Positions 1 to 36,827 of a DNA stretch of 36,827 nt are shown one piece after another. Below the pieces are notes generated by a model. That model was not told the DNA's origin. It saw nothing but the letters and a program-made list of their open reading frames with translations, and did not search any database. Within the stretch, counting starts at the first letter, position 1; every line of letters starts with the position of its first letter. Both the position numbers and the translations under genes were made by a program. The stretch covers positions 1 to 36,827 of the forward strand of contig JAEOTZ010000054.1 of NCBI GenBank assembly GCA_016839585.1. The letters run 5' to 3'. The DNA comes from Promethearchaeota archaeon (GTDB lineage: Archaea; Asgardarchaeota; Lokiarchaeia; Sigyniarchaeales; SOKP01).

Positions 1-551
1 GCAATACCATTTATGATACTGTAGATCAGTATGAAAAAGGATTAGGTTCAAAAATAAAAGAGACAATCAAAGAAGTTAAAAAACTAGTTTTATTGAGAGA
101 AATTATAAACCTCCATAATATTAATGGCATTAAAAGCATGAACCAGATAAGAACAATGGTTAAACAAATAAAATCTGGAAAAGATATCCTATCTCCACGT
201 GGATTACCAAATATTAAATTAGTAAAGACAAAGCAATCGGAATGGATCTTATTTGATGGACACCATTCTTTACTTTCTTACATGATTGCTGGAAGGACAT
301 ATTTACATGAGATCCCTCATTTTGTTATTGAAGACGAGAATGGTCATGTAAATGATAAAGAAATTCTTATATTTTTTGGAATTCAACCCAAAAAATTAAA
401 TGATTCTAATTGGAGAAAATATGTAATAAATTGGCAAGCACCGAAAGAAAGACAATTATGTAAACGAGAGCAAAAAAATATGGGTGAGCTCTTAGATTCA
501 ATTAGTGTTTTTTACAATAAAAACAGAAATTATAACATAGTTGATGTATGA
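1..551 (+). CDS. 5'-truncated hypothetical protein with a ParB/sulfiredoxin-like domain
   Basis: The frame is open from base 3 (NTIYDTVDQYEKG...) into the 93..551 ORF, so the gene starts before the window. The segment LPNIKLV...WILFDGHHS resembles the ParB/Srx 'DGHHR' motif. Confidence 0.5.
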   Translation, partial: NTIYDTVDQYEKGLGSKIKETIKEVKKLVLLREIINLHNINGIKSMNQIRTMVKQIKSGKDILSPRGLPNIKLVKTKQSEWILFDGHHSLLSYMIAGRTYLHEIPHFVIEDENGHVNDKEILIFFGIQPKKLNDSNWRKYVINWQAPKERQLCKREQKNMGELLDSISVFYNKNRNYNIVDV

Positions 552-660
552 AATAAATTTTGCATATTCAAAACTTCTTTAAAAAATTATTTCAAAATTA
601 AGGTAAATTTATTTATATTTAGATTTTCTTATTAGTTCTTATAATAGAAGGATATAGAGA

Positions 661-1467
661 GTGGGGATTAAAACGATTGTTATATTATCATATTTTCATG
701 TTAAAATAGGACCAACAATATTTTATTCTTTTCCTAAAGCTCAATTGGATAAAGAATTATCAAATAGAATTTATGAAGGTATGAATCAAGCGAACAAAGA
801 AGAATTTTTTACACAATCATTCGGCAATTTGAAGTTATTAAACTATTACTTTCAAATTCACTCAGATTGGGCTCGGGGTAACACAGAAATATTGATGCTA
901 TCAATAATGATTAATCAGCAAATTTCTCCTGAAATTGAAGAGAACATTTCATCCTTATGTAAAAAGTTTTCAGAAAAAATGCAATCAAATGAAGACATTT
1001 TTACTGGGTTCTACTTAAAGGAACTAAACAATTTTGATAAAAGTGACAGAGAGAAAATAATAAAAAACGAGCTCTTAATCAATGAGTGGGTAAAAGATTT
1101 ATATTGGGAAACTCTGGAGGACACGAGAAAAAAATCAGAAGAACAGAAAATTACATTGTTATTAGACGATAGGTATATTTTTGAATCCTTAGAGCTGATG
1201 TCAAAAGAGCTGAAGAAAATCAGTAGAGAGATAAGTTCAGGTGAGGATTATCTGAAAGCGAACTCTAATATCAGAAATTCAGTTTCAAATTTAAATAAAA
1301 TTATTGATGATTTATATGAAGGATACATAGAAAAAATGACCGAACTTGATATTGAATATGAAAACGGCTTGTTTTCCGCAGAAGAAGAATTGGATACTGA
1401 TATTCAAAAGAGCAAAAAAGAATTAAAAAGAGTTTTAGAAGGAGAGATTAATGAAGAAAAAGAATGA
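661..1467 (+). CDS. uDENN/longin-like domain protein (folliculin/NPR2/SMCR8-like N-terminus) with helical C-terminus
   Basis: N-terminal 'ILSYFHVKIGPTI' and 'FQIHSDWARG' match the F-x4-GP and D-x-ARG signatures of uDENN/longin domains. The C-terminus is acidic and coiled-coil-like. Confidence 0.6.
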   Translation: MGIKTIVILSYFHVKIGPTIFYSFPKAQLDKELSNRIYEGMNQANKEEFFTQSFGNLKLLNYYFQIHSDWARGNTEILMLSIMINQQISPEIEENISSLCKKFSEKMQSNEDIFTGFYLKELNNFDKSDREKIIKNELLINEWVKDLYWETLEDTRKKSEEQKITLLLDDRYIFESLELMSKELKKISREISSGEDYLKANSNIRNSVSNLNKIIDDLYEGYIEKMTELDIEYENGLFSAEEELDTDIQKSKKELKRVLEGEINEEKE

Positions 1468-1576
1468 AATTCAAATTAATTTTGCGATTTTTTCACATGT
1501 TCGTTTAGCATCGCTCTATTTCTAATTAAGAAATATAAAAATTGTAATACTCATAATTAATAATCTTATTTTTTTT

Positions 1577-2098
1577 TTAAACCTTCAACAGCCAATCTAT
1601 CATAATATCTCCAGAACATTTTTTATGAGAATTTAATAAGCATTTATCGATTTCAGGCTCAATTGTATGGTTTATACCCAGAGCATCCAACCAGCAACTA
1701 ACACGGTATATTACGCCACATTCATATTGTTTGTTAAGTCCAATCATTTCCATTCCTTTGTAGGCGAAACATCGGTTCATTTCCCAATGTATTCGATTAT
1801 TTTCAGGGAAGGTATATACAAAGTCCATAAAATCTCCTTTTATTACGCTAAAAGCATTAGTAATAAAATCTTTTAATTGTTCAAATGTTTTGATTTTCAT
1901 GTTCTTCATTCCCATCGCCTTTTTTACCCGCTGCATTTCAATTACTGAAAGAGATTTAATAGCTGCTTTATTTAGTTTGTTAGCAGTATCAATACCTAAT
2001 TCACGGGCGCAATTATAAAACCAGGAGCCATCGTGAGTCATCCAACATTTAACTAGTAGTTCTTTTAATTGATTTTTATTAAGTTGATCAAATAACAT
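1577..2098 (-). CDS. DUF6125-family protein (V4R/ATC-hydrolase-like fold)
   Basis: 'CWMTHDGSWF' motif and conserved Cys (RCFAY, YECG, KCL...KCS). ATG at 2098 is preferred over the TTG at 2119. Confidence 0.65.
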   Translation of the reverse strand: MLFDQLNKNQLKELLVKCWMTHDGSWFYNCARELGIDTANKLNKAAIKSLSVIEMQRVKKAMGMKNMKIKTFEQLKDFITNAFSVIKGDFMDFVYTFPENNRIHWEMNRCFAYKGMEMIGLNKQYECGVIYRVSCWLDALGINHTIEPEIDKCLLNSHKKCSGDIMIDWLLKV

Positions 2099-2223
2099 TA
2101 TTACCATAATAAATATCAAGTTGATAATGCTTAAAAAGTCTCATTGAAACAGAACCTTGTTAAAATTCTTCATGGATGAGTAGGAAACAAAAAACAGAGA
2201 TTATAATCTATAATCTACTTCTT

Positions 2224-4047
2224 CTACTTCTTCTTCTCTTCAAGAGTACTCTTCGTATCGTAGCTATTTTTTAATGATTTTCCTGATTCCCATTCTTTTC
2301 TAAGAATAAATTTCTGAATTAATTCGTTTGCATTTTTTGGTAATTCTTCTTTAAATTCTATATATCTTGGAACCATAAAATAGGCCAAGTTTTGTTGTAG
2401 AAAATTGTGAAATTCTTTGTGAGTAATCGAAGCTCCTTTTTGAATTACAGCACATATTTTTAAATGATTTTCGGAGGATTTGCTATCAGAAACTTCAAAA
2501 ACAGCGCTTTCGACTATAAGTGAATGTGAATTTGCGACTATTTCGATATCCACTGCAAAAAATATCTCCTTTTCTCTATGAATCATGTCTGATTTCCTTC
2601 CTAAATAATATATGAAACCTTCATGGTCTGCATATCCAAAATCGCCAGTGTAAACCCATCGATCTTCTCCTTTTCTTGTTATTGTCTCTTCTTGTAAGTT
2701 ATAGTACTCAAGTTCAAAAGGAAGTCTTGTTCTTGCACAGATTTCACCAATATGATCTCGTCCAGGAGGAAGTTCTTTTCCTTCTGAATCAACAATTTTA
2801 ATTTCAACGCCTCGTGCTGACTTTCCGATAGATCCTAGTTTTCCCCCTTTGGAACCTTCGTTATTTATAGTAAAACCAATACCCTCAACAAGAGACCACA
2901 TTTCAATTATTTGAATTCCAAATCTCCTTTCGAAGGTATCCCATATCTTTTTTAAGGCACCTGCACCGAATGCATATTTAATTGAATGATTTCTATCAAT
3001 TTTTGATGGCAGTTGATTTACAAGCATTGTCAAGTGTGCTCCATAATAACAAAAACCATCAGGTTTATATTTTTCAATATCACTCCAAAAAGTTGAAACA
3101 TCAAATTTCTCTGCGATTATTATCGATCCGTTATGATACATTATTGGAATTATCAAGAAATATCGTTCTAATCCTTGAAATAACGGTAAGGGACAATAAA
3201 ATTTATTAATATTATCGCCAAATCCTAAATCTTTCAATTGCCTTCCTACACTAATTCCTGACAACGTGAAATAGTTCCTATATAGCACTCCTTTTGGAAT
3301 TCCTGTAGTTCCTGATGTATAGGATATTTCAAGAGGATGAAAACTATTCATATGAATATTAGGATTCTCTAAATTTTCAGAAAAGACTTCTGTAAAACTA
3401 GCATATTTATCCTCGTATTTATAATCATTTGGTGCGTTTCGGATAAAAATTTTCTTAATTTTGGGTAAATTTTCGTAAATCTCCTCAACATTCGCAAGAT
3501 ATATATAATCAATAATTAAAATTTCTGAATTGCTATTTTTCAATACATATTCTAGTAAATTCTTTTTTAATAAGTAACTTATTGGTACAAACACGCTACC
3601 GGTTTTTGCAATGGCGAACCAACAAAATAGAGCCCCTGGATTATTTGGAAATATCAAGGAAATATTAGGATTTTTCAATTTTAATTTTTTAATTTGTTTT
3701 ATAAGTCCATTAGCTATCTGATTTGAAATTATATTTACATCTTCATACGTATAAACCTCATTATGATAATAAATGAATGGCTTGTCTTTATTAATTAATG
3801 CTTTACTTTCTATTATTTTTGGTAGTGTAGCATCTTCAATATCGTAAACTTTTGTTAGGTCACTTAAGTTATAGATTTTTCGAATTTCCAAGTGCTCGCC
3901 TTTTAATTCTATCACGACTTCTTCTTTGTCTCTAAAAGGAAAAGCACTATCTTTAGCAATATTACTGGGAATATAGACCCAAAAACTGTCATATTTACGG
4001 TTTCCCGATTTTTTCTTCGAAATTTTACCTTTTCCAGTTTTTATCAT
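2224..4047 (-). CDS. AbrB-like DNA-binding domain fused to a CaiC-like AMP-binding (ANL) acyl-CoA ligase, catalytically degenerate
   Basis: Residues 1-57 contain 'FWVYIPSNIAKDSAFPFRDKEEVVIELKGEHLEIRK' (archaeal AbrB pattern). The ANL motifs YTSGTTGIPKG, YTGD and GRKSD follow. The A10 motif reads LPKNANELIQK with no catalytic Lys. Confidence 0.8.
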   Translation of the reverse strand: MIKTGKGKISKKKSGNRKYDSFWVYIPSNIAKDSAFPFRDKEEVVIELKGEHLEIRKIYNLSDLTKVYDIEDATLPKIIESKALINKDKPFIYYHNEVYTYEDVNIISNQIANGLIKQIKKLKLKNPNISLIFPNNPGALFCWFAIAKTGSVFVPISYLLKKNLLEYVLKNSNSEILIIDYIYLANVEEIYENLPKIKKIFIRNAPNDYKYEDKYASFTEVFSENLENPNIHMNSFHPLEISYTSGTTGIPKGVLYRNYFTLSGISVGRQLKDLGFGDNINKFYCPLPLFQGLERYFLIIPIMYHNGSIIIAEKFDVSTFWSDIEKYKPDGFCYYGAHLTMLVNQLPSKIDRNHSIKYAFGAGALKKIWDTFERRFGIQIIEMWSLVEGIGFTINNEGSKGGKLGSIGKSARGVEIKIVDSEGKELPPGRDHIGEICARTRLPFELEYYNLQEETITRKGEDRWVYTGDFGYADHEGFIYYLGRKSDMIHREKEIFFAVDIEIVANSHSLIVESAVFEVSDSKSSENHLKICAVIQKGASITHKEFHNFLQQNLAYFMVPRYIEFKEELPKNANELIQKFILRKEWESGKSLKNSYDTKSTLEEKKK

Positions 4048-4066
4048 AGATTTTTAAAAAAATTTC

Positions 4067-4099
4067 TTTACTATTGTAAATAAATAATTCCTAACGTAA
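4067..4099. promoter_or_regulatory. Two TTAC-N4-GTAA boxes upstream of the AbrB-ligase gene
   Basis: TTTACTATTGTAAA at 4067-4080 has perfect arms. TTCCTAACGTAA at 4088-4099 has 1 mismatch. The boxes are spaced 20 bp apart, 21-52 nt upstream of the ATG at 4047. Confidence 0.6.
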
Positions 4100-4128
4100 A
4101 AATAATCTTATAATTTTTTTTCGCATTC

Positions 4129-6135
4129 TTACTTTAAAGGAATTTCATCATATTCTTGTTTTATTAGAGGGAATCTGTCAAGATTATAATGAGGAAAATA
4201 AAGAGAAAAAGTGAATTCCTTTTGAAATGATGGTAATGATGCGATTTCTCTATACTTGATCTCATAGGCGATCTTATTTGCTAGATATCTTTGCTCAATA
4301 TCTTTTATAAATAATTGTGCCCCCATTCCTGCTGAATTTCCAATCTGGAAAATGGAGTTTTGTTCAACTTCAGGGAATAAACCAATAAAAGCAGCATTTT
4401 TTTTATTGATATAAGTTCCAAAGGCTCCTGCTAAAAGAACTTGTTCAAGAGATTCCTTTTTTTTATGTTCCATTTCAAGTAATAAATTAGCTGCAGATAA
4501 AAATGCACCTTTCGCTAGTTGAAGCTGATAAATATCTTTATGAGAAATTGTGATTTCCTTAATATTATTATCATTAATATTTTTTTGATATTGTTCTTTG
4601 TCCCATTCGGCTTTATATATAATATAATGGTATCCATCTTCCCTTTTTACAACACGACGATGTTTCATTACTTTTTCTGATTTGATATTAAATTTTCCCG
4701 CACGCATGATGATATTACATTTCAGCATTTCGGCTATAGTGTCAATGAGCCCTGAACCACACAATCCAAGTGGTTTTATGTTTCCTATTACGCCTATTGA
4801 AGGTTCCAAAGTATTTCTATCAATTTTGACTGATTCTATTGCTCCTTCAGAAGCTCGCATTCCATGTAAAATATGAGCACCCTCCAAAGCCGAGCCAGCA
4901 GCACATGAACATGTAACTAATCCTTCATTATTTCCCAACACAAGTTCACCATTAGTACCAATATCAATTAAAAGAGAATATTTATCGTATGTATTGATTT
5001 TAGATGAGATTATACATCCAATTGTGTCTGTTCCTACGTAGCCAGCAATAACAGGAGGAGAATATACATTTACATTGGGATTACATTTTATTCCAAGCAT
5101 ACCCGCACTTACATTAATTGGGGCTTTAAATACTGGAATGTAAGGTGAAACAGCTAAAAATTCTGGGGTTATTCCAAAAAATATGTGATGCATTCCAGTA
5201 TTCCCTACAACAGAAATATCTTTAACACACGAAATAGAAATGTGAGCTTTATCACAACAATCCTCAAGTATATAATTTATAGCATTAATCACTAATTCTT
5301 TTGCTTTATGAATTGCATTATTTTTTACGATATAGGTAATTCTTGAAATAAGATCTTCACCGATAGCCACTTGAGGATTTAACATTGCAGAAACCGCTGC
5401 AATTTCGCCTGTTTTTAAACAAATTAAATATCCAACAATAGTAGTAGTTCCAATATCGATAGCTAATCCAAAAATCTTATTAATTTTATCTCCGGCATCA
5501 ATATCATAAAGAATCCACGGATCTTCCAATGAGAGCTTTCTAAAAAAAGCTGTAACAACACCATCTTCTTTTCTCATAATATGTGGTAATTTTTTAATAA
5601 TGTTATATAGAATATCATTTACATGAAATAGTGTGTGATTTTCATTTATTTTATAATTACTATTTCTTTCTATTATGCCCTCAAATAAACCAGATAAATC
5701 ATTTCTTGGATTACTTAAATCCGCAGAGGTGATCTTACACAGCTGTGAAGTTATTCCTAGATGAAATTTTTCATTACTTGTTATTCCGAGAGATTCTAAA
5801 TCAGCATCTACTAAAATTCTAATTCCTCTCGAAACTAATGAGTCAGTTAAAAAAACTCTTAAATCTCTAAAAATTTTAGTTTGACATGCTAACCTGTATC
5901 CTTCTAATATTTTTTGGCTACTCAAAAATTTTTTTTCTTTTTCTGATGGTTCTGAAATTTTTGGATTAGGATCTAAAACACGAATAATACATTTTCCACA
6001 TGTTCCCTTACCTGCACATAACGCACCTATGGGAAAGTTCAACGCTAAAAGTGATTCATAAACTGTTGAACCCTCAACAACATTTATTCGTTTAGATATT
6101 GGCTCCAAAATGAGTGTAATTCTCTTATTCCCCAT
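4129..6135 (-). CDS. ATP-dependent reductive activator of corrinoid proteins (RACo/RamA-like ASKHA protein, DUF4445) with N-terminal 2Fe-2S domain
   Basis: CAGKGTCGKC...RLACQ 2Fe-2S motif, followed by DIGTTT, DIGTNGE, CAAGSALEG, GLCGSG and LAGAFG. Confidence 0.92.
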   Translation of the reverse strand: MGNKRITLILEPISKRINVVEGSTVYESLLALNFPIGALCAGKGTCGKCIIRVLDPNPKISEPSEKEKKFLSSQKILEGYRLACQTKIFRDLRVFLTDSLVSRGIRILVDADLESLGITSNEKFHLGITSQLCKITSADLSNPRNDLSGLFEGIIERNSNYKINENHTLFHVNDILYNIIKKLPHIMRKEDGVVTAFFRKLSLEDPWILYDIDAGDKINKIFGLAIDIGTTTIVGYLICLKTGEIAAVSAMLNPQVAIGEDLISRITYIVKNNAIHKAKELVINAINYILEDCCDKAHISISCVKDISVVGNTGMHHIFFGITPEFLAVSPYIPVFKAPINVSAGMLGIKCNPNVNVYSPPVIAGYVGTDTIGCIISSKINTYDKYSLLIDIGTNGELVLGNNEGLVTCSCAAGSALEGAHILHGMRASEGAIESVKIDRNTLEPSIGVIGNIKPLGLCGSGLIDTIAEMLKCNIIMRAGKFNIKSEKVMKHRRVVKREDGYHYIIYKAEWDKEQYQKNINDNNIKEITISHKDIYQLQLAKGAFLSAANLLLEMEHKKKESLEQVLLAGAFGTYINKKNAAFIGLFPEVEQNSIFQIGNSAGMGAQLFIKDIEQRYLANKIAYEIKYREIASLPSFQKEFTFSLYFPHYNLDRFPLIKQEYDEIPLK

Positions 6136-6241
6136 ATGAGTATACCTTATAGATTAACATTCTCTTTATAAGAAACAACTTTGCTTACTTATAAATTCAT
6201 TAAAATAAACTCAAAATAGTTAAAGAAATGATTAATTTTTA

Positions 6242-6904
6242 TTAATTCCTTAACCATTTATCGATAATATCAACACCTTCTAAAGCGTCTTTTGCGTAAG
6301 CATCTGCTTTTGTTTCTTCTGCGATTTCAGGCGATACAGCAGCACCTCCCAAAATCACTTTTACCTTATTTGCTAATTCTCCATTTTTTAATAAGGACAC
6401 TGCTCTTTTTATGAAGGGTTCCCCAGAAGAAAGAAGATATGAGATACCAATAACTTTAACATCTGGCATTCGAGCAGCTTCTTCAAATTTTACAGGTTTC
6501 ACATCTATTCCAAGGTCGATAATATCCATACCATAAGATTTCATTAACGCGATTAGAATATTTTTACCCAAATTATGAATATCACCTTCAATTGTCCCGA
6601 TAACTACTTTTCCTGAATAATTCCTAGCTTTAGCTAAACTCCTTCTAGTTTCCTCATCTATACATAGGATTTCTCCCTCCAGAGCTTCTGCCGCTAAAAT
6701 AAGCCCCATTTCTCCCGATTCCGCCAATCCCTTTAAAATACCTTTTTTTATTATTTCGATTACTGGGACTCCTACATCTATTGCTTGCTTTATTGTATCT
6801 TTCATCGAAAAAAAGTCAAGTGAACTAACCGCTTCAATAACGTTATTAATATAATAAAAATGATTTTTTGCTTTCTTTTTATTTTCTAAACTCACTTTTT
6901 CCAT
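6242..6904 (-). CDS. Corrinoid (B12-binding) protein, MtbC/MttC/MetH-cap-like
   Basis: 'GTIEGDIHNLGKNI' DxHxxG motif, 'DLGIDV', 'VILGGA', 'ADAYAKDA'. A GAGGT Shine-Dalgarno favours ATG 6904 over 6925. Confidence 0.9.
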   Translation of the reverse strand: MEKVSLENKKKAKNHFYYINNVIEAVSSLDFFSMKDTIKQAIDVGVPVIEIIKKGILKGLAESGEMGLILAAEALEGEILCIDEETRRSLAKARNYSGKVVIGTIEGDIHNLGKNILIALMKSYGMDIIDLGIDVKPVKFEEAARMPDVKVIGISYLLSSGEPFIKRAVSLLKNGELANKVKVILGGAAVSPEIAEETKADAYAKDALEGVDIIDKWLRN

Positions 6905-6944
6905 TATCAAAATTACCTCTCTCATTTCTTAATAATTGATATTA

Positions 6945-7730
6945 TCAAATGATTAAAACGATACCATGCCAAACAACATAGGGAACAGATTCCTTTGGGT
7001 GCTCGGGATTAATTACAAATGGTGGTTTTTCTCCACATTTAACAGCTGTAGCAAATATATCCACTCCACATGCCTCTAGTGAAGGTCTAGCTCTTAAATA
7101 CTGCCGGCACATTTGATTATCGAGCACAGGACAGGGGGGTATTTTTTTTTGTTGCATTAATTCTTTAAAATATTCTGGAGAAAAAAATCCACAACCAACA
7201 CAAGGCCCACCTTTAAATCCCATAGCAAGATAATATCCCAAATATGTTGCTTCTGCTTCTATCATTGAGACCATTTGATTTAATAAATTTACATCTCCCT
7301 GGACACCGAGAAGAATTCCGGGAAAAATATGGTTTTGTGTCGGTGGATAAAATGTAATTAAAATTGCATGATTATAACAACTAACAATTTCTCTCATCTC
7401 TTCGGTAGTTGGAGAATGTGGAGGACAATTTATACTAGTTCCGTAACCAAAACACACAGGAATTCTACATTTCCACCGTACGCGTGGATCTATTACAATT
7501 TTATCTGTTGTTATTAATTTGGCATGACCAGTAGCTTTCATTTTTGATTTTGTAATTATTTGATCTATGATTTTATTAGATCGTTCAAGGAGCTCAAGAA
7601 AGATCTTTTCATCAGGTTCAACTTTTATTGGAGATGGTGGCCTATCTTTCTTTTTTGGTAATACTCTCCGCCATTTGAAAGATATTTTAGACCATTCTTT
7701 CTCAACTTCAGGTATCAATTTCTGTGCCAT
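6945..7730 (-). CDS. DUF2284-family Cys-rich predicted metal-binding protein
   Basis: 'DPRVRWKC...C..YG...NCPP', 'GGPCVGC', 'RPSLEACGVD' and C-terminal 'GIVLI'. Confidence 0.8.
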   Translation of the reverse strand: MAQKLIPEVEKEWSKISFKWRRVLPKKKDRPPSPIKVEPDEKIFLELLERSNKIIDQIITKSKMKATGHAKLITTDKIVIDPRVRWKCRIPVCFGYGTSINCPPHSPTTEEMREIVSCYNHAILITFYPPTQNHIFPGILLGVQGDVNLLNQMVSMIEAEATYLGYYLAMGFKGGPCVGCGFFSPEYFKELMQQKKIPPCPVLDNQMCRQYLRARPSLEACGVDIFATAVKCGEKPPFVINPEHPKESVPYVVWHGIVLII

Positions 7731-7794
7731 TAATTTTTAACCTTGTTTATTTTTTAATTAAATACTTATTTATTTATTAAAATATTATACTTTC

Positions 7795-8000
7795 TTACGT
7801 ACGTAAAAATCTTTCTATTGTAGTAAAAAAATATTAAGTAATTATGAAACCATCATAATTTATAAAACTTATTTGTTTTTTACGTACGTAAATCATAATA
7901 ACAGGAATAAAATAATAATTAGTTAATCAGCTTAAAAAAAAAGAAGTATTGACAAGATTATATGTAATATTTACGTTTTATGATAATTACATTTGTAATT
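7795..8000. promoter_or_regulatory. Three TTAC-N4-GTAA palindromes in the divergent intergenic region upstream of the corrinoid operon
   Basis: TTACGTACGTAA at 7795-7806 and at 7880-7891, and AATTACATTTGTAATT at 7985-8000. Confidence 0.7.
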
Positions 8001-8175
8001 AGGAAAATAAATCTAAATAGGGAGATTTTTACTTATCATTAAACATCATTTTTTTCCTTTTTTTCAAACGTTTAAAAGTAATAACTATTATATCTGACAA
8101 AAATGTGGGTTTATATAGGTGCATTTTTTTATCATTATTTGGTATTACTAAACTAAAATAGTATAGAAGATAAGA

Positions 8176-9240
8176 ATGGGCTTATTTAAGAGAAGGCGAG
8201 AAAAACCGGAAAAGATCTTTAAGATAAATGATTTAGTGGACTTAAGATTAATTAATAAAAAGACTTATATTTATGTTAAGGATAAGCCATTCATTATTTG
8301 TGCTCATTTATTAATGAATATTCCAGTTGAGAGTATTGACCGTTATGATGAAATAAAATCAATTGATGAGACAGTAGAATTGTTTAAGTCAACTGAAAAT
8401 GTTAAATATATGATATCTCCGGAAGAGGAGTTCATGGGACATTGCTCAAACATTCAGGCATTTTTCGAGAACGGATTAAATACAGACATCTTGCATACAA
8501 ATATAGCATTTCCATTATTAAAAGAATTAGTACAAATAGGATACGAGTTAGCGCGAAGAATCTTCAAGGAAGAAATAGTAATAAGATTTAATGAGGGCAC
8601 TAAAAGTTCAAGATTTTTCTTAAATTCAGGAGGATATCTCGATTATCTTAATGAAGAAGAGAAACAGGCATTAAGAGGCTATAAATCTACATGGTTTCAA
8701 AGAGTGGTCTCTCCTGATTTTATGTTTAAATTAGTCATTTTGGGCGATGATAATGTAGGAAGATCAACATTAGCATTAGACTATTTAAACTCACGGGATT
8801 ATAATCCTCGTCCTCCTATTGGAACAAATCTTGCTATAAAAGACATAGTATTAAATAACAATAATATTAGATTACAAATTTGGTTTCTTTCTAATCTTAA
8901 TATACATGAAAAACTGTGGAGATTATATTTATCTGGATCTTTAGGAGCATTAATCTTATATGATATAACTAACACCAATTCTATGAAAAATATACCTAAA
9001 TGGATTCAGAGAATTAGAGAAAATAAATGGATTCAATCCAGAGGAGATATTCCAATACTCTTGGTAGGGAATAAACTTGATTTACAAGAGAATCGAGTAG
9101 TATCTAAAGAAGAGGTAATTAAAATCAAAAGTAAACACAATCTAACAGAAAGTATGGAAATTTCTTTGAAAACAGGTGAAAATTGTGTGGAAATGTTTGA
9201 TGAAATTACAAAGTTGATATATCAAGCTAATTTTTTTTGA
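8176..9240 (+). CDS. Lokiarchaeal N-terminal domain fused to a degenerate Rab-like small GTPase
   Basis: The N-terminal 'SPEEEFMGHCSNIQA...LH.NIAFPLLKEL' domain is one I recall from Loki LRR proteins. The C-terminal half has FKLVILGDDNVGRST, RLQIWF, LILYDIT, LVGNKLD and EISLKTG. Confidence 0.8.
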   Translation: MGLFKRRREKPEKIFKINDLVDLRLINKKTYIYVKDKPFIICAHLLMNIPVESIDRYDEIKSIDETVELFKSTENVKYMISPEEEFMGHCSNIQAFFENGLNTDILHTNIAFPLLKELVQIGYELARRIFKEEIVIRFNEGTKSSRFFLNSGGYLDYLNEEEKQALRGYKSTWFQRVVSPDFMFKLVILGDDNVGRSTLALDYLNSRDYNPRPPIGTNLAIKDIVLNNNNIRLQIWFLSNLNIHEKLWRLYLSGSLGALILYDITNTNSMKNIPKWIQRIRENKWIQSRGDIPILLVGNKLDLQENRVVSKEEVIKIKSKHNLTESMEISLKTGENCVEMFDEITKLIYQANFF

Positions 9241-9248
9241 ACTCTTGT

Positions 9249-9866
9249 TTAACTAGATTTCTGAAAGAATTTTATTGTAAAGTCTATCAAATTTGAGATA
9301 TATTCAATGAGTTCTTCGTCATTATCAAAAAAGTCCATTACAAATATGTGATGATGAATTAAGGCTTCAATTAGATTGTAAATGAAGGTAAACCTTTTAA
9401 TAAGTCTTTCTTCGGGAATTTTTTTGAACACCATTGTACTTGTCCTAAGATTTTTAGACGTGTCTTTACATATTTCGAGAACCTTATTTTGAAAGGCTTT
9501 CCGTACTTCTTTATGAGATAATATTGAATGTCTTAAAGCTATGCGATACCCTAAATTTTTCCGTTGATTTTCAATATCTTTTGAGATAAAAGGTTTAAAA
9601 ATTTCGGGAATATTGCTAAGGTCGAAAGCTTTGAAATTTTCAATATCTAAAACCATATCTTTTGATTTTTCGAAGTATTTGATTAGAATATCAGATTTTC
9701 CTTTGGGAAAATAATGATATATTGTTCCTACACTAATTTGAGCTTTTTTTGCTATTTTATTTGTGCTGGCTCTATGGAAACCTTTCTCTAATATGAGTTT
9801 AAAAAAGGAATCGTAAATTAGTTTAATTTTTTCTTCCTTATTCCTCTCAATTTTTCGTTTTGACAT
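9249..9866 (-). CDS. TetR/AcrR-family transcriptional regulator
   Basis: HTH 'KGFHRASTNKIAKKAQISVGTIYHYFPKGK'. The likely start is ATG 9866 (MSKRK); the longer ORF would overlap the divergent gene and the operators. Confidence 0.9.
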   Translation of the reverse strand: MSKRKIERNKEEKIKLIYDSFFKLILEKGFHRASTNKIAKKAQISVGTIYHYFPKGKSDILIKYFEKSKDMVLDIENFKAFDLSNIPEIFKPFISKDIENQRKNLGYRIALRHSILSHKEVRKAFQNKVLEICKDTSKNLRTSTMVFKKIPEERLIKRFTFIYNLIEALIHHHIFVMDFFDNDEELIEYISNLIDFTIKFFQKSS

Positions 9867-9875
9867 GATCAATCC

Positions 9876-9947
9876 TATTGAGTTACTACTCAATAACTTT
9901 AAATATGAATGATACCTTATATATTTTATTGAGCTAATGCTCAATAA
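9876..9947. promoter_or_regulatory. Two perfect TetR-type operators TATTGAGY-N4-RCTCAATA
   Basis: TATTGAGT-TACT-ACTCAATA at 9876-9895 and TTATTGAGC-TAAT-GCTCAATAA at 9926-9947, between the divergent tetR and DUF998 genes. Confidence 0.8.
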
Positions 9948-9982
9948 GAAAATTTGAAAAAGTAAATAAGGAGGTAAAATAA

Positions 9983-10618
9983 GTGGAAAGATTGAATGGT
10001 TTTTATGAAAAATTCCCTGGAAGTTATTTTGCGTATATTGCATTTATTTTCGCAGTAATTTTTATGTTAATTTCGGTAATACTTTACAATGATCCAGCAT
10101 TTAGCCTTTTTACTCATTATATCAGTGATTTGGGTGCTTCAACAAAAGGTTCGTCACTTTTGTGGAATACTAGTATGATTATTGTTGCTCCCTTGAGAGT
10201 TGTTTTTGGATTTTACCTACTGACCTTTTTAAAGACAAAAGGTTCTAATGAAAAATCTATCAAAATAACAGCTTATACCATTGTTATTGCTGCTGTAGGA
10301 TCTGTCATCATTGCCTTAAATCCTCATGATGTCTCGCGAATGTTTCACATGATTGGTGCATTTATTTATTTCTTCGGTGTTGTTATCATTCAAGTAAAGA
10401 TATCCAAAATGGAGCTAAATGCAGAAGATATACCAAAATACTTACCAGTCATCGGATTAGTTGTAGTTGTAAATTACGCATTATTCCTTAGCTTTGAAAT
10501 TTCTGAAATAATTTCAGATTTATTCAGGTTTTTAGCATGTTTTTTTGAATGGATGGCTCTATTTAGTATATTAGGATGGCTTTTAATACATGGATTGTAT
10601 CTCCATAAAATAAAATAA
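9983..10618 (+). CDS. DUF998-family membrane protein
   Basis: About 6 hydrophobic helices, 'HYISDLGA' motif, conserved His in 'FHMIGA', and AAGGAGGT Shine-Dalgarno before the GTG. Confidence 0.7.
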   Translation: MERLNGFYEKFPGSYFAYIAFIFAVIFMLISVILYNDPAFSLFTHYISDLGASTKGSSLLWNTSMIIVAPLRVVFGFYLLTFLKTKGSNEKSIKITAYTIVIAAVGSVIIALNPHDVSRMFHMIGAFIYFFGVVIIQVKISKMELNAEDIPKYLPVIGLVVVVNYALFLSFEISEIISDLFRFLACFFEWMALFSILGWLLIHGLYLHKIK

Positions 10619-10626
10619 ATTTTAAT

Positions 10627-11340
10627 TTATTTCTTTTCTATTTTTTTAAATTCTGGTAGGTTATCTGGTGGCCATGCTCGAGCTGTACTACCATCTTTTA
10701 TATATCGGAAATCGCATAGAGGAGCGCCATTTCCTATAGTTTGAGTACGTTTAAAGCCGTATCCGTAGGCTTGAGCCATTGCAAAATCGCTTATGCATAC
10801 AATTGGCATAAAATGTTCAGCACCTTGATTTTTATAAAACTTATAAACACCGCATTCATAATAATCTCTGCCATAGGTAAAAGTTTCGCCATCTCCTTCA
10901 ACGAACTCAAATACCCAATCACCTGGGTACTTGCGTAGTTTAGAAATTTTAGCATTTTCTTTATCTCGGTTTATATATTCTTCGCTAAAAATATCATCTG
11001 TAGGCGGTATAAATTTATAAAATGCTTCGAATAAATCATAAGTCAATTTACCAATCTTATAAAAGTCTAGTCCTTCTTTCTCAAAAAATCGAAGGAATGG
11101 TAGTAAAAGCGCACTGTTAATAAGATCTTCAGTGAGCCTATTATTTTTTCCTCCAACATAAGGGATTTGAGGCAATAACATCTCAAAATCTTTTCGTGCT
11201 TTAGGGATAAATTCTTCAACCTTAACTTCGCCAAAATTTTCAATTAGAATACTTTTTACTATTTGTGTTGCCGCACCAAAAAGTCTCATTAGAGATCTCT
11301 TATTTTTAATATAATATTCTTTTTCTTCTTCATTTGGCAA
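10627..11340 (-). CDS. L-2-amino-thiazoline-4-carboxylic acid hydrolase-family protein
   Basis: 'ECGVYKFY', 'CISDF', 'RTQTIGNGAPLCDFRY'. Confidence 0.8.
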   Translation of the reverse strand: MPNEEEKEYYIKNKRSLMRLFGAATQIVKSILIENFGEVKVEEFIPKARKDFEMLLPQIPYVGGKNNRLTEDLINSALLLPFLRFFEKEGLDFYKIGKLTYDLFEAFYKFIPPTDDIFSEEYINRDKENAKISKLRKYPGDWVFEFVEGDGETFTYGRDYYECGVYKFYKNQGAEHFMPIVCISDFAMAQAYGYGFKRTQTIGNGAPLCDFRYIKDGSTARAWPPDNLPEFKKIEKK

Positions 11341-11739
11341 TACATTTAACGCCTTAATATTTTTTAATTACATCATTATAGATTTTCTTATTTGTGTTAG
11401 AAATATAAAAATTAGGTTTTATTTTAAAATTTTTATTTATTTTTTTGAGAAAATCTATAACCCCTCATTTTTCATATATGAAAAAAATATTCGTTTTTTA
11501 TATATAGGAATTTTAAAAAATAAGTAAGTAAAAAAGTCTAGGGCTTCAATTGAGTCTTCGTGATAATATAAGCACAAGCTAAATTCTTCAATAAATGATG
11601 AGAAAATATCCCCTCGGATTGAAAAGGCAATAATTATGCATAAAAAAGAATTAAAATCTCTCTATATTGACAGCAGTGTTATTTTTCTTTAAGTAGTAAT
11701 TAATATACAATCATAATTAAGATAGGGAGCAAAGAGAAA

Positions 11740-12081
11740 ATGTCTCAAGAAGAAGATATTAGAGAAAGTTTTCAAGTGTTGGATGTTATTAAACTCAAGT
11801 TAAATGAAATCCTAATTAAAGGAATCAATAGCTTAAGTAATGAAAACAACTCAGAACTCGTTAATTTAACACAAAAGTTAGAGGAGATGAATTTTTCGAC
11901 TCTTAGCAAACACTTAAAATCATTTAATGAGAAATTGAAAAAAATGATTCAGAAACCAGTTCCAATGAATTTAAAGAAAGATATTTCAATAGAAATTTTG
12001 AAGATAATAAGTATAGCTAGAATACTTGAACGGATTATGACACTTGAAAGTGTTAAAAAAATTCTAAAAAGGGGGAATTAA
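11740..12081 (+). CDS. Hypothetical helical protein, first gene of the MoxR-VWA operon
   Basis: 113-aa ORF, 4 nt from the next gene. Confidence 0.7.
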   Translation: MSQEEDIRESFQVLDVIKLKLNEILIKGINSLSNENNSELVNLTQKLEEMNFSTLSKHLKSFNEKLKKMIQKPVPMNLKKDISIEILKIISIARILERIMTLESVKKILKRGN

Positions 12082-12085
12082 ACTA

Positions 12086-13228
12086 GTGAATGTTCAATTA
12101 GAAAAAGTAGCCGTCCAAATAAAGGATTATACTGAAAGTTTGGCCTTTAATGGATTGAATTTTGTTTCAAATGATAACATTAAAAAAATAGAATTTTTCT
12201 TACATAATGCATCTCAGTTAGAAGCATATCGATTGGCCACATCATTAAGATATTTACATATTGAATTAAAACGATTTCTTAAGAATCGAAGTATTTTCAA
12301 TATCGAAAGGTATGTCTTTTTCCTTAGCAACTGTTGGCTTTTAAGTCGAGCTTTCGTCTCTGAAAAAGACCTTAGGGATAAGAACCCAGACATTTTTAAC
12401 AGCTTAATGGGAACTCAATTAAATCCTAAAATAAGAAGTAAATTCATTCTCAAGGTAGTCGGAATAGAGAAAATACACCTAGAAGGAACTATTGTAGGAT
12501 TTGTTTTTTATTTTCTATCCTTATTTGGAAAGACAAGAAATAAAATATTAAAGTGGAACTTAATGCTTCCATATAAAACTGGAGTGACTCCAGAATCCTT
12601 ATTACATCATGATCTACCTAATTCAGATCCCTCAAGCGTGGTTAACACCATTCTTTCAAAGTATATTGAAGCAGACAACTTACCCTACGTTGAGAAGGAG
12701 GATATTATTTACTTGGAAAAAAATCCTAAATCTAAAATATATATTGATGAAGAATCATCCGAGGATACTCACGTTTCTATCAAAAAATTAGATAAATATT
12801 ATCTTAATGCAAAAGAAATTTATCAAAAAAATTTCAAAGATTATGAGGTAACTCCTTTTGATTTACCAGCAAGCATTTTGGATTATTTGTATGTTAAAGA
12901 TGTATATGTGATAGATTTTCAAAAAGAAGGAATAGAAGGAGATAGAACTCCTACTTTTGTTTTTGAACTAACTCATAGGGAAGATTATCCACTAGTTATC
13001 AGAATTCCCGAGAAGCAAGGAAATCTAAAATTAATTGAAGAATTCAAAAAATTAAAGGGTAGAAGGACCTCCATTGATGGGATTTTTTGCAAGATAATTC
13101 CGGAAAATGGGCAACTTAGTTTATATCCCCTTAGTATTATTAATAATAATCAAATTTCATATCCAAATCTTAAAAAAATTGCTCGAGATAATAGAGCATT
13201 GTTAAAATCAACGTATAAAATAAAATAA
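12086..13228 (+). CDS. Hypothetical protein in the MoxR-VWA operon
   Basis: 380-aa ORF with GGGGG Shine-Dalgarno-like sequence upstream. No motif recognised. Confidence 0.75.
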   Translation: MNVQLEKVAVQIKDYTESLAFNGLNFVSNDNIKKIEFFLHNASQLEAYRLATSLRYLHIELKRFLKNRSIFNIERYVFFLSNCWLLSRAFVSEKDLRDKNPDIFNSLMGTQLNPKIRSKFILKVVGIEKIHLEGTIVGFVFYFLSLFGKTRNKILKWNLMLPYKTGVTPESLLHHDLPNSDPSSVVNTILSKYIEADNLPYVEKEDIIYLEKNPKSKIYIDEESSEDTHVSIKKLDKYYLNAKEIYQKNFKDYEVTPFDLPASILDYLYVKDVYVIDFQKEGIEGDRTPTFVFELTHREDYPLVIRIPEKQGNLKLIEEFKKLKGRRTSIDGIFCKIIPENGQLSLYPLSIINNNQISYPNLKKIARDNRALLKSTYKIK

Positions 13229-13260
13229 TTAAAAATTAAAAAAAAAAGAAATGATAAATT

Positions 13261-14589
13261 ATGGAAAAAAAAAAAGTACCACAGAAATCAACTACACCTA
13301 AATCTTTTACAAAAATAACACCCCCAGCTTCAAAAAATACATCACCATCTCCTCCAAAAAAGAAACCTCCAACTTCCAAGACTACAACAACAAAAAAACC
13401 AACTCCAGCTCTCCGTAAAATTCCTAAAATATCACTTGGGTCTAATAAAAAATCAAGTAAAACAGAAAATGAGAAAATTCGATTTCCTGCTGAAGAATTG
13501 CATAAAGAAGAATTAAAAGCATTAATTCAAAATGATACGTATCCAAAACCCCCAAATTGGCAATTATCACCAAAGATGGTTGAATTATTTATTACAGGTT
13601 CGAATGAGGAATTTCCATTAAAAGTAAATGGTACTCAGAAAAAAATAAAAATTTCTACTAAATTCTATGGACAACGGGATCTCATTCAGAAATCAATTGT
13701 GACACTAGCGAGCGAACGAGCACTCATGTTAATAGGAGAACCAGGAACAGCAAAATCTTGGCTATCAGAACATCTTTCTGCTGCGATTAGCGGCACGAGT
13801 ACATATCTAATTCAAGGAACGGCGGGAACAACTGAGGACCAAATTAGATATTCTTGGAATTATGCCCTCCTCGTTTCAGAAGGTCCTAGTCCAGAATCAT
13901 TAGTACCTTCCCCTACGATAAATGCAATGAGAGAAGGGAGGATATTAAGATTTGAAGAATTAACACGGTGTCCCCAAGAAATTCAGGATAGCATGATATC
14001 GATCCTCTCAGAAAAGGTCATCCCTATCGCGGAGTTGGGTTCTGAGTATTTAATATTCGGAATTCCAGGATTCAATGTAGTTGCCAGTGCTAATGATCGA
14101 GATAGAGGGGTAAATGAAATGAGTGCGGCTCTAAAACGCCGTTTCAATTTTATATACATTCCGGTAATTCAAGATAAGAGTTTAGAAAGAAAGATTGTAT
14201 TGCAACGAACGAATGATTTATTGACAAAGATAGGTTTTAAAATCCAGATTCCCGAGGATACATTAGATTTGTTAATTACTGTTTTTCAAGAATTGAGAAC
14301 AGGACGTAGCACGAGTGGCGGACGATTTACTCCTATCTCGACTGTAATGTCCACTTCAGAAGAGATTTCCTTGCTCTTCGATAGCGCTATATATGCAAAA
14401 TTCTTTGGTAAATCAGAGGTCCAACCGAAACATGTAGCTATGAACCTTATAAGTGCAATTGTAAAGGATGATAAAGAAAACCTTCCTAAATTAAGAGAAT
14501 ATTTTAATATGGTCGCTAGGGTGAGAGCAAACAAATCAGATACTTGGAAAGAATTTGCCAATGCATTCAAAAAACACGCAACTTATTAA
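13261..14589 (+). CDS. MoxR-type AAA+ ATPase, YehL-like
   Basis: Walker A 'GEPGTAKSWLSEHL', 'IQGTAGTTEDQIRYSWNYALL', Walker B 'RFEELTR', and 'ANDRDRGVNEMSAALKRRFNF'. Confidence 0.9.
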   Translation: MEKKKVPQKSTTPKSFTKITPPASKNTSPSPPKKKPPTSKTTTTKKPTPALRKIPKISLGSNKKSSKTENEKIRFPAEELHKEELKALIQNDTYPKPPNWQLSPKMVELFITGSNEEFPLKVNGTQKKIKISTKFYGQRDLIQKSIVTLASERALMLIGEPGTAKSWLSEHLSAAISGTSTYLIQGTAGTTEDQIRYSWNYALLVSEGPSPESLVPSPTINAMREGRILRFEELTRCPQEIQDSMISILSEKVIPIAELGSEYLIFGIPGFNVVASANDRDRGVNEMSAALKRRFNFIYIPVIQDKSLERKIVLQRTNDLLTKIGFKIQIPEDTLDLLITVFQELRTGRSTSGGRFTPISTVMSTSEEISLLFDSAIYAKFFGKSEVQPKHVAMNLISAIVKDDKENLPKLREYFNMVARVRANKSDTWKEFANAFKKHATY

Positions 14590-14594
14590 AATCC

Positions 14595-17078
14595 ATGAGT
14601 GATACATACTTAAGTGCTGCTAATCTCAAAAAGATACTTTTTGAGATAGGAACTTCATTGGGGGTTGACAATTCAGATATTGATGCCAAGGTTGATAAAG
14701 TAAAGAAATCCGAAATAATTTATTTACCCATTCGTCACCATTCACCAGGCTCCACAATATTAGTAAAGAAATGGATTGAAAAGTACGAACCTAAGTTAAT
14801 CTTGGTTGAAGGTCCAGCCTTAGCAGATAATTTAATCAAGTACATGGTTGAACGAGATACAATCCCTCCAATTGCGATTCTTTCGCTTTTTGCAGATACC
14901 AATAATACCTTTGGTTTGAATGGAATTCTTAGTCCTGATAAATTAGTACCCGCAAAATTTGAAGCATATTATCCCTTTGTATCATACTCTCCTGAACTCG
15001 TCGCTCTCTCAGAAGCCATTAAAAAAAAAATTCCTATTCATTTCATTGATCTACCACTCACGGGACTAATTTCATGTTCTTCTGCGAATTTAAAGGATCC
15101 TTCTAAAAAGGTAGATCTATTCAATATAGAGGGAGAATCTATTTACAATTTAAGCAAATTCTACAAAAAATTTGCTCAAGTATTTGATTTTGAGGATTTC
15201 AATGAATCTTGGGAGACTTTATTTGAAATAGGTGCCAATAAATCCGATATTGACGAGCTGAGGGAGAGTATGCTCTTATTTTGTGCGTTTATTCGACAGA
15301 CAACAGACATGAAAATACTCAAAGCAAATAGTACGCTTACAAGAGAATCATATATGAAACACAACATCGAAACTTATAAGAAGAAATATAAGGTTAAGGA
15401 CAAAGATATACTGGTAATAACTGGTGGTATACACTCTATTGCATTGCCAGATACTCTTCCGCAATCATATCCTTTTCCGACAAAACAATTGATTAATTCG
15501 TTAGTACCCTATTCTTATTACAGAATAAGTCAAAAATCGGGTTATATGTCCGGAAATCAAGCACCCCAATTTTATAATAGTATTTGGAAAAAATTCACTT
15601 CACAAGTGGAGCATCCATATTCAGCAGTTGCATTAGAATTTATTACTGATATATTTAAAGATGCCCGTGTAAAGGGAAATGTCGTATCCATTTCCGATTC
15701 TATTAATTCTTACCAGGGTGCTAAGATGTTGGCAATGTTACGAAGACGGGAAGAACCTGATCTCAAGGATGTTATCGATTCCATTTATATGGTATTGGTT
15801 AAGGGTAATCCAGAAATTGAGGGAAAATATCTTGACTCCTTGATTCAAGAAAAATCTATCGGGTATAAAGTTGGTAAGGTTACCAAGAATATTGGCAGAT
15901 TACCCCTTCAAAAGGATTTTTACCTCCAGTTGGAAGCTCATGGGATTGATCCTGAGGAAAAGGTCCAACAAAAGATTATTAATTTACGGGAAGAAGCCGA
16001 ATCGAAATTATCACAATTATTCTGGAAAATTAAATTTTTAGGAATTGATTACGCACACCGCTTGCTAGGTCCCGATATACTTAAGGGAGATACCGGAATA
16101 TTCACTGAAAAATGGAGCCTAAAATGGAATCCAAGAATTGATGCGAAGCTCGTGGAATTGAGCACGTATGGAGCAACCTTGGAAGAAGCCAGTAAAAACA
16201 TGTTAGTCGAAGAAACCAAGAAGAACGTGAAAAATTTCGGCATTATTACGAATCTTTTATTTCAAAGTCTTTCAATGGGTTATACTGATCATTTCAAGGA
16301 TTTACACAAAGAGTGCTTAAACTCGCTTGAAGTGGATAACCAGTTTTTAAGCTTAACAGAGGGATTCTTTAATTTAATAATGATCTTTCAATTCATGGCG
16401 ATGATGGGTTGTTCGAAAGATGATATGGATCTCATGGAACAACTCATTCAGCGGAGCTATTACACCTGCTGTTTTTCCATACCAAATTTTGCAAATCCGC
16501 CGAGTGGAGATGAAGTAAAATATATTGATGCAATGAAAATGCTAGCAAACACGTTAATATCAATTCAAAATATCGAGATCGATTTGAATGTATATATTGA
16601 AAGCATAAACACTTGTGTTGAAAATACAAGTAACGAGTTCATCAAAGGGGGGACTGTTGGTATTCTCTATTTATTAAACTACATGAAGGTTAAGGAAATC
16701 GAAACGTTAATTTATGAATATTTGAATAGTATTGACTCTATAAAAGTAAAAATTGGTGATTTAATTCGAGGACTCATTTATGTATGTCAAGCAAAGCTAA
16801 TATTCAATCAAGATATAATACGGGTGTTAGCTAAAGTTGTTGAGACTATAGAGTGGGAGGTGTTTTCTGCCATTTTACCGCCATTGAGAAAAGCATTTTC
16901 CGAACTTCACCCAACTGAATACGATATTTTCGTGGAAAAACTGGCTGAACATTATGGATTAATAAAAAGGAAGCATGCGGAATTGATGGATATTGTTGAA
17001 GAGGATGTAAAAAATTTCTTCAAGATCGTAGATGAGAAGGTGAAAAAAATATTTGAAGAATGGTTTGGAGAGGTATAA
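14595..17078 (+). CDS. DUF5682 / YehM-like protein
   Basis: 'PIRHHSPG', 'ILVEGP', 'YYPF..YSPE..A', 'FIDLP', 'RE.YM', 'VITGGIH', 'PYSYYR...SGY.SG'. ATG 14595 follows the ATPase stop. Confidence 0.85.
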   Translation: MSDTYLSAANLKKILFEIGTSLGVDNSDIDAKVDKVKKSEIIYLPIRHHSPGSTILVKKWIEKYEPKLILVEGPALADNLIKYMVERDTIPPIAILSLFADTNNTFGLNGILSPDKLVPAKFEAYYPFVSYSPELVALSEAIKKKIPIHFIDLPLTGLISCSSANLKDPSKKVDLFNIEGESIYNLSKFYKKFAQVFDFEDFNESWETLFEIGANKSDIDELRESMLLFCAFIRQTTDMKILKANSTLTRESYMKHNIETYKKKYKVKDKDILVITGGIHSIALPDTLPQSYPFPTKQLINSLVPYSYYRISQKSGYMSGNQAPQFYNSIWKKFTSQVEHPYSAVALEFITDIFKDARVKGNVVSISDSINSYQGAKMLAMLRRREEPDLKDVIDSIYMVLVKGNPEIEGKYLDSLIQEKSIGYKVGKVTKNIGRLPLQKDFYLQLEAHGIDPEEKVQQKIINLREEAESKLSQLFWKIKFLGIDYAHRLLGPDILKGDTGIFTEKWSLKWNPRIDAKLVELSTYGATLEEASKNMLVEETKKNVKNFGIITNLLFQSLSMGYTDHFKDLHKECLNSLEVDNQFLSLTEGFFNLIMIFQFMAMMGCSKDDMDLMEQLIQRSYYTCCFSIPNFANPPSGDEVKYIDAMKMLANTLISIQNIEIDLNVYIESINTCVENTSNEFIKGGTVGILYLLNYMKVKEIETLIYEYLNSIDSIKVKIGDLIRGLIYVCQAKLIFNQDIIRVLAKVVETIEWEVFSAILPPLRKAFSELHPTEYDIFVEKLAEHYGLIKRKHAELMDIVEEDVKNFFKIVDEKVKKIFEEWFGEV

Positions 17079-17083
17079 TATAA

Positions 17084-18538
17084 ATGGGTCCTAAACAAAT
17101 TTTTGACGAAAAAAAGCTCACGAGCCTACCGGAAAATAAAAGAGAGGCTATGGATAGATGGAGATTAATTTTGGGAAAAAAAGCTGAAGATCATGATATC
17201 AATTTTAGTCCTGATGATGTAAAAGATAGAGATGAAGAACTAGACGAGGAAAAACAGGAGGACAGAGAACAAACTAACAAAGAAGATAAGAGTGAGGGAG
17301 AAGGTAAAGGAGAGGAAAAGGAGGAAAATGAAGGAGACGATATGGAAGACTCGGGAATGAAAGGTGCAGGATCGGGATTTGGTGGTAAGAAAGGCGGATT
17401 TGGTAAGAAACCAACTGGAAAAGGCCAAACTGGATCCGGCAAGAAGCCATCTGGTATGAGTCGAAGTGGATTTGGCAAGCAACAATCTGGTTTGGGGCGA
17501 GCTAGTCTTGGCAAGGAGAAATTTAAGAAAATGGATGACACTTTAGACTTTGTTTATGGTCAACAGGTTGATCAAAAACGCAGTGCAGGGTTAGGTCCCA
17601 GCAGTCTCTCGATTCCTAATTGGATTGAAAACGTGAAGGAACTTTTTCCTACAGATACAAAAGAAGTGCTCGAAAAAGATTTAGTCGAACGATCCGATAT
17701 TAAAGATATTATTGCAAATCCAGAGTTATTTGAAAAGGTAGAACCGAGTCTTGAAATGGTAAAGACTATTATTGCTTTAAAACATATGCTCCCGAACGAA
17801 GTAAAAGATGTTGCTCGTACTTTAGTTAGAAAAGTTGTTGAAGATCTAAGAGATAAATTTAAGGATGAAGTTGAAAAACACATCATAGGAGCAATTAAGC
17901 GAGATATGCACACGCCTATAAAAGTTTTTAGAAATATTGATTGGAAGGAAAGCATTCGCAAGAATTTGAAACATTACGACTCAAACTCGAAAAAGTTAAT
18001 CATGGCCGAACCCCGGTTTTATTGTGCCGAAAAAAAGAAGAAACCGTGGCAGATAGTGGTTTTAATAGACGAGAGCGGTTCTATGACAGATTCAATAGTT
18101 TATTCCGTGGTGCTCGCATCGATTTTTGCGAGCCTTCCGGCAGTTCATACCAATCTCGTGATTTTCGACACCCAAGTCGTTGATCTTTCGGATAGGATTG
18201 ATGATCCCGTTGAAGTGTTAATGACGGTTCAATTAGGCGGAGGCACGAATATCGCTAAAGCTGTACAATACGCTCAAACGCTGATTAAAAATCCGAAAAA
18301 AACGATAATGGTAATTATTAGCGATTTTTATGAGGGAGGAGGCTATAATCGATTAACCGATACGCTAAAGAAAGTATTAGAAGGGCAGACTAGGATCCTA
18401 GGAATCGCTGCGTTAGGGTATAATAATGAACCAATGTATGATAGAAATTATGCTAAATTCATGAATACACTAGGAATCGATGTCCTCGCTTGCACTCCCA
18501 AAAATCTTCCGGAGATTATTGCAAAACTTATGCAATGA
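17084..18538 (+). CDS. VWA-domain protein (VWA_CoxE / YehP-like)
   Basis: 'RWRLILG' N-terminus, MIDAS 'DESGSM', 'QLGGGTNI', 'ISDFYEG'. Confidence 0.9.
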   Translation: MGPKQIFDEKKLTSLPENKREAMDRWRLILGKKAEDHDINFSPDDVKDRDEELDEEKQEDREQTNKEDKSEGEGKGEEKEENEGDDMEDSGMKGAGSGFGGKKGGFGKKPTGKGQTGSGKKPSGMSRSGFGKQQSGLGRASLGKEKFKKMDDTLDFVYGQQVDQKRSAGLGPSSLSIPNWIENVKELFPTDTKEVLEKDLVERSDIKDIIANPELFEKVEPSLEMVKTIIALKHMLPNEVKDVARTLVRKVVEDLRDKFKDEVEKHIIGAIKRDMHTPIKVFRNIDWKESIRKNLKHYDSNSKKLIMAEPRFYCAEKKKKPWQIVVLIDESGSMTDSIVYSVVLASIFASLPAVHTNLVIFDTQVVDLSDRIDDPVEVLMTVQLGGGTNIAKAVQYAQTLIKNPKKTIMVIISDFYEGGGYNRLTDTLKKVLEGQTRILGIAALGYNNEPMYDRNYAKFMNTLGIDVLACTPKNLPEIIAKLMQ

Positions 18539-18543
18539 AGCAA

Positions 18544-19356
18544 CTAAATATTTTTTTTTAACTTCATAGCTTCATTTTCAAATAACCATTTAAGAATTAT
18601 CCCAAAAACTAACAATTCTTGGCCCTCTAAACTATGACCACAATTTTCTAGTAAAATTGCATGTTTTTCAGGAATTGCCGCTTGTTTTTTGTTTAGTTCA
18701 AAAGTTATTGAGGGTGGAAATATACTATCATCTTTTCCATGAATTAAAAATACTCGATTATTATTAAATTCTGGATCATTTTTAAGGAAATAATGCGCGG
18801 ATATTTTAATTGCACGCTCATCTTTTACTTTGGAAATTATGCGCTTAACGAACCATCCTGCTGATAAAAAGTGAAATTTTGCTTTAAGCAGCAACTCAAC
18901 AGAATGTAATGCACTAATCCCTACAACCATTGTGACCCGCATGTCTTCATAACATTTTGTTAAAACAGATGTACCTCCCATTGATTTTCCTATACAACAC
19001 AAGGACCCCTTTTTAACGTCCTCAAAAGAGCAGACAGAGTCGAGGACACAATCAACATCCTCAAATAATTTAAACCATTCTGCTTTTTTTCCACCTGCTT
19101 CTCCATGACCTCTCTGATCAAAAGCAATAGTAAGATATCCCATATGAGCGAGGGCAACGAGATTTATTTCATTAACCTCTTTTTTCGCCCAAAATCCATG
19201 AAAAAATATAATTGTTGGTCTAGGATGGGGATATCGCCTTCCATTAGGAGTTACTATTGTTTCCGAAATTGAACGATAAAAATTTCCAGTTGATTTTACA
19301 CCGTCGTCAAAAGTGATTTCCACCTTCTGAATATCTACTATACTTTTCGATTGCAT
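18544..19356 (-). CDS. Alpha/beta-fold hydrolase
   Basis: 'FFHGF', 'DQRGHG', nucleophile elbow 'GKSMGG', 'IHGKDD', 'GHS'. Confidence 0.9.
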   Translation of the reverse strand: MQSKSIVDIQKVEITFDDGVKSTGNFYRSISETIVTPNGRRYPHPRPTIIFFHGFWAKKEVNEINLVALAHMGYLTIAFDQRGHGEAGGKKAEWFKLFEDVDCVLDSVCSFEDVKKGSLCCIGKSMGGTSVLTKCYEDMRVTMVVGISALHSVELLLKAKFHFLSAGWFVKRIISKVKDERAIKISAHYFLKNDPEFNNNRVFLIHGKDDSIFPPSITFELNKKQAAIPEKHAILLENCGHSLEGQELLVFGIILKWLFENEAMKLKKNI

Positions 19357-19517
19357 TTTTAAACGGCAAATGATGTCAAATTGTTAATAATGATAAATAA
19401 GTTGGAATTAATTAAATTATATAGATTTTTCTTAAAAAAAAGATTATAGAGTTTTTAAACAAATAACAATATAATTAGTTTTTTTTTTAATATTTAAAAA
19501 TAAAAGGTGTCATTTAT

Positions 19518-20814
19518 ATGAAGAATTGGGAACACAGTTATTCTCGAAAAGTTACCTCTAAAGAGGAAGCTATCTTAAATATAAAGTCAGGGAATAGAGT
19601 AGTTTTTGGACATGCTGCCGGGGAACCAATACTCTTAGCAGATGAGCTTGTTAGACAAAAAGATCGTCTCAGGAACGTTGAGATCGTTCATATGGTTCCT
19701 CTAAGAGAATGTCAATATTGTTTGCCTGAAATAAAACAACATTTTTACCATAACTCTTTATTTGCAGGTGCAGGAGCACGACAAGCAATTAAGGAAGGGA
19801 GAGCTGATTATACACCCGTATTTTTTTCTGAAATACCACGCCTTTTTCGAGATAATATTTTACCAGTAGATGTAGCATTAATTCAACTTTCTCCCCCAGA
19901 TGAGAATGGTTACCTTAGCTTCGGAGTATCCGTAGATTATACAATGCAAGCTGCAAAATCCTCAAAAATTGTAATTGCTGAAGTAAACAAACAAATGCCA
20001 AGAACATATGGAACTTACATCCATATATCTGAAGTTGATTATATTGTTGAGACTGACAGCCCCTTAATCGAAATACCTCTTCCTAAAATCACCAGTATTG
20101 AAGAAAATATTGGAAGGAAAATTGCCTCATTAGTTCGTGATCGAGCAAATCTCCAATTAGGTATTGGTGGGATACCTGATGCTGCATTGAAATTTCTAAC
20201 GAAAAAAAAAGATTTAGGAATTCACACAGAGATGTTTTCTGATGGAGTAGTTGAGTTATATGAAAAAGGAGTTGTAACAAATAAATATAATAACCTAAAT
20301 CCGGGTAAGTTTATTGCTACGTTCTTAATGGGCACAAAAAAGCTTTATCAATTTGTTGATAATAATCCTAATGTTGAAATGCATCCTGTTGACTACACTA
20401 ATAATGTAATGATTGCTGGGAAAGTTAAAAATCTAGTTTCTATTAAATTCTGCTCTCCAAGTAGATTTATTTGGTCAAGTGTGTGCGGATACACTCGGAT
20501 ATCAACAATATTCTGGTGTTGGAGGACAGGTTGATTTTGTTCGCGCGTCAAGTTTATCTCCTGGAGGTAAATCAATTATCGCACTTCCCTCAGCAAACAA
20601 AAAGAAAACAATTAGTCGAATCGTTTCAAAATTAAGCGAAGGAGCGTGTGTAACAACTTCACGTAATGATGTCCATTATGTTATTACCGAGTATGGTATT
20701 GCCAATTTACGTGGAAAAACAACCCGCCAACGAGCAGAAGCTTTGATTAATATAGCCCATCCTGATTTTCGCGATCAACTTAAGAAGGATTTTAATAAAA
20801 TATTTATCTCTTAA
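19518..20814 (+). pseudogene. 4-hydroxybutyrate CoA-transferase / acetyl-CoA hydrolase family, frameshifted (pseudogene or sequence error)
   Basis: 'LQLGIGGIP', 'LGIHTEM', then 'GVGGQVDF..', 'VITEYG.A.LRGK' in a second frame. Removing one A at 20445-20447 restores 'SINSALQVDLFGQV'. Confidence 0.85.
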
Positions 20815-20871
20815 ATTAACCTTTCAAAAAAAAAAGAAAAATAAGATCTCGTTTAAGGTTACAGAAATCTT

Positions 20872-22227
20872 TTATTTATTTTCAACTGATTTTGCTTCAG
20901 TAATATCTTGAATTATGAGTTGGATTAAAATTTCATTATATAATCTTACTAAAGTACTTGAGATTTTAACCCAAATTAATCTTCCATCTTTAGTATAACA
21001 TTGAATATCTATGGGTTCTAATTTTTGACCTTTTGTTAATTGCTCGTATGCATCTTCTAGTTTAGAAAGTGATTTTGAAGGGAAGGCAATAAGTTCAAGA
21101 AGATTTTTTCCAAAAAACTCATCCATTTCATATTTAAATAACTTTAGAGTTGCAGAATTGCATTCTATTATACTGCCTTTAAAGTTCATTAATATAACAG
21201 AATATGGAGAGGTTTCAAGTAAATGATGAAACTTTTCCTTAGATTCTTTTAATTTTATTATATTTTCATGAATACTTTCTTTTAAATCGTTTTCTAAATC
21301 TTCACATTTAATTTTCAAATTTAATAATTTGTCTTCTAATTTTTTATGTTCAGATATATTTCTAATAACGCCGATAAATTTAATAGTTCCTTGCTCTTTA
21401 TAGACAACTCCTCTTGTAGACACAGGAATATAATAACCATCTTTATGATATGTTCTGTACTCAGTATAAAGAATTTCTTCTTTTATAATTGCTTCTTTCA
21501 TCTTTGTTCTTATCAAAGGTAAATCTTCTGGATGGACAAAATCAAATGCATTTAATCCAATTAGTTCTTTGGGATGATACCCAAACACATCAAGTGATTG
21601 AGAGGATAAAAAAGAAAAAATCCCATCTGAATTGACTTCAACAGTAACATCTAATATATTATTAATTACTTTTTCAAATCTCTCATAGGATTTCTTTATT
21701 TTTTCAATATATTTTTTTCTTCTACCTATATATCTCTGTGAATCCATTGGCTTGAAAACTCTATAAGGAACTTTAAAACTTTTTAATAGTTCTTCCACGA
21801 CATTAAGTTTTGCTGAATTGCCAGTAGAAAGCTCAATTAAAGGGGTAGGTTTAGGAATTTCAATTATGGTGAAAAGGATTGCTAATCTATCATTATGATA
21901 AAAATTTTTTGAAAAGACTTCAATCCATATGGTTTCACCTGATTTTAAGAATATTCGACAATTATACCTTGTCGTGTTGTATTTCTTCTCTTTTAACTTA
22001 GTCTCCATTTTTTTTTTTACTATGGATAAATCATCGGGATGGATTAGTTTCATCCAGAAATCTTTTTCTTGAATTTCGTCCAAAGAATATCCGAATTGTT
22101 TTAAAATTGTGTTATTCACATATATAATTCTATTATCTTGAAGTACTCCGATTCCCAGTAAAGAATTGTCAATAAACTCTTTTTCAGAAAAAATATTTTC
22201 ACATATATCTTGATAACTTATTATCAT
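20872..22227 (-). CDS. Multi-PAS domain protein without output domain
   Basis: Three PAS/PAC repeats (IHPDD...GETIW; VHPED...HKDG...RNISE; TKDGRLIW...QDITE) and a coiled-coil linker. Confidence 0.85.
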   Translation of the reverse strand: MIISYQDICENIFSEKEFIDNSLLGIGVLQDNRIIYVNNTILKQFGYSLDEIQEKDFWMKLIHPDDLSIVKKKMETKLKEKKYNTTRYNCRIFLKSGETIWIEVFSKNFYHNDRLAILFTIIEIPKPTPLIELSTGNSAKLNVVEELLKSFKVPYRVFKPMDSQRYIGRRKKYIEKIKKSYERFEKVINNILDVTVEVNSDGIFSFLSSQSLDVFGYHPKELIGLNAFDFVHPEDLPLIRTKMKEAIIKEEILYTEYRTYHKDGYYIPVSTRGVVYKEQGTIKFIGVIRNISEHKKLEDKLLNLKIKCEDLENDLKESIHENIIKLKESKEKFHHLLETSPYSVILMNFKGSIIECNSATLKLFKYEMDEFFGKNLLELIAFPSKSLSKLEDAYEQLTKGQKLEPIDIQCYTKDGRLIWVKISSTLVRLYNEILIQLIIQDITEAKSVENK

Positions 22228-22380
22228 ACTCTATCATGATATTAAAACTATTTTGCTTAAAATAAGATTCTTCAAGGTGTAAATAAAAAATCTTTTGTTA
22301 ATATTAATTGTTTAAAGATTATAAAAATGTTTAAAAATTATTTTGATTCTGTTTGAATGATTATTATACAAAAAATTATG

Positions 22381-22418
22381 GAAAAAAAAAAGAAAGAAAG
22401 AAAAGAAAAAAAGGAAAA
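22381..22418 (-). terminator. U-rich archaeal terminator candidate
   Basis: A long A/G tract on + is a T/C tract on -, about 45 nt downstream of the stop of the 22462..22776 gene. Confidence 0.45.
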
Positions 22419-22461
22419 TTAAGATTTTTAATTTTGATATATAATTTACTCTAAAGTCTTG

Positions 22462-22776
22462 TTAACCTTTTATTTGTTTTTTCAATTTTACCAATATTGG
22501 GAGTATTTTGGTTACTTCCATAGCAGGAGTACTTTTAATAAATTTAATAAACCCAGGTTTAGCAATTCTCCACATGTTAATATTCCTTGTTAATACTTCT
22601 TCACTGTCGGCTTCATCAATACCAATACCCCAATAATCTGTGGCACTAATGTAAAATGCGATTTCCTTTATTCCTTCAGCTGGGTAGATTTTTTTACTCA
22701 TAAGCTCTTGTGCAATTTCAGCCATCTCTCCTGGATCAAAATCTGGATTTAGCTCCCAATATGTAATAAATATCAT
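22462..22776 (-). CDS. Small hypothetical protein (DUF3303/GYD-like ferredoxin-fold)
   Basis: 104-aa ORF with GGTGGT Shine-Dalgarno. Pattern M-F---W...PEG-K....G..I.EADS....W. Confidence 0.55.
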   Translation of the reverse strand: MIFITYWELNPDFDPGEMAEIAQELMSKKIYPAEGIKEIAFYISATDYWGIGIDEADSEEVLTRNINMWRIAKPGFIKFIKSTPAMEVTKILPILVKLKKQIKG

Positions 22777-22996
22777 TTTTATTTACCACCTTTATATCTT
22801 CATTTTGTAATTTATTTTATTAGATTAGATTTCGGTGCAAAATACAAATTAATTTTCATATATTTAATTTTTTCTTTTTTATCAAGTGGCTTTTATAAAC
22901 CTATTATTATTAGAATAAATTGAAGTAGTGAAATTTTAAACTTAAAAGATGTAATATAAAAAATATCGCTGAAAATTTCAAAAAAACAGAAAAGAA

Positions 22997-23542
22997 ATGA
23001 AGGTCAGGAAAGCAGGAGTATCTGATGCGCTTGGAATAGCAAAAGTTCATGTTGATACATGGAGAAGTGCTTATAAAGGTATAATTTCAGATAAATTTCT
23101 TCAAAGCTTAAATTATATAGGACGTGAAAATAGATGCAAGGAACGATTGAAAAATCAGGAAGAAAAACATTTTTTTTATGTTGCTGAAGATGAGTTAAGG
23201 GGTATTATTGGTTTCGCTGTAGGTGGATTAGAACAATTTGAACCCAATATAGAGGATCCTATAACTTCTAAGTACGAGGGAGAATTATTAGCAATATACG
23301 TTCTTGAAGAGTATCAAAGAAAGGGAATTGGTGCTCAATTAGTCCAAAAAGTTATAAAAAATCTTTTAGAACATGCAATCAATAGTATGCTGGTGTGGGT
23401 CTTAAAGGAGAGTAACTATCGTGTTTTTTATGAAAAACTCGGGGGAAAATATTTAACTGAAAATTATTAAGAAATTGGTGGAGATAAATATAAATTAGTA
23501 TCATATGGATGGAACAATATTAAAGAAAATATTAAATTATGA
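22997..23542 (+). pseudogene. GNAT N-acetyltransferase with an in-frame TAA near the C-terminus
   Basis: 'IAKVHVDTWRSAYKGI', 'AIYV..EYQRKGIG', 'FYEKLGG'. After the TAA at 23468-23470 the same frame continues EIGGDKYKLVSYGW...TGA (23542), the normal C-terminus of this family. Confidence 0.75.
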
Positions 23543-23760
23543 AAATATATGATTATATAGCGTCAATTTTAGCTGCAAGTATAAAATCATTAGCGTGAAG
23601 TCCTTTTATTGCAAGTGTGTGAAATTCTAAAATAAATTTATAGCGGTATATATAAATATCTGGATGGTGACGAAAAAGATACTTTACCAAATTTTTTTAA
23701 TATCAATTCATATTGGGTTTATAGAGTTTATTTAAAATTTTGAATAATGGGGTTAAAAAA

Positions 23761-24042
23761 ATGTATTGTCAAAACTGTGGATCTGAAATTGATGTAAGTG
23801 CTAAAATATGTCCGTATTGTGGAAGAATAATTAATATTTCTGAAGTTATACAGCAAAAAGATACTAAAATTCAAGAAATGGAGCAAAAAATATCAGAATT
23901 AGAGCAAATAGTTAAGGAGGGATCGAAATCAACAAATAAAGCAATTAAGGAAAATTTATTTCAACCTTGGATTTTTATTTTTCCAGTCGTATTTGTAGTA
24001 TTATTTTTCATGTTTTTTATAATATTAGTTGCAATTAGATAA
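23761..24042 (+). CDS. Zinc-ribbon + coiled-coil + C-terminal transmembrane protein
   Basis: MYCQNCG-x10-CPYCG, heptad 'KIQEMEQKISELEQ', and a terminal hydrophobic helix. Confidence 0.8.
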   Translation: MYCQNCGSEIDVSAKICPYCGRIINISEVIQQKDTKIQEMEQKISELEQIVKEGSKSTNKAIKENLFQPWIFIFPVVFVVLFFMFFIILVAIR

Positions 24043-24112
24043 AAATAATTACATTCCTTTTGAGTGGGATTAATAAATTAATATAGTAATTATAGGACAA
24101 AATAAGTGAAAA

Positions 24113-24343
24113 ATGAATAAAAAAGAATTAGAAAGATTCTTCAATCGATTAGAGGAATTGTTAGAAATTAATGGATGTAATGGACGCGATTTAACCAATG
24201 CAAAAATAATTTTAGAAGAAATGGGTATATCTAAAGAGGAACAAGAAGAATTTTTAGAAAATTGTAAAAAATCTGGTGGATTTTGTGATTGTGAGATCTT
24301 TTTAAACTCTGAAGATTATTTGAGGGAATTATATTATAAATAA
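24113..24343 (+). CDS. DUF2695-family protein
   Basis: 'GGFCDCEIFLN' signature. Confidence 0.75.
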   Translation: MNKKELERFFNRLEELLEINGCNGRDLTNAKIILEEMGISKEEQEEFLENCKKSGGFCDCEIFLNSEDYLRELYYK

Positions 24344-24432
24344 TAACAATACATAAAAAGAGAAATTTTTGATTGGATACAAAATTCAGTGAAATAACCT
24401 CATAAAGTAATAGGCAATTTATTAATAATTGT

Positions 24433-25002
24433 TTATTTCTGAAGTAGTTTTGCTGCTTTTAGAATATTAAATCCAAGAATTTCTGCTTGTTTTAACCGGT
24501 TTTCTTGGTTTAAAATGTCGCCAGGCTTGTCAGCTACAGCTTTTACCCCATGTAATTCACCAGGAACACATATAATTCCACATGAGAGCATCCATGCATG
24601 AATGGCATTAATTGTTATTGCTTGACCTCCCGATGTTCCATTACCAACCGCGATAGCTCCACCTACTTTCCCTTCTAAAGGTTTTTCGACCTTTACCGCA
24701 TAGTGTCTATCAAGTAAGGAGAGTAATTGAGCACTAACATTTAGGTAATAAACAGGACTTGAGATTATAATCGCATTACTCCATCGAAACGCATCATAAA
24801 TTCCTTGCATATCATCATTAATGATACAACTACCAGTTTCTCTACATGAGTCACAGGCATTACAGGGTTTTATTTTTAATTCACTTAAAAGAAAAGTCTT
24901 AACATTCCATCCATTATTTTTAAAAGGTTTTAGAGCATAACTTAAGAGAATTTCACTATTCCCTTTCTTCCTAGGAGTCCCCGAGATACCCATAACATTC
25001 AT
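24433..25002 (-). CDS. Iron-sulfur flavoprotein (flavodoxin / FMN reductase family)
   Basis: 'GTPRKKGNS', CxxCxxCx5C...DDM, 'SPVY'. Confidence 0.9.
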   Translation of the reverse strand: MNVMGISGTPRKKGNSEILLSYALKPFKNNGWNVKTFLLSELKIKPCNACDSCRETGSCIINDDMQGIYDAFRWSNAIIISSPVYYLNVSAQLLSLLDRHYAVKVEKPLEGKVGGAIAVGNGTSGGQAITINAIHAWMLSCGIICVPGELHGVKAVADKPGDILNQENRLKQAEILGFNILKAAKLLQK

Positions 25003-25154
25003 TTTTTAACATTCCTAATAATTGTATTTTTTCTGCAATTTCTATTCACTAACATTCGTATCCAATCGGTATTTTTTATTGAAATAAAACTGAAAAAAAT
25101 AAAAATTTTGATCTTATAAATTTTAAATTTAATCTTAAAATGAATTCTTTTACT

Positions 25155-25238
25155 TTAACAACACCTTTCTTTTGATTGGGATTCTTTATCATCATCTTTT
25201 GATTCTTCAGTACAACATCCTTTTTCTTTATCAGTCAT
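25155..25238 (-). CDS. 27-aa Cys-Cys peptide MTDKEKGCCTEESKDDDKESQSKERCC (not in ORF track)
   Basis: Hand-translated from ATG 25238 to TAA 25155. GAGGTG Shine-Dalgarno lies about 10 nt upstream, and two operator-like palindromes lie further upstream. Confidence 0.7.
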   Translation of the reverse strand: MTDKEKGCCTEESKDDDKESQSKERCC

Positions 25239-25284
25239 ATGTAATTAACACCTCATTATCGATTTTGTTTGATTAATTAAGTAA

Positions 25285-25340
25285 TAATTAGGATCCTAAC
25301 TATTTAAATGTTTCGTTCCGTATAATTAAGATCCTAACAA
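25285..25340. promoter_or_regulatory. Two MarR-type operators upstream of the Cys-Cys peptide
   Basis: TAATTAGGATCCTAACTA at 25285-25302 (core TTAGGATCCTAA is palindromic) and TAATTAAGATCCTAACAA at 25323-25340. Confidence 0.7.
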
Positions 25341-25374
25341 AGGTTTAAAAATACGAAAATCTTGAGTTAAATGC

Positions 25375-25839
25375 TTAATACTTTAGTGAGTTTGACAATT
25401 TCTGAAGTAATTCTCCTAACTTCTTTATCTCTTCTTGATTAATTTCAGGACAGCAACCGTTTACCATCGTCTCTATTGGAGGTGTAACTTTTTTTAATTC
25501 TTTTCCTTTTTCTGTTAGATTAACAAGAAGACTCCTTCTATCGTCAGGATTTAAGTTGCGAGACACTAATTCCTTTTTTTCCATTGTGTCTACTACCCCT
25601 GTAATTGTAGATCTTGAACAACCACATTTTTCTGCTAATTCTTTAAATTGTTGACCATCGGATTCCCAAAGTTGAGTAAGAATAAAGTGCTGGGTTGGTG
25701 TGAGTTCTAATTCTTGTATGTTATCACGTTGAATCTTTTCGTATTTTTTATTTAATATATTAATAAGTTCAAAAACATCTACAATGTCTTTGGGTTGACA
25801 ACATTCATCTCGGGAATCTAAAGTTTCTTTTTCACTCAT
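25375..25839 (-). CDS. MarR-family regulator with flanking Cys-Cys motifs
   Basis: 'LTPTQHFIL', 'ELAEKCGCSRSTITGVVD.ME...LV.R..NP.DRRS...LTEKG', with ECCQP near the N-terminus and GCCPE near the C-terminus. Confidence 0.92.
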   Translation of the reverse strand: MSEKETLDSRDECCQPKDIVDVFELINILNKKYEKIQRDNIQELELTPTQHFILTQLWESDGQQFKELAEKCGCSRSTITGVVDTMEKKELVSRNLNPDDRRSLLVNLTEKGKELKKVTPPIETMVNGCCPEINQEEIKKLGELLQKLSNSLKY

Positions 25840-25849
25840 TTTTTTTAAC

Positions 25850-25867
25850 TTGTTAGGAACATAATAA
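25850..25867. promoter_or_regulatory. Degenerate third MarR operator (autoregulation)
   Basis: The reverse complement TTATTATGTTCCTAACAA matches the 25323 site at 15/18 positions and lies 11 nt upstream of the marR ATG. Confidence 0.5.
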
Positions 25868-26123
25868 TTTATATCCTTATAATTTAGATAGATTATTTAC
25901 CTTAATAATTTTTAGGGAATTTGTGTTTGATAAATGATGAATTTTTTTTATTGTCTATAAAATAGAAAATAATTTTGGATTATAACTTAGAATATGAAGA
26001 ATGGTTCTTAGCATGATTATAAAAAATAAATATTAGAAATATATAGCATGACTAGTTAATTTTATATACTCTTATTTTTTGTTAAAGCATACAAAACTTT
26101 ATTAAAAAGAATAGGTACTCAAA

Positions 26124-26699
26124 ATGGAAAAAAGTGAAGAGCAATTCTGGAAAGATGTTATAAAAAAGCATACGAACTCATTTATAGTACTAATTATTGC
26201 AGCTGTATGTGCAATCATTGGAGCCCTCTTGGTATTTTTTTGGATTGTAGAGGTAAATCCCTTCGTCAATCCACGTACAGGTACCTTTAATGACTGGACG
26301 TTAAATTATGTCGTTGGCATTATTATCCAAATAATTTTAGCGGAACTTTTATTTGTAGGTATTCCAGCAGGGTTATTTTTCGGCGTAGGAGGATATTTAT
26401 GGTGGCGTAAATTACCTGAGGATGAAAAACAAGATGTTAAAGATAGAGAAAAGAAAGAAACACATAGAACAAGAGACTATGGTGGCGGTGGTGGTTTTAG
26501 TTTCTTTATGTTTATAGCATATTGTATTTACATTGCAGTAGACGGAAATTACAATGCTACTCTAGGTAGTCAACCATATAGTTATTGGATTTATTCATGG
26601 TTTTTAACTCTGATGTGGATAATTATTGTACTTGGTATTCCAGCAGGGATTATCCTCCTTATTGTATATTTCAAGGTCTGGAGAAAAAAATCAGAATAA
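26124..26699 (+). CDS. Hypothetical 4-TM membrane protein
   Basis: Four hydrophobic segments with a charged loop (WWRKLP..EK...GGGGG). Confidence 0.75.
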   Translation: MEKSEEQFWKDVIKKHTNSFIVLIIAAVCAIIGALLVFFWIVEVNPFVNPRTGTFNDWTLNYVVGIIIQIILAELLFVGIPAGLFFGVGGYLWWRKLPEDEKQDVKDREKKETHRTRDYGGGGGFSFFMFIAYCIYIAVDGNYNATLGSQPYSYWIYSWFLTLMWIIIVLGIPAGIILLIVYFKVWRKKSE

Positions 26700-26766
26700 A
26701 TAATAATTTTTTTTTTTCTTTTTAATTTTATATTAATTTAAAATTATAAAAAGTAGAATTTAGAGA

Positions 26767-29091
26767 TTATTCGTAGATTGGCTCAAAAATATTTTTTTCA
26801 ATTAGATCCATTATATTATCAATATCTTTTGATGAACACGTTTGCTCAGGCAATAATGATGCTATATAAAAATATTTTTTATTAGTTTGCTTCATAAATG
26901 AGACTGCTTTATCAATATAAGCTCTCTCATCCTGTTTGATTTTAATATTTTCTGAACTTGCTTTCGTAGCCAATTTAAGAGGATAAATAAATGAAATATT
27001 AAGATGAATTTTTAATAGTCCTTCAATTCCTTTAAAAGGTTTAATATCTCCATTGAAATCTTCTACTAGTTTTCCATATTTTTGATAGATATCGTAAGCT
27101 AAGTCTTCTACAGAATACAAAAAGTTTCTTGAAGGAGACTCTTTCAAAATCAAAATTATTCTAAGATTTACAAATTCTGTCATTATGACTATTGATTTAG
27201 CATAATCTAGTTTAATAGTCTGAGAGTGATCATCAACTTTAATTAACTCAATTCCAAATTGGTGAATTGCCTGCAAAAATCCTGATATCAGCGTGCCGTT
27301 CATTTCTTTTCCTGTAAATTTTTGTTCATATATATTTAATCCTGATTTCTTATCAGTGACCATTAGATAATCCAGATTTAAAATATCCATGCATTTGTTA
27401 TAGATTTCTTGTTCCTTTTCAACACGTTTGTTTCTAAATGATCTAACTAGTCTGTATGAGACAAAAATAGATATCGTGGCACCTACCGAAGCAGCAACAA
27501 TTAAAATGATTAAAAAGGGATTAATTGGTTCTGGAGGTGTGGGTTCTGGTGGTGGGACTGGTGGAGCCTCTGGAGTTGTAATTGACAAAACTTGAGATTT
27601 AACTCCTGCATCTGTAATATTATTCCAATAAATTTTTGCAGTATAACTTCCATTAAGAAGATTAGTTGGAATATCGTATGTAAATACAGTTTCTTCAGAA
27701 ATCACTCCTCTTATCTCAATTACTTCAGAATAACCTAATGTATTAATTAAAACAAATGTGAGATTACCTTGGATTGCTGGAGCAGTAACAGAGAATTGTA
27801 ATTCTTGACCTGTCTCCCATTCTATATTTGGAAAATTTATATTAAAATTAATATTCGGAGAATATGCGATTATATTCCATTCAGAATTTTCTAATATTGT
27901 ATTATTTGGAATAATGATAAAGCTATTGTTCAAGTCAATATTTACCAACGAGGTAACATTTACCCAGTTACTGCTTAATTTTCTAAATATTGAAAAATTG
28001 TACCAATTCTTTGGAATATTAAATCTTATGAAATAGTTTTGTGAAATTCTACTAACTATTGGTGATATCGACCAATGATTATGAGATTCTTCAACATTTC
28101 CAAAACAATCAGTTAAAAACTCATTTGATAAATTTATAGTATAATTACATTTAAAATTTAAAGTTAAAGACTTATTTATTTCGATTCCAATATTGAGATT
28201 GGTTTCGCTATAAAAGTTAGATAAATTAGGAATCTCTATGAAGCCTTTTCCTGAAAGTGGTCCATCACTTATTTCATAATTATTTCCTTTAAATTTAGCG
28301 GTCATATTGATATCAGTAGGAAAATAAGTTCTATCGACCCGTTGGTTTAGTTTACATAAGAAGCTTGTATTTATTGCGCCAGTATCCCAAGAAGAAGATT
28401 CATAAAAGGATGTGTGTAAATATGGAATTTGAGGATCAAAGGTATCCTTTTGCCAAAAATACTTCGCTTGATCATCTGTAGATAAGTTGGTTCCATTTAT
28501 AACTAAAGAATAATTTCCTGTGTGAAGAGTTATTGGATTTGATGAAAAATCTTGGTAATACCAATCTAAATTGGTAGATATATTCAAATCAATAGATCTA
28601 TAAACTGTATTATTCGGACTAAAATTGCTTTCATCGAATCCCTGTAGTTGGAATTTAATTGTCTCAGTCGCTTGTGGAGTTTTGTATGCATTTATGTATA
28701 CACCAAATAGTTCAGTGTCTTCTGTAATTTCAATTTGTGTTCCTAACGCTAAATTTCTAAAAACACTATTTTTATTCCATACTAGATCTGATCCCGTTTC
28801 GGAGTCTTCAATCGTAAAGATTTCACTACCAAGACTTATATCAGAAAAATTAACTTTTATGTTAGTTACTGTCCAATTTGCCTCAGGTAACTGAACATCT
28901 ATTGAACTAACATTTTCTTTTATCCCTTCAGTTTCAGAATATTCAAAGAATCCTAGACTCGAAGAAACAGATATTGTTTCACCGTTAGTTTGAGCATTAG
29001 AATTGGAAATAATCCTATTCGAAATGAAAGAAATGGTAATTATCACCAATAAAATTAAAGTGATCTTATTTGTTCTATTCGTAGTTCTCAA
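26767..29091 (-). CDS. Single-pass receptor-like protein: signal anchor, beta-rich ectodomain, Pro linker, TM, cytoplasmic longin-like domain
   Basis: N-terminal hydrophobic segment, many N-x-S/T sites, 'PEAPPVPPPEPTPPEP', a TM helix, then 'LMVTDKKSGLNIY...LISGFLQAIHQFGIEL'. Confidence 0.75.
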   Translation of the reverse strand: MRTTNRTNKITLILLVIITISFISNRIISNSNAQTNGETISVSSSLGFFEYSETEGIKENVSSIDVQLPEANWTVTNIKVNFSDISLGSEIFTIEDSETGSDLVWNKNSVFRNLALGTQIEITEDTELFGVYINAYKTPQATETIKFQLQGFDESNFSPNNTVYRSIDLNISTNLDWYYQDFSSNPITLHTGNYSLVINGTNLSTDDQAKYFWQKDTFDPQIPYLHTSFYESSSWDTGAINTSFLCKLNQRVDRTYFPTDINMTAKFKGNNYEISDGPLSGKGFIEIPNLSNFYSETNLNIGIEINKSLTLNFKCNYTINLSNEFLTDCFGNVEESHNHWSISPIVSRISQNYFIRFNIPKNWYNFSIFRKLSSNWVNVTSLVNIDLNNSFIIIPNNTILENSEWNIIAYSPNINFNINFPNIEWETGQELQFSVTAPAIQGNLTFVLINTLGYSEVIEIRGVISEETVFTYDIPTNLLNGSYTAKIYWNNITDAGVKSQVLSITTPEAPPVPPPEPTPPEPINPFLIILIVAASVGATISIFVSYRLVRSFRNKRVEKEQEIYNKCMDILNLDYLMVTDKKSGLNIYEQKFTGKEMNGTLISGFLQAIHQFGIELIKVDDHSQTIKLDYAKSIVIMTEFVNLRIILILKESPSRNFLYSVEDLAYDIYQKYGKLVEDFNGDIKPFKGIEGLLKIHLNISFIYPLKLATKASSENIKIKQDERAYIDKAVSFMKQTNKKYFYIASLLPEQTCSSKDIDNIMDLIEKNIFEPIYE

Positions 29092-29227
29092 CGTAGACCC
29101 TGTATGTCTCTTACATTTTTGTACTATAATTAAATTATATTAATATCCTTATAAATAATTAACTAAACATTGGCTTATAAAATTGCATTTTATAAAAAAT
29201 TAATAATAGAATATTATAGGGATATAT

Positions 29228-30508
29228 ATGAGAATCACAAATAAAGGAATGATGGATTGGTTTGGAATGTTTCCATCTTCTACTTTTGCAGATGGACAAT
29301 GTCATTTAATAGCAGGCATGGCCAATACTGGAGTCATTGAAACTGAAGAAGGTTTGGTTTTATTCGATCTTCCAATGAAGCAGTATGGTAAAAGATTGTT
29401 CAGAGAAATTCGAGAAATTACTAATAAGAGAGTCAAATATATTATTTACTCGCATGGTCATTTTGATCATTGTTTTGCGTACGAGCCCTTTATTAAAGAA
29501 ATTACGGAAAGTGGATGGGAGATGCCTCAAGTAATAGCTCATGAAAACTGTATAAAGAGGTTTGAGAAATATAGGATGCTCGATAAATACCATGAATGGC
29601 TTAATAAACAACAATTTGCATCTATGGGAATAGGTCGTCAAAAAGCACTAGTTTCAGCCCATAATACGCTTAATCCTACAATAATAATGAAAGGTGATGA
29701 TCCTTACACTTTTAAATTAGGTGAGTGTAGTTTTGAGCTTTACCATGATATTGGTGAGACAGATGATTCAATCTGGTTATGGGTACCTGAAAAAAAACTT
29801 ATCTGTGCTGGAGATTTATTCGTATCATCATTTCCTAATGTTGGTAATCCCTATAAGGTTCAGCGTTATCCAAAGGATTGGGCTATTGCTATGGAAAAAA
29901 TGATGGCAAAAAATGCAGAATATTTAGTACCAGGTCACGGACCTTTAATTGAAGGCATAGATAGAGTAAAAGAAGCATTTTCAATTACTGCCGATGCTAT
30001 GCGTTTTGTACATTATGAAGTTGTAAAAAGGATGAACGAGGGTAAATGGTTTGAGCAGATTTATCATGAAATGCTCGAAATTTATCCAGATAAATTTAAA
30101 AATCATCACTTTCTAAGAGAAATGTATGGTTGTTATCGATTTGCGATACATGCCACTTATAGACTTTATCATGGTTGGTATAATAGTGGGAATCCAACTA
30201 ATTTGTTTCCAGCAAAATCTAAAGACATTGCTAAGGAATTCTTAAAAATTAATTCTGAAGAAAAATATCTTGAACATGCAAAATCTCTTTATAATGAAGA
30301 TAAACTACAGTTAGCTCTTCATATTCTCGATGTAATAATAAATGGCATTGATAATAACGAGAATAATATTCTTTTAGAAGCTTTGAGGTTAAAAGCAAGA
30401 ATATTAAAACTTCAGTCAAAAACTGAACCATCATTTATAGCAGCAAACATCATAGATAATGCGGCTTACCAAATTAAAAGTAATATAAAAAAAATTGAAA
30501 AAAATTGA
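29228..30508 (+). CDS. Metallo-beta-lactamase-fold alkyl sulfatase (SdsA-like) with dimerisation domain
   Basis: 'YSHGHFDH', 'GETDD...W', 'GD....FPN', 'PGHG', 'Y.GWY..GNP..L.P'. Confidence 0.85.
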   Translation: MRITNKGMMDWFGMFPSSTFADGQCHLIAGMANTGVIETEEGLVLFDLPMKQYGKRLFREIREITNKRVKYIIYSHGHFDHCFAYEPFIKEITESGWEMPQVIAHENCIKRFEKYRMLDKYHEWLNKQQFASMGIGRQKALVSAHNTLNPTIIMKGDDPYTFKLGECSFELYHDIGETDDSIWLWVPEKKLICAGDLFVSSFPNVGNPYKVQRYPKDWAIAMEKMMAKNAEYLVPGHGPLIEGIDRVKEAFSITADAMRFVHYEVVKRMNEGKWFEQIYHEMLEIYPDKFKNHHFLREMYGCYRFAIHATYRLYHGWYNSGNPTNLFPAKSKDIAKEFLKINSEEKYLEHAKSLYNEDKLQLALHILDVIINGIDNNENNILLEALRLKARILKLQSKTEPSFIAANIIDNAAYQIKSNIKKIEKN

Positions 30509-30532
30509 TATAAACTAATATTTTTCCATCTT

Positions 30533-31927
30533 CTACAAACCTAATTCCTCTATCTTTCTTTGATTTTCCTTTACTTTATCAGGAGTTAGGTCATACTTTA
30601 ACCAAAACACGATAATTCCAATGACAAGTAATATAAATGGAATCAAAGATTGATGAAAGTGAATACCCCAGATGGCTAATTCTGTTTGTGTGACGCTTCC
30701 TTCGACAAAACCAGTAAGTTCATGGACAATAGCAAAGGTGAGCGCTTGAACAATTATACCAATTCTTCCAAAAAATTGCTGAAATCCAGTGTATACTCCT
30801 TCTTCACGTATATTTGTTATTACTATTGAATTATCAATGACATCAGAAGATACTGGGAATATCATAAGCCAAAATCCCCCCATACCTGATCCCCATAAAA
30901 ACATATCAAAAACAATTAAGTAATAATTTCTAAGGAAAGTTATTGGTATTGTAAAAGCAGCTAGAACTATAGCTGAAACGATCATCACTTTTTTATTATT
31001 TTGTATTTTTCGGGAATAACGTGTCCAGAAAGGGGTTGAAAGTAATACTCCAATAAGAAAAGCTGCAAATATTAAAGTTGAAGCTGATCCTGGCATTTGC
31101 ATTGAATATTTTACAGTATATTGGACTGATGCTTGCATTGTTTCTATCAAGGATTGATACAACATATACATTACCATAAATATTATAAAAGGTTTCTGAG
31201 TCAAAGCAACTCTAAGACTTTTAAAAAAAGTTGTGCTCTCACGTTCTTTTTCTTGAGAGGATAAATAAAGATCAATAGTAACTTGATCTTCTCGTGAGCC
31301 GGGGATAGCAACAGCAAAACCGATAAAAGTTATTATAGCTACTATAAGCCCTTGAATTGCAAACGAGGGAAGATCTTCATATGTAAAGAGAAGAGGAGGT
31401 ATAATAGATCCAATTGCGACACCAAAAACACCAATCATTATATAGATACCGCTAGCAGTTCGACGTTCTTGTTCTGACCGATATTTATCAGGAAATAATG
31501 ATTGAAAATTCACAAATAAAATTGAATGAAAAGTGTCAAAAAGACAGGTTGTAAATAATAACCAAAAAAAGAGCGTCCAAGCACCTGATTCTGCATTGTA
31601 AGTTGGTGGCATAAATATAAGCATGTAGGTAAAACCCCAAGGTAAGCCCCCAATCAAAATCCATGGAAATCGGCGTCCCCATTTTTTTGTGAATTTAAAG
31701 GGTCGATTTGTTAGATATCCAATAAATGGATCATTAAACATGTTGTAAATCGCAAAAAGCACAAAAGCTAGCCCTATCAACCACACATTTAATCCTAATT
31801 CAGACTCATAAAAAAAGAAACTAAAAGACGTAAATGCTATTCTAAGAAGTTCTCTAGAAAAAGAGTTGAAACCATAAGATGCCATTCCCACTTTGCTATG
31901 TTTAATTTGTATTTCATTTGTTTCCAT
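30533..31927 (-). CDS. MFS transporter, GPH (MelB-like) family
   Basis: 'FNDPFIG.L', 'KWGRRFPW', 'DVID....T..REEG.Y.G', and about 12 TM segments. Confidence 0.9.
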   Translation of the reverse strand: METNEIQIKHSKVGMASYGFNSFSRELLRIAFTSFSFFFYESELGLNVWLIGLAFVLFAIYNMFNDPFIGYLTNRPFKFTKKWGRRFPWILIGGLPWGFTYMLIFMPPTYNAESGAWTLFFWLLFTTCLFDTFHSILFVNFQSLFPDKYRSEQERRTASGIYIMIGVFGVAIGSIIPPLLFTYEDLPSFAIQGLIVAIITFIGFAVAIPGSREDQVTIDLYLSSQEKERESTTFFKSLRVALTQKPFIIFMVMYMLYQSLIETMQASVQYTVKYSMQMPGSASTLIFAAFLIGVLLSTPFWTRYSRKIQNNKKVMIVSAIVLAAFTIPITFLRNYYLIVFDMFLWGSGMGGFWLMIFPVSSDVIDNSIVITNIREEGVYTGFQQFFGRIGIIVQALTFAIVHELTGFVEGSVTQTELAIWGIHFHQSLIPFILLVIGIIVFWLKYDLTPDKVKENQRKIEELGL

Positions 31928-32086
31928 TTTAATAACCAAATTTTTGATTTTAATTAATTTCGATAATGAAGTGAATTTATTTTAAATAGATAAATATTAT
32001 TCAATTACATATATATAATTATTAGTACAAATATTAGAAAATTGCTGAATAGATAAAATTGATTAGATAAATCTAAGGAATAAAAA

Positions 32087-33613
32087 CTAAGTACCAGCAA
32101 TTCTTTTCGGATATTTTGTTTGAGCTCTTAAATTTTCTCTCAACATTTTATTTACAAGGTGAAACCGTTTCCCTTTAAAATTATTATCATACCATAAATT
32201 AATTAATTCATAGGGATCATTTTTGCGGTCATAAATATCACCAAAATTATCTAAAGTATCATAAATCGTTAATTTATAATCCTCAGTAACAAGATGTCTT
32301 AATCTAGCCTCGAGTGTGCCTACCTCCTCATCATTTTCTATCAAAACACAGTCTCTTAATTTCTCCCGAGGATTGACTAAAATCGGAGAAATGTTATAAC
32401 CTTGCATATCTGGAGGATGGTGTCTTTCTTTAATACCAAGAAGATTCAGAATTGTTTTAGGGTAATCAATTGAACTTACTAAAGAGTTAGATATACCTCC
32501 TGGCTTCGTTAATTCAGGTACTTTCCAGATCAATGGTATTTGTAAAACACCATTAAAAGGACATGGACCCTTAAATAGAAGTCCATGATCACCCATTAAA
32601 TCTCCGTGATCACTCATAAAGACAACAATAGTATTTTTTGAATATCCTAATTTTTCCAATGATGCTAAAATTTGACCGATATAGTAATCAACATATGCAA
32701 TTGATGCGTATGTTAATGCTGTTAAATGACGTACCTCATCTTCTGTGGATTCTCGTATAAAAGCTCTTTTGAAGGGTGGTTTTCTTAAATGATCACCTAA
32801 ATATTCATGATTATATAAATTTTTAATATCATTATAACTAGCTGGAAGTTCAATATCTTCTGGTTTATATTGATCTTGATACATTTTAGGGGGACTTAAT
32901 GGCCAATGTGGATCTGGAAATGAACAATGCAAATAAAATGGTTTGTTCCCATAATCTCCATTTGAATATCTTTCTAGGAATGATAAAGTCCTTTCAGCAA
33001 CCCAAGTAGTGTTATAGAATTGATCTGGTATGGGGGCACAAAAAATACTGAATAGATTATCATAGTTCAATACTCTCTGTCTCATATCTTCAGCAATTTC
33101 AGGAGCTCTTTCCTCTAACCATTCTGTATAATGGCCTGCACACACAGTTCCATTCCCAGATATAACTTCAACTTCTTCATAACCATAATACGGTAATGGA
33201 AAATTATCTCTTACAGGATAGCTTTTATCTCTTCTAAGTGCCCAATCAATTATACTTTCTGCAGATCTACTCTTATGTTTGAAAGCACCCAACCAATATT
33301 GATGGTGTATTTTTCCAATAGCTGCTGTGTGCCATCCTTGTTTATCAAGAGTTTGAATAATTGTAGGAATGTTCTGACGTAAATTTATACCATTACTCCT
33401 AACACCATGAACATTTGGATAGGCTCCTGTAACCAAAGTTGCTCTATTTGGCATACAGATAGGATTGGTACAAAAATGATTTGTGAATCTAAGACCCTCT
33501 TTAGCTAATCTATCAAGGTTAGGCGTCTTTACTCTTTGATTTCCTGCGCAACTCATATGATCCGCGCGCATAGCATCAGTTATAATAAATAAAACATTTA
33601 ATTTTTCACTCAT
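32087..33613 (-). CDS. Formylglycine-type sulfatase (choline-sulfatase-like)
   Basis: 'NVLFIITD', CxPxR 'CMPNRATLVTG', 'GKIH', 'PDPH', 'SDHGD'. Confidence 0.93.
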   Translation of the reverse strand: MSEKLNVLFIITDAMRADHMSCAGNQRVKTPNLDRLAKEGLRFTNHFCTNPICMPNRATLVTGAYPNVHGVRSNGINLRQNIPTIIQTLDKQGWHTAAIGKIHHQYWLGAFKHKSRSAESIIDWALRRDKSYPVRDNFPLPYYGYEEVEVISGNGTVCAGHYTEWLEERAPEIAEDMRQRVLNYDNLFSIFCAPIPDQFYNTTWVAERTLSFLERYSNGDYGNKPFYLHCSFPDPHWPLSPPKMYQDQYKPEDIELPASYNDIKNLYNHEYLGDHLRKPPFKRAFIRESTEDEVRHLTALTYASIAYVDYYIGQILASLEKLGYSKNTIVVFMSDHGDLMGDHGLLFKGPCPFNGVLQIPLIWKVPELTKPGGISNSLVSSIDYPKTILNLLGIKERHHPPDMQGYNISPILVNPREKLRDCVLIENDEEVGTLEARLRHLVTEDYKLTIYDTLDNFGDIYDRKNDPYELINLWYDNNFKGKRFHLVNKMLRENLRAQTKYPKRIAGT

Positions 33614-33733
33614 AACCCTCAGAATTTAGTATTTTATTCAAAATTTTATCTCTTTTATTATAATTCAATAAGATCAATACTGTAAAGACAAATATATAGA
33701 TATTCAATTTTTTTAATTATTGAAAATTTAAGC

Positions 33734-34831
33734 TCAATAATGATTCTCCATAATGTGAACGGTTCTCTTTTCAAGCTCTTTTTTAAATTGCTCAAGATTT
33801 AAATCCAAACAGCCCTCTGGTGGAAATACCCCCTGAGATTTGATATTACCATTTATAATCATTTGAGTTATAATAGACGCAGGTATTGACGTTAATTTTG
33901 CCACTGGACCTACAACGGTATAAGATAAATGAGCCTTTTTTTGGTTTCTTATTCCAATAACATCACTTCTGAAAGCGGATATTATTTCCCTTTCTTCAAC
34001 TTTACCTGTAATAAGGGGTAGAATTCTAAGAAAAAATTTAACAATTAATTTCATAATTTTCACATCTTTAACTGGTATTAATTTATCAAGGATTTTCGTT
34101 AGTAGAATATCTGATTCTGGTAAGATTCCTCCCTTACAGATAGCTTCATTTGTTTCTATATATCGAGGAAGGGTTACAGGTTCAGGATGACCAACATAAT
34201 ATAAAGGGACTGATCCTAAAGGCGCAGGAAATTTTACAACCTCCCTATCCGTTAGAGCTCTAATATTAATCCATTTTCCATTAATATATTGCGGGATTTT
34301 TCCCATAGCTATGTGTGCCCAATGGGCTAATTGACCAAAACCAATTGTTTCACCAGTATCTTCAAACCATAAAACTCTAATTGATTCAACTTGATCTAAT
34401 TGATCTGCTCCTAATTTTGCCATTATGTTTGTTAGTCCTGCTGATGCTCCAGAATTGATTAAAAATGTTAAACCCTCACGCTCAACAACCTTATTCAAAT
34501 TTAAAAATGTCAAAGTAGCATCATGGTCATCACATATATCAACATAATTAATCCCCGCTTGAATAGCTGCTCTAGGAACCCAATCACCAAACATATAGTA
34601 TGGACCAACATTATTAACCACTAATTTGTAATTTTTAAGGACTTCTACTAAATTCTCAAAATGCATAACATCTAATTTCTGATATGTTGCTCTGCTTCCA
34701 AGCTTTTTTGCCAGTTGATTTCCCTCTGGTTCTCTTATATCTGCTAAAACAACATCAAATCCACTATTTACAAGATCTAAAGCGATATATCTTCCAACCT
34801 CCCCACAGGCACCTAAAATAATAATGCTCAT
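33734..34831 (-). CDS. Saccharopine dehydrogenase-like NAD(P)-dependent oxidoreductase
   Basis: 'ILGACGEVG', 'NNVGPY', 'YVDICDD', 'GHPEPVTLP', 'GVFPPE'. Confidence 0.85.
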   Translation of the reverse strand: MSIIILGACGEVGRYIALDLVNSGFDVVLADIREPEGNQLAKKLGSRATYQKLDVMHFENLVEVLKNYKLVVNNVGPYYMFGDWVPRAAIQAGINYVDICDDHDATLTFLNLNKVVEREGLTFLINSGASAGLTNIMAKLGADQLDQVESIRVLWFEDTGETIGFGQLAHWAHIAMGKIPQYINGKWINIRALTDREVVKFPAPLGSVPLYYVGHPEPVTLPRYIETNEAICKGGILPESDILLTKILDKLIPVKDVKIMKLIVKFFLRILPLITGKVEEREIISAFRSDVIGIRNQKKAHLSYTVVGPVAKLTSIPASIITQMIINGNIKSQGVFPPEGCLDLNLEQFKKELEKRTVHIMENHY

Positions 34832-34863
34832 ATACTACCCTCTTGTTTTAAATATAGATAAAG

Positions 34864-35250
34864 TTAATTTTTCTGTAATATTATACCTTCTCTTTTTGAT
34901 ATAATGATAAAAAACAAAGACCATAATATGTCATACGGTATAGCGAAAACTAAAATCATAGAAAATTCAGGATATTCAGTTAGATTTATTAAACTGAAGA
35001 TAATCATTATAATTCGAGCTAGAATGTTAACTAACGGAATAAACACCAATTTTTTTACATCTCGGGATGAATAAATTAAAAGAATTCCATAACACAACAC
35101 AAATGTCCCCGCCATCTGAGTAATAACTGGAATGTTTTCAAGTCCTAATTGTTCAAGGAAAGGATCTAATACTAAAAATAATATACCAATGGCTATTTCC
35201 ACGATTCCGCCTAAAATCAGTAGAATTTTTAGAATTTTATTACGATGCAT
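34864..35250 (-). CDS. Hypothetical 4-TM membrane protein
   Basis: 128-aa ORF with four hydrophobic helices. Confidence 0.7.
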   Translation of the reverse strand: MHRNKILKILLILGGIVEIAIGILFLVLDPFLEQLGLENIPVITQMAGTFVLCYGILLIYSSRDVKKLVFIPLVNILARIIMIIFSLINLTEYPEFSMILVFAIPYDILWSLFFIIISKREGIILQKN

Positions 35251-35276
35251 AATTTTTAATTAATTACTCTTACTTT

Positions 35277-36452
35277 TTAACAATTTTTAAGAGGTGACAT
35301 AAATCCCCCCGCATTTCTTTCTGTTAATGGAATCATTGATTCACATTCTTTAATTTTTACTTTCTTATCAAAGAAGAAATGTCCTATTTGCTGAGCTTTT
35401 AAATACAAATCATCAATTAGATCTTGCTCAATTGCGTTGAATAAATAAATTTTGACAATATTTTCTGGTTTATCTTCCATATCCCAAACTCCAATAGCAG
35501 TACCATCTAAAAAAATTGTCGATGTTATATTTCCAGAACGATCAAAGATGTTACCATAATATTTTTCATCAATATATCTATCCCGCTCCTTATATCCCAT
35601 TGGATAGGGATCAAGTCTAGGTAATAATGTCAATGTTTGTTTACCTGAGATATTAATACTTTTCAACGTATCTATATCTTCTTTAAACATTAGAAGGACT
35701 TTATTTAATTTAGAAATTTTAACTTTTTCGAATTGATAATTTGTAGTGTCTAGAGCATCTCTAATTTTTGTTTTTGTTAAACCTGTCCACCATGAAATGT
35801 CATTTACTGATACAGGTCCATATGATTTTATATATTTTTCTACAAGCAGTTGAATTGCATCTTTTTCATCTATTTTTGTTAAATCAAGGGATGGAAAATA
35901 ATCATTAAATAACGCATACTTATTTCTTCGATCTCTCCAATCTTTAATTGGTTTTCCTCTTATTAATAATCCATAATTACACATTACTTGGATAATTGCA
36001 GGGATGTTTGATTTAGAATCCATCTCTTTTCTTATTTCTGATGCTGACAATTCTCTTCCATTTAATATCCCCATTATTTTTTGTGATACTTCTTGATATT
36101 CTGTTAACGTAACTTTATGAAATTCCATATACTTTTCGAATGATCCTTCAATTATATTAGAAGTTGCAGTATAAACTATTGGAATTAAATTTTGAGTCTC
36201 AATAAATAGAGTTCTTCGCATTCCCCGTATTCTAGCGAGAGTTTTATTTAAATAAAGCGCCTCTTCTAAATTAGATTTCATGAAATTGTTAGTTCTAGCA
36301 AAAAGAGATAAATATGAAGTAGTAAGTTCTGTTGAATGAAGTCCACATAAATCCTCTGTTATCTTTACAATATCATCAGTTTTATTATCCTCTAAAAGAT
36401 ATTGTTTTTTTAAAATAAATCTATTGACCTGATCTAATTCAAAAGTTTCCAT
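35277..36452 (-). CDS. AlkZ/YcaQ-like (HTH_42 winged-helix) DNA glycosylase
   Basis: 'LCGLHSTE...YLSL.AR', 'MRRTLF', 'Y..SYGP....D..WWTGL', 'LLP.LDPY.MGY..R', 'DG..IGVW'. Confidence 0.8.
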   Translation of the reverse strand: METFELDQVNRFILKKQYLLEDNKTDDIVKITEDLCGLHSTELTTSYLSLFARTNNFMKSNLEEALYLNKTLARIRGMRRTLFIETQNLIPIVYTATSNIIEGSFEKYMEFHKVTLTEYQEVSQKIMGILNGRELSASEIRKEMDSKSNIPAIIQVMCNYGLLIRGKPIKDWRDRRNKYALFNDYFPSLDLTKIDEKDAIQLLVEKYIKSYGPVSVNDISWWTGLTKTKIRDALDTTNYQFEKVKISKLNKVLLMFKEDIDTLKSINISGKQTLTLLPRLDPYPMGYKERDRYIDEKYYGNIFDRSGNITSTIFLDGTAIGVWDMEDKPENIVKIYLFNAIEQDLIDDLYLKAQQIGHFFFDKKVKIKECESMIPLTERNAGGFMSPLKNC

Positions 36453-36509
36453 TAATCATCAATTGGTATGGTTATAGTGTAGAAAAGTGAAAAAATAATA
36501 GAAATTAAA

Positions 36510-36827
36510 CTAAGACTTAAGTTTTTTTAGTAAGTAAGCAAAATTTTTACCTAAATTCTCAAATGTTCTAATTCCTTCTTCATCATCTAATACTTCTCCT
36601 GGATCTTTTCCAATACCTAGATTCCAATAACTAGAGCCTACTACGAACATTTGCTTAATTAAAAAGAAGTAATTAATACTGGAGAATACATGATTTGCTC
36701 CTGCTCTTCTAACAGCTACAACAGCGGCACCAACTTTATGTTTTAAATGCCCTCCTGTAGCATAACCAGCACGTTCTATTAAAGCTTTTGTACTTGTTGT
36801 TAAGTCAGAAAAGTAAGTGGGAGATCC
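36510..36827 (-). CDS. Iron-sulfur flavoprotein / flavodoxin family, C-terminal part (5' end outside window)
   Basis: Hand translation GSPTYFSDL...[14 protein letters not shown]...VGSSYWN...DEEG...NLG...KLKS*. Confidence 0.85.

Follow-up and report, generated by a model that had tools for sequence, protein, structure and literature searches.

Several regulators, among them BirA and those of the MocR/GabR, ROK and PutA types, sense a metabolite through an enzyme fold attached to a DNA-binding domain. BirA couples a winged helix to a class II aaRS-like fold with an adenylate-forming active site and is catalytically active; MocR-type pseudo-enzyme sensors have lost catalytic motifs. In SpoVT of Bacillus subtilis and in the archaeal AbrB-PhoU fusions, an N-terminal AbrB-type swapped hairpin is followed in the same polypeptide by a C-terminal sensor-type domain, either GAF or PhoU. 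We know of no regulator with an ANL fold as its sensor module, and a full-text literature search for one found none. Corrinoid proteins have partners of their own, as in MtaABC with RamA and in the O-demethylases of acetogens with a RACo-type activase, where a small His-on corrinoid protein is served by an ATP-dependent activase and by MT1 and MT2 methyltransferases.

The stretch of Promethearchaeota DNA analyzed here (36,827 nucleotides, hereafter the window) encodes a 607-residue protein, P0001, that resembles each of these systems in part. Its order of domains is that of SpoVT and AbrB-PhoU, but the sensor is a ~540-residue ANL adenylate-forming fold, and the N-domain belongs to a divergent 'FPF' subfamily outside the reach of PF04014. 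It is like BirA in joining a predicted DNA-binding domain to an enzyme fold, in BirA one with an adenylate-forming active site, yet it differs in both fold and DNA-binding domain and has lost the catalytic Lys and other motifs, a loss in common with the MocR-type sensors. With ANL acyl-CoA ligases such as anthranilate-CoA ligase (PDB 4wv3) it has in common the full two-subdomain AMP-binding fold, the P-loop, the A5 Glu and the A7 TGD, whereas the A10 Lys is missing, A4, A5 and A8 are eroded, and P0001 has in addition a DNA-binding-type domain at its N-terminus and, at its C-terminus, a conserved tail with W586 and D597. The neighboring genes recall the corrinoid systems but lack MT1 and MT2; the partner is DUF2284, accompanied by what would be a dedicated regulator of a new type. 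P0001 and its family, which is restricted to Asgard archaea, are probably one-component regulators that act on their own genes and sense a ligand through a pseudo-ligase; in one clade, control would extend to a corrinoid module without a methyltransferase gene.

The corrinoid cassette and the distribution of the fusion

The five co-oriented ORFs of the original prediction lie on the minus strand, and Pfam searches of the window's ORFs assign them as follows.

6945..7730, minus strand: DUF2284 protein, first gene of the cassette, 261 aa (Pfam PF10050, E 4.5e-30)
6242..6925, minus strand: small corrinoid protein of the MtaC/MtbC/MtgC type, 227 aa (Pfam B12-binding, E 1.9e-18)
4129..6135, minus strand: RACo/AcsV-type ATP-dependent reductive activase of corrinoid proteins, 668 aa (Pfam Fer2, RACo_middle and RACo_C_ter)
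2224..4047, minus strand: fusion protein P0001, AbrB-like N-domain plus ANL fold, 607 aa (Pfam AMP-binding and AMP-binding_C)
3868..4047, minus strand: predicted N-terminal swapped-hairpin domain of P0001, residues 1 to ~60 (AF2 model)
1577..2119, minus strand: DUF6125 gene, 3' of the fusion gene (Pfam PF19620, E 1.4e-10)

The last gene had been counted as part of the unit, but only the window and its closest relative (L126) have DUF6125 3' of the fusion gene, so the conserved unit comprises four genes, not five.

The DxHxxG motif of the corrinoid protein reads GDIHNLG (His-on). The protein matches NCBIfam TIGR02370 (E 1.7e-28) and the activase matches AcsV (E 2.4e-133), both below the family cut-offs; the genome has a second RACo gene besides that of the cassette. 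A DxHxxG corrinoid protein and a reductive activase are thus encoded together, as in a corrinoid methyltransferase system. No MT1/MT2 methyltransferase of the URO-D, MttB or MtaB type is found in the cassette or the 36.8-kb window; seven URO-D genes and one MttB gene lie on other contigs of the genome. The cassette has no recognizable methyltransferase, and the methylated carboxylate, carnitine/betaine-type or methoxy-aromatic substrate first suggested finds no support. The DUF2284 protein is Cys-rich, with seven invariant cysteines, and its AF2 model (mean pLDDT 83.8) is predicted to adopt a nitroreductase-like fold: the top 50 VIA-align matches are all nitroreductase-superfamily chains (Z 5.8-8.2).

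P0001 is a single continuous ORF, and the union of its DNA-binding-type and sensor-type domains is a real architecture, as had been proposed, conserved in ~111 proteins. These are each ~600 aa long and 41-93% identical, and all conserve the N-extension; beyond them the searches fall sharply to ordinary ligases of 480-530 aa with at most 32% identity. Within the range of the search, only Asgard archaea had the fusion: 24 of the phylum's 301 genomes carry it, 22 of them from one family of 68 genomes, each with one to three copies.

A link between the fusion and corrinoid genes holds in one derived clade but not family-wide. In that clade, which takes in 13 of the 27 loci placed on the tree (here and below, counts of loci overstate the number of independent observations, because related genomes are not independent), DUF2284, the corrinoid protein, RACo and the fusion move together as a four-gene cassette. 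In half of the family neither RACo nor a corrinoid protein is encoded next to the fusion, and basal members adjoin acyl-CoA and beta-oxidation-type genes or ABC transporters. At two loci (L001 and L003) the fusion gene heads operons of acyl-CoA enzymes, and another (L002) contains a gene for an AbrB(MazE_antitoxin)-PhoU protein.

Domains of the fusion protein

The AF2 model of the N-domain (mean pLDDT 84.8) has a beta-beta-alpha-beta-beta topology, with strands at residues 8-12, 21-25, 44-49 and 52-57 and a helix at 28-31; Y19, W23, P27, F36, P37 and F38 are invariant. Among 48,161 chains, VIA-align returned ten matches with Z of at least 2, all AbrB-type (AbrB, SpoVT, MazE, AbrB-type VapB, C56 and 5itj; Z 2.1-3.9), the best with Z 3.9 and an rmsd of 2.2 over 46 residues, and one of the structural matches is SpoVT (2w1t). 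Foldseek also places chains of the AbrB/MazE/SpoVT/VapB type at the top (E 0.1-1). These absolute scores (Z no higher than 3.9, Foldseek E no lower than 0.1) are low, as can be expected of a domain with ~50 residues. The model suggests that residues 1 to ~60 form an AbrB/MazE/SpoVT-like swapped hairpin.

Sequence profiles do not reach this fold. PF04014 (MazE_antitoxin/SpoVT-AbrB) gives no match to residues 1-90 even at E<=10, and profile searches against the sequences of solved AbrB proteins found nothing. A profile of the domain itself finds many stand-alone proteins of 55-100 aa with the same YIPS..DS.FPF signature, two of ten of which match PF04014 weakly (E 0.002-0.004, below the cut-off). 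P0001 holds the only copy of this domain in the window's genome.

Modeled as a homodimer, the N-domain scores an ipSAE of 0.52 against 0.00 for the best control; of proteins with solved structures, 20 of 30 homodimers attained that mark, as did 1 of 23 determined as single chains. The runs have at least 98% of their contacts in common, the partner pLDDT is 73-74, and the modeled interface involves residues 1-11, 21-28 and 35-58. This score may reflect likeness to AbrB-type dimers that have already been solved.

The remainder of P0001 matches PF00501 (AMP-binding, E 1e-48) and PF13193 (AMP-binding_C, E 1.1e-6). Its best NCBIfam matches, PRK06187, PRK06155 and CaiC PRK08008, all fall far below their cut-offs (for example, 266 against 476 bits); 'CaiC-like' in the original prediction is a generic best-match label that ordinary out-group ligases also receive. 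The A3 P-loop (YTSGTTGIPKG at residue 243) and the A7 motif (YTGD at 466) are kept. Across the family, all 111 members carry K252 of the P-loop and 109 of the 111 carry D469, E388 is (near-)invariant, the A5 Glu is retained, and the C-terminal subdomain is conserved.

Other motifs have decayed. The missing catalytic Lys was correctly predicted: in an alignment to 4wv3, the GK of the solved ligase lies opposite EL, which places Leu576 at the A10 position, and in the 106 aligned members this position is L in 41, F in 27, E in 19, M in 8, R in 7, K in 2, and S and T in one each. The A4 motif PLFH has become PLFQ in 85 of 111 members, and the A5 motif YGxTE has become W-S/A/T-x-V/M/A-E (WSLVE in P0001). 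In A8 (GRxxDxxxxxGxN) the Arg, Asp and Gly all vary; P0001 reads GRKSDMIHREKEIF. Four ordinary ANL paralogs in the same genome have every canonical motif intact. The pattern suggests that P0001 is a pseudo-ligase that has lost catalysis, although the retained nucleotide-binding motifs together with the Arg (seven members) or Lys (two) at A10 make residual or altered catalysis possible.

That possibility underlies the strongest alternative to a pure sensor, a bifunctional enzyme-repressor in the manner of BirA. The ANL body would still make an acyl-adenylate or acyl-CoA, slowly or through a substitute residue, and the bound intermediate or product would act as co-repressor or inducer, uniting a pathway enzyme with its own regulator. 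The invariant P-loop Lys, the (near-)invariant E388 and D469 and the conserved C-terminal subdomain would suit such a protein, as would the nine members with Arg or Lys at A10, where the nearest out-group ligases also have Arg, and the fusion genes that head acyl-CoA-enzyme operons in L001 and L003. However, the A4 His, A5, A8 and A10 have decayed jointly and differ from member to member, as expected where catalytic constraint is relaxed, and in ANL enzymes generally substitution of the A10 Lys cuts adenylation by orders of magnitude. We consider a bifunctional protein unlikely.

A palindrome upstream of the fusion gene

The palindrome TTACNNNNGTAA occurs four times in the window against 0.56 expected (at 4068, 7795, 7880 and 7987), and all four boxes fall within the two promoter regions of the cassette; its presence before both the first gene and the fusion gene, as first reported, is real. 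The 3.45-Mb genome contains 63 boxes, 12 of them intergenic (outside long ORFs), and four of these 12 are in this cassette. With only 12 intergenic copies genome-wide, the box is not a general promoter element. Two copies precede the fusion gene.

4068..4079, no strand assigned: perfect TTAC-N4-GTAA box, proposed auto-operator, 21-32 nt upstream of the fusion ATG (motif scan)
4088..4099, no strand assigned: box with one mismatch (TTACGTTAGGAA as read on the minus strand), 20 bp from the perfect copy (motif scan)

Pairs spaced by 20 bp also occur in L005 and L100. The box accompanies the fusion gene whatever its neighbors: of 28 distinct relatives, 21 have a perfect copy no more than 100 nt before the gene, 13 of the 21 at -28 to -36 as in the window, and most of the seven others carry one-mismatch copies. 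Shuffled upstream regions contain it in a mean of 0.10 of 28. When all 256 four-base half-sites were scanned with spacers of 0-8, TTAC-N4-GTAA was the top inverted repeat (21 of 27 fusion-gene upstream regions versus 4 of 121 controls), and a separate count found it in 2 of 126 control upstream regions from the same loci. Conservation covers the 4+4 half-sites and a flanking T and A (tTTAC-N4-GTAAa); the N4 is variable.

These observations bear on a second alternative, in which P0001 is an ordinary or specialized ligase-family enzyme of the corrinoid pathway, the N-terminal beta-domain serves to contact other proteins (RACo or the corrinoid protein, for instance, on which it might dock), and the box is another factor's site or a promoter element. 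Lying only 81 bp downstream of RACo, the fusion gene might be no more than a fourth enzyme gene in the operon; barrels related to the swapped hairpin are also known as protein-binding modules, and the missing PF04014 match would agree with such a role. Against this, the box follows the fusion gene into loci without any corrinoid genes and in lineages whose neighboring genes are entirely different, no other gene consistently adjoins it, it is rare in the genome (the 12 intergenic copies), and the RACo and corrinoid-protein neighbors are missing in half of the family. An enzyme of this kind seems very improbable. Recent common descent of promoters without function is barely credible: close relatives such as the window, L097 and L098 do have whole intergenic regions in common, but the box persists where proteins are only 40-50% identical, the flanks are unalignable and the N4 varies, and control regions of the same loci rarely carry it.

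The proposed switch and its targets

The conserved palindrome and the fusion together suggest a kind of ligand-sensing gene switch that has not been described before. The N-terminal swapped hairpin would dimerize and bind tTTAC-N4-GTAAa. The ANL fold keeps its nucleotide-binding motifs (P-loop, A5 Glu and A7 TGD) and lacks the residues for adenylation and domain alternation, which suggests a ligand sensor rather than a ligase; the ligand would be a carboxylic acid, an acyl-adenylate/ATP or an acyl-CoA. Binding of P0001 to the box that overlaps its own promoter would give autoregulation, probably repressive. In the corrinoid clade, where the four genes travel as one cassette, it would also bind one or two boxes just upstream of a BRE/TATA-like element of the DUF2284-corrinoid protein-RACo operon.

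More tentatively, and as something possible rather than probable, the AbrB-ANL proteins may be a new archaeal transcription-factor family in which an adenylate-forming fold has turned ligand sensor; in one clade, the regulator would be integral to a mobile corrinoid cassette of four genes. There the catalytic partner would be no known methyltransferase but DUF2284, whose modeled Cys-rich nitroreductase fold is kin to that of the B12 enzymes QueG and RdhA. If so, the cassette would carry out a corrinoid-dependent reaction of a new type, such as one that moves a methyl group to or from a metal(loid) or an unusual acceptor. Knowing what ligand the regulator binds would lead most directly to the substrate of the cassette, in which DUF2284 accompanies a corrinoid protein and its activase. 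As a natural biosensor scaffold, an ANL sensor would also offer a large pocket of wide chemical range, open to acids, adenylates and CoA esters. Transcription regulation in Asgard archaea is almost unexplored, and here a regulator family, its operator and candidate target operons can be read from genomes.

The boxes upstream of DUF2284 are the following.

7795..7806, no strand assigned: perfect box TTACGTACGTAA, putative corrinoid-operon operator, 65-76 nt before the DUF2284 ATG (motif scan)
7880..7891, no strand assigned: second box, identical to that at 7795, 85 bp further upstream (motif scan)
7987..7998, no strand assigned: third box TTACATTTGTAA, in the divergent intergenic region (motif scan)

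All 25 distinct cassette upstream regions carry a box at -73 to -102 of DUF2284 (23 perfect, two with one mismatch), and the distal box recurs in many cassettes at about -160 to -189. Two diverged DUF2284-corrinoid protein pairs that lack RACo and the fusion have no box, even with one mismatch allowed. In other clades the box lies in the promoter of an adjacent ABC-transporter operon (L005 at 9716; L002 at 14300). The comparative evidence is consistent with a cognate operator at the regulator's own and target promoters, as expected of a one-component regulator. The predicted autoregulation and control of the corrinoid operon fit this placement, with the difference that the box is near-universal at the fusion gene and confined at DUF2284 to the corrinoid clade. 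One pair of operator and DNA-binding domain would be re-used beside acyl-CoA genes, two kinds of ABC transporter and the corrinoid cassette. The closest relative, L126, has only two boxes upstream of DUF2284 and no counterpart of the third, and the copy at 7987..7998 may be due to chance.

The corrinoid gene set and its palindrome

Five co-oriented ORFs, all on the minus strand, occupy positions 1577-8000 of the window in a region of ~30% G+C. Proteins almost identical to those encoded here carry Promethearchaeota/Lokiarchaeota source names, which makes the organism an Asgard archaeon.

Genes of the corrinoid region, with Pfam assignments
7730..6945, minus: DUF2284 protein
6925..6242, minus: B12-binding protein (small corrinoid protein, CoP) with the His-on motif GDIHNLG
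6135..4129, minus: RACo/AcsV-type activase (Fer2, RACo_middle and RACo_C_ter)
4047..2224, minus: AbrB-like/ANL fusion protein P0001 (AMP-binding and AMP-binding_C)
2119..1577, minus: DUF6125 protein

The best NCBIfam match of the activase is AcsV (E 2.4e-133), under the cut-off of that model. An Rfam search of window positions 1-10000 found neither a cobalamin riboswitch nor any other RNA family. The original prediction counted DUF6125 as a member of the system, but its downstream position is not conserved among relatives and we have removed it.

The prediction also placed one palindrome before both the first gene and the fusion gene, and this proved correct (sites 7795, 7880, 7987 and 4068). 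The sequence TTACNNNNGTAA, hereafter the box, occurs four times in the window, compared with 0.56 copies expected from shuffled sequence.

Copies of the box in the window
4068-4079: 21-32 nt upstream of the fusion ATG
4088-4099: one-mismatch copy, 20 bp from the box at 4068-4079
7795-7806: upstream of DUF2284
7880-7891: upstream of DUF2284
7987-7998: upstream of DUF2284, non-conserved

The third of the DUF2284-side boxes (7987-7998) also lies ~180 bp upstream of a divergently transcribed Ras-family GTPase gene (8176-9240, plus strand), whose 354-aa product carries its Ras/Roc/Arf-type GTPase domain at the C terminus, the N-terminal half (~180 aa) being unassigned. Further along the window, a tight operon (11740-18538, plus strand) encodes a MoxR-type AAA_5 ATPase, a DUF5682 protein and a CoxE-like VWA protein, and is preceded by two ORFs of 113 and 380 aa that have no Pfam match.

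Conservation and specificity of the box

Fusion loci were gathered from assemblies and by screening 301 genomes of the phylum, of which 24 encode the fusion family in one to three copies each (22 of the 68 genomes in one taxonomic family). That the box accompanies the fusion gene was borne out among these relatives, irrespective of neighbouring genes: of 28 non-identical upstream regions, which come from related genomes and are not independent, 21 have a perfect copy no more than 100 nt before the start codon. Shuffled sequences gave a mean of 0.10 in 28, and other ORFs of the same loci 2 in 126. When all 256 four-base half-sites were enumerated without bias at spacers of 0-8, TTAC-N4-GTAA ranked first (21/27 foreground versus 4/121 background). 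With its flanking bases the consensus extends to tTTAC-N4-GTAAa, the N4 being variable. Boxes are found at -64 to -18, with 13 of 24 at -28 to -36, and pairs separated by 20 bp or 42 bp recur. The box is retained where protein identity is only 40-50% and the neighbours are entirely different, and most loci without a perfect copy have one with a single mismatch.

The DUF2284 promoter carries the same element. Cassette-type DUF2284 genes have a box at -73 to -102 in every one of their 25 distinct upstream regions (23 perfect, two with one mismatch). It is usually of the form TTACGnnnGTAA, and a second box is often present ~85 bp farther from the gene. No box, even with one mismatch allowed, lies upstream of two diverged DUF2284-CoP pairs (55-58% identity) in which RACo and the fusion are missing; these pairs make a small natural control that points in the expected direction.

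A general promoter element is ruled out by the rarity of the box, as the 3.45-Mb genome to which the window belongs (G000) holds 63 copies, of which 12 lie outside long ORFs and four of these 12 are in the cassette. The other eight (contig:position C3:81955, C9:16899, C60:53476, C67:1192, C67:45559, C85:683, C87:53056 and C90:118878) mostly do not have the T/A flanks that belong to the extended consensus, and could be either additional regulon members or chance matches. A 151-aa ORF starts 32 nt downstream of the box at C60:53476, and those at C3:81955 and C9:16899 are within ~2 kb of genes for ANL paralogues.

A divergent AbrB-like domain on a probable pseudo-ligase

P0001 is 607 residues long and its AMP-binding profile begins at residue 85, leaving an N-terminal extension. 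A search of 5.8 billion proteins delimits a fusion family of ~111 proteins of ~600 aa, 41-93% identical to P0001 over 96-100% of its length, below which identity falls sharply to at most 32% among ordinary 480-530-aa ligases without the extension. Such generic ANL ligases also dominated a related-locus search of genome contigs, in which two of 80 loci belong to the fusion family. The extension is kept family-wide, with Y19, W23, P27, F36, P37 and F38 invariant.

Sequence comparison alone did not place this N-domain. Residues 1-90 gave no AbrB match in Pfam at E ≤ 10, the N-domain profile returned only noise from PDB sequences, a protein-atlas feature search with residues 1-62 had no usable match, and hhalign found no match to the N-terminus of one AbrB-PhoU protein (from locus L002), an uninformative, single-sequence template. 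The AlphaFold2 model built from the family alignment (mean pLDDT 84.8) has a β-β-α-β-β topology, and its best Foldseek rows are AbrB-type VapB, MazE and SpoVT, where E-values were weak (0.1-1). When the model was aligned exhaustively to 48,161 PDB representatives, only ten chains reached Z ≥ 2, and all ten are AbrB, SpoVT, MazE, AbrB-type VapB, C56 or 5itj (best match Z 3.9, r.m.s.d. 2.2 Å over 46 residues). These scores are low in absolute terms, as would be expected of a domain with only ~50 residues; the fold evidence from the predicted model is the exclusivity of the AbrB-type matches, not the size of the score. A two-copy complex model gave an ipSAE of 0.52 versus 0.00 for the best control, a mark also attained by 20 of 30 homodimers and 1 of 23 single-chain proteins of solved structure; contact agreement between runs was at least 98%, with partner pLDDT of 73-74. 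Since AbrB dimers have already been solved, this result shows likeness and is no proof of binding.

Searching 1.84 billion representatives with the N-domain profile retrieved 445 proteins, and outside the fusion family most of these are 55-100 aa long, stand alone and share the 'YIPS..DS.FPF' signature. Two of ten stand-alone homologues tested weakly touch PF04014. Together with the structural matches, this makes the N-domain a divergent subfamily within the swapped-hairpin superfamily, one that an ANL gene captured. Within G000, P0001 is the only protein that carries it. One 163-aa homologue (P0147) has two tandem FPF-type AbrB-like domains in a single chain, consistent with a domain of this type working as a dimer. 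TTAC-N4-GTAA was not found upstream of two stand-alone homologues (loci L210 and L211). In L211, GTAC-type palindromes (AGTACTTAGTACT and TTACTTAAGTAC) are repeated at 2850-3000, upstream of the gene for the 62-aa homologue P0144, which adjoins TnpB/IS605-type genes.

The ligase body was predicted to lack its catalytic lysine. Alignment to anthranilate-CoA ligase (4wv3) does place Leu 576 of P0001 opposite the A10 lysine, and only two aligned members of the family have lysine there.

ANL motif positions in the fusion family and in out-group ligases
A10 Lys: family L41, F27, E19, M8, R7, K2, S1, T1; out-group K or R
A4 His: family Gln in 85/111; out-group His
A5 YGxTE: family W-(S/A/T)-x-(V/M/A)-E; out-group YGxTE
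A8 Arg, Asp and Gly: family variable at every one; out-group canonical
P-loop Lys: family 111/111; out-group kept
A5 Glu: family 110/111; out-group kept
A7 Asp: family 109/111; out-group kept

Judged from these motifs, the family probably retains nucleotide binding while catalysis and domain alternation are relaxed, the signature of a pseudo-enzyme. The PLFH, YG(L/M)TE, GGENI-type A8 and GK/MK motifs are all intact in four ordinary ANL paralogues of G000. The closest non-fused paralogue (C47:185301-186833, plus strand; 516 aa, E 2e-103 to the family profile) keeps every canonical ligase motif and so offers a natural active comparator.

Corrinoid linkage, regulation and DUF2284

The predicted link between fusion and corrinoid genes holds in one derived clade and not in the basal lineages, near which no corrinoid genes were found and whose neighbours are acyl-CoA or ABC-transporter genes. 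In a maximum-likelihood tree, all DUF2284-CoP-RACo-fusion loci fall inside one clade of 17 rows (support 100/100). Eleven of them form a subclade (96/95), and the identical rows L008 and L134, which also have the cassette, fall in its sister subclade alongside four loci without corrinoid genes.

Neighbourhoods of fusion genes in the basal lineages
L001: fusion heads a run of FAD_binding_4, CCG, OYE and AMP-binding genes
L003: fusion heads DUF35/thiolase/NMO genes and is divergent from SDR/enoyl-CoA hydratase genes
L005: fusion is divergent from a Liv-type ABC transporter; an extra box lies ~110 bp upstream of the binding-protein gene
L002 and L136: fusion adjoins a peptide ABC transporter, with a box in that transporter's divergent promoter

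The four-gene unit has differing flanks in the window, L004 and L006, and thus behaves as a cassette. Loci L135 and L133 are syntenic with L004 (CoA-transferase A/B ... fusion, HTH, PEMT/ICMT) but lack the DUF2284-CoP-RACo trio, which suggests that the trio was inserted or deleted as a block.

In the mechanism we propose, the fusion would dimerise through the swapped hairpin, possibly forming higher oligomers on paired boxes, and would bind its own promoter. There the box occupies the place expected for TATA/BRE, given a short-leader or leaderless mRNA, which suggests autorepression. The fusion would also bind just upstream of the BRE/TATA-like element 'GAAAG-TATAATAT' of the DUF2284 operon, a position compatible with repression or activation alike. 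A ligand in the ANL pocket would modulate DNA binding, and it might be a carboxylic acid (with or without ATP), an acyl-adenylate or an acyl-CoA; this class is inferred only from the ANL fold and from the acyl-CoA and amino-acid/peptide-transport genes that lie beside basal members.

From its sequence, the fusion would be a one-component regulator with an enzyme-derived sensor, a kind already known. The nearest architectures include SpoVT (AbrB+GAF) and archaeal AbrB+PhoU proteins, and the nearest functional analogies include BirA, an adenylate-forming enzyme that is also a repressor, and the pseudo-enzyme sensors MocR/GabR. A full-text literature search found no AbrB+AMP-binding regulator; the ANL fold as sensor, the defined operator and the corrinoid cassette as target appear to be undescribed.

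No MT1 or MT2 methyltransferase gene was found in the cassette; elsewhere G000 has seven URO-D genes, one MttB gene, several small corrinoid proteins and a second RACo. DUF2284 contains seven invariant cysteines, and the best 50 structural matches of its model (mean pLDDT 83.8) are all nitroreductase-superfamily chains (Z 5.8-8.2). Among these chains are two B12 enzymes, QueG (Z 6.5) and PceA (Z 6.3). Its predicted fold is therefore that of the nitroreductase superfamily, Z-scores of this size assigning a fold and not a function. With the methyltransferase missing and DUF2284 nitroreductase-like, a methylated carboxylate, carnitine or methoxy-aromatic substrate, as originally suggested, finds no specific support. 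A full-text search of the literature found nothing on DUF2284 function.

DUF2284 (6945-7730, minus strand, in the window; also L146, L206 and L207) is conserved as the partner of a small corrinoid protein, also where RACo or the fusion is missing. It may be an unrecognised component of corrinoid systems. On a Dehalococcoidia contig, a URO-D methyltransferase gene comes after the pair. The DUF2284 domain is also fused to ArsM-like methyltransferases in selenoproteins (PMC13188914).

Follow-up and report, generated by a model that had tools for sequence, protein, structure and literature searches.

Does a protein with the fold of an acyl-CoA ligase and an additional DNA-binding-type domain at its N-terminus still make acyl-CoA, or has the ligase become the sensor of a regulator? 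The question is raised by a single gene in the window, i.e. the whole stretch of 36,827 nucleotides analysed here, a contig of a Promethearchaeota archaeon (Lokiarchaeia). The initial annotation had described a catalytically dead acyl-CoA ligase (ANL) domain fused to an AbrB domain and kept under selection as a sensor. The open reading frame is unbroken, encodes 607 amino acids and is organized as follows.

2224..4047, minus strand: whole open reading frame, with AbrB/MazE-like N-domain, linker and two-subdomain ANL fold (Pfam, AF2, Foldseek)
3868..4047, minus strand: N-terminal domain, aa 1-60, beta-beta-alpha-beta-beta, AbrB/MazE/VapB-like fold (AF2, Foldseek, VIA-align)
2623..3795, minus strand: ANL N-terminal subdomain, aa 85-475 (PF00501; Pfam)
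2278..2622, minus strand: ANL C-terminal subdomain, aa 476-590 (PF13193; Pfam), bearing motifs A8 and A10

The protein belongs to the ANL superfamily by its Pfam gathering scores (PF00501: 1e-48, 166.5 bits against a cut-off of 29.9; PF13193: 1e-6, 29.9 bits against a cut-off of 24.5) and by its two-subdomain fold, for which the AF2 model of the full protein (mean pLDDT 88.3) yields TM values of 0.80-0.85 to ANL enzymes in Foldseek. Its PF00501 score is the weakest among the intact full-length matches in the genome. The best NCBIfam matches are NF004837 and NF004808, and every curated cut-off lies far above the scores (NF004808, PRK06155: 258.6 against 722 bits; NF005947, CaiC: 215.8 against 651 bits). 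An artefact or a pseudogene is ruled out by the intact reading frame, a dN/dS of about 0.15 and more than 100 orthologues. With the L092 row left out, dN/dS is 0.10-0.20 across the N-domain and both ANL subdomains (0.12-0.19 in the N-terminal and 0.10-0.20 in the C-terminal subdomain), which bears out the proposed selection for all three domains.

Residues kept and lost in the active site

The ANL motifs of the window protein were located by translation and by alignment with homologues.

3289..3321, minus strand: A3 P-loop YTSGTTGIPKG, fully canonical (translation)
3175..3177, minus strand: A4 His position, occupied by Gln291 in PLPLFQG (alignment with homologues)
2884..2898, minus strand: A5 WSLVE, Val387 in place of Thr, Glu388 retained (translation, alignment)
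2638..2652, minus strand: A7 YTGDF, ribose-binding Asp469 retained (alignment)
2560..2601, minus strand: A8 GRKSDMIHREKEIF, Arg484 and hinge Asp487 retained, His490 for Lys, Glu492-Lys493 for Gly-Gly (translation, phmmer)
2311..2343, minus strand: A10 LPKNANELIQK, Leu576 (codon 2320-2322) at the catalytic Lys, Glu575 at the preceding Gly (translation, phmmer)

The A10, A5, A8 and P-loop sequences reported in the initial annotation are all encoded in these positions, and the P-loop and TGD are retained in an intact frame, just as it had said. The P-loop agrees with the pattern (T/S)(S/G)G(T/S)(T/S)GxPKG, and A7 keeps the ribose-binding Asp of TGD. The remaining motifs depart from their patterns: A5 lacks the alpha-phosphate-contacting Thr of (Y/F)GxTE but keeps its Mg-binding Glu, A8 lacks the thioester-site Lys and Gly of GRxxDxxKxxG(E), and A10 lacks the catalytic Lys of PxxxxGK. 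Against anthranilate-CoA ligase (4wv3), phmmer places 'elpknaneliqkf' over 'elpktatgkiqrf' with top posterior probability, and against tobacco 4CL2 (5bsw) it places 'grksdmihrekeif' over 'drlkelikykgfqv'. Leu576 therefore occupies the A10 Lys site and Glu575 that of the preceding Gly, while His490 stands for the A8 Lys, Lys493 for the A8 Gly and Val387 for the A5 Thr. The exchange of the A4 His for Gln291 is a further loss beyond those listed initially.

Among canonical ANL acyl-CoA ligases, the closest by sequence are PRK06155-, PRK06187- and CaiC-like, and the closest by structure are DmdB (6IHK/6IJB), 4CL2 (5BSM/5BSW) and AuaEII (4WV3). The window protein shares with them the two-subdomain fold, P-loop, A5 Glu, A7 TGD, A8 Arg and hinge Asp, and differs in A10 (Lys/Leu), A5 (Thr/Val), A8 (Lys/His and Gly-Gly/Glu-Lys) and A4 (His/Gln). 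To our knowledge, no characterized ligase carries an extra N-terminal domain of a DNA-binding type. The ANL domain in the window thus retains its fold and the residues that hold adenine nucleotide and Mg (P-loop, A5 aromatic residue and Glu, A7 Asp, A8 Arg). Missing are the catalytic residues of the adenylation step (A10 Lys/Arg, A5 Thr) as well as those of the thioester-forming site (A8 Lys, A8 Gly-Gly, A4 His). E. coli CaiC has the A10 Lys (LPRNCSGKIIRK). The same Lys is found in all 12 further full-length ANL paralogues of the genome whose C-terminus is canonical, so its exchange is not an isolated accident of this gene. Superposition of the AF2 model gives 3.6-4.2 A for adenylate-forming conformers and above 10 A for thioester conformers, a geometry in which the A10 loop bearing Leu576 would face the active site.

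How costly such changes are can be read from published mutants. In DmdB, with residue equivalence inferred from motif spacing and alignment ranges, the A10 Lys mutants K523R, K523A and K523E show relative activities of 57%, 1.6% and 1.4%, and the A8 mutants K438A, G440P and G441P show 5.6%, 3.6% and 2.7% (PMC6850173). K523A was crystallized with AMP and substrate still bound (PMC6850173), and in one 4CL, mutation of the A10 Lys 'did not completely abolish' activity (PMC5239791). The claim of a catalytically dead domain is thus correct as far as the loss of the canonical set goes, but 'dead' is too strong: A10 Lys-to-Ala and Lys-to-Glu mutants that remain about 1.5% active (PMC6850173), and in the case of K523A still bind AMP and substrate, make 'crippled' the better word.

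Basal and derived forms of the fused family

The family of fused Asgard homologues is monophyletic (SH-aLRT 100). A search of genome contigs for related loci gave generic bacterial ligases, of use as an outgroup, and none of the fused Asgard orthologues. Across 103 members the A10 column reads L39 F25 E18 M8 R7 K2 S1 T1. Loss of the Lys, expected from the initial annotation to be conserved among fused homologues, holds for most of them as a non-basic residue, but not for all: seven of the 103 carry an Arg in a working-looking site, and two carry a Lys in an otherwise eroded one. The seven Arg forms branch off at the base and retain nearly all scored canonical residues, and every non-basic form falls into one clade (support 97). 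The unfused bacterial nearest relatives read Glu-Arg at A10, as do the basal fused forms. The proposed change from Gly-Lys to Glu-Leu is hence right against the generic consensus only; the Glu was already in place, and the actual step at A10 was from Arg to Leu or Phe.

The basal forms are complete (7/7) at A3 Thr-Thr, A5 Thr/Ser, A8 Arg, A8 Lys/Arg, the second A8 Gly and A10 Lys/Arg. In the derived forms A5 Thr/Ser is left in 7/96, A8 Lys/Arg in 21/96, A8 Gly in 35/96 and A10 Lys/Arg in 2/94, and the A4 position changes from His in 9/9 outgroup and 4/7 basal sequences to Gln in 77/96 derived ones. The lost catalytic positions lie at the 77th-100th percentile of column entropy in the fused family, and the altered A8 columns at the 81st-100th percentile of variability. 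The nucleotide- and Mg-holding residues, by contrast, are selectively kept at 99-100%, in agreement with what had been proposed from the window alone: G246, P251 and K252 of the P-loop are invariant in the 103 homologues, and the A5 Glu is present in 103/103 (derived forms: 96/96) and the A7 Asp in 102/103 (derived forms: 95/96), as against 14/103 for the A5 Thr/Ser. Loss of the canonical catalytic set across a family under purifying selection is therefore supported. A bacterial-type ligase with an A10 Arg would first have acquired the DNA-binding domain, and one later lineage would have lost the basic A10 residue once, after which the other catalytic residues drifted.

The basal Arg-type forms look, by their residues, like working enzymes and may be bifunctional enzyme-regulators. 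Could the window protein be one as well, a true acyl-CoA ligase and 'trigger enzyme' in which a non-canonical residue or a partner protein replaces the A10 Lys? The fully competent appearance of the basal forms would fit, as would the strong purifying selection on the C-terminal subdomain. Genes of acyl-CoA metabolism also adjoin several orthologues: both CoA-transferase subunits, a and b, in L096, L133 and L140, the b subunit alone in L129 and L132, a gene similar to HpaB and 4-hydroxybutyryl-CoA dehydratase in L097, and canonical ANL paralogues in L121 and L123. Such CoA-transferase and canonical ANL neighbours would also suit a metabolic enzyme. Yet at least five catalytic positions have changed together (A4 His, A5 Thr, A8 Lys, A8 Gly-Gly, A10 Lys), and even close relatives differ freely in these columns, whereas a new catalytic solution would be expected to be fixed. 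K579 (at +3) and K571, considered as compensatory Lys residues, were rejected on sequence grounds, both being equally conserved in canonical relatives (K579 in 9/9). The score for the same NCBIfam model also drops, from 400 bits in the basal P0077 to 259 bits in the window protein. An active ligase in the window is thus improbable.

A slower kind of chemistry deserves somewhat more weight. Of the 96 derived forms, 70-83 keep the P-loop Ser/Thr residues in charge of the beta and gamma phosphates, and the window protein keeps them all, more than binding of AMP alone would demand; this hints at some ATP chemistry. E. coli BirA provides a precedent, being both biotin protein ligase and repressor, with biotinyl-AMP as its corepressor and the ligand state of the adenylation site controlling operator binding. 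The fusion protein might likewise synthesize its own corepressor in a slow, near single-turnover adenylation, hold the acyl-AMP tightly, with transfer to CoA blocked by the eroded A8, and let the bound adenylate tune DNA binding. Consistent with this are the P-loop, which is fully canonical in the window protein and kept in most of the family, the invariant A5 Glu (Mg) and A7 Asp, and the fact that degradation has gone furthest in the residues of the thioester step, with the A8 Lys column at the 100th percentile of entropy. A10 Lys-to-Ala mutants, moreover, are still about 1.5% active (PMC6850173). Against it speak the absence of both stabilizers of the adenylation transition state (A10 Lys/Arg and A5 Thr) and the A10 Glu of 18 members, which would repel the alpha-phosphate. 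On balance we regard corepressor synthesis by the window protein as unlikely, though with a better chance than the trigger enzyme. BirA itself, in which a winged helix accompanies a class II aaRS-like fold, is fully active, unlike the window protein with its missing catalytic residues. As an analogy, BirA is probably the closest working one for the basal Arg-type members.

The N-terminal domain and its candidate operators

The AF2 model of the isolated N-domain (pLDDT 89.2) is a beta-beta-alpha-beta-beta half-barrel, as in the AbrB/MazE/SpoVT fold. Sso7c4, VapB, C56, SpoVT, AbrB-N or MazE account for the ten best matches in VIA-align and for nearly all of those in Foldseek, with Z-scores of 2.8-4.8 and rmsd values of 1.8-3.9 A over 43-52 residues. 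A Z-score of 4.8 at most is modest, as would be expected for a 60-aa monomer of a predicted obligate dimer. In Pfam, seven N-domains gave no match to PF04014 at E up to 10, a stand-alone relative (P0144) matches it below the cut-off with E = 0.005, and PDB profile searches with 7 and with 60 N-domain sequences returned nothing significant, one of them giving only MazE/PemI at E of about 1. With sequence searches not significant, only the fold comparison is informative, and it agrees with the AbrB fusion named in the initial annotation.

Palindromes of the form TTAC-N4-GTAA stand in front of the gene in all clades examined and, in the clade of the window protein, also in front of the adjacent DUF2284-corrinoid protein-RACo genes.

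4068..4079, no strand: perfect palindrome TTACTATTGTAA, lying 21-32 bp upstream of the start codon; orthologues from every clade examined have it in this position
4088..4099, no strand: one-mismatch copy, 20 bp upstream of the perfect one (motif scan)
7795..7998, no strand: perfect palindromes at 7795, 7880 and 7987, all three upstream of the DUF2284-corrinoid protein-RACo genes (motif scan)

The window holds four matches to the palindrome against 0.56 expected. The sites at 4068 and 4088 are the only pair of a perfect and a one-mismatch palindrome at 20 bp spacing in the 3.45 Mb genome, and 7795..7998 is the only intergenic cluster in it; a second cluster, on contig C89, lies inside open reading frames and is probably due to chance. 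Seven orthologous genomes show the same 20 bp spacing (L092/L111, L093/L113, L095, L109, L114, L115, L116). Such paired and conserved sites would suit sequence-specific binding by a dimer or tetramer, for which they are indirect support. Across 20 further loci, 27 of the 35 palindromes lie at most 180 bp upstream of the fusion gene or DUF2284, with about five expected in all. One to two copies precede DUF2284 in 11 orthologous loci, and the palindrome is also found in front of the fusion gene in loci of the basal Arg type.

In 11 of 11 orthologous loci (at least 71% identity and enough flank), the fusion gene is syntenic with DUF2284, RACo and the gene of a B12-binding protein, and a RACo homologue adjoins one Arg-type member, L124. 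Such constant company could also mean that the protein is no transcription factor at all, its N-domain being a protein-binding adaptor and its ANL fold a scaffold or chaperone for the corrinoid protein and the RACo activase. We consider this very improbable: divergent fused members have no corrinoid genes nearby and still keep the palindrome before the gene, and the N-domain matches in its fold swapped-hairpin domains that bind DNA, several with structures solved on an operator.

Taken together, the catalytic loss, the kept nucleotide residues, the AbrB/MazE fold and the palindrome fit the sensor of a DNA-binding regulator. On sequence grounds, the fusion protein is rather probably an autoregulated one-component regulator with an enzyme-derived ligand sensor that turns over no substrate to useful extent. 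Occupancy of the ANL pocket would alter binding of the AbrB/MazE-like domain to the paired TTAC-N4-GTAA candidate operators, the likely ligand being ATP or AMP plus an organic acid, an acyl-adenylate or a CoA ester. The candidate operators would cover the gene's own promoter and that of the adjacent DUF2284-corrinoid protein-RACo genes, so that the protein could act as an autoregulated one-component switch.

Comparison with known enzyme-derived regulators

A close conceptual relative is BzdR of Azoarcus sp. CIB, which like the window protein joins a DNA-binding domain to an enzyme-derived effector domain; loss of the enzymatic activity is reported as essential for the regulatory role, and the inducer is an acyl-CoA (PMC3602430). 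The transition from enzyme to regulator has so far mostly been modelled by engineered chimeras, as with BzdR (PMC3602430), in contrast to the natural intermediates, i.e. the Arg-type fused forms, of the Asgard family. BzdR is bacterial with a shikimate-kinase-like sensor, the window protein archaeal with an AbrB-like domain and an ANL-fold putative sensor. BzdR's DNA-binding domain is a helix-turn-helix. Of the marks of a one-component regulator of the BzdR type, the architecture, the loss of catalytic residues and conserved operator-like sites are seen in the fused family; effector binding and control of nearby genes are predicted. SpoVT of Bacillus subtilis (2W1T) resembles the window protein in another respect, an AbrB-type swapped-hairpin N-domain followed by a C-terminal sensing domain (putative here), and one of the structures that the N-domain matches is 2w1t (Z 3.9). 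Its sensor is a GAF domain, however, not an enzyme fold, and there is no sequence similarity to the window protein beyond the fold.

Pseudoenzymes are well studied among kinases and phosphatases. A literature search found neither a described pseudoenzyme of the ANL superfamily nor a published description of the fused AbrB-like/ANL Asgard family, and we know of almost no characterized regulators in Asgard archaea. Whether the fusion protein is the first transcription factor with an ANL-fold sensor and the first archaeal ligand-sensing one-component regulator of the AbrB type is an evenly balanced matter. Living genomes would then hold all stages of its making, from the free A10-Arg ligase via the fused, active-looking 'trigger enzyme' to the fused, drifting pseudoenzyme, which in this genome would let an organic-acid or acyl-nucleotide signal govern how a corrinoid protein and the ATP-dependent reductive activase belonging to it are expressed. 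If so, prokaryotic one-component regulators would gain a new sensor fold, Asgard archaea a testable operator-regulator pair, and the change from enzyme to regulator a natural series from Arg-type to Leu/Phe/Met/Glu-type forms. In metabolic reconstructions of Lokiarchaeia, the fused proteins of about 600 aa, entered as 'AMP-binding protein' or 'carnitine-CoA ligase', should be left out when acyl-CoA ligases are counted.

Motif losses in the fusion protein and their expected effect

The fusion gene and its adenylation motifs (read from the translation) are located as follows.

2224-4047, minus strand: fusion gene ORF, encoding protein P0001 (607 aa)
2311-2343, minus strand: A10 motif, LPKNANELIQK
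2560-2601, minus strand: A8 motif, GRKSDMIHREKEIF
2884-2898, minus strand: A5 motif, WSLVE
3289-3321, minus strand: P-loop, YTSGTTGIPKG

All four motif strings reported in the initial annotation translate exactly at these coordinates. Pfam detects an AMP-binding domain (PF00501, aa 85-440, 1e-48) and AMP-binding_C (aa 501-574, 1e-6), and no match within the first 70 residues. The nearest NCBIfam models are PRK06187, PRK06155 and CaiC-type ligases, all with curated cut-offs far above the score of P0001 (e.g. 259 vs 722 bits). The window has a GC content of ~30% and encodes an Asgard-type small GTPase; close homologues of P0001 all come from Promethearchaeota/Lokiarchaeia MAGs.

Residue equivalences were taken from phmmer alignments to solved ligases at top posterior probabilities, in which ‘elpknaneliqkf’ aligns to ‘elpktatgkiqrf’ of AuaEII (4wv3) and ‘grksdmihrekeif’ to ‘drlkelikykgfqv’ of tobacco 4CL2. 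On these alignments the A10 Lys is replaced by Leu576, the Gly preceding it by Glu575, the A8 Lys by His490, the A8 Gly by Lys493 and the A5 Thr by Val387. A further loss, absent from the initial annotation, affects the A4 His (Gln291 in P0001; His in 9/9 outgroup sequences). K579 and K571 were considered as compensating lysines and rejected on the sequence evidence, since canonical relatives conserve both equally.

DmdB (6IHK/6IJB), a ligase mutated at the corresponding positions (PMC6850173), is among the PDB matches of P0001; its numbering was mapped to P0001 by motif spacing and aligned ranges. Relative activities of the DmdB mutants were 57% (K523R), 1.6% (K523A), 1.4% (K523E), 4.3% (R432A), 5.6% (K438A), 3.6% (G440P) and 2.7% (G441P), and crystals of K523A still contained AMP and substrate, with the enzyme in its adenylate-forming conformation (PMC6850173). 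Judged by these mutants, P0001 should be crippled in both half-reactions but still able to bind nucleotide and acid. P0001 had originally been called catalytically dead; the loss of catalytic residues holds, but “dead” is overstated and the DmdB data support “crippled”.

The window's genome contains 15 PF00501 matches, P0001 being the lowest-scoring among the intact, full-length ones, and the 12 remaining full-length paralogues whose C-terminus is canonical all read G/A/M-K at A10. In E. coli CaiC, whose name some databases give to the fused family, the A10 sequence is LPRNCSGKIIRK. Elsewhere in this genome (contig C53, 4130-5080, minus strand), a 692-aa ANL-like frame is interrupted by one in-frame TAA within its PF00501 match; it may represent either a broken gene or two separate ones.

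Comparison with four orthologues (78-84% identity; L092, the closest relative, left out) gave dN/dS values of 0.12-0.29 for the N-domain, 0.12-0.19 for the large and 0.10-0.20 for the small ANL subdomain. P0001 is under purifying selection across the three domains, and its C-terminal subdomain is thus under the same constraint as the rest of the protein. The AF2 model (pLDDT 88.3) superposes at 3.6-4.2 Å on the adenylate-forming conformers 4wv3, 5bsw, 4fut and 4g36 and at >10 Å on the thioester conformers 5bsr and 3a9v; on this basis the A10 loop would point towards the active site.

Residue loss across the fused family

A homology search with P0001 recovered ~110 proteins that share 41-93% identity, are ~600 aa long and without exception carry the N-terminal extension; the next matches are unfused bacterial ligases (~526 aa) at sharply lower identity (~30%). 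In the maximum-likelihood tree the fused proteins form a single clade (support 100), placed within bacterial ligases already having Glu-Arg or x-Arg at A10 (e.g. PKTATERVQK in a Siminovitchia ligase). The basal branches of the fused family are the seven Arg-bearing members, and all non-basic A10 forms fall within a single clade (support 97). The ancestral A10 residue is Arg, not Lys. Given the DmdB mutant activities, that of K523R in particular, the Arg-type basal members are probably working enzymes.

Fused homologues retaining the Lys had been named as evidence against a pseudoenzyme. Among 103 aligned full-length members the A10 column holds L39 F25 E18 M8 R7 K2 S1 T1: Lys/Arg is lost in most, but basic forms do exist, and these are the informative intermediates. 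Both Lys forms (P0079, P0082) are nested deep inside a derived subclade beside sisters with Thr or Glu, and carry neither the A8 Arg nor the A5 Thr; their Lys seems to reflect drift at an unconstrained site rather than retention.

Residues present in basal (Arg at A10) and derived members of the fused family
Position: basal; derived
P-loop Thr247 (Ser/Thr): 7/7; 70/96
P-loop Thr248 (Ser/Thr): 7/7; 83/96
A5 Thr/Ser: 7/7; 7/96
A5 Glu: 7/7; 96/96
A7 Asp: 7/7; 95/96
A8 Arg: 7/7; 61/96
A8 Lys/Arg: 7/7; 21/96
A8 second Gly: 7/7; 35/96
A10 Lys/Arg: 7/7; 2/94

No member of the family varies at the P-loop G, P or K. Within the ANL domain, column entropy ranks lost positions in the 77th-100th percentile and kept positions in the 0th-16th. 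Conserved are the parts predicted to hold adenine, ribose, Mg and phosphate; free to vary are those predicted to stabilise the adenylation transition state and to build the pantetheine tunnel. Model NF004808 scores the basal P0077 at 400 bits vs 259 bits for P0001.

Several genomes (G336, G246, G260, G264, G277) carry two or three diverged fused copies, which hints at a division of labour between paralogues. On G336 contig C126 two copies (L137, L138) lie ~18 kb apart, and G246 has an Arg-type copy (L105/L124) plus a second, more diverged one.

N-terminal domain, palindrome and the sensor reading

The N-domain has no significant sequence match in Pfam or PDB. Its predicted fold is beta-beta-alpha-beta-beta (pLDDT 89), and matches from both structural aligners are almost all AbrB, MazE, VapB, SpoVT, Sso7c4 and C56 (Z <=4.8). 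A profile search found ~200 clusters of stand-alone 55-90-aa proteins. Such relatives (P0123-P0270), with the pattern GKG...Y..FIYIP..VA.DS.FPF...V.V.I...L.I.K and no Pfam model, possibly form a branch of small AbrB/MazE-like proteins that has yet to be described.

The palindrome TTAC-N4-GTAA, a putative operator, occurs four times in the window (0.56 expected), 4/4 in the two promoter regions of the fusion-gene cluster. Among 63 copies in the 3.45-Mb genome the sole intergenic cluster lies upstream of DUF2284, and the genome's sole perfect-plus-one-mismatch pair at 20 bp spacing lies upstream of the fusion gene. At 20 further loci from all clades, 27/35 matches precede the fusion gene or DUF2284 by no more than 180 bp (~5 matches expected in total), with at least one so placed at 18/20. 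The central four bases vary from clade to clade, so conservation of the palindrome is not mere sequence inheritance. Because it also occurs at the Arg-type basal loci L102 and L106, DNA binding would be older than the catalytic loss.

Catalytic loss, the AbrB-like fold and the conserved palindrome support in outline the earlier reading of P0001 as a sensor pseudoenzyme: its ANL domain would be the sensor part of a DNA-binding regulator, whose ligand and DNA binding we infer. Among known systems, enzyme-derived one-component regulators such as BzdR (PMC3602430) come closest. SpoVT shares the AbrB-plus-sensor layout, and BirA serves as a working analogy. Literature searches recovered no account of a sensor built on an ANL fold.

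Gene neighbourhood and distribution

The fusion gene is patchily distributed, occurring in 55/400 genomes of the phylum, 51 of these in the family of the window's genome. Its neighbourhood in the window includes:

4129-7730, minus strand: corrinoid protein, RACo activase and Cys-rich DUF2284 protein
1577-2119, minus strand: DUF6125 protein (1.4e-10)
10627-11340, minus strand: ATC_hydrolase-like protein (1.6e-15)

Synteny of DUF2284, B12-binding protein, RACo and fusion gene holds at 11/11 orthologous loci with at least 71% identity and enough flank, and two-subunit CoA-transferase genes repeatedly adjoin the cluster. Mto-type corrinoid O-demethylase genes are reported in Lokiarchaeota (PMC8359953); the cluster in the window may belong to such a system, and contains no recognisable methyltransferase gene. 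The DUF6125 and ATC_hydrolase-like families are possibly related; a DUF6125 gene follows the fusion gene only in L092.

In more distant members the fusion gene lies directly behind CoA-transferase genes (L096), adjoins an HpaB/4-hydroxybutyryl-CoA dehydratase-like gene (L097), lies between canonical ligase paralogues (L121, L123), or has an ABC transporter nearby, with the palindrome in the transporter's divergent promoter (L135). In the “Met-type” clade (L121, 4729-16609; L123, 1-13037) the pseudo-ligase has two or three canonical ANL paralogues (28-30% identity) on its flanks within 17 kb, and the fused protein may be a regulator among ligase genes under its control. An identical palindrome, TTACGTTCGTAA, occurs at L135 (4589 and 8021) and L136 (3830 and 7950), in the divergent promoter of the ABC permease and SBP_bac_5 binding-protein genes and before an ORF of 171 aa closely following the fusion gene; these positions suggest a different regulon in this clade. 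At L124 (6050-7885, plus strand) a RACo homologue with 35% identity to that of the window and a fused ligase of the Arg type are arranged tail to tail, so that the link with RACo is seen again beyond the corrinoid-cluster clade.

Follow-up and report, generated by a model that had tools for sequence, protein, structure and literature searches.

The locus and its fusion gene

The fusion gene P0001 occupies positions 2224..4047 (-) of the window, the whole stretch of 36,827 nt that was analysed, within a source genome of 3.45 Mb (29% GC, 99% complete). It is an uninterrupted ORF of 607 aa that combines a predicted swapped-hairpin (AbrB-like) domain (residues 1-59, 3871..4047 (-)) with a CaiC/FATP-like ANL (AMP-binding) domain (residues ~70-600, 2248..3840 (-)), the latter assigned using Pfam, NCBIfam and Foldseek. 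Three further genes encode a RACo corrinoid reductive activator (4129..6135 (-)), a corrinoid (B12-binding) protein of the methyltransferase-cognate type (6242..6925 (-)) and a DUF2284 metal-binding protein (6945..7730 (-)) which is the first gene of the operon predicted to be regulated. Copies of a palindrome, TTAC-N4-GTAA, that may serve as operator precede both the fusion gene and this operon. A DUF6125 gene (1577-2119) was considered as part of the system and is not counted, since it follows the fusion in four loci only.

A preliminary description of the locus had quoted 57 residues as an in-frame extension of an ANL enzyme. These residues are the first 57 codons of P0001 (3877-4047 (-)), no stop separates them from the ligase and the in-frame claim therefore held. 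Within the ligase part, both Pfam domains score above their cut-offs, AMP-binding at residues 85-440 (166.5 versus 29.9 bits) and AMP-binding_C at residues 501-574 (29.9 versus 24.5 bits). A search with the N-terminal region (residues 1-75) returned 31 protein clusters of 61-100% identity and 568-607 aa, all of them AMP-binding proteins. The N-terminal domain is present in 120 of 124 family proteins checked, and the remaining four are short, apparently N-truncated pieces that start within the ligase. Matches to the domain occur in 56/161 Lokiarchaeia genomes, nearly all in frames of ~600 aa, and a search of 400 genomes of the phylum found those outside the class Lokiarchaeia exclusively in short frames. 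The relatives are mostly labelled Promethearchaeota or Lokiarchaeota, and the fused proteins carry database names of an ordinary AMP-binding protein or CoA ligase.

The same description had raised the doubt that the fusion might be unique to one assembly and lack read support. This doubt is removed by the spread of the fusion across genomes and by independent contigs from runs X5, X7 and X8 (studies P2, P3 and P4) which bridge the junction near position 3870. A tree of the ligase part, for which 17 fused proteins were sampled and other ligases of the source genome served as outgroup, places the fused proteins in one clade with a support of 100/100, nested among unfused PRK06155/CaiC-like ligases, which indicates a single origin. 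The fusion is thus real and arose once.

A predicted swapped-hairpin domain at the N-terminus

The N-terminal domain was modelled with AF2 from an alignment of relatives obtained by profile search. The predicted monomer (pLDDT 90.8) has a beta-beta-alpha-beta-beta arrangement in which two hairpins are linked via a short helix, with strands at residues 8-13, 20-25, 44-49 and 52-57, the helix at 28-31 and a conserved basic loop between beta1 and beta2. Comparison of this model with 48,161 chains using VIA gave swapped-hairpin proteins for all of the best ten matches (5ITJ, VapB, C56, SpoVT, AbrB and MazE), with modest Z scores of 2.8-4.7; the best match (Z 4.7) superimposes 46 residues with an rmsd of 1.9. 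Foldseek ranks the same proteins at the top, but with E values of at least 0.86 and none at E<=0.001. Both comparisons concern a small domain and a monomer only.

Two copies of the domain are predicted to form a dimer with a score of 0.59, compared with 0.01 for the best of three controls. Among proteins whose structure was solved as a pair, 20 of 30 reach the mark set for this score, as does one of 23 solved as single chains. At least 97% of contacts recur between the dimer runs, with pLDDT values of at least 77. Predicted contacts between the chains involve residues 5-9 with 42-46, 23-25 with 23-25 and 53-55 with 53-55 (b1-b3', b2-b2' and b4-b4'), giving the strand order b1, b2, b2', b1', b3, b4, b4', b3' which is that of the interlocked barrel described for VapB2 (PMC3326315). 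A caveat is that the dimer may pass the mark because it resembles solved AbrB dimers.

At the sequence level the domain is not a recognisable member of the AbrB family. Neither Pfam nor NCBIfam gives a match to residues 1-60 at E<=1, PF04014 and TIGR01439 included. Searches of the domain alignment against PHROGs and of PDB sequences found nothing significant, with MazE appearing only at E 0.7-1, and an ESM Atlas feature search with the domain yielded no usable match. The Atlas clusters similar to the domain are archaeal. The profile search recovered 203 relatives, mostly stand-alone proteins of 50-100 aa, and among 85 that were aligned, PF04014 is matched by 30 (best E 1e-4) and TIGR01439 by 11, with weak scores only. 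One stand-alone copy of the domain lies within a fusion locus.

The preliminary description had proposed an AbrB/SpoVT-like fold and named a swapped-hairpin prediction for residues 1-60 as its test. That prediction has now been run and returns the fold as well as the dimer with the AbrB strand order, so the fold claim holds at the level of prediction. The family label holds in fold only, without a match to the AbrB/MazE family HMMs. According to the model, the domain would belong to the AbrB fold, without being a member of PF04014, and it is predicted to work like an AbrB domain; DNA binding is inferred with the support of the conserved palindrome described below, and there are no binding data.

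Kept and lost residues of the ANL domain

The ANL fold of P0001 is well supported (Foldseek E 9e-26). The top NCBIfam matches, PRK06187, PRK06155 and PRK08008, are all under their cut-offs, and the curated equivalog cut-offs are missed by a wide margin (258.6 versus 722 bits for PRK06155, 215.8 versus 651 bits for CaiC PRK08008). A comparison of 374 ANL enzymes identified five invariant residues (PMC6122825). P0001 retains four of these, Glu388 (A5), Gly434 (A6), Asp469 (A7) and Arg484 (A8), while the catalytic A10 lysine is replaced by Leu576.

The elements of the nucleotide pocket are kept. The A3 P-loop (residues 243-253, 3289..3321 (-)) and the A7 TGD motif (2641..2649 (-)) are intact, and the A5 motif (residues 384-388, 2884..2898 (-)) keeps its aromatic residue (Trp) and the invariant Glu388, its Gly and Thr being altered. 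Across the family, Lys252 is found in 136/136 fused proteins, Glu388 in 135/136, Trp384 in 134/136 and Asp469 in 133/136, and these four residues together with Pro251 are conserved at 98-100%.

Other catalytic positions are eroded. Among solved structures, the family profile is matched best by FATP2, whose K572, H268 and T365 align to Leu576, Gln291 and Val387 of P0001. In FATP2, K572A abolishes, H268A impairs and T365A reduces activity (bioRxiv 10.64898/2026.07.06.736331). Gln291 (3175..3177 (-)) replaces the A4 gate histidine, which is present in 22/22 unfused relatives and 33/136 fused proteins. The A8 loop (residues 490-497, 2557..2580 (-)), nearly invariant as RRRGEN in the nearest unfused relatives, has Lys493 in place of a glycine found in 22/22 unfused and 46/136 fused proteins, which breaks the Rx(D/K)x6G pattern. 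In the A10 motif (residues 570-579, 2311..2340 (-)), Leu576 (2320-2322) stands at the position of the catalytic lysine.

The significance of the A10 change depends on the group with which it is compared. The lack of a GK at A10 (present in 0/133 fused proteins versus 12/12 paralogues) was rejected as a sign of inactivity because the nearest unfused relatives also lack it. A basic residue at A10, compared with the nearest unfused group of 22 bacterial proteins, was used as the criterion instead. These relatives are basic at this position in all cases (Arg in 18, Lys in four), compared with just 16/133 fused proteins; in 28 fused proteins the residue is Glu. Since the nearest unfused relatives mostly carry Arg, the absence of Lys alone is a weaker sign, and their own activity is not established. 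Lys579 was considered as a stand-in catalytic residue and is unlikely to serve as one, as it is kept in normal ligases as a structural salt-bridge partner; it corresponds to Lys527 of the T. thermophilus LACS, the partner of Glu451 (PMC6122825), which in turn corresponds to Glu502 of P0001.

The loss is not shared by the whole family. The deepest-branching fusions, L050 and P0230, retain all motifs of the unfused relatives, so that the family is not uniformly disabled, whereas the clade of P0001 has lost them, and in one related clade the P-loop is altered and the catalytic A10 position is occupied by Glu. Pooled dN/dS is 0.12 in the small domain and 0.17 in the ligase fold, both values being approximate with dS near 1; they point to purifying selection on either part and hence to a fusion gene that is not decaying. 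The full-length AF2 model (pLDDT 62.8) is too poor for active-site geometry.

It is therefore inferred from sequence, without activity data, that the ANL domain is a maintained nucleotide pocket without turnover. The ligase domain of P0001 is likely to be a sensor rather than an enzyme, with both its inactivity and its ligand being inferences. The label 'ANL enzyme' in the preliminary description holds for fold and descent; the catalytic A10 lysine, the gate histidine and the A8 loop are lost. Its overall interpretation is supported with two qualifications, namely that a family HMM match is absent and that the partner of the small domain is probably not an enzyme.

A palindrome as predicted operator

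The exact palindrome TTAC-N4-GTAA is located at 4068..4079, with 20 nt between it and the start codon of the fusion gene, and a second predicted site with one mismatch (4088..4099) lies 20 bp from it. A TATA-like element at 4107..4114 (-) may, by inference, belong to an internal promoter from which the fusion gene is transcribed. Ahead of the DUF2284 operon, an exact site (7795..7806) lies downstream of a conserved TATA box (7859..7866 (-)) and has a degenerate partner with two mismatches 20 bp away (7815..7826). Alignment of the region upstream of the first operon gene in 22 relatives shows the TATA box with the palindrome 50-60 bp downstream of it, and an exact palindrome precedes 21 of the 22 orthologous operons. 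Another exact site (7880..7891), which precedes the TATA box by 13 bp, is restricted to closer relatives, and a further one (7987..7998) is unconserved in the alignment and may be there by chance. The window thus holds four exact sites where 0.56 are expected, all within the two relevant intergenic regions. Transcription is predicted to start near 4085 for the fusion gene and near 7835 for the operon.

An unbiased search of the 150 nt upstream of fusion genes, which took in all spaced 4-bp palindromes, ranks TTAC-N4-GTAA first, with 35 of 57 compared with 0.33 in base shuffles. It precedes the fusion gene in 33/55 loci. Because the genomes are related, the counts overstate independence; adjusted for kinship, the palindrome is present in 16/21 clusters at 70% identity and in 8/11 clusters at 55% identity, which represent deep clades. 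The background is low, with 8/2958 genes of the source genome and 0/22 unfused ligases. The possibility that the palindrome is a general promoter element was rejected, as the source genome contains only nine intergenic sites, four of them in this window, and no excess over other spacings. In two loci of 21.8 kb from distant clades, the sole palindrome is found directly before the fusion gene. The neighbourhoods vary between clades and the palindrome stays with the fusion gene, which makes the fusion protein its simplest binder.

A second TTAC half-site is found upstream of the main site, in 30 cases at a distance of 20 bp and in 11 cases at 13 bp. In loci with a recognisable TATA-like box, the main site is mostly located 30-60 bp past it. 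Archaeal repressors are known to bind at such a position relative to the TATA box, which suggests repression by inference. The association has exceptions: the exact site before the fusion gene is absent in 12/25 close relatives, and the stand-alone domain relatives that were examined have no such palindrome just upstream. Two distant DUF2284-corrinoid pairs without a nearby fusion lack an upstream site, although two cases are weak evidence. Comparative genomics establishes the pattern of sites; that the fusion protein binds them is inferred, in the absence of binding data.

The predicted target operon and other neighbours

In the clade of P0001 the gene order is DUF2284, corrinoid protein, RACo activator and fusion. 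An orthologue of the DUF2284 gene is found in 33 genomes, 30 of which have a clear match to the fusion. In two genomes where the operon occurs without a fusion match (G085 and G032), the contigs stop inside the operon. Another clade has the palindrome before a gene whose 175-aa product lacks a Pfam match (10/13) and before a family-5 ABC binding protein (8/8). Elsewhere the fusion is accompanied by thiolases, unfused CoA ligases, CoA transferases, enoyl-CoA hydratase, flavin oxidoreductases and 2-hydroxyacyl-CoA dehydratases. Overall, the genes beside the fusion belong to CoA-dependent catabolism, corrinoid systems and transport. The CoA-dependent neighbours make a CoA-activated acid the likeliest signal, the identity of which cannot be inferred from them. 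Methoxylated aromatic acids or betaines would suit the corrinoid system, a possibility that is speculative.

A proposed one-component repressor

P0001 combines a putative DNA-binding domain and a putative input domain in one chain, an architecture conserved in the family with both roles being inferred. Summed over the different readings discussed below, it is very probable that P0001 is a DNA-binding regulator, again by inference. The reading favoured, as more likely than not, is an autoregulated one-component repressor in which a disabled CaiC/PRK06155-like acyl-CoA ligase serves as ligand sensor; DNA binding, repression, inactivity and ligand are all inferred.

It is proposed that the N-terminal domains of two chains form an interlocked swapped-hairpin barrel and that the dimer binds TTAC-N4-GTAA, often at paired sites 13 or 20 bp apart. 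Where a TATA-like box can be recognised, the sites are ~30-60 bp downstream of it and coincide with, or closely follow, the position at which transcription is expected to start, so that a bound dimer should block transcription. The ANL domain, without the catalytic lysine, gate histidine and A8 loop and with its adenine-nucleotide pocket kept, would bind a ligand without turning it over. The likeliest ligand would be an acyl-CoA or acyl-AMP, or a carboxylate with ATP or AMP, from the pathway encoded nearby. In FATP2 the adenosine of acyl-CoA can sit in the ATP site (bioRxiv 10.64898/2026.07.06.736331), which offers one way in which an ANL pocket could read an acyl-CoA. Ligand binding may then shift the mobile C-terminal subdomain and loosen the operator complex. 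The predicted targets in the source genome are the fusion gene itself and the DUF2284-corrinoid-RACo operon.

A bolder reading, which could as easily prove wrong as right, is that this is the first transcription factor family to use an ANL (acyl-CoA ligase) fold as sensor and that it includes living intermediates. Its basal members would be intact ligase-repressors and its derived members pseudoenzyme sensors, sharing the TTAC-N4-GTAA operator and acting on different CoA-dependent, corrinoid and transport operons.

Alternative explanations

The alternative that survives best, and remains possible, is a bifunctional enzyme-repressor following the logic of BirA or PutA, which would use the same operator with a ligase that still works, perhaps slowly or in one half-reaction as in the PtmA1/PtmA2 split, and makes or uses its own effector. 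In its favour, the P-loop, Glu388, Asp469 and Arg484 of P0001 are intact, the parent subfamily already has Arg in place of Lys at A10, basal fusions retain the full motif set, ANL enzymes with one half-reaction are known (PMC6594144), and a dN/dS of 0.17 suits an enzyme as well as a sensor. Against it, the losses in P0001 affect both half-reactions (the basic residue at A10 with the gate histidine; the A8 glycine and arginines), Lys579 is an unlikely substitute given the structural role of the equivalent Lys527 (PMC6122825), and in a related clade Glu stands at the catalytic position and the P-loop is changed. This explanation is more likely for the basal members than for P0001.

It is unlikely that P0001 is a repressor whose ANL domain is merely a structural or oligomerising remnant, or responds via a protein partner or modification, without a small ligand. 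The paired sites 13 or 20 bp apart would suggest dimer-dimer contacts and stand-alone copies of the domain exist, one within a fusion locus, both of which fit this view. However, the nucleotide-pocket residues are specifically retained family-wide, which would not be expected of a mere scaffold.

Similarly unlikely is that the N-terminal domain serves merely to dimerise a metabolic protein and that another factor binds the palindrome. This is favoured by the lack of direct binding data for the fusion protein, by the strength of swapped-hairpin domains as dimerisation units and by the absence of the palindrome just upstream of the stand-alone relatives examined. It is opposed by the palindrome accompanying the fusion gene in 8/11 deep clades with differing neighbours, by its not being a general promoter element in the source genome and by the conserved basic beta1-beta2 loop and dN/dS of 0.12 of the domain. 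An artefact of assembly or gene calling, or a chance one-off fusion, is all but excluded, as its sole support is the missing Pfam match for residues 1-60, whereas the fusion occurs in many genomes, forms one clade and has its junction bridged in three studies.

Comparison with known systems

The favoured reading of P0001 as a ligand-responsive repressor has partial precedents. With AbrB/MazE/SpoVT domains (PF04014; VapB2, MazE, SpoVT, AbrB and the archaeal 5ITJ, C56 and C68) P0001 shares the predicted monomer, the order of the interlocked dimer and the basic first hairpin loop, and VapB2 dimers likewise bind adjacent near-palindromic sites (PMC3326315). Unlike these, the domain of P0001 lacks an HMM match, and its longer first hairpin and D-x-x-F-P-F linker are characteristic of a separate subfamily from archaea; it has no toxin partner, and a 540-aa ANL domain takes the place of a toxin-binding tail. 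SpoVT carries a GAF domain beside its swapped-hairpin domain, unlike the ANL domain of P0001. The CaiC/PRK06155-like acyl-CoA ligases and FATP have the whole fold, P-loop, A5 Glu, A7 Asp and hinge Arg in common with P0001, whereas the fused clade has the extra N-terminal domain and its derived clade has lost the A10 basic residue, gate histidine and A8 loop. The non-adenylating acyl-CoA ligase PtmA2 also has an ANL fold and is reported to perform one half-reaction only (PMC6594144), but it is a biosynthetic half-enzyme not reported in that study to bind DNA, in contrast to the role predicted for P0001.

Enzyme-derived one-component regulators include MocR/GabR (aminotransferase fold), the archaeal ThiR (inactive ThiN), RbkR, ROK repressors, BirA, PutA and NadR. 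They share a DNA-binding domain and an enzyme fold acting as sensor, or as enzyme and sensor, and are often encoded beside the genes they regulate. To our knowledge, none of them uses the ANL class I adenylate-forming fold or a swapped-hairpin DNA-binding domain. Acyl-CoAs are sensed by FadR, PaaX, FerR/CouR and BadR, where the CoA thioester of the pathway relieves repression as predicted for P0001; these regulators are built on TetR, GntR or MarR folds, and their effector is made by an active ligase that is a separate protein.

Novelty and significance

With MocR, ThiR, RbkR, BirA and PutA known, P0001 is not a new kind of regulator. No description of an ANL-fold sensor joined to a swapped-hairpin domain was found in the literature searched, which did not cover most subscription journals, and within this limit the pairing is likely to be undescribed. 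If the interpretation is correct, the ANL fold would join the enzyme folds that have been reused as sensors of transcription factors, and the annotation of about a hundred proteins labelled 'AMP-binding protein' or 'crotonobetaine/carnitine-CoA ligase' would have to be revised. The family ranges from intact to eroded active sites, which opens the transition from enzyme to sensor to direct study. The control of transcription in Asgard archaea is almost unstudied, and P0001 offers a putative regulator together with its predicted operator and target operons. The identity of the ligand would reveal the substrate served by the uncharacterised DUF2284-corrinoid-RACo operon and may lead to acyl-CoA biosensors.

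Taxonomic spread and incomplete copies

Records L053, L057, L063, L065 and L068, which are titled Hodarchaeota, Odinarchaeota, Thorarchaeota or Hermodarchaeota, encode fusions that are 70-89% identical to P0001, the fusion protein of the window. In the genome search, long frames with the swapped-hairpin domain were confined to Lokiarchaeia, the window's class, and it is possible that the titles of these five records are wrong. The fusion gene is interrupted near position 645 in L083:1-1149, genome G032 carries a broken copy (L135:4109-4660), and in L106 a duplicated C-terminal piece of 208 aa (L106:11371-11994) lies downstream of an intact copy.

The A10 position in unfused ligases

Directly downstream of the fusion gene, L080 (9920-11644) and L104 (904-2607) each encode an unfused FadD-type ligase with Asn at the position of the catalytic A10 Lys, and on the basis of this residue both may represent a second disabled ligase. 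In the bacterial PRK06155-like ligase subfamily (L107-L129) Arg replaces the A10 Lys in 18 of 22 members; no statement on whether Arg at A10 supports adenylation was found in the literature consulted.

Other genes of the window

The plus-strand gene at 8176-9240 encodes a Ras/Rab-like small GTPase (Pfam Ras, residues 185-349) with an N-terminal extension of about 180 aa, and is divergent from the DUF2284 operon, with the palindrome-bearing region between the two. BLAST clustering places the GTPase in a family represented by a protein with leucine-rich repeats, and a shared N-terminal domain is the probable cause. A TetR gene (9249-10043) lies beside the minus-strand gene of an ATC_hydrolase-family protein (10627-11340). 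The DUF6125 protein encoded after the fusion gene (1577-2119, minus strand) is so placed in 4 loci only. The 268-aa protein with an acidic C-terminus encoded at 661-1467 (plus strand) has only a weak, below-cut-off match to Cor1; it might resemble Asgard longin/DENN-like domains, a likeness judged by eye only. Five co-oriented plus-strand genes at 11740-18538, including those for an AAA_5 ATPase, DUF5682 and a CoxE-type VWA protein, are read from their content as a MoxR/VWA-type system.

Stand-alone and tandem swapped-hairpin domains

P0062, P0100, P0107 and P0150 each carry, in one chain, two tandem copies of the swapped-hairpin subfamily to which the domain of the fusion belongs, and are likely to be single-chain pseudo-dimers. 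Stand-alone copies of 63-66 aa are encoded in Lokiarchaeia at L138:992-1180, L139:4480-4674 and L142:4001-4201 (P0045). The P0045 gene is located two genes past a fusion gene, within the predicted regulon of that fusion. P0045 might form mixed dimers with the fusion protein and modulate the putative regulator.
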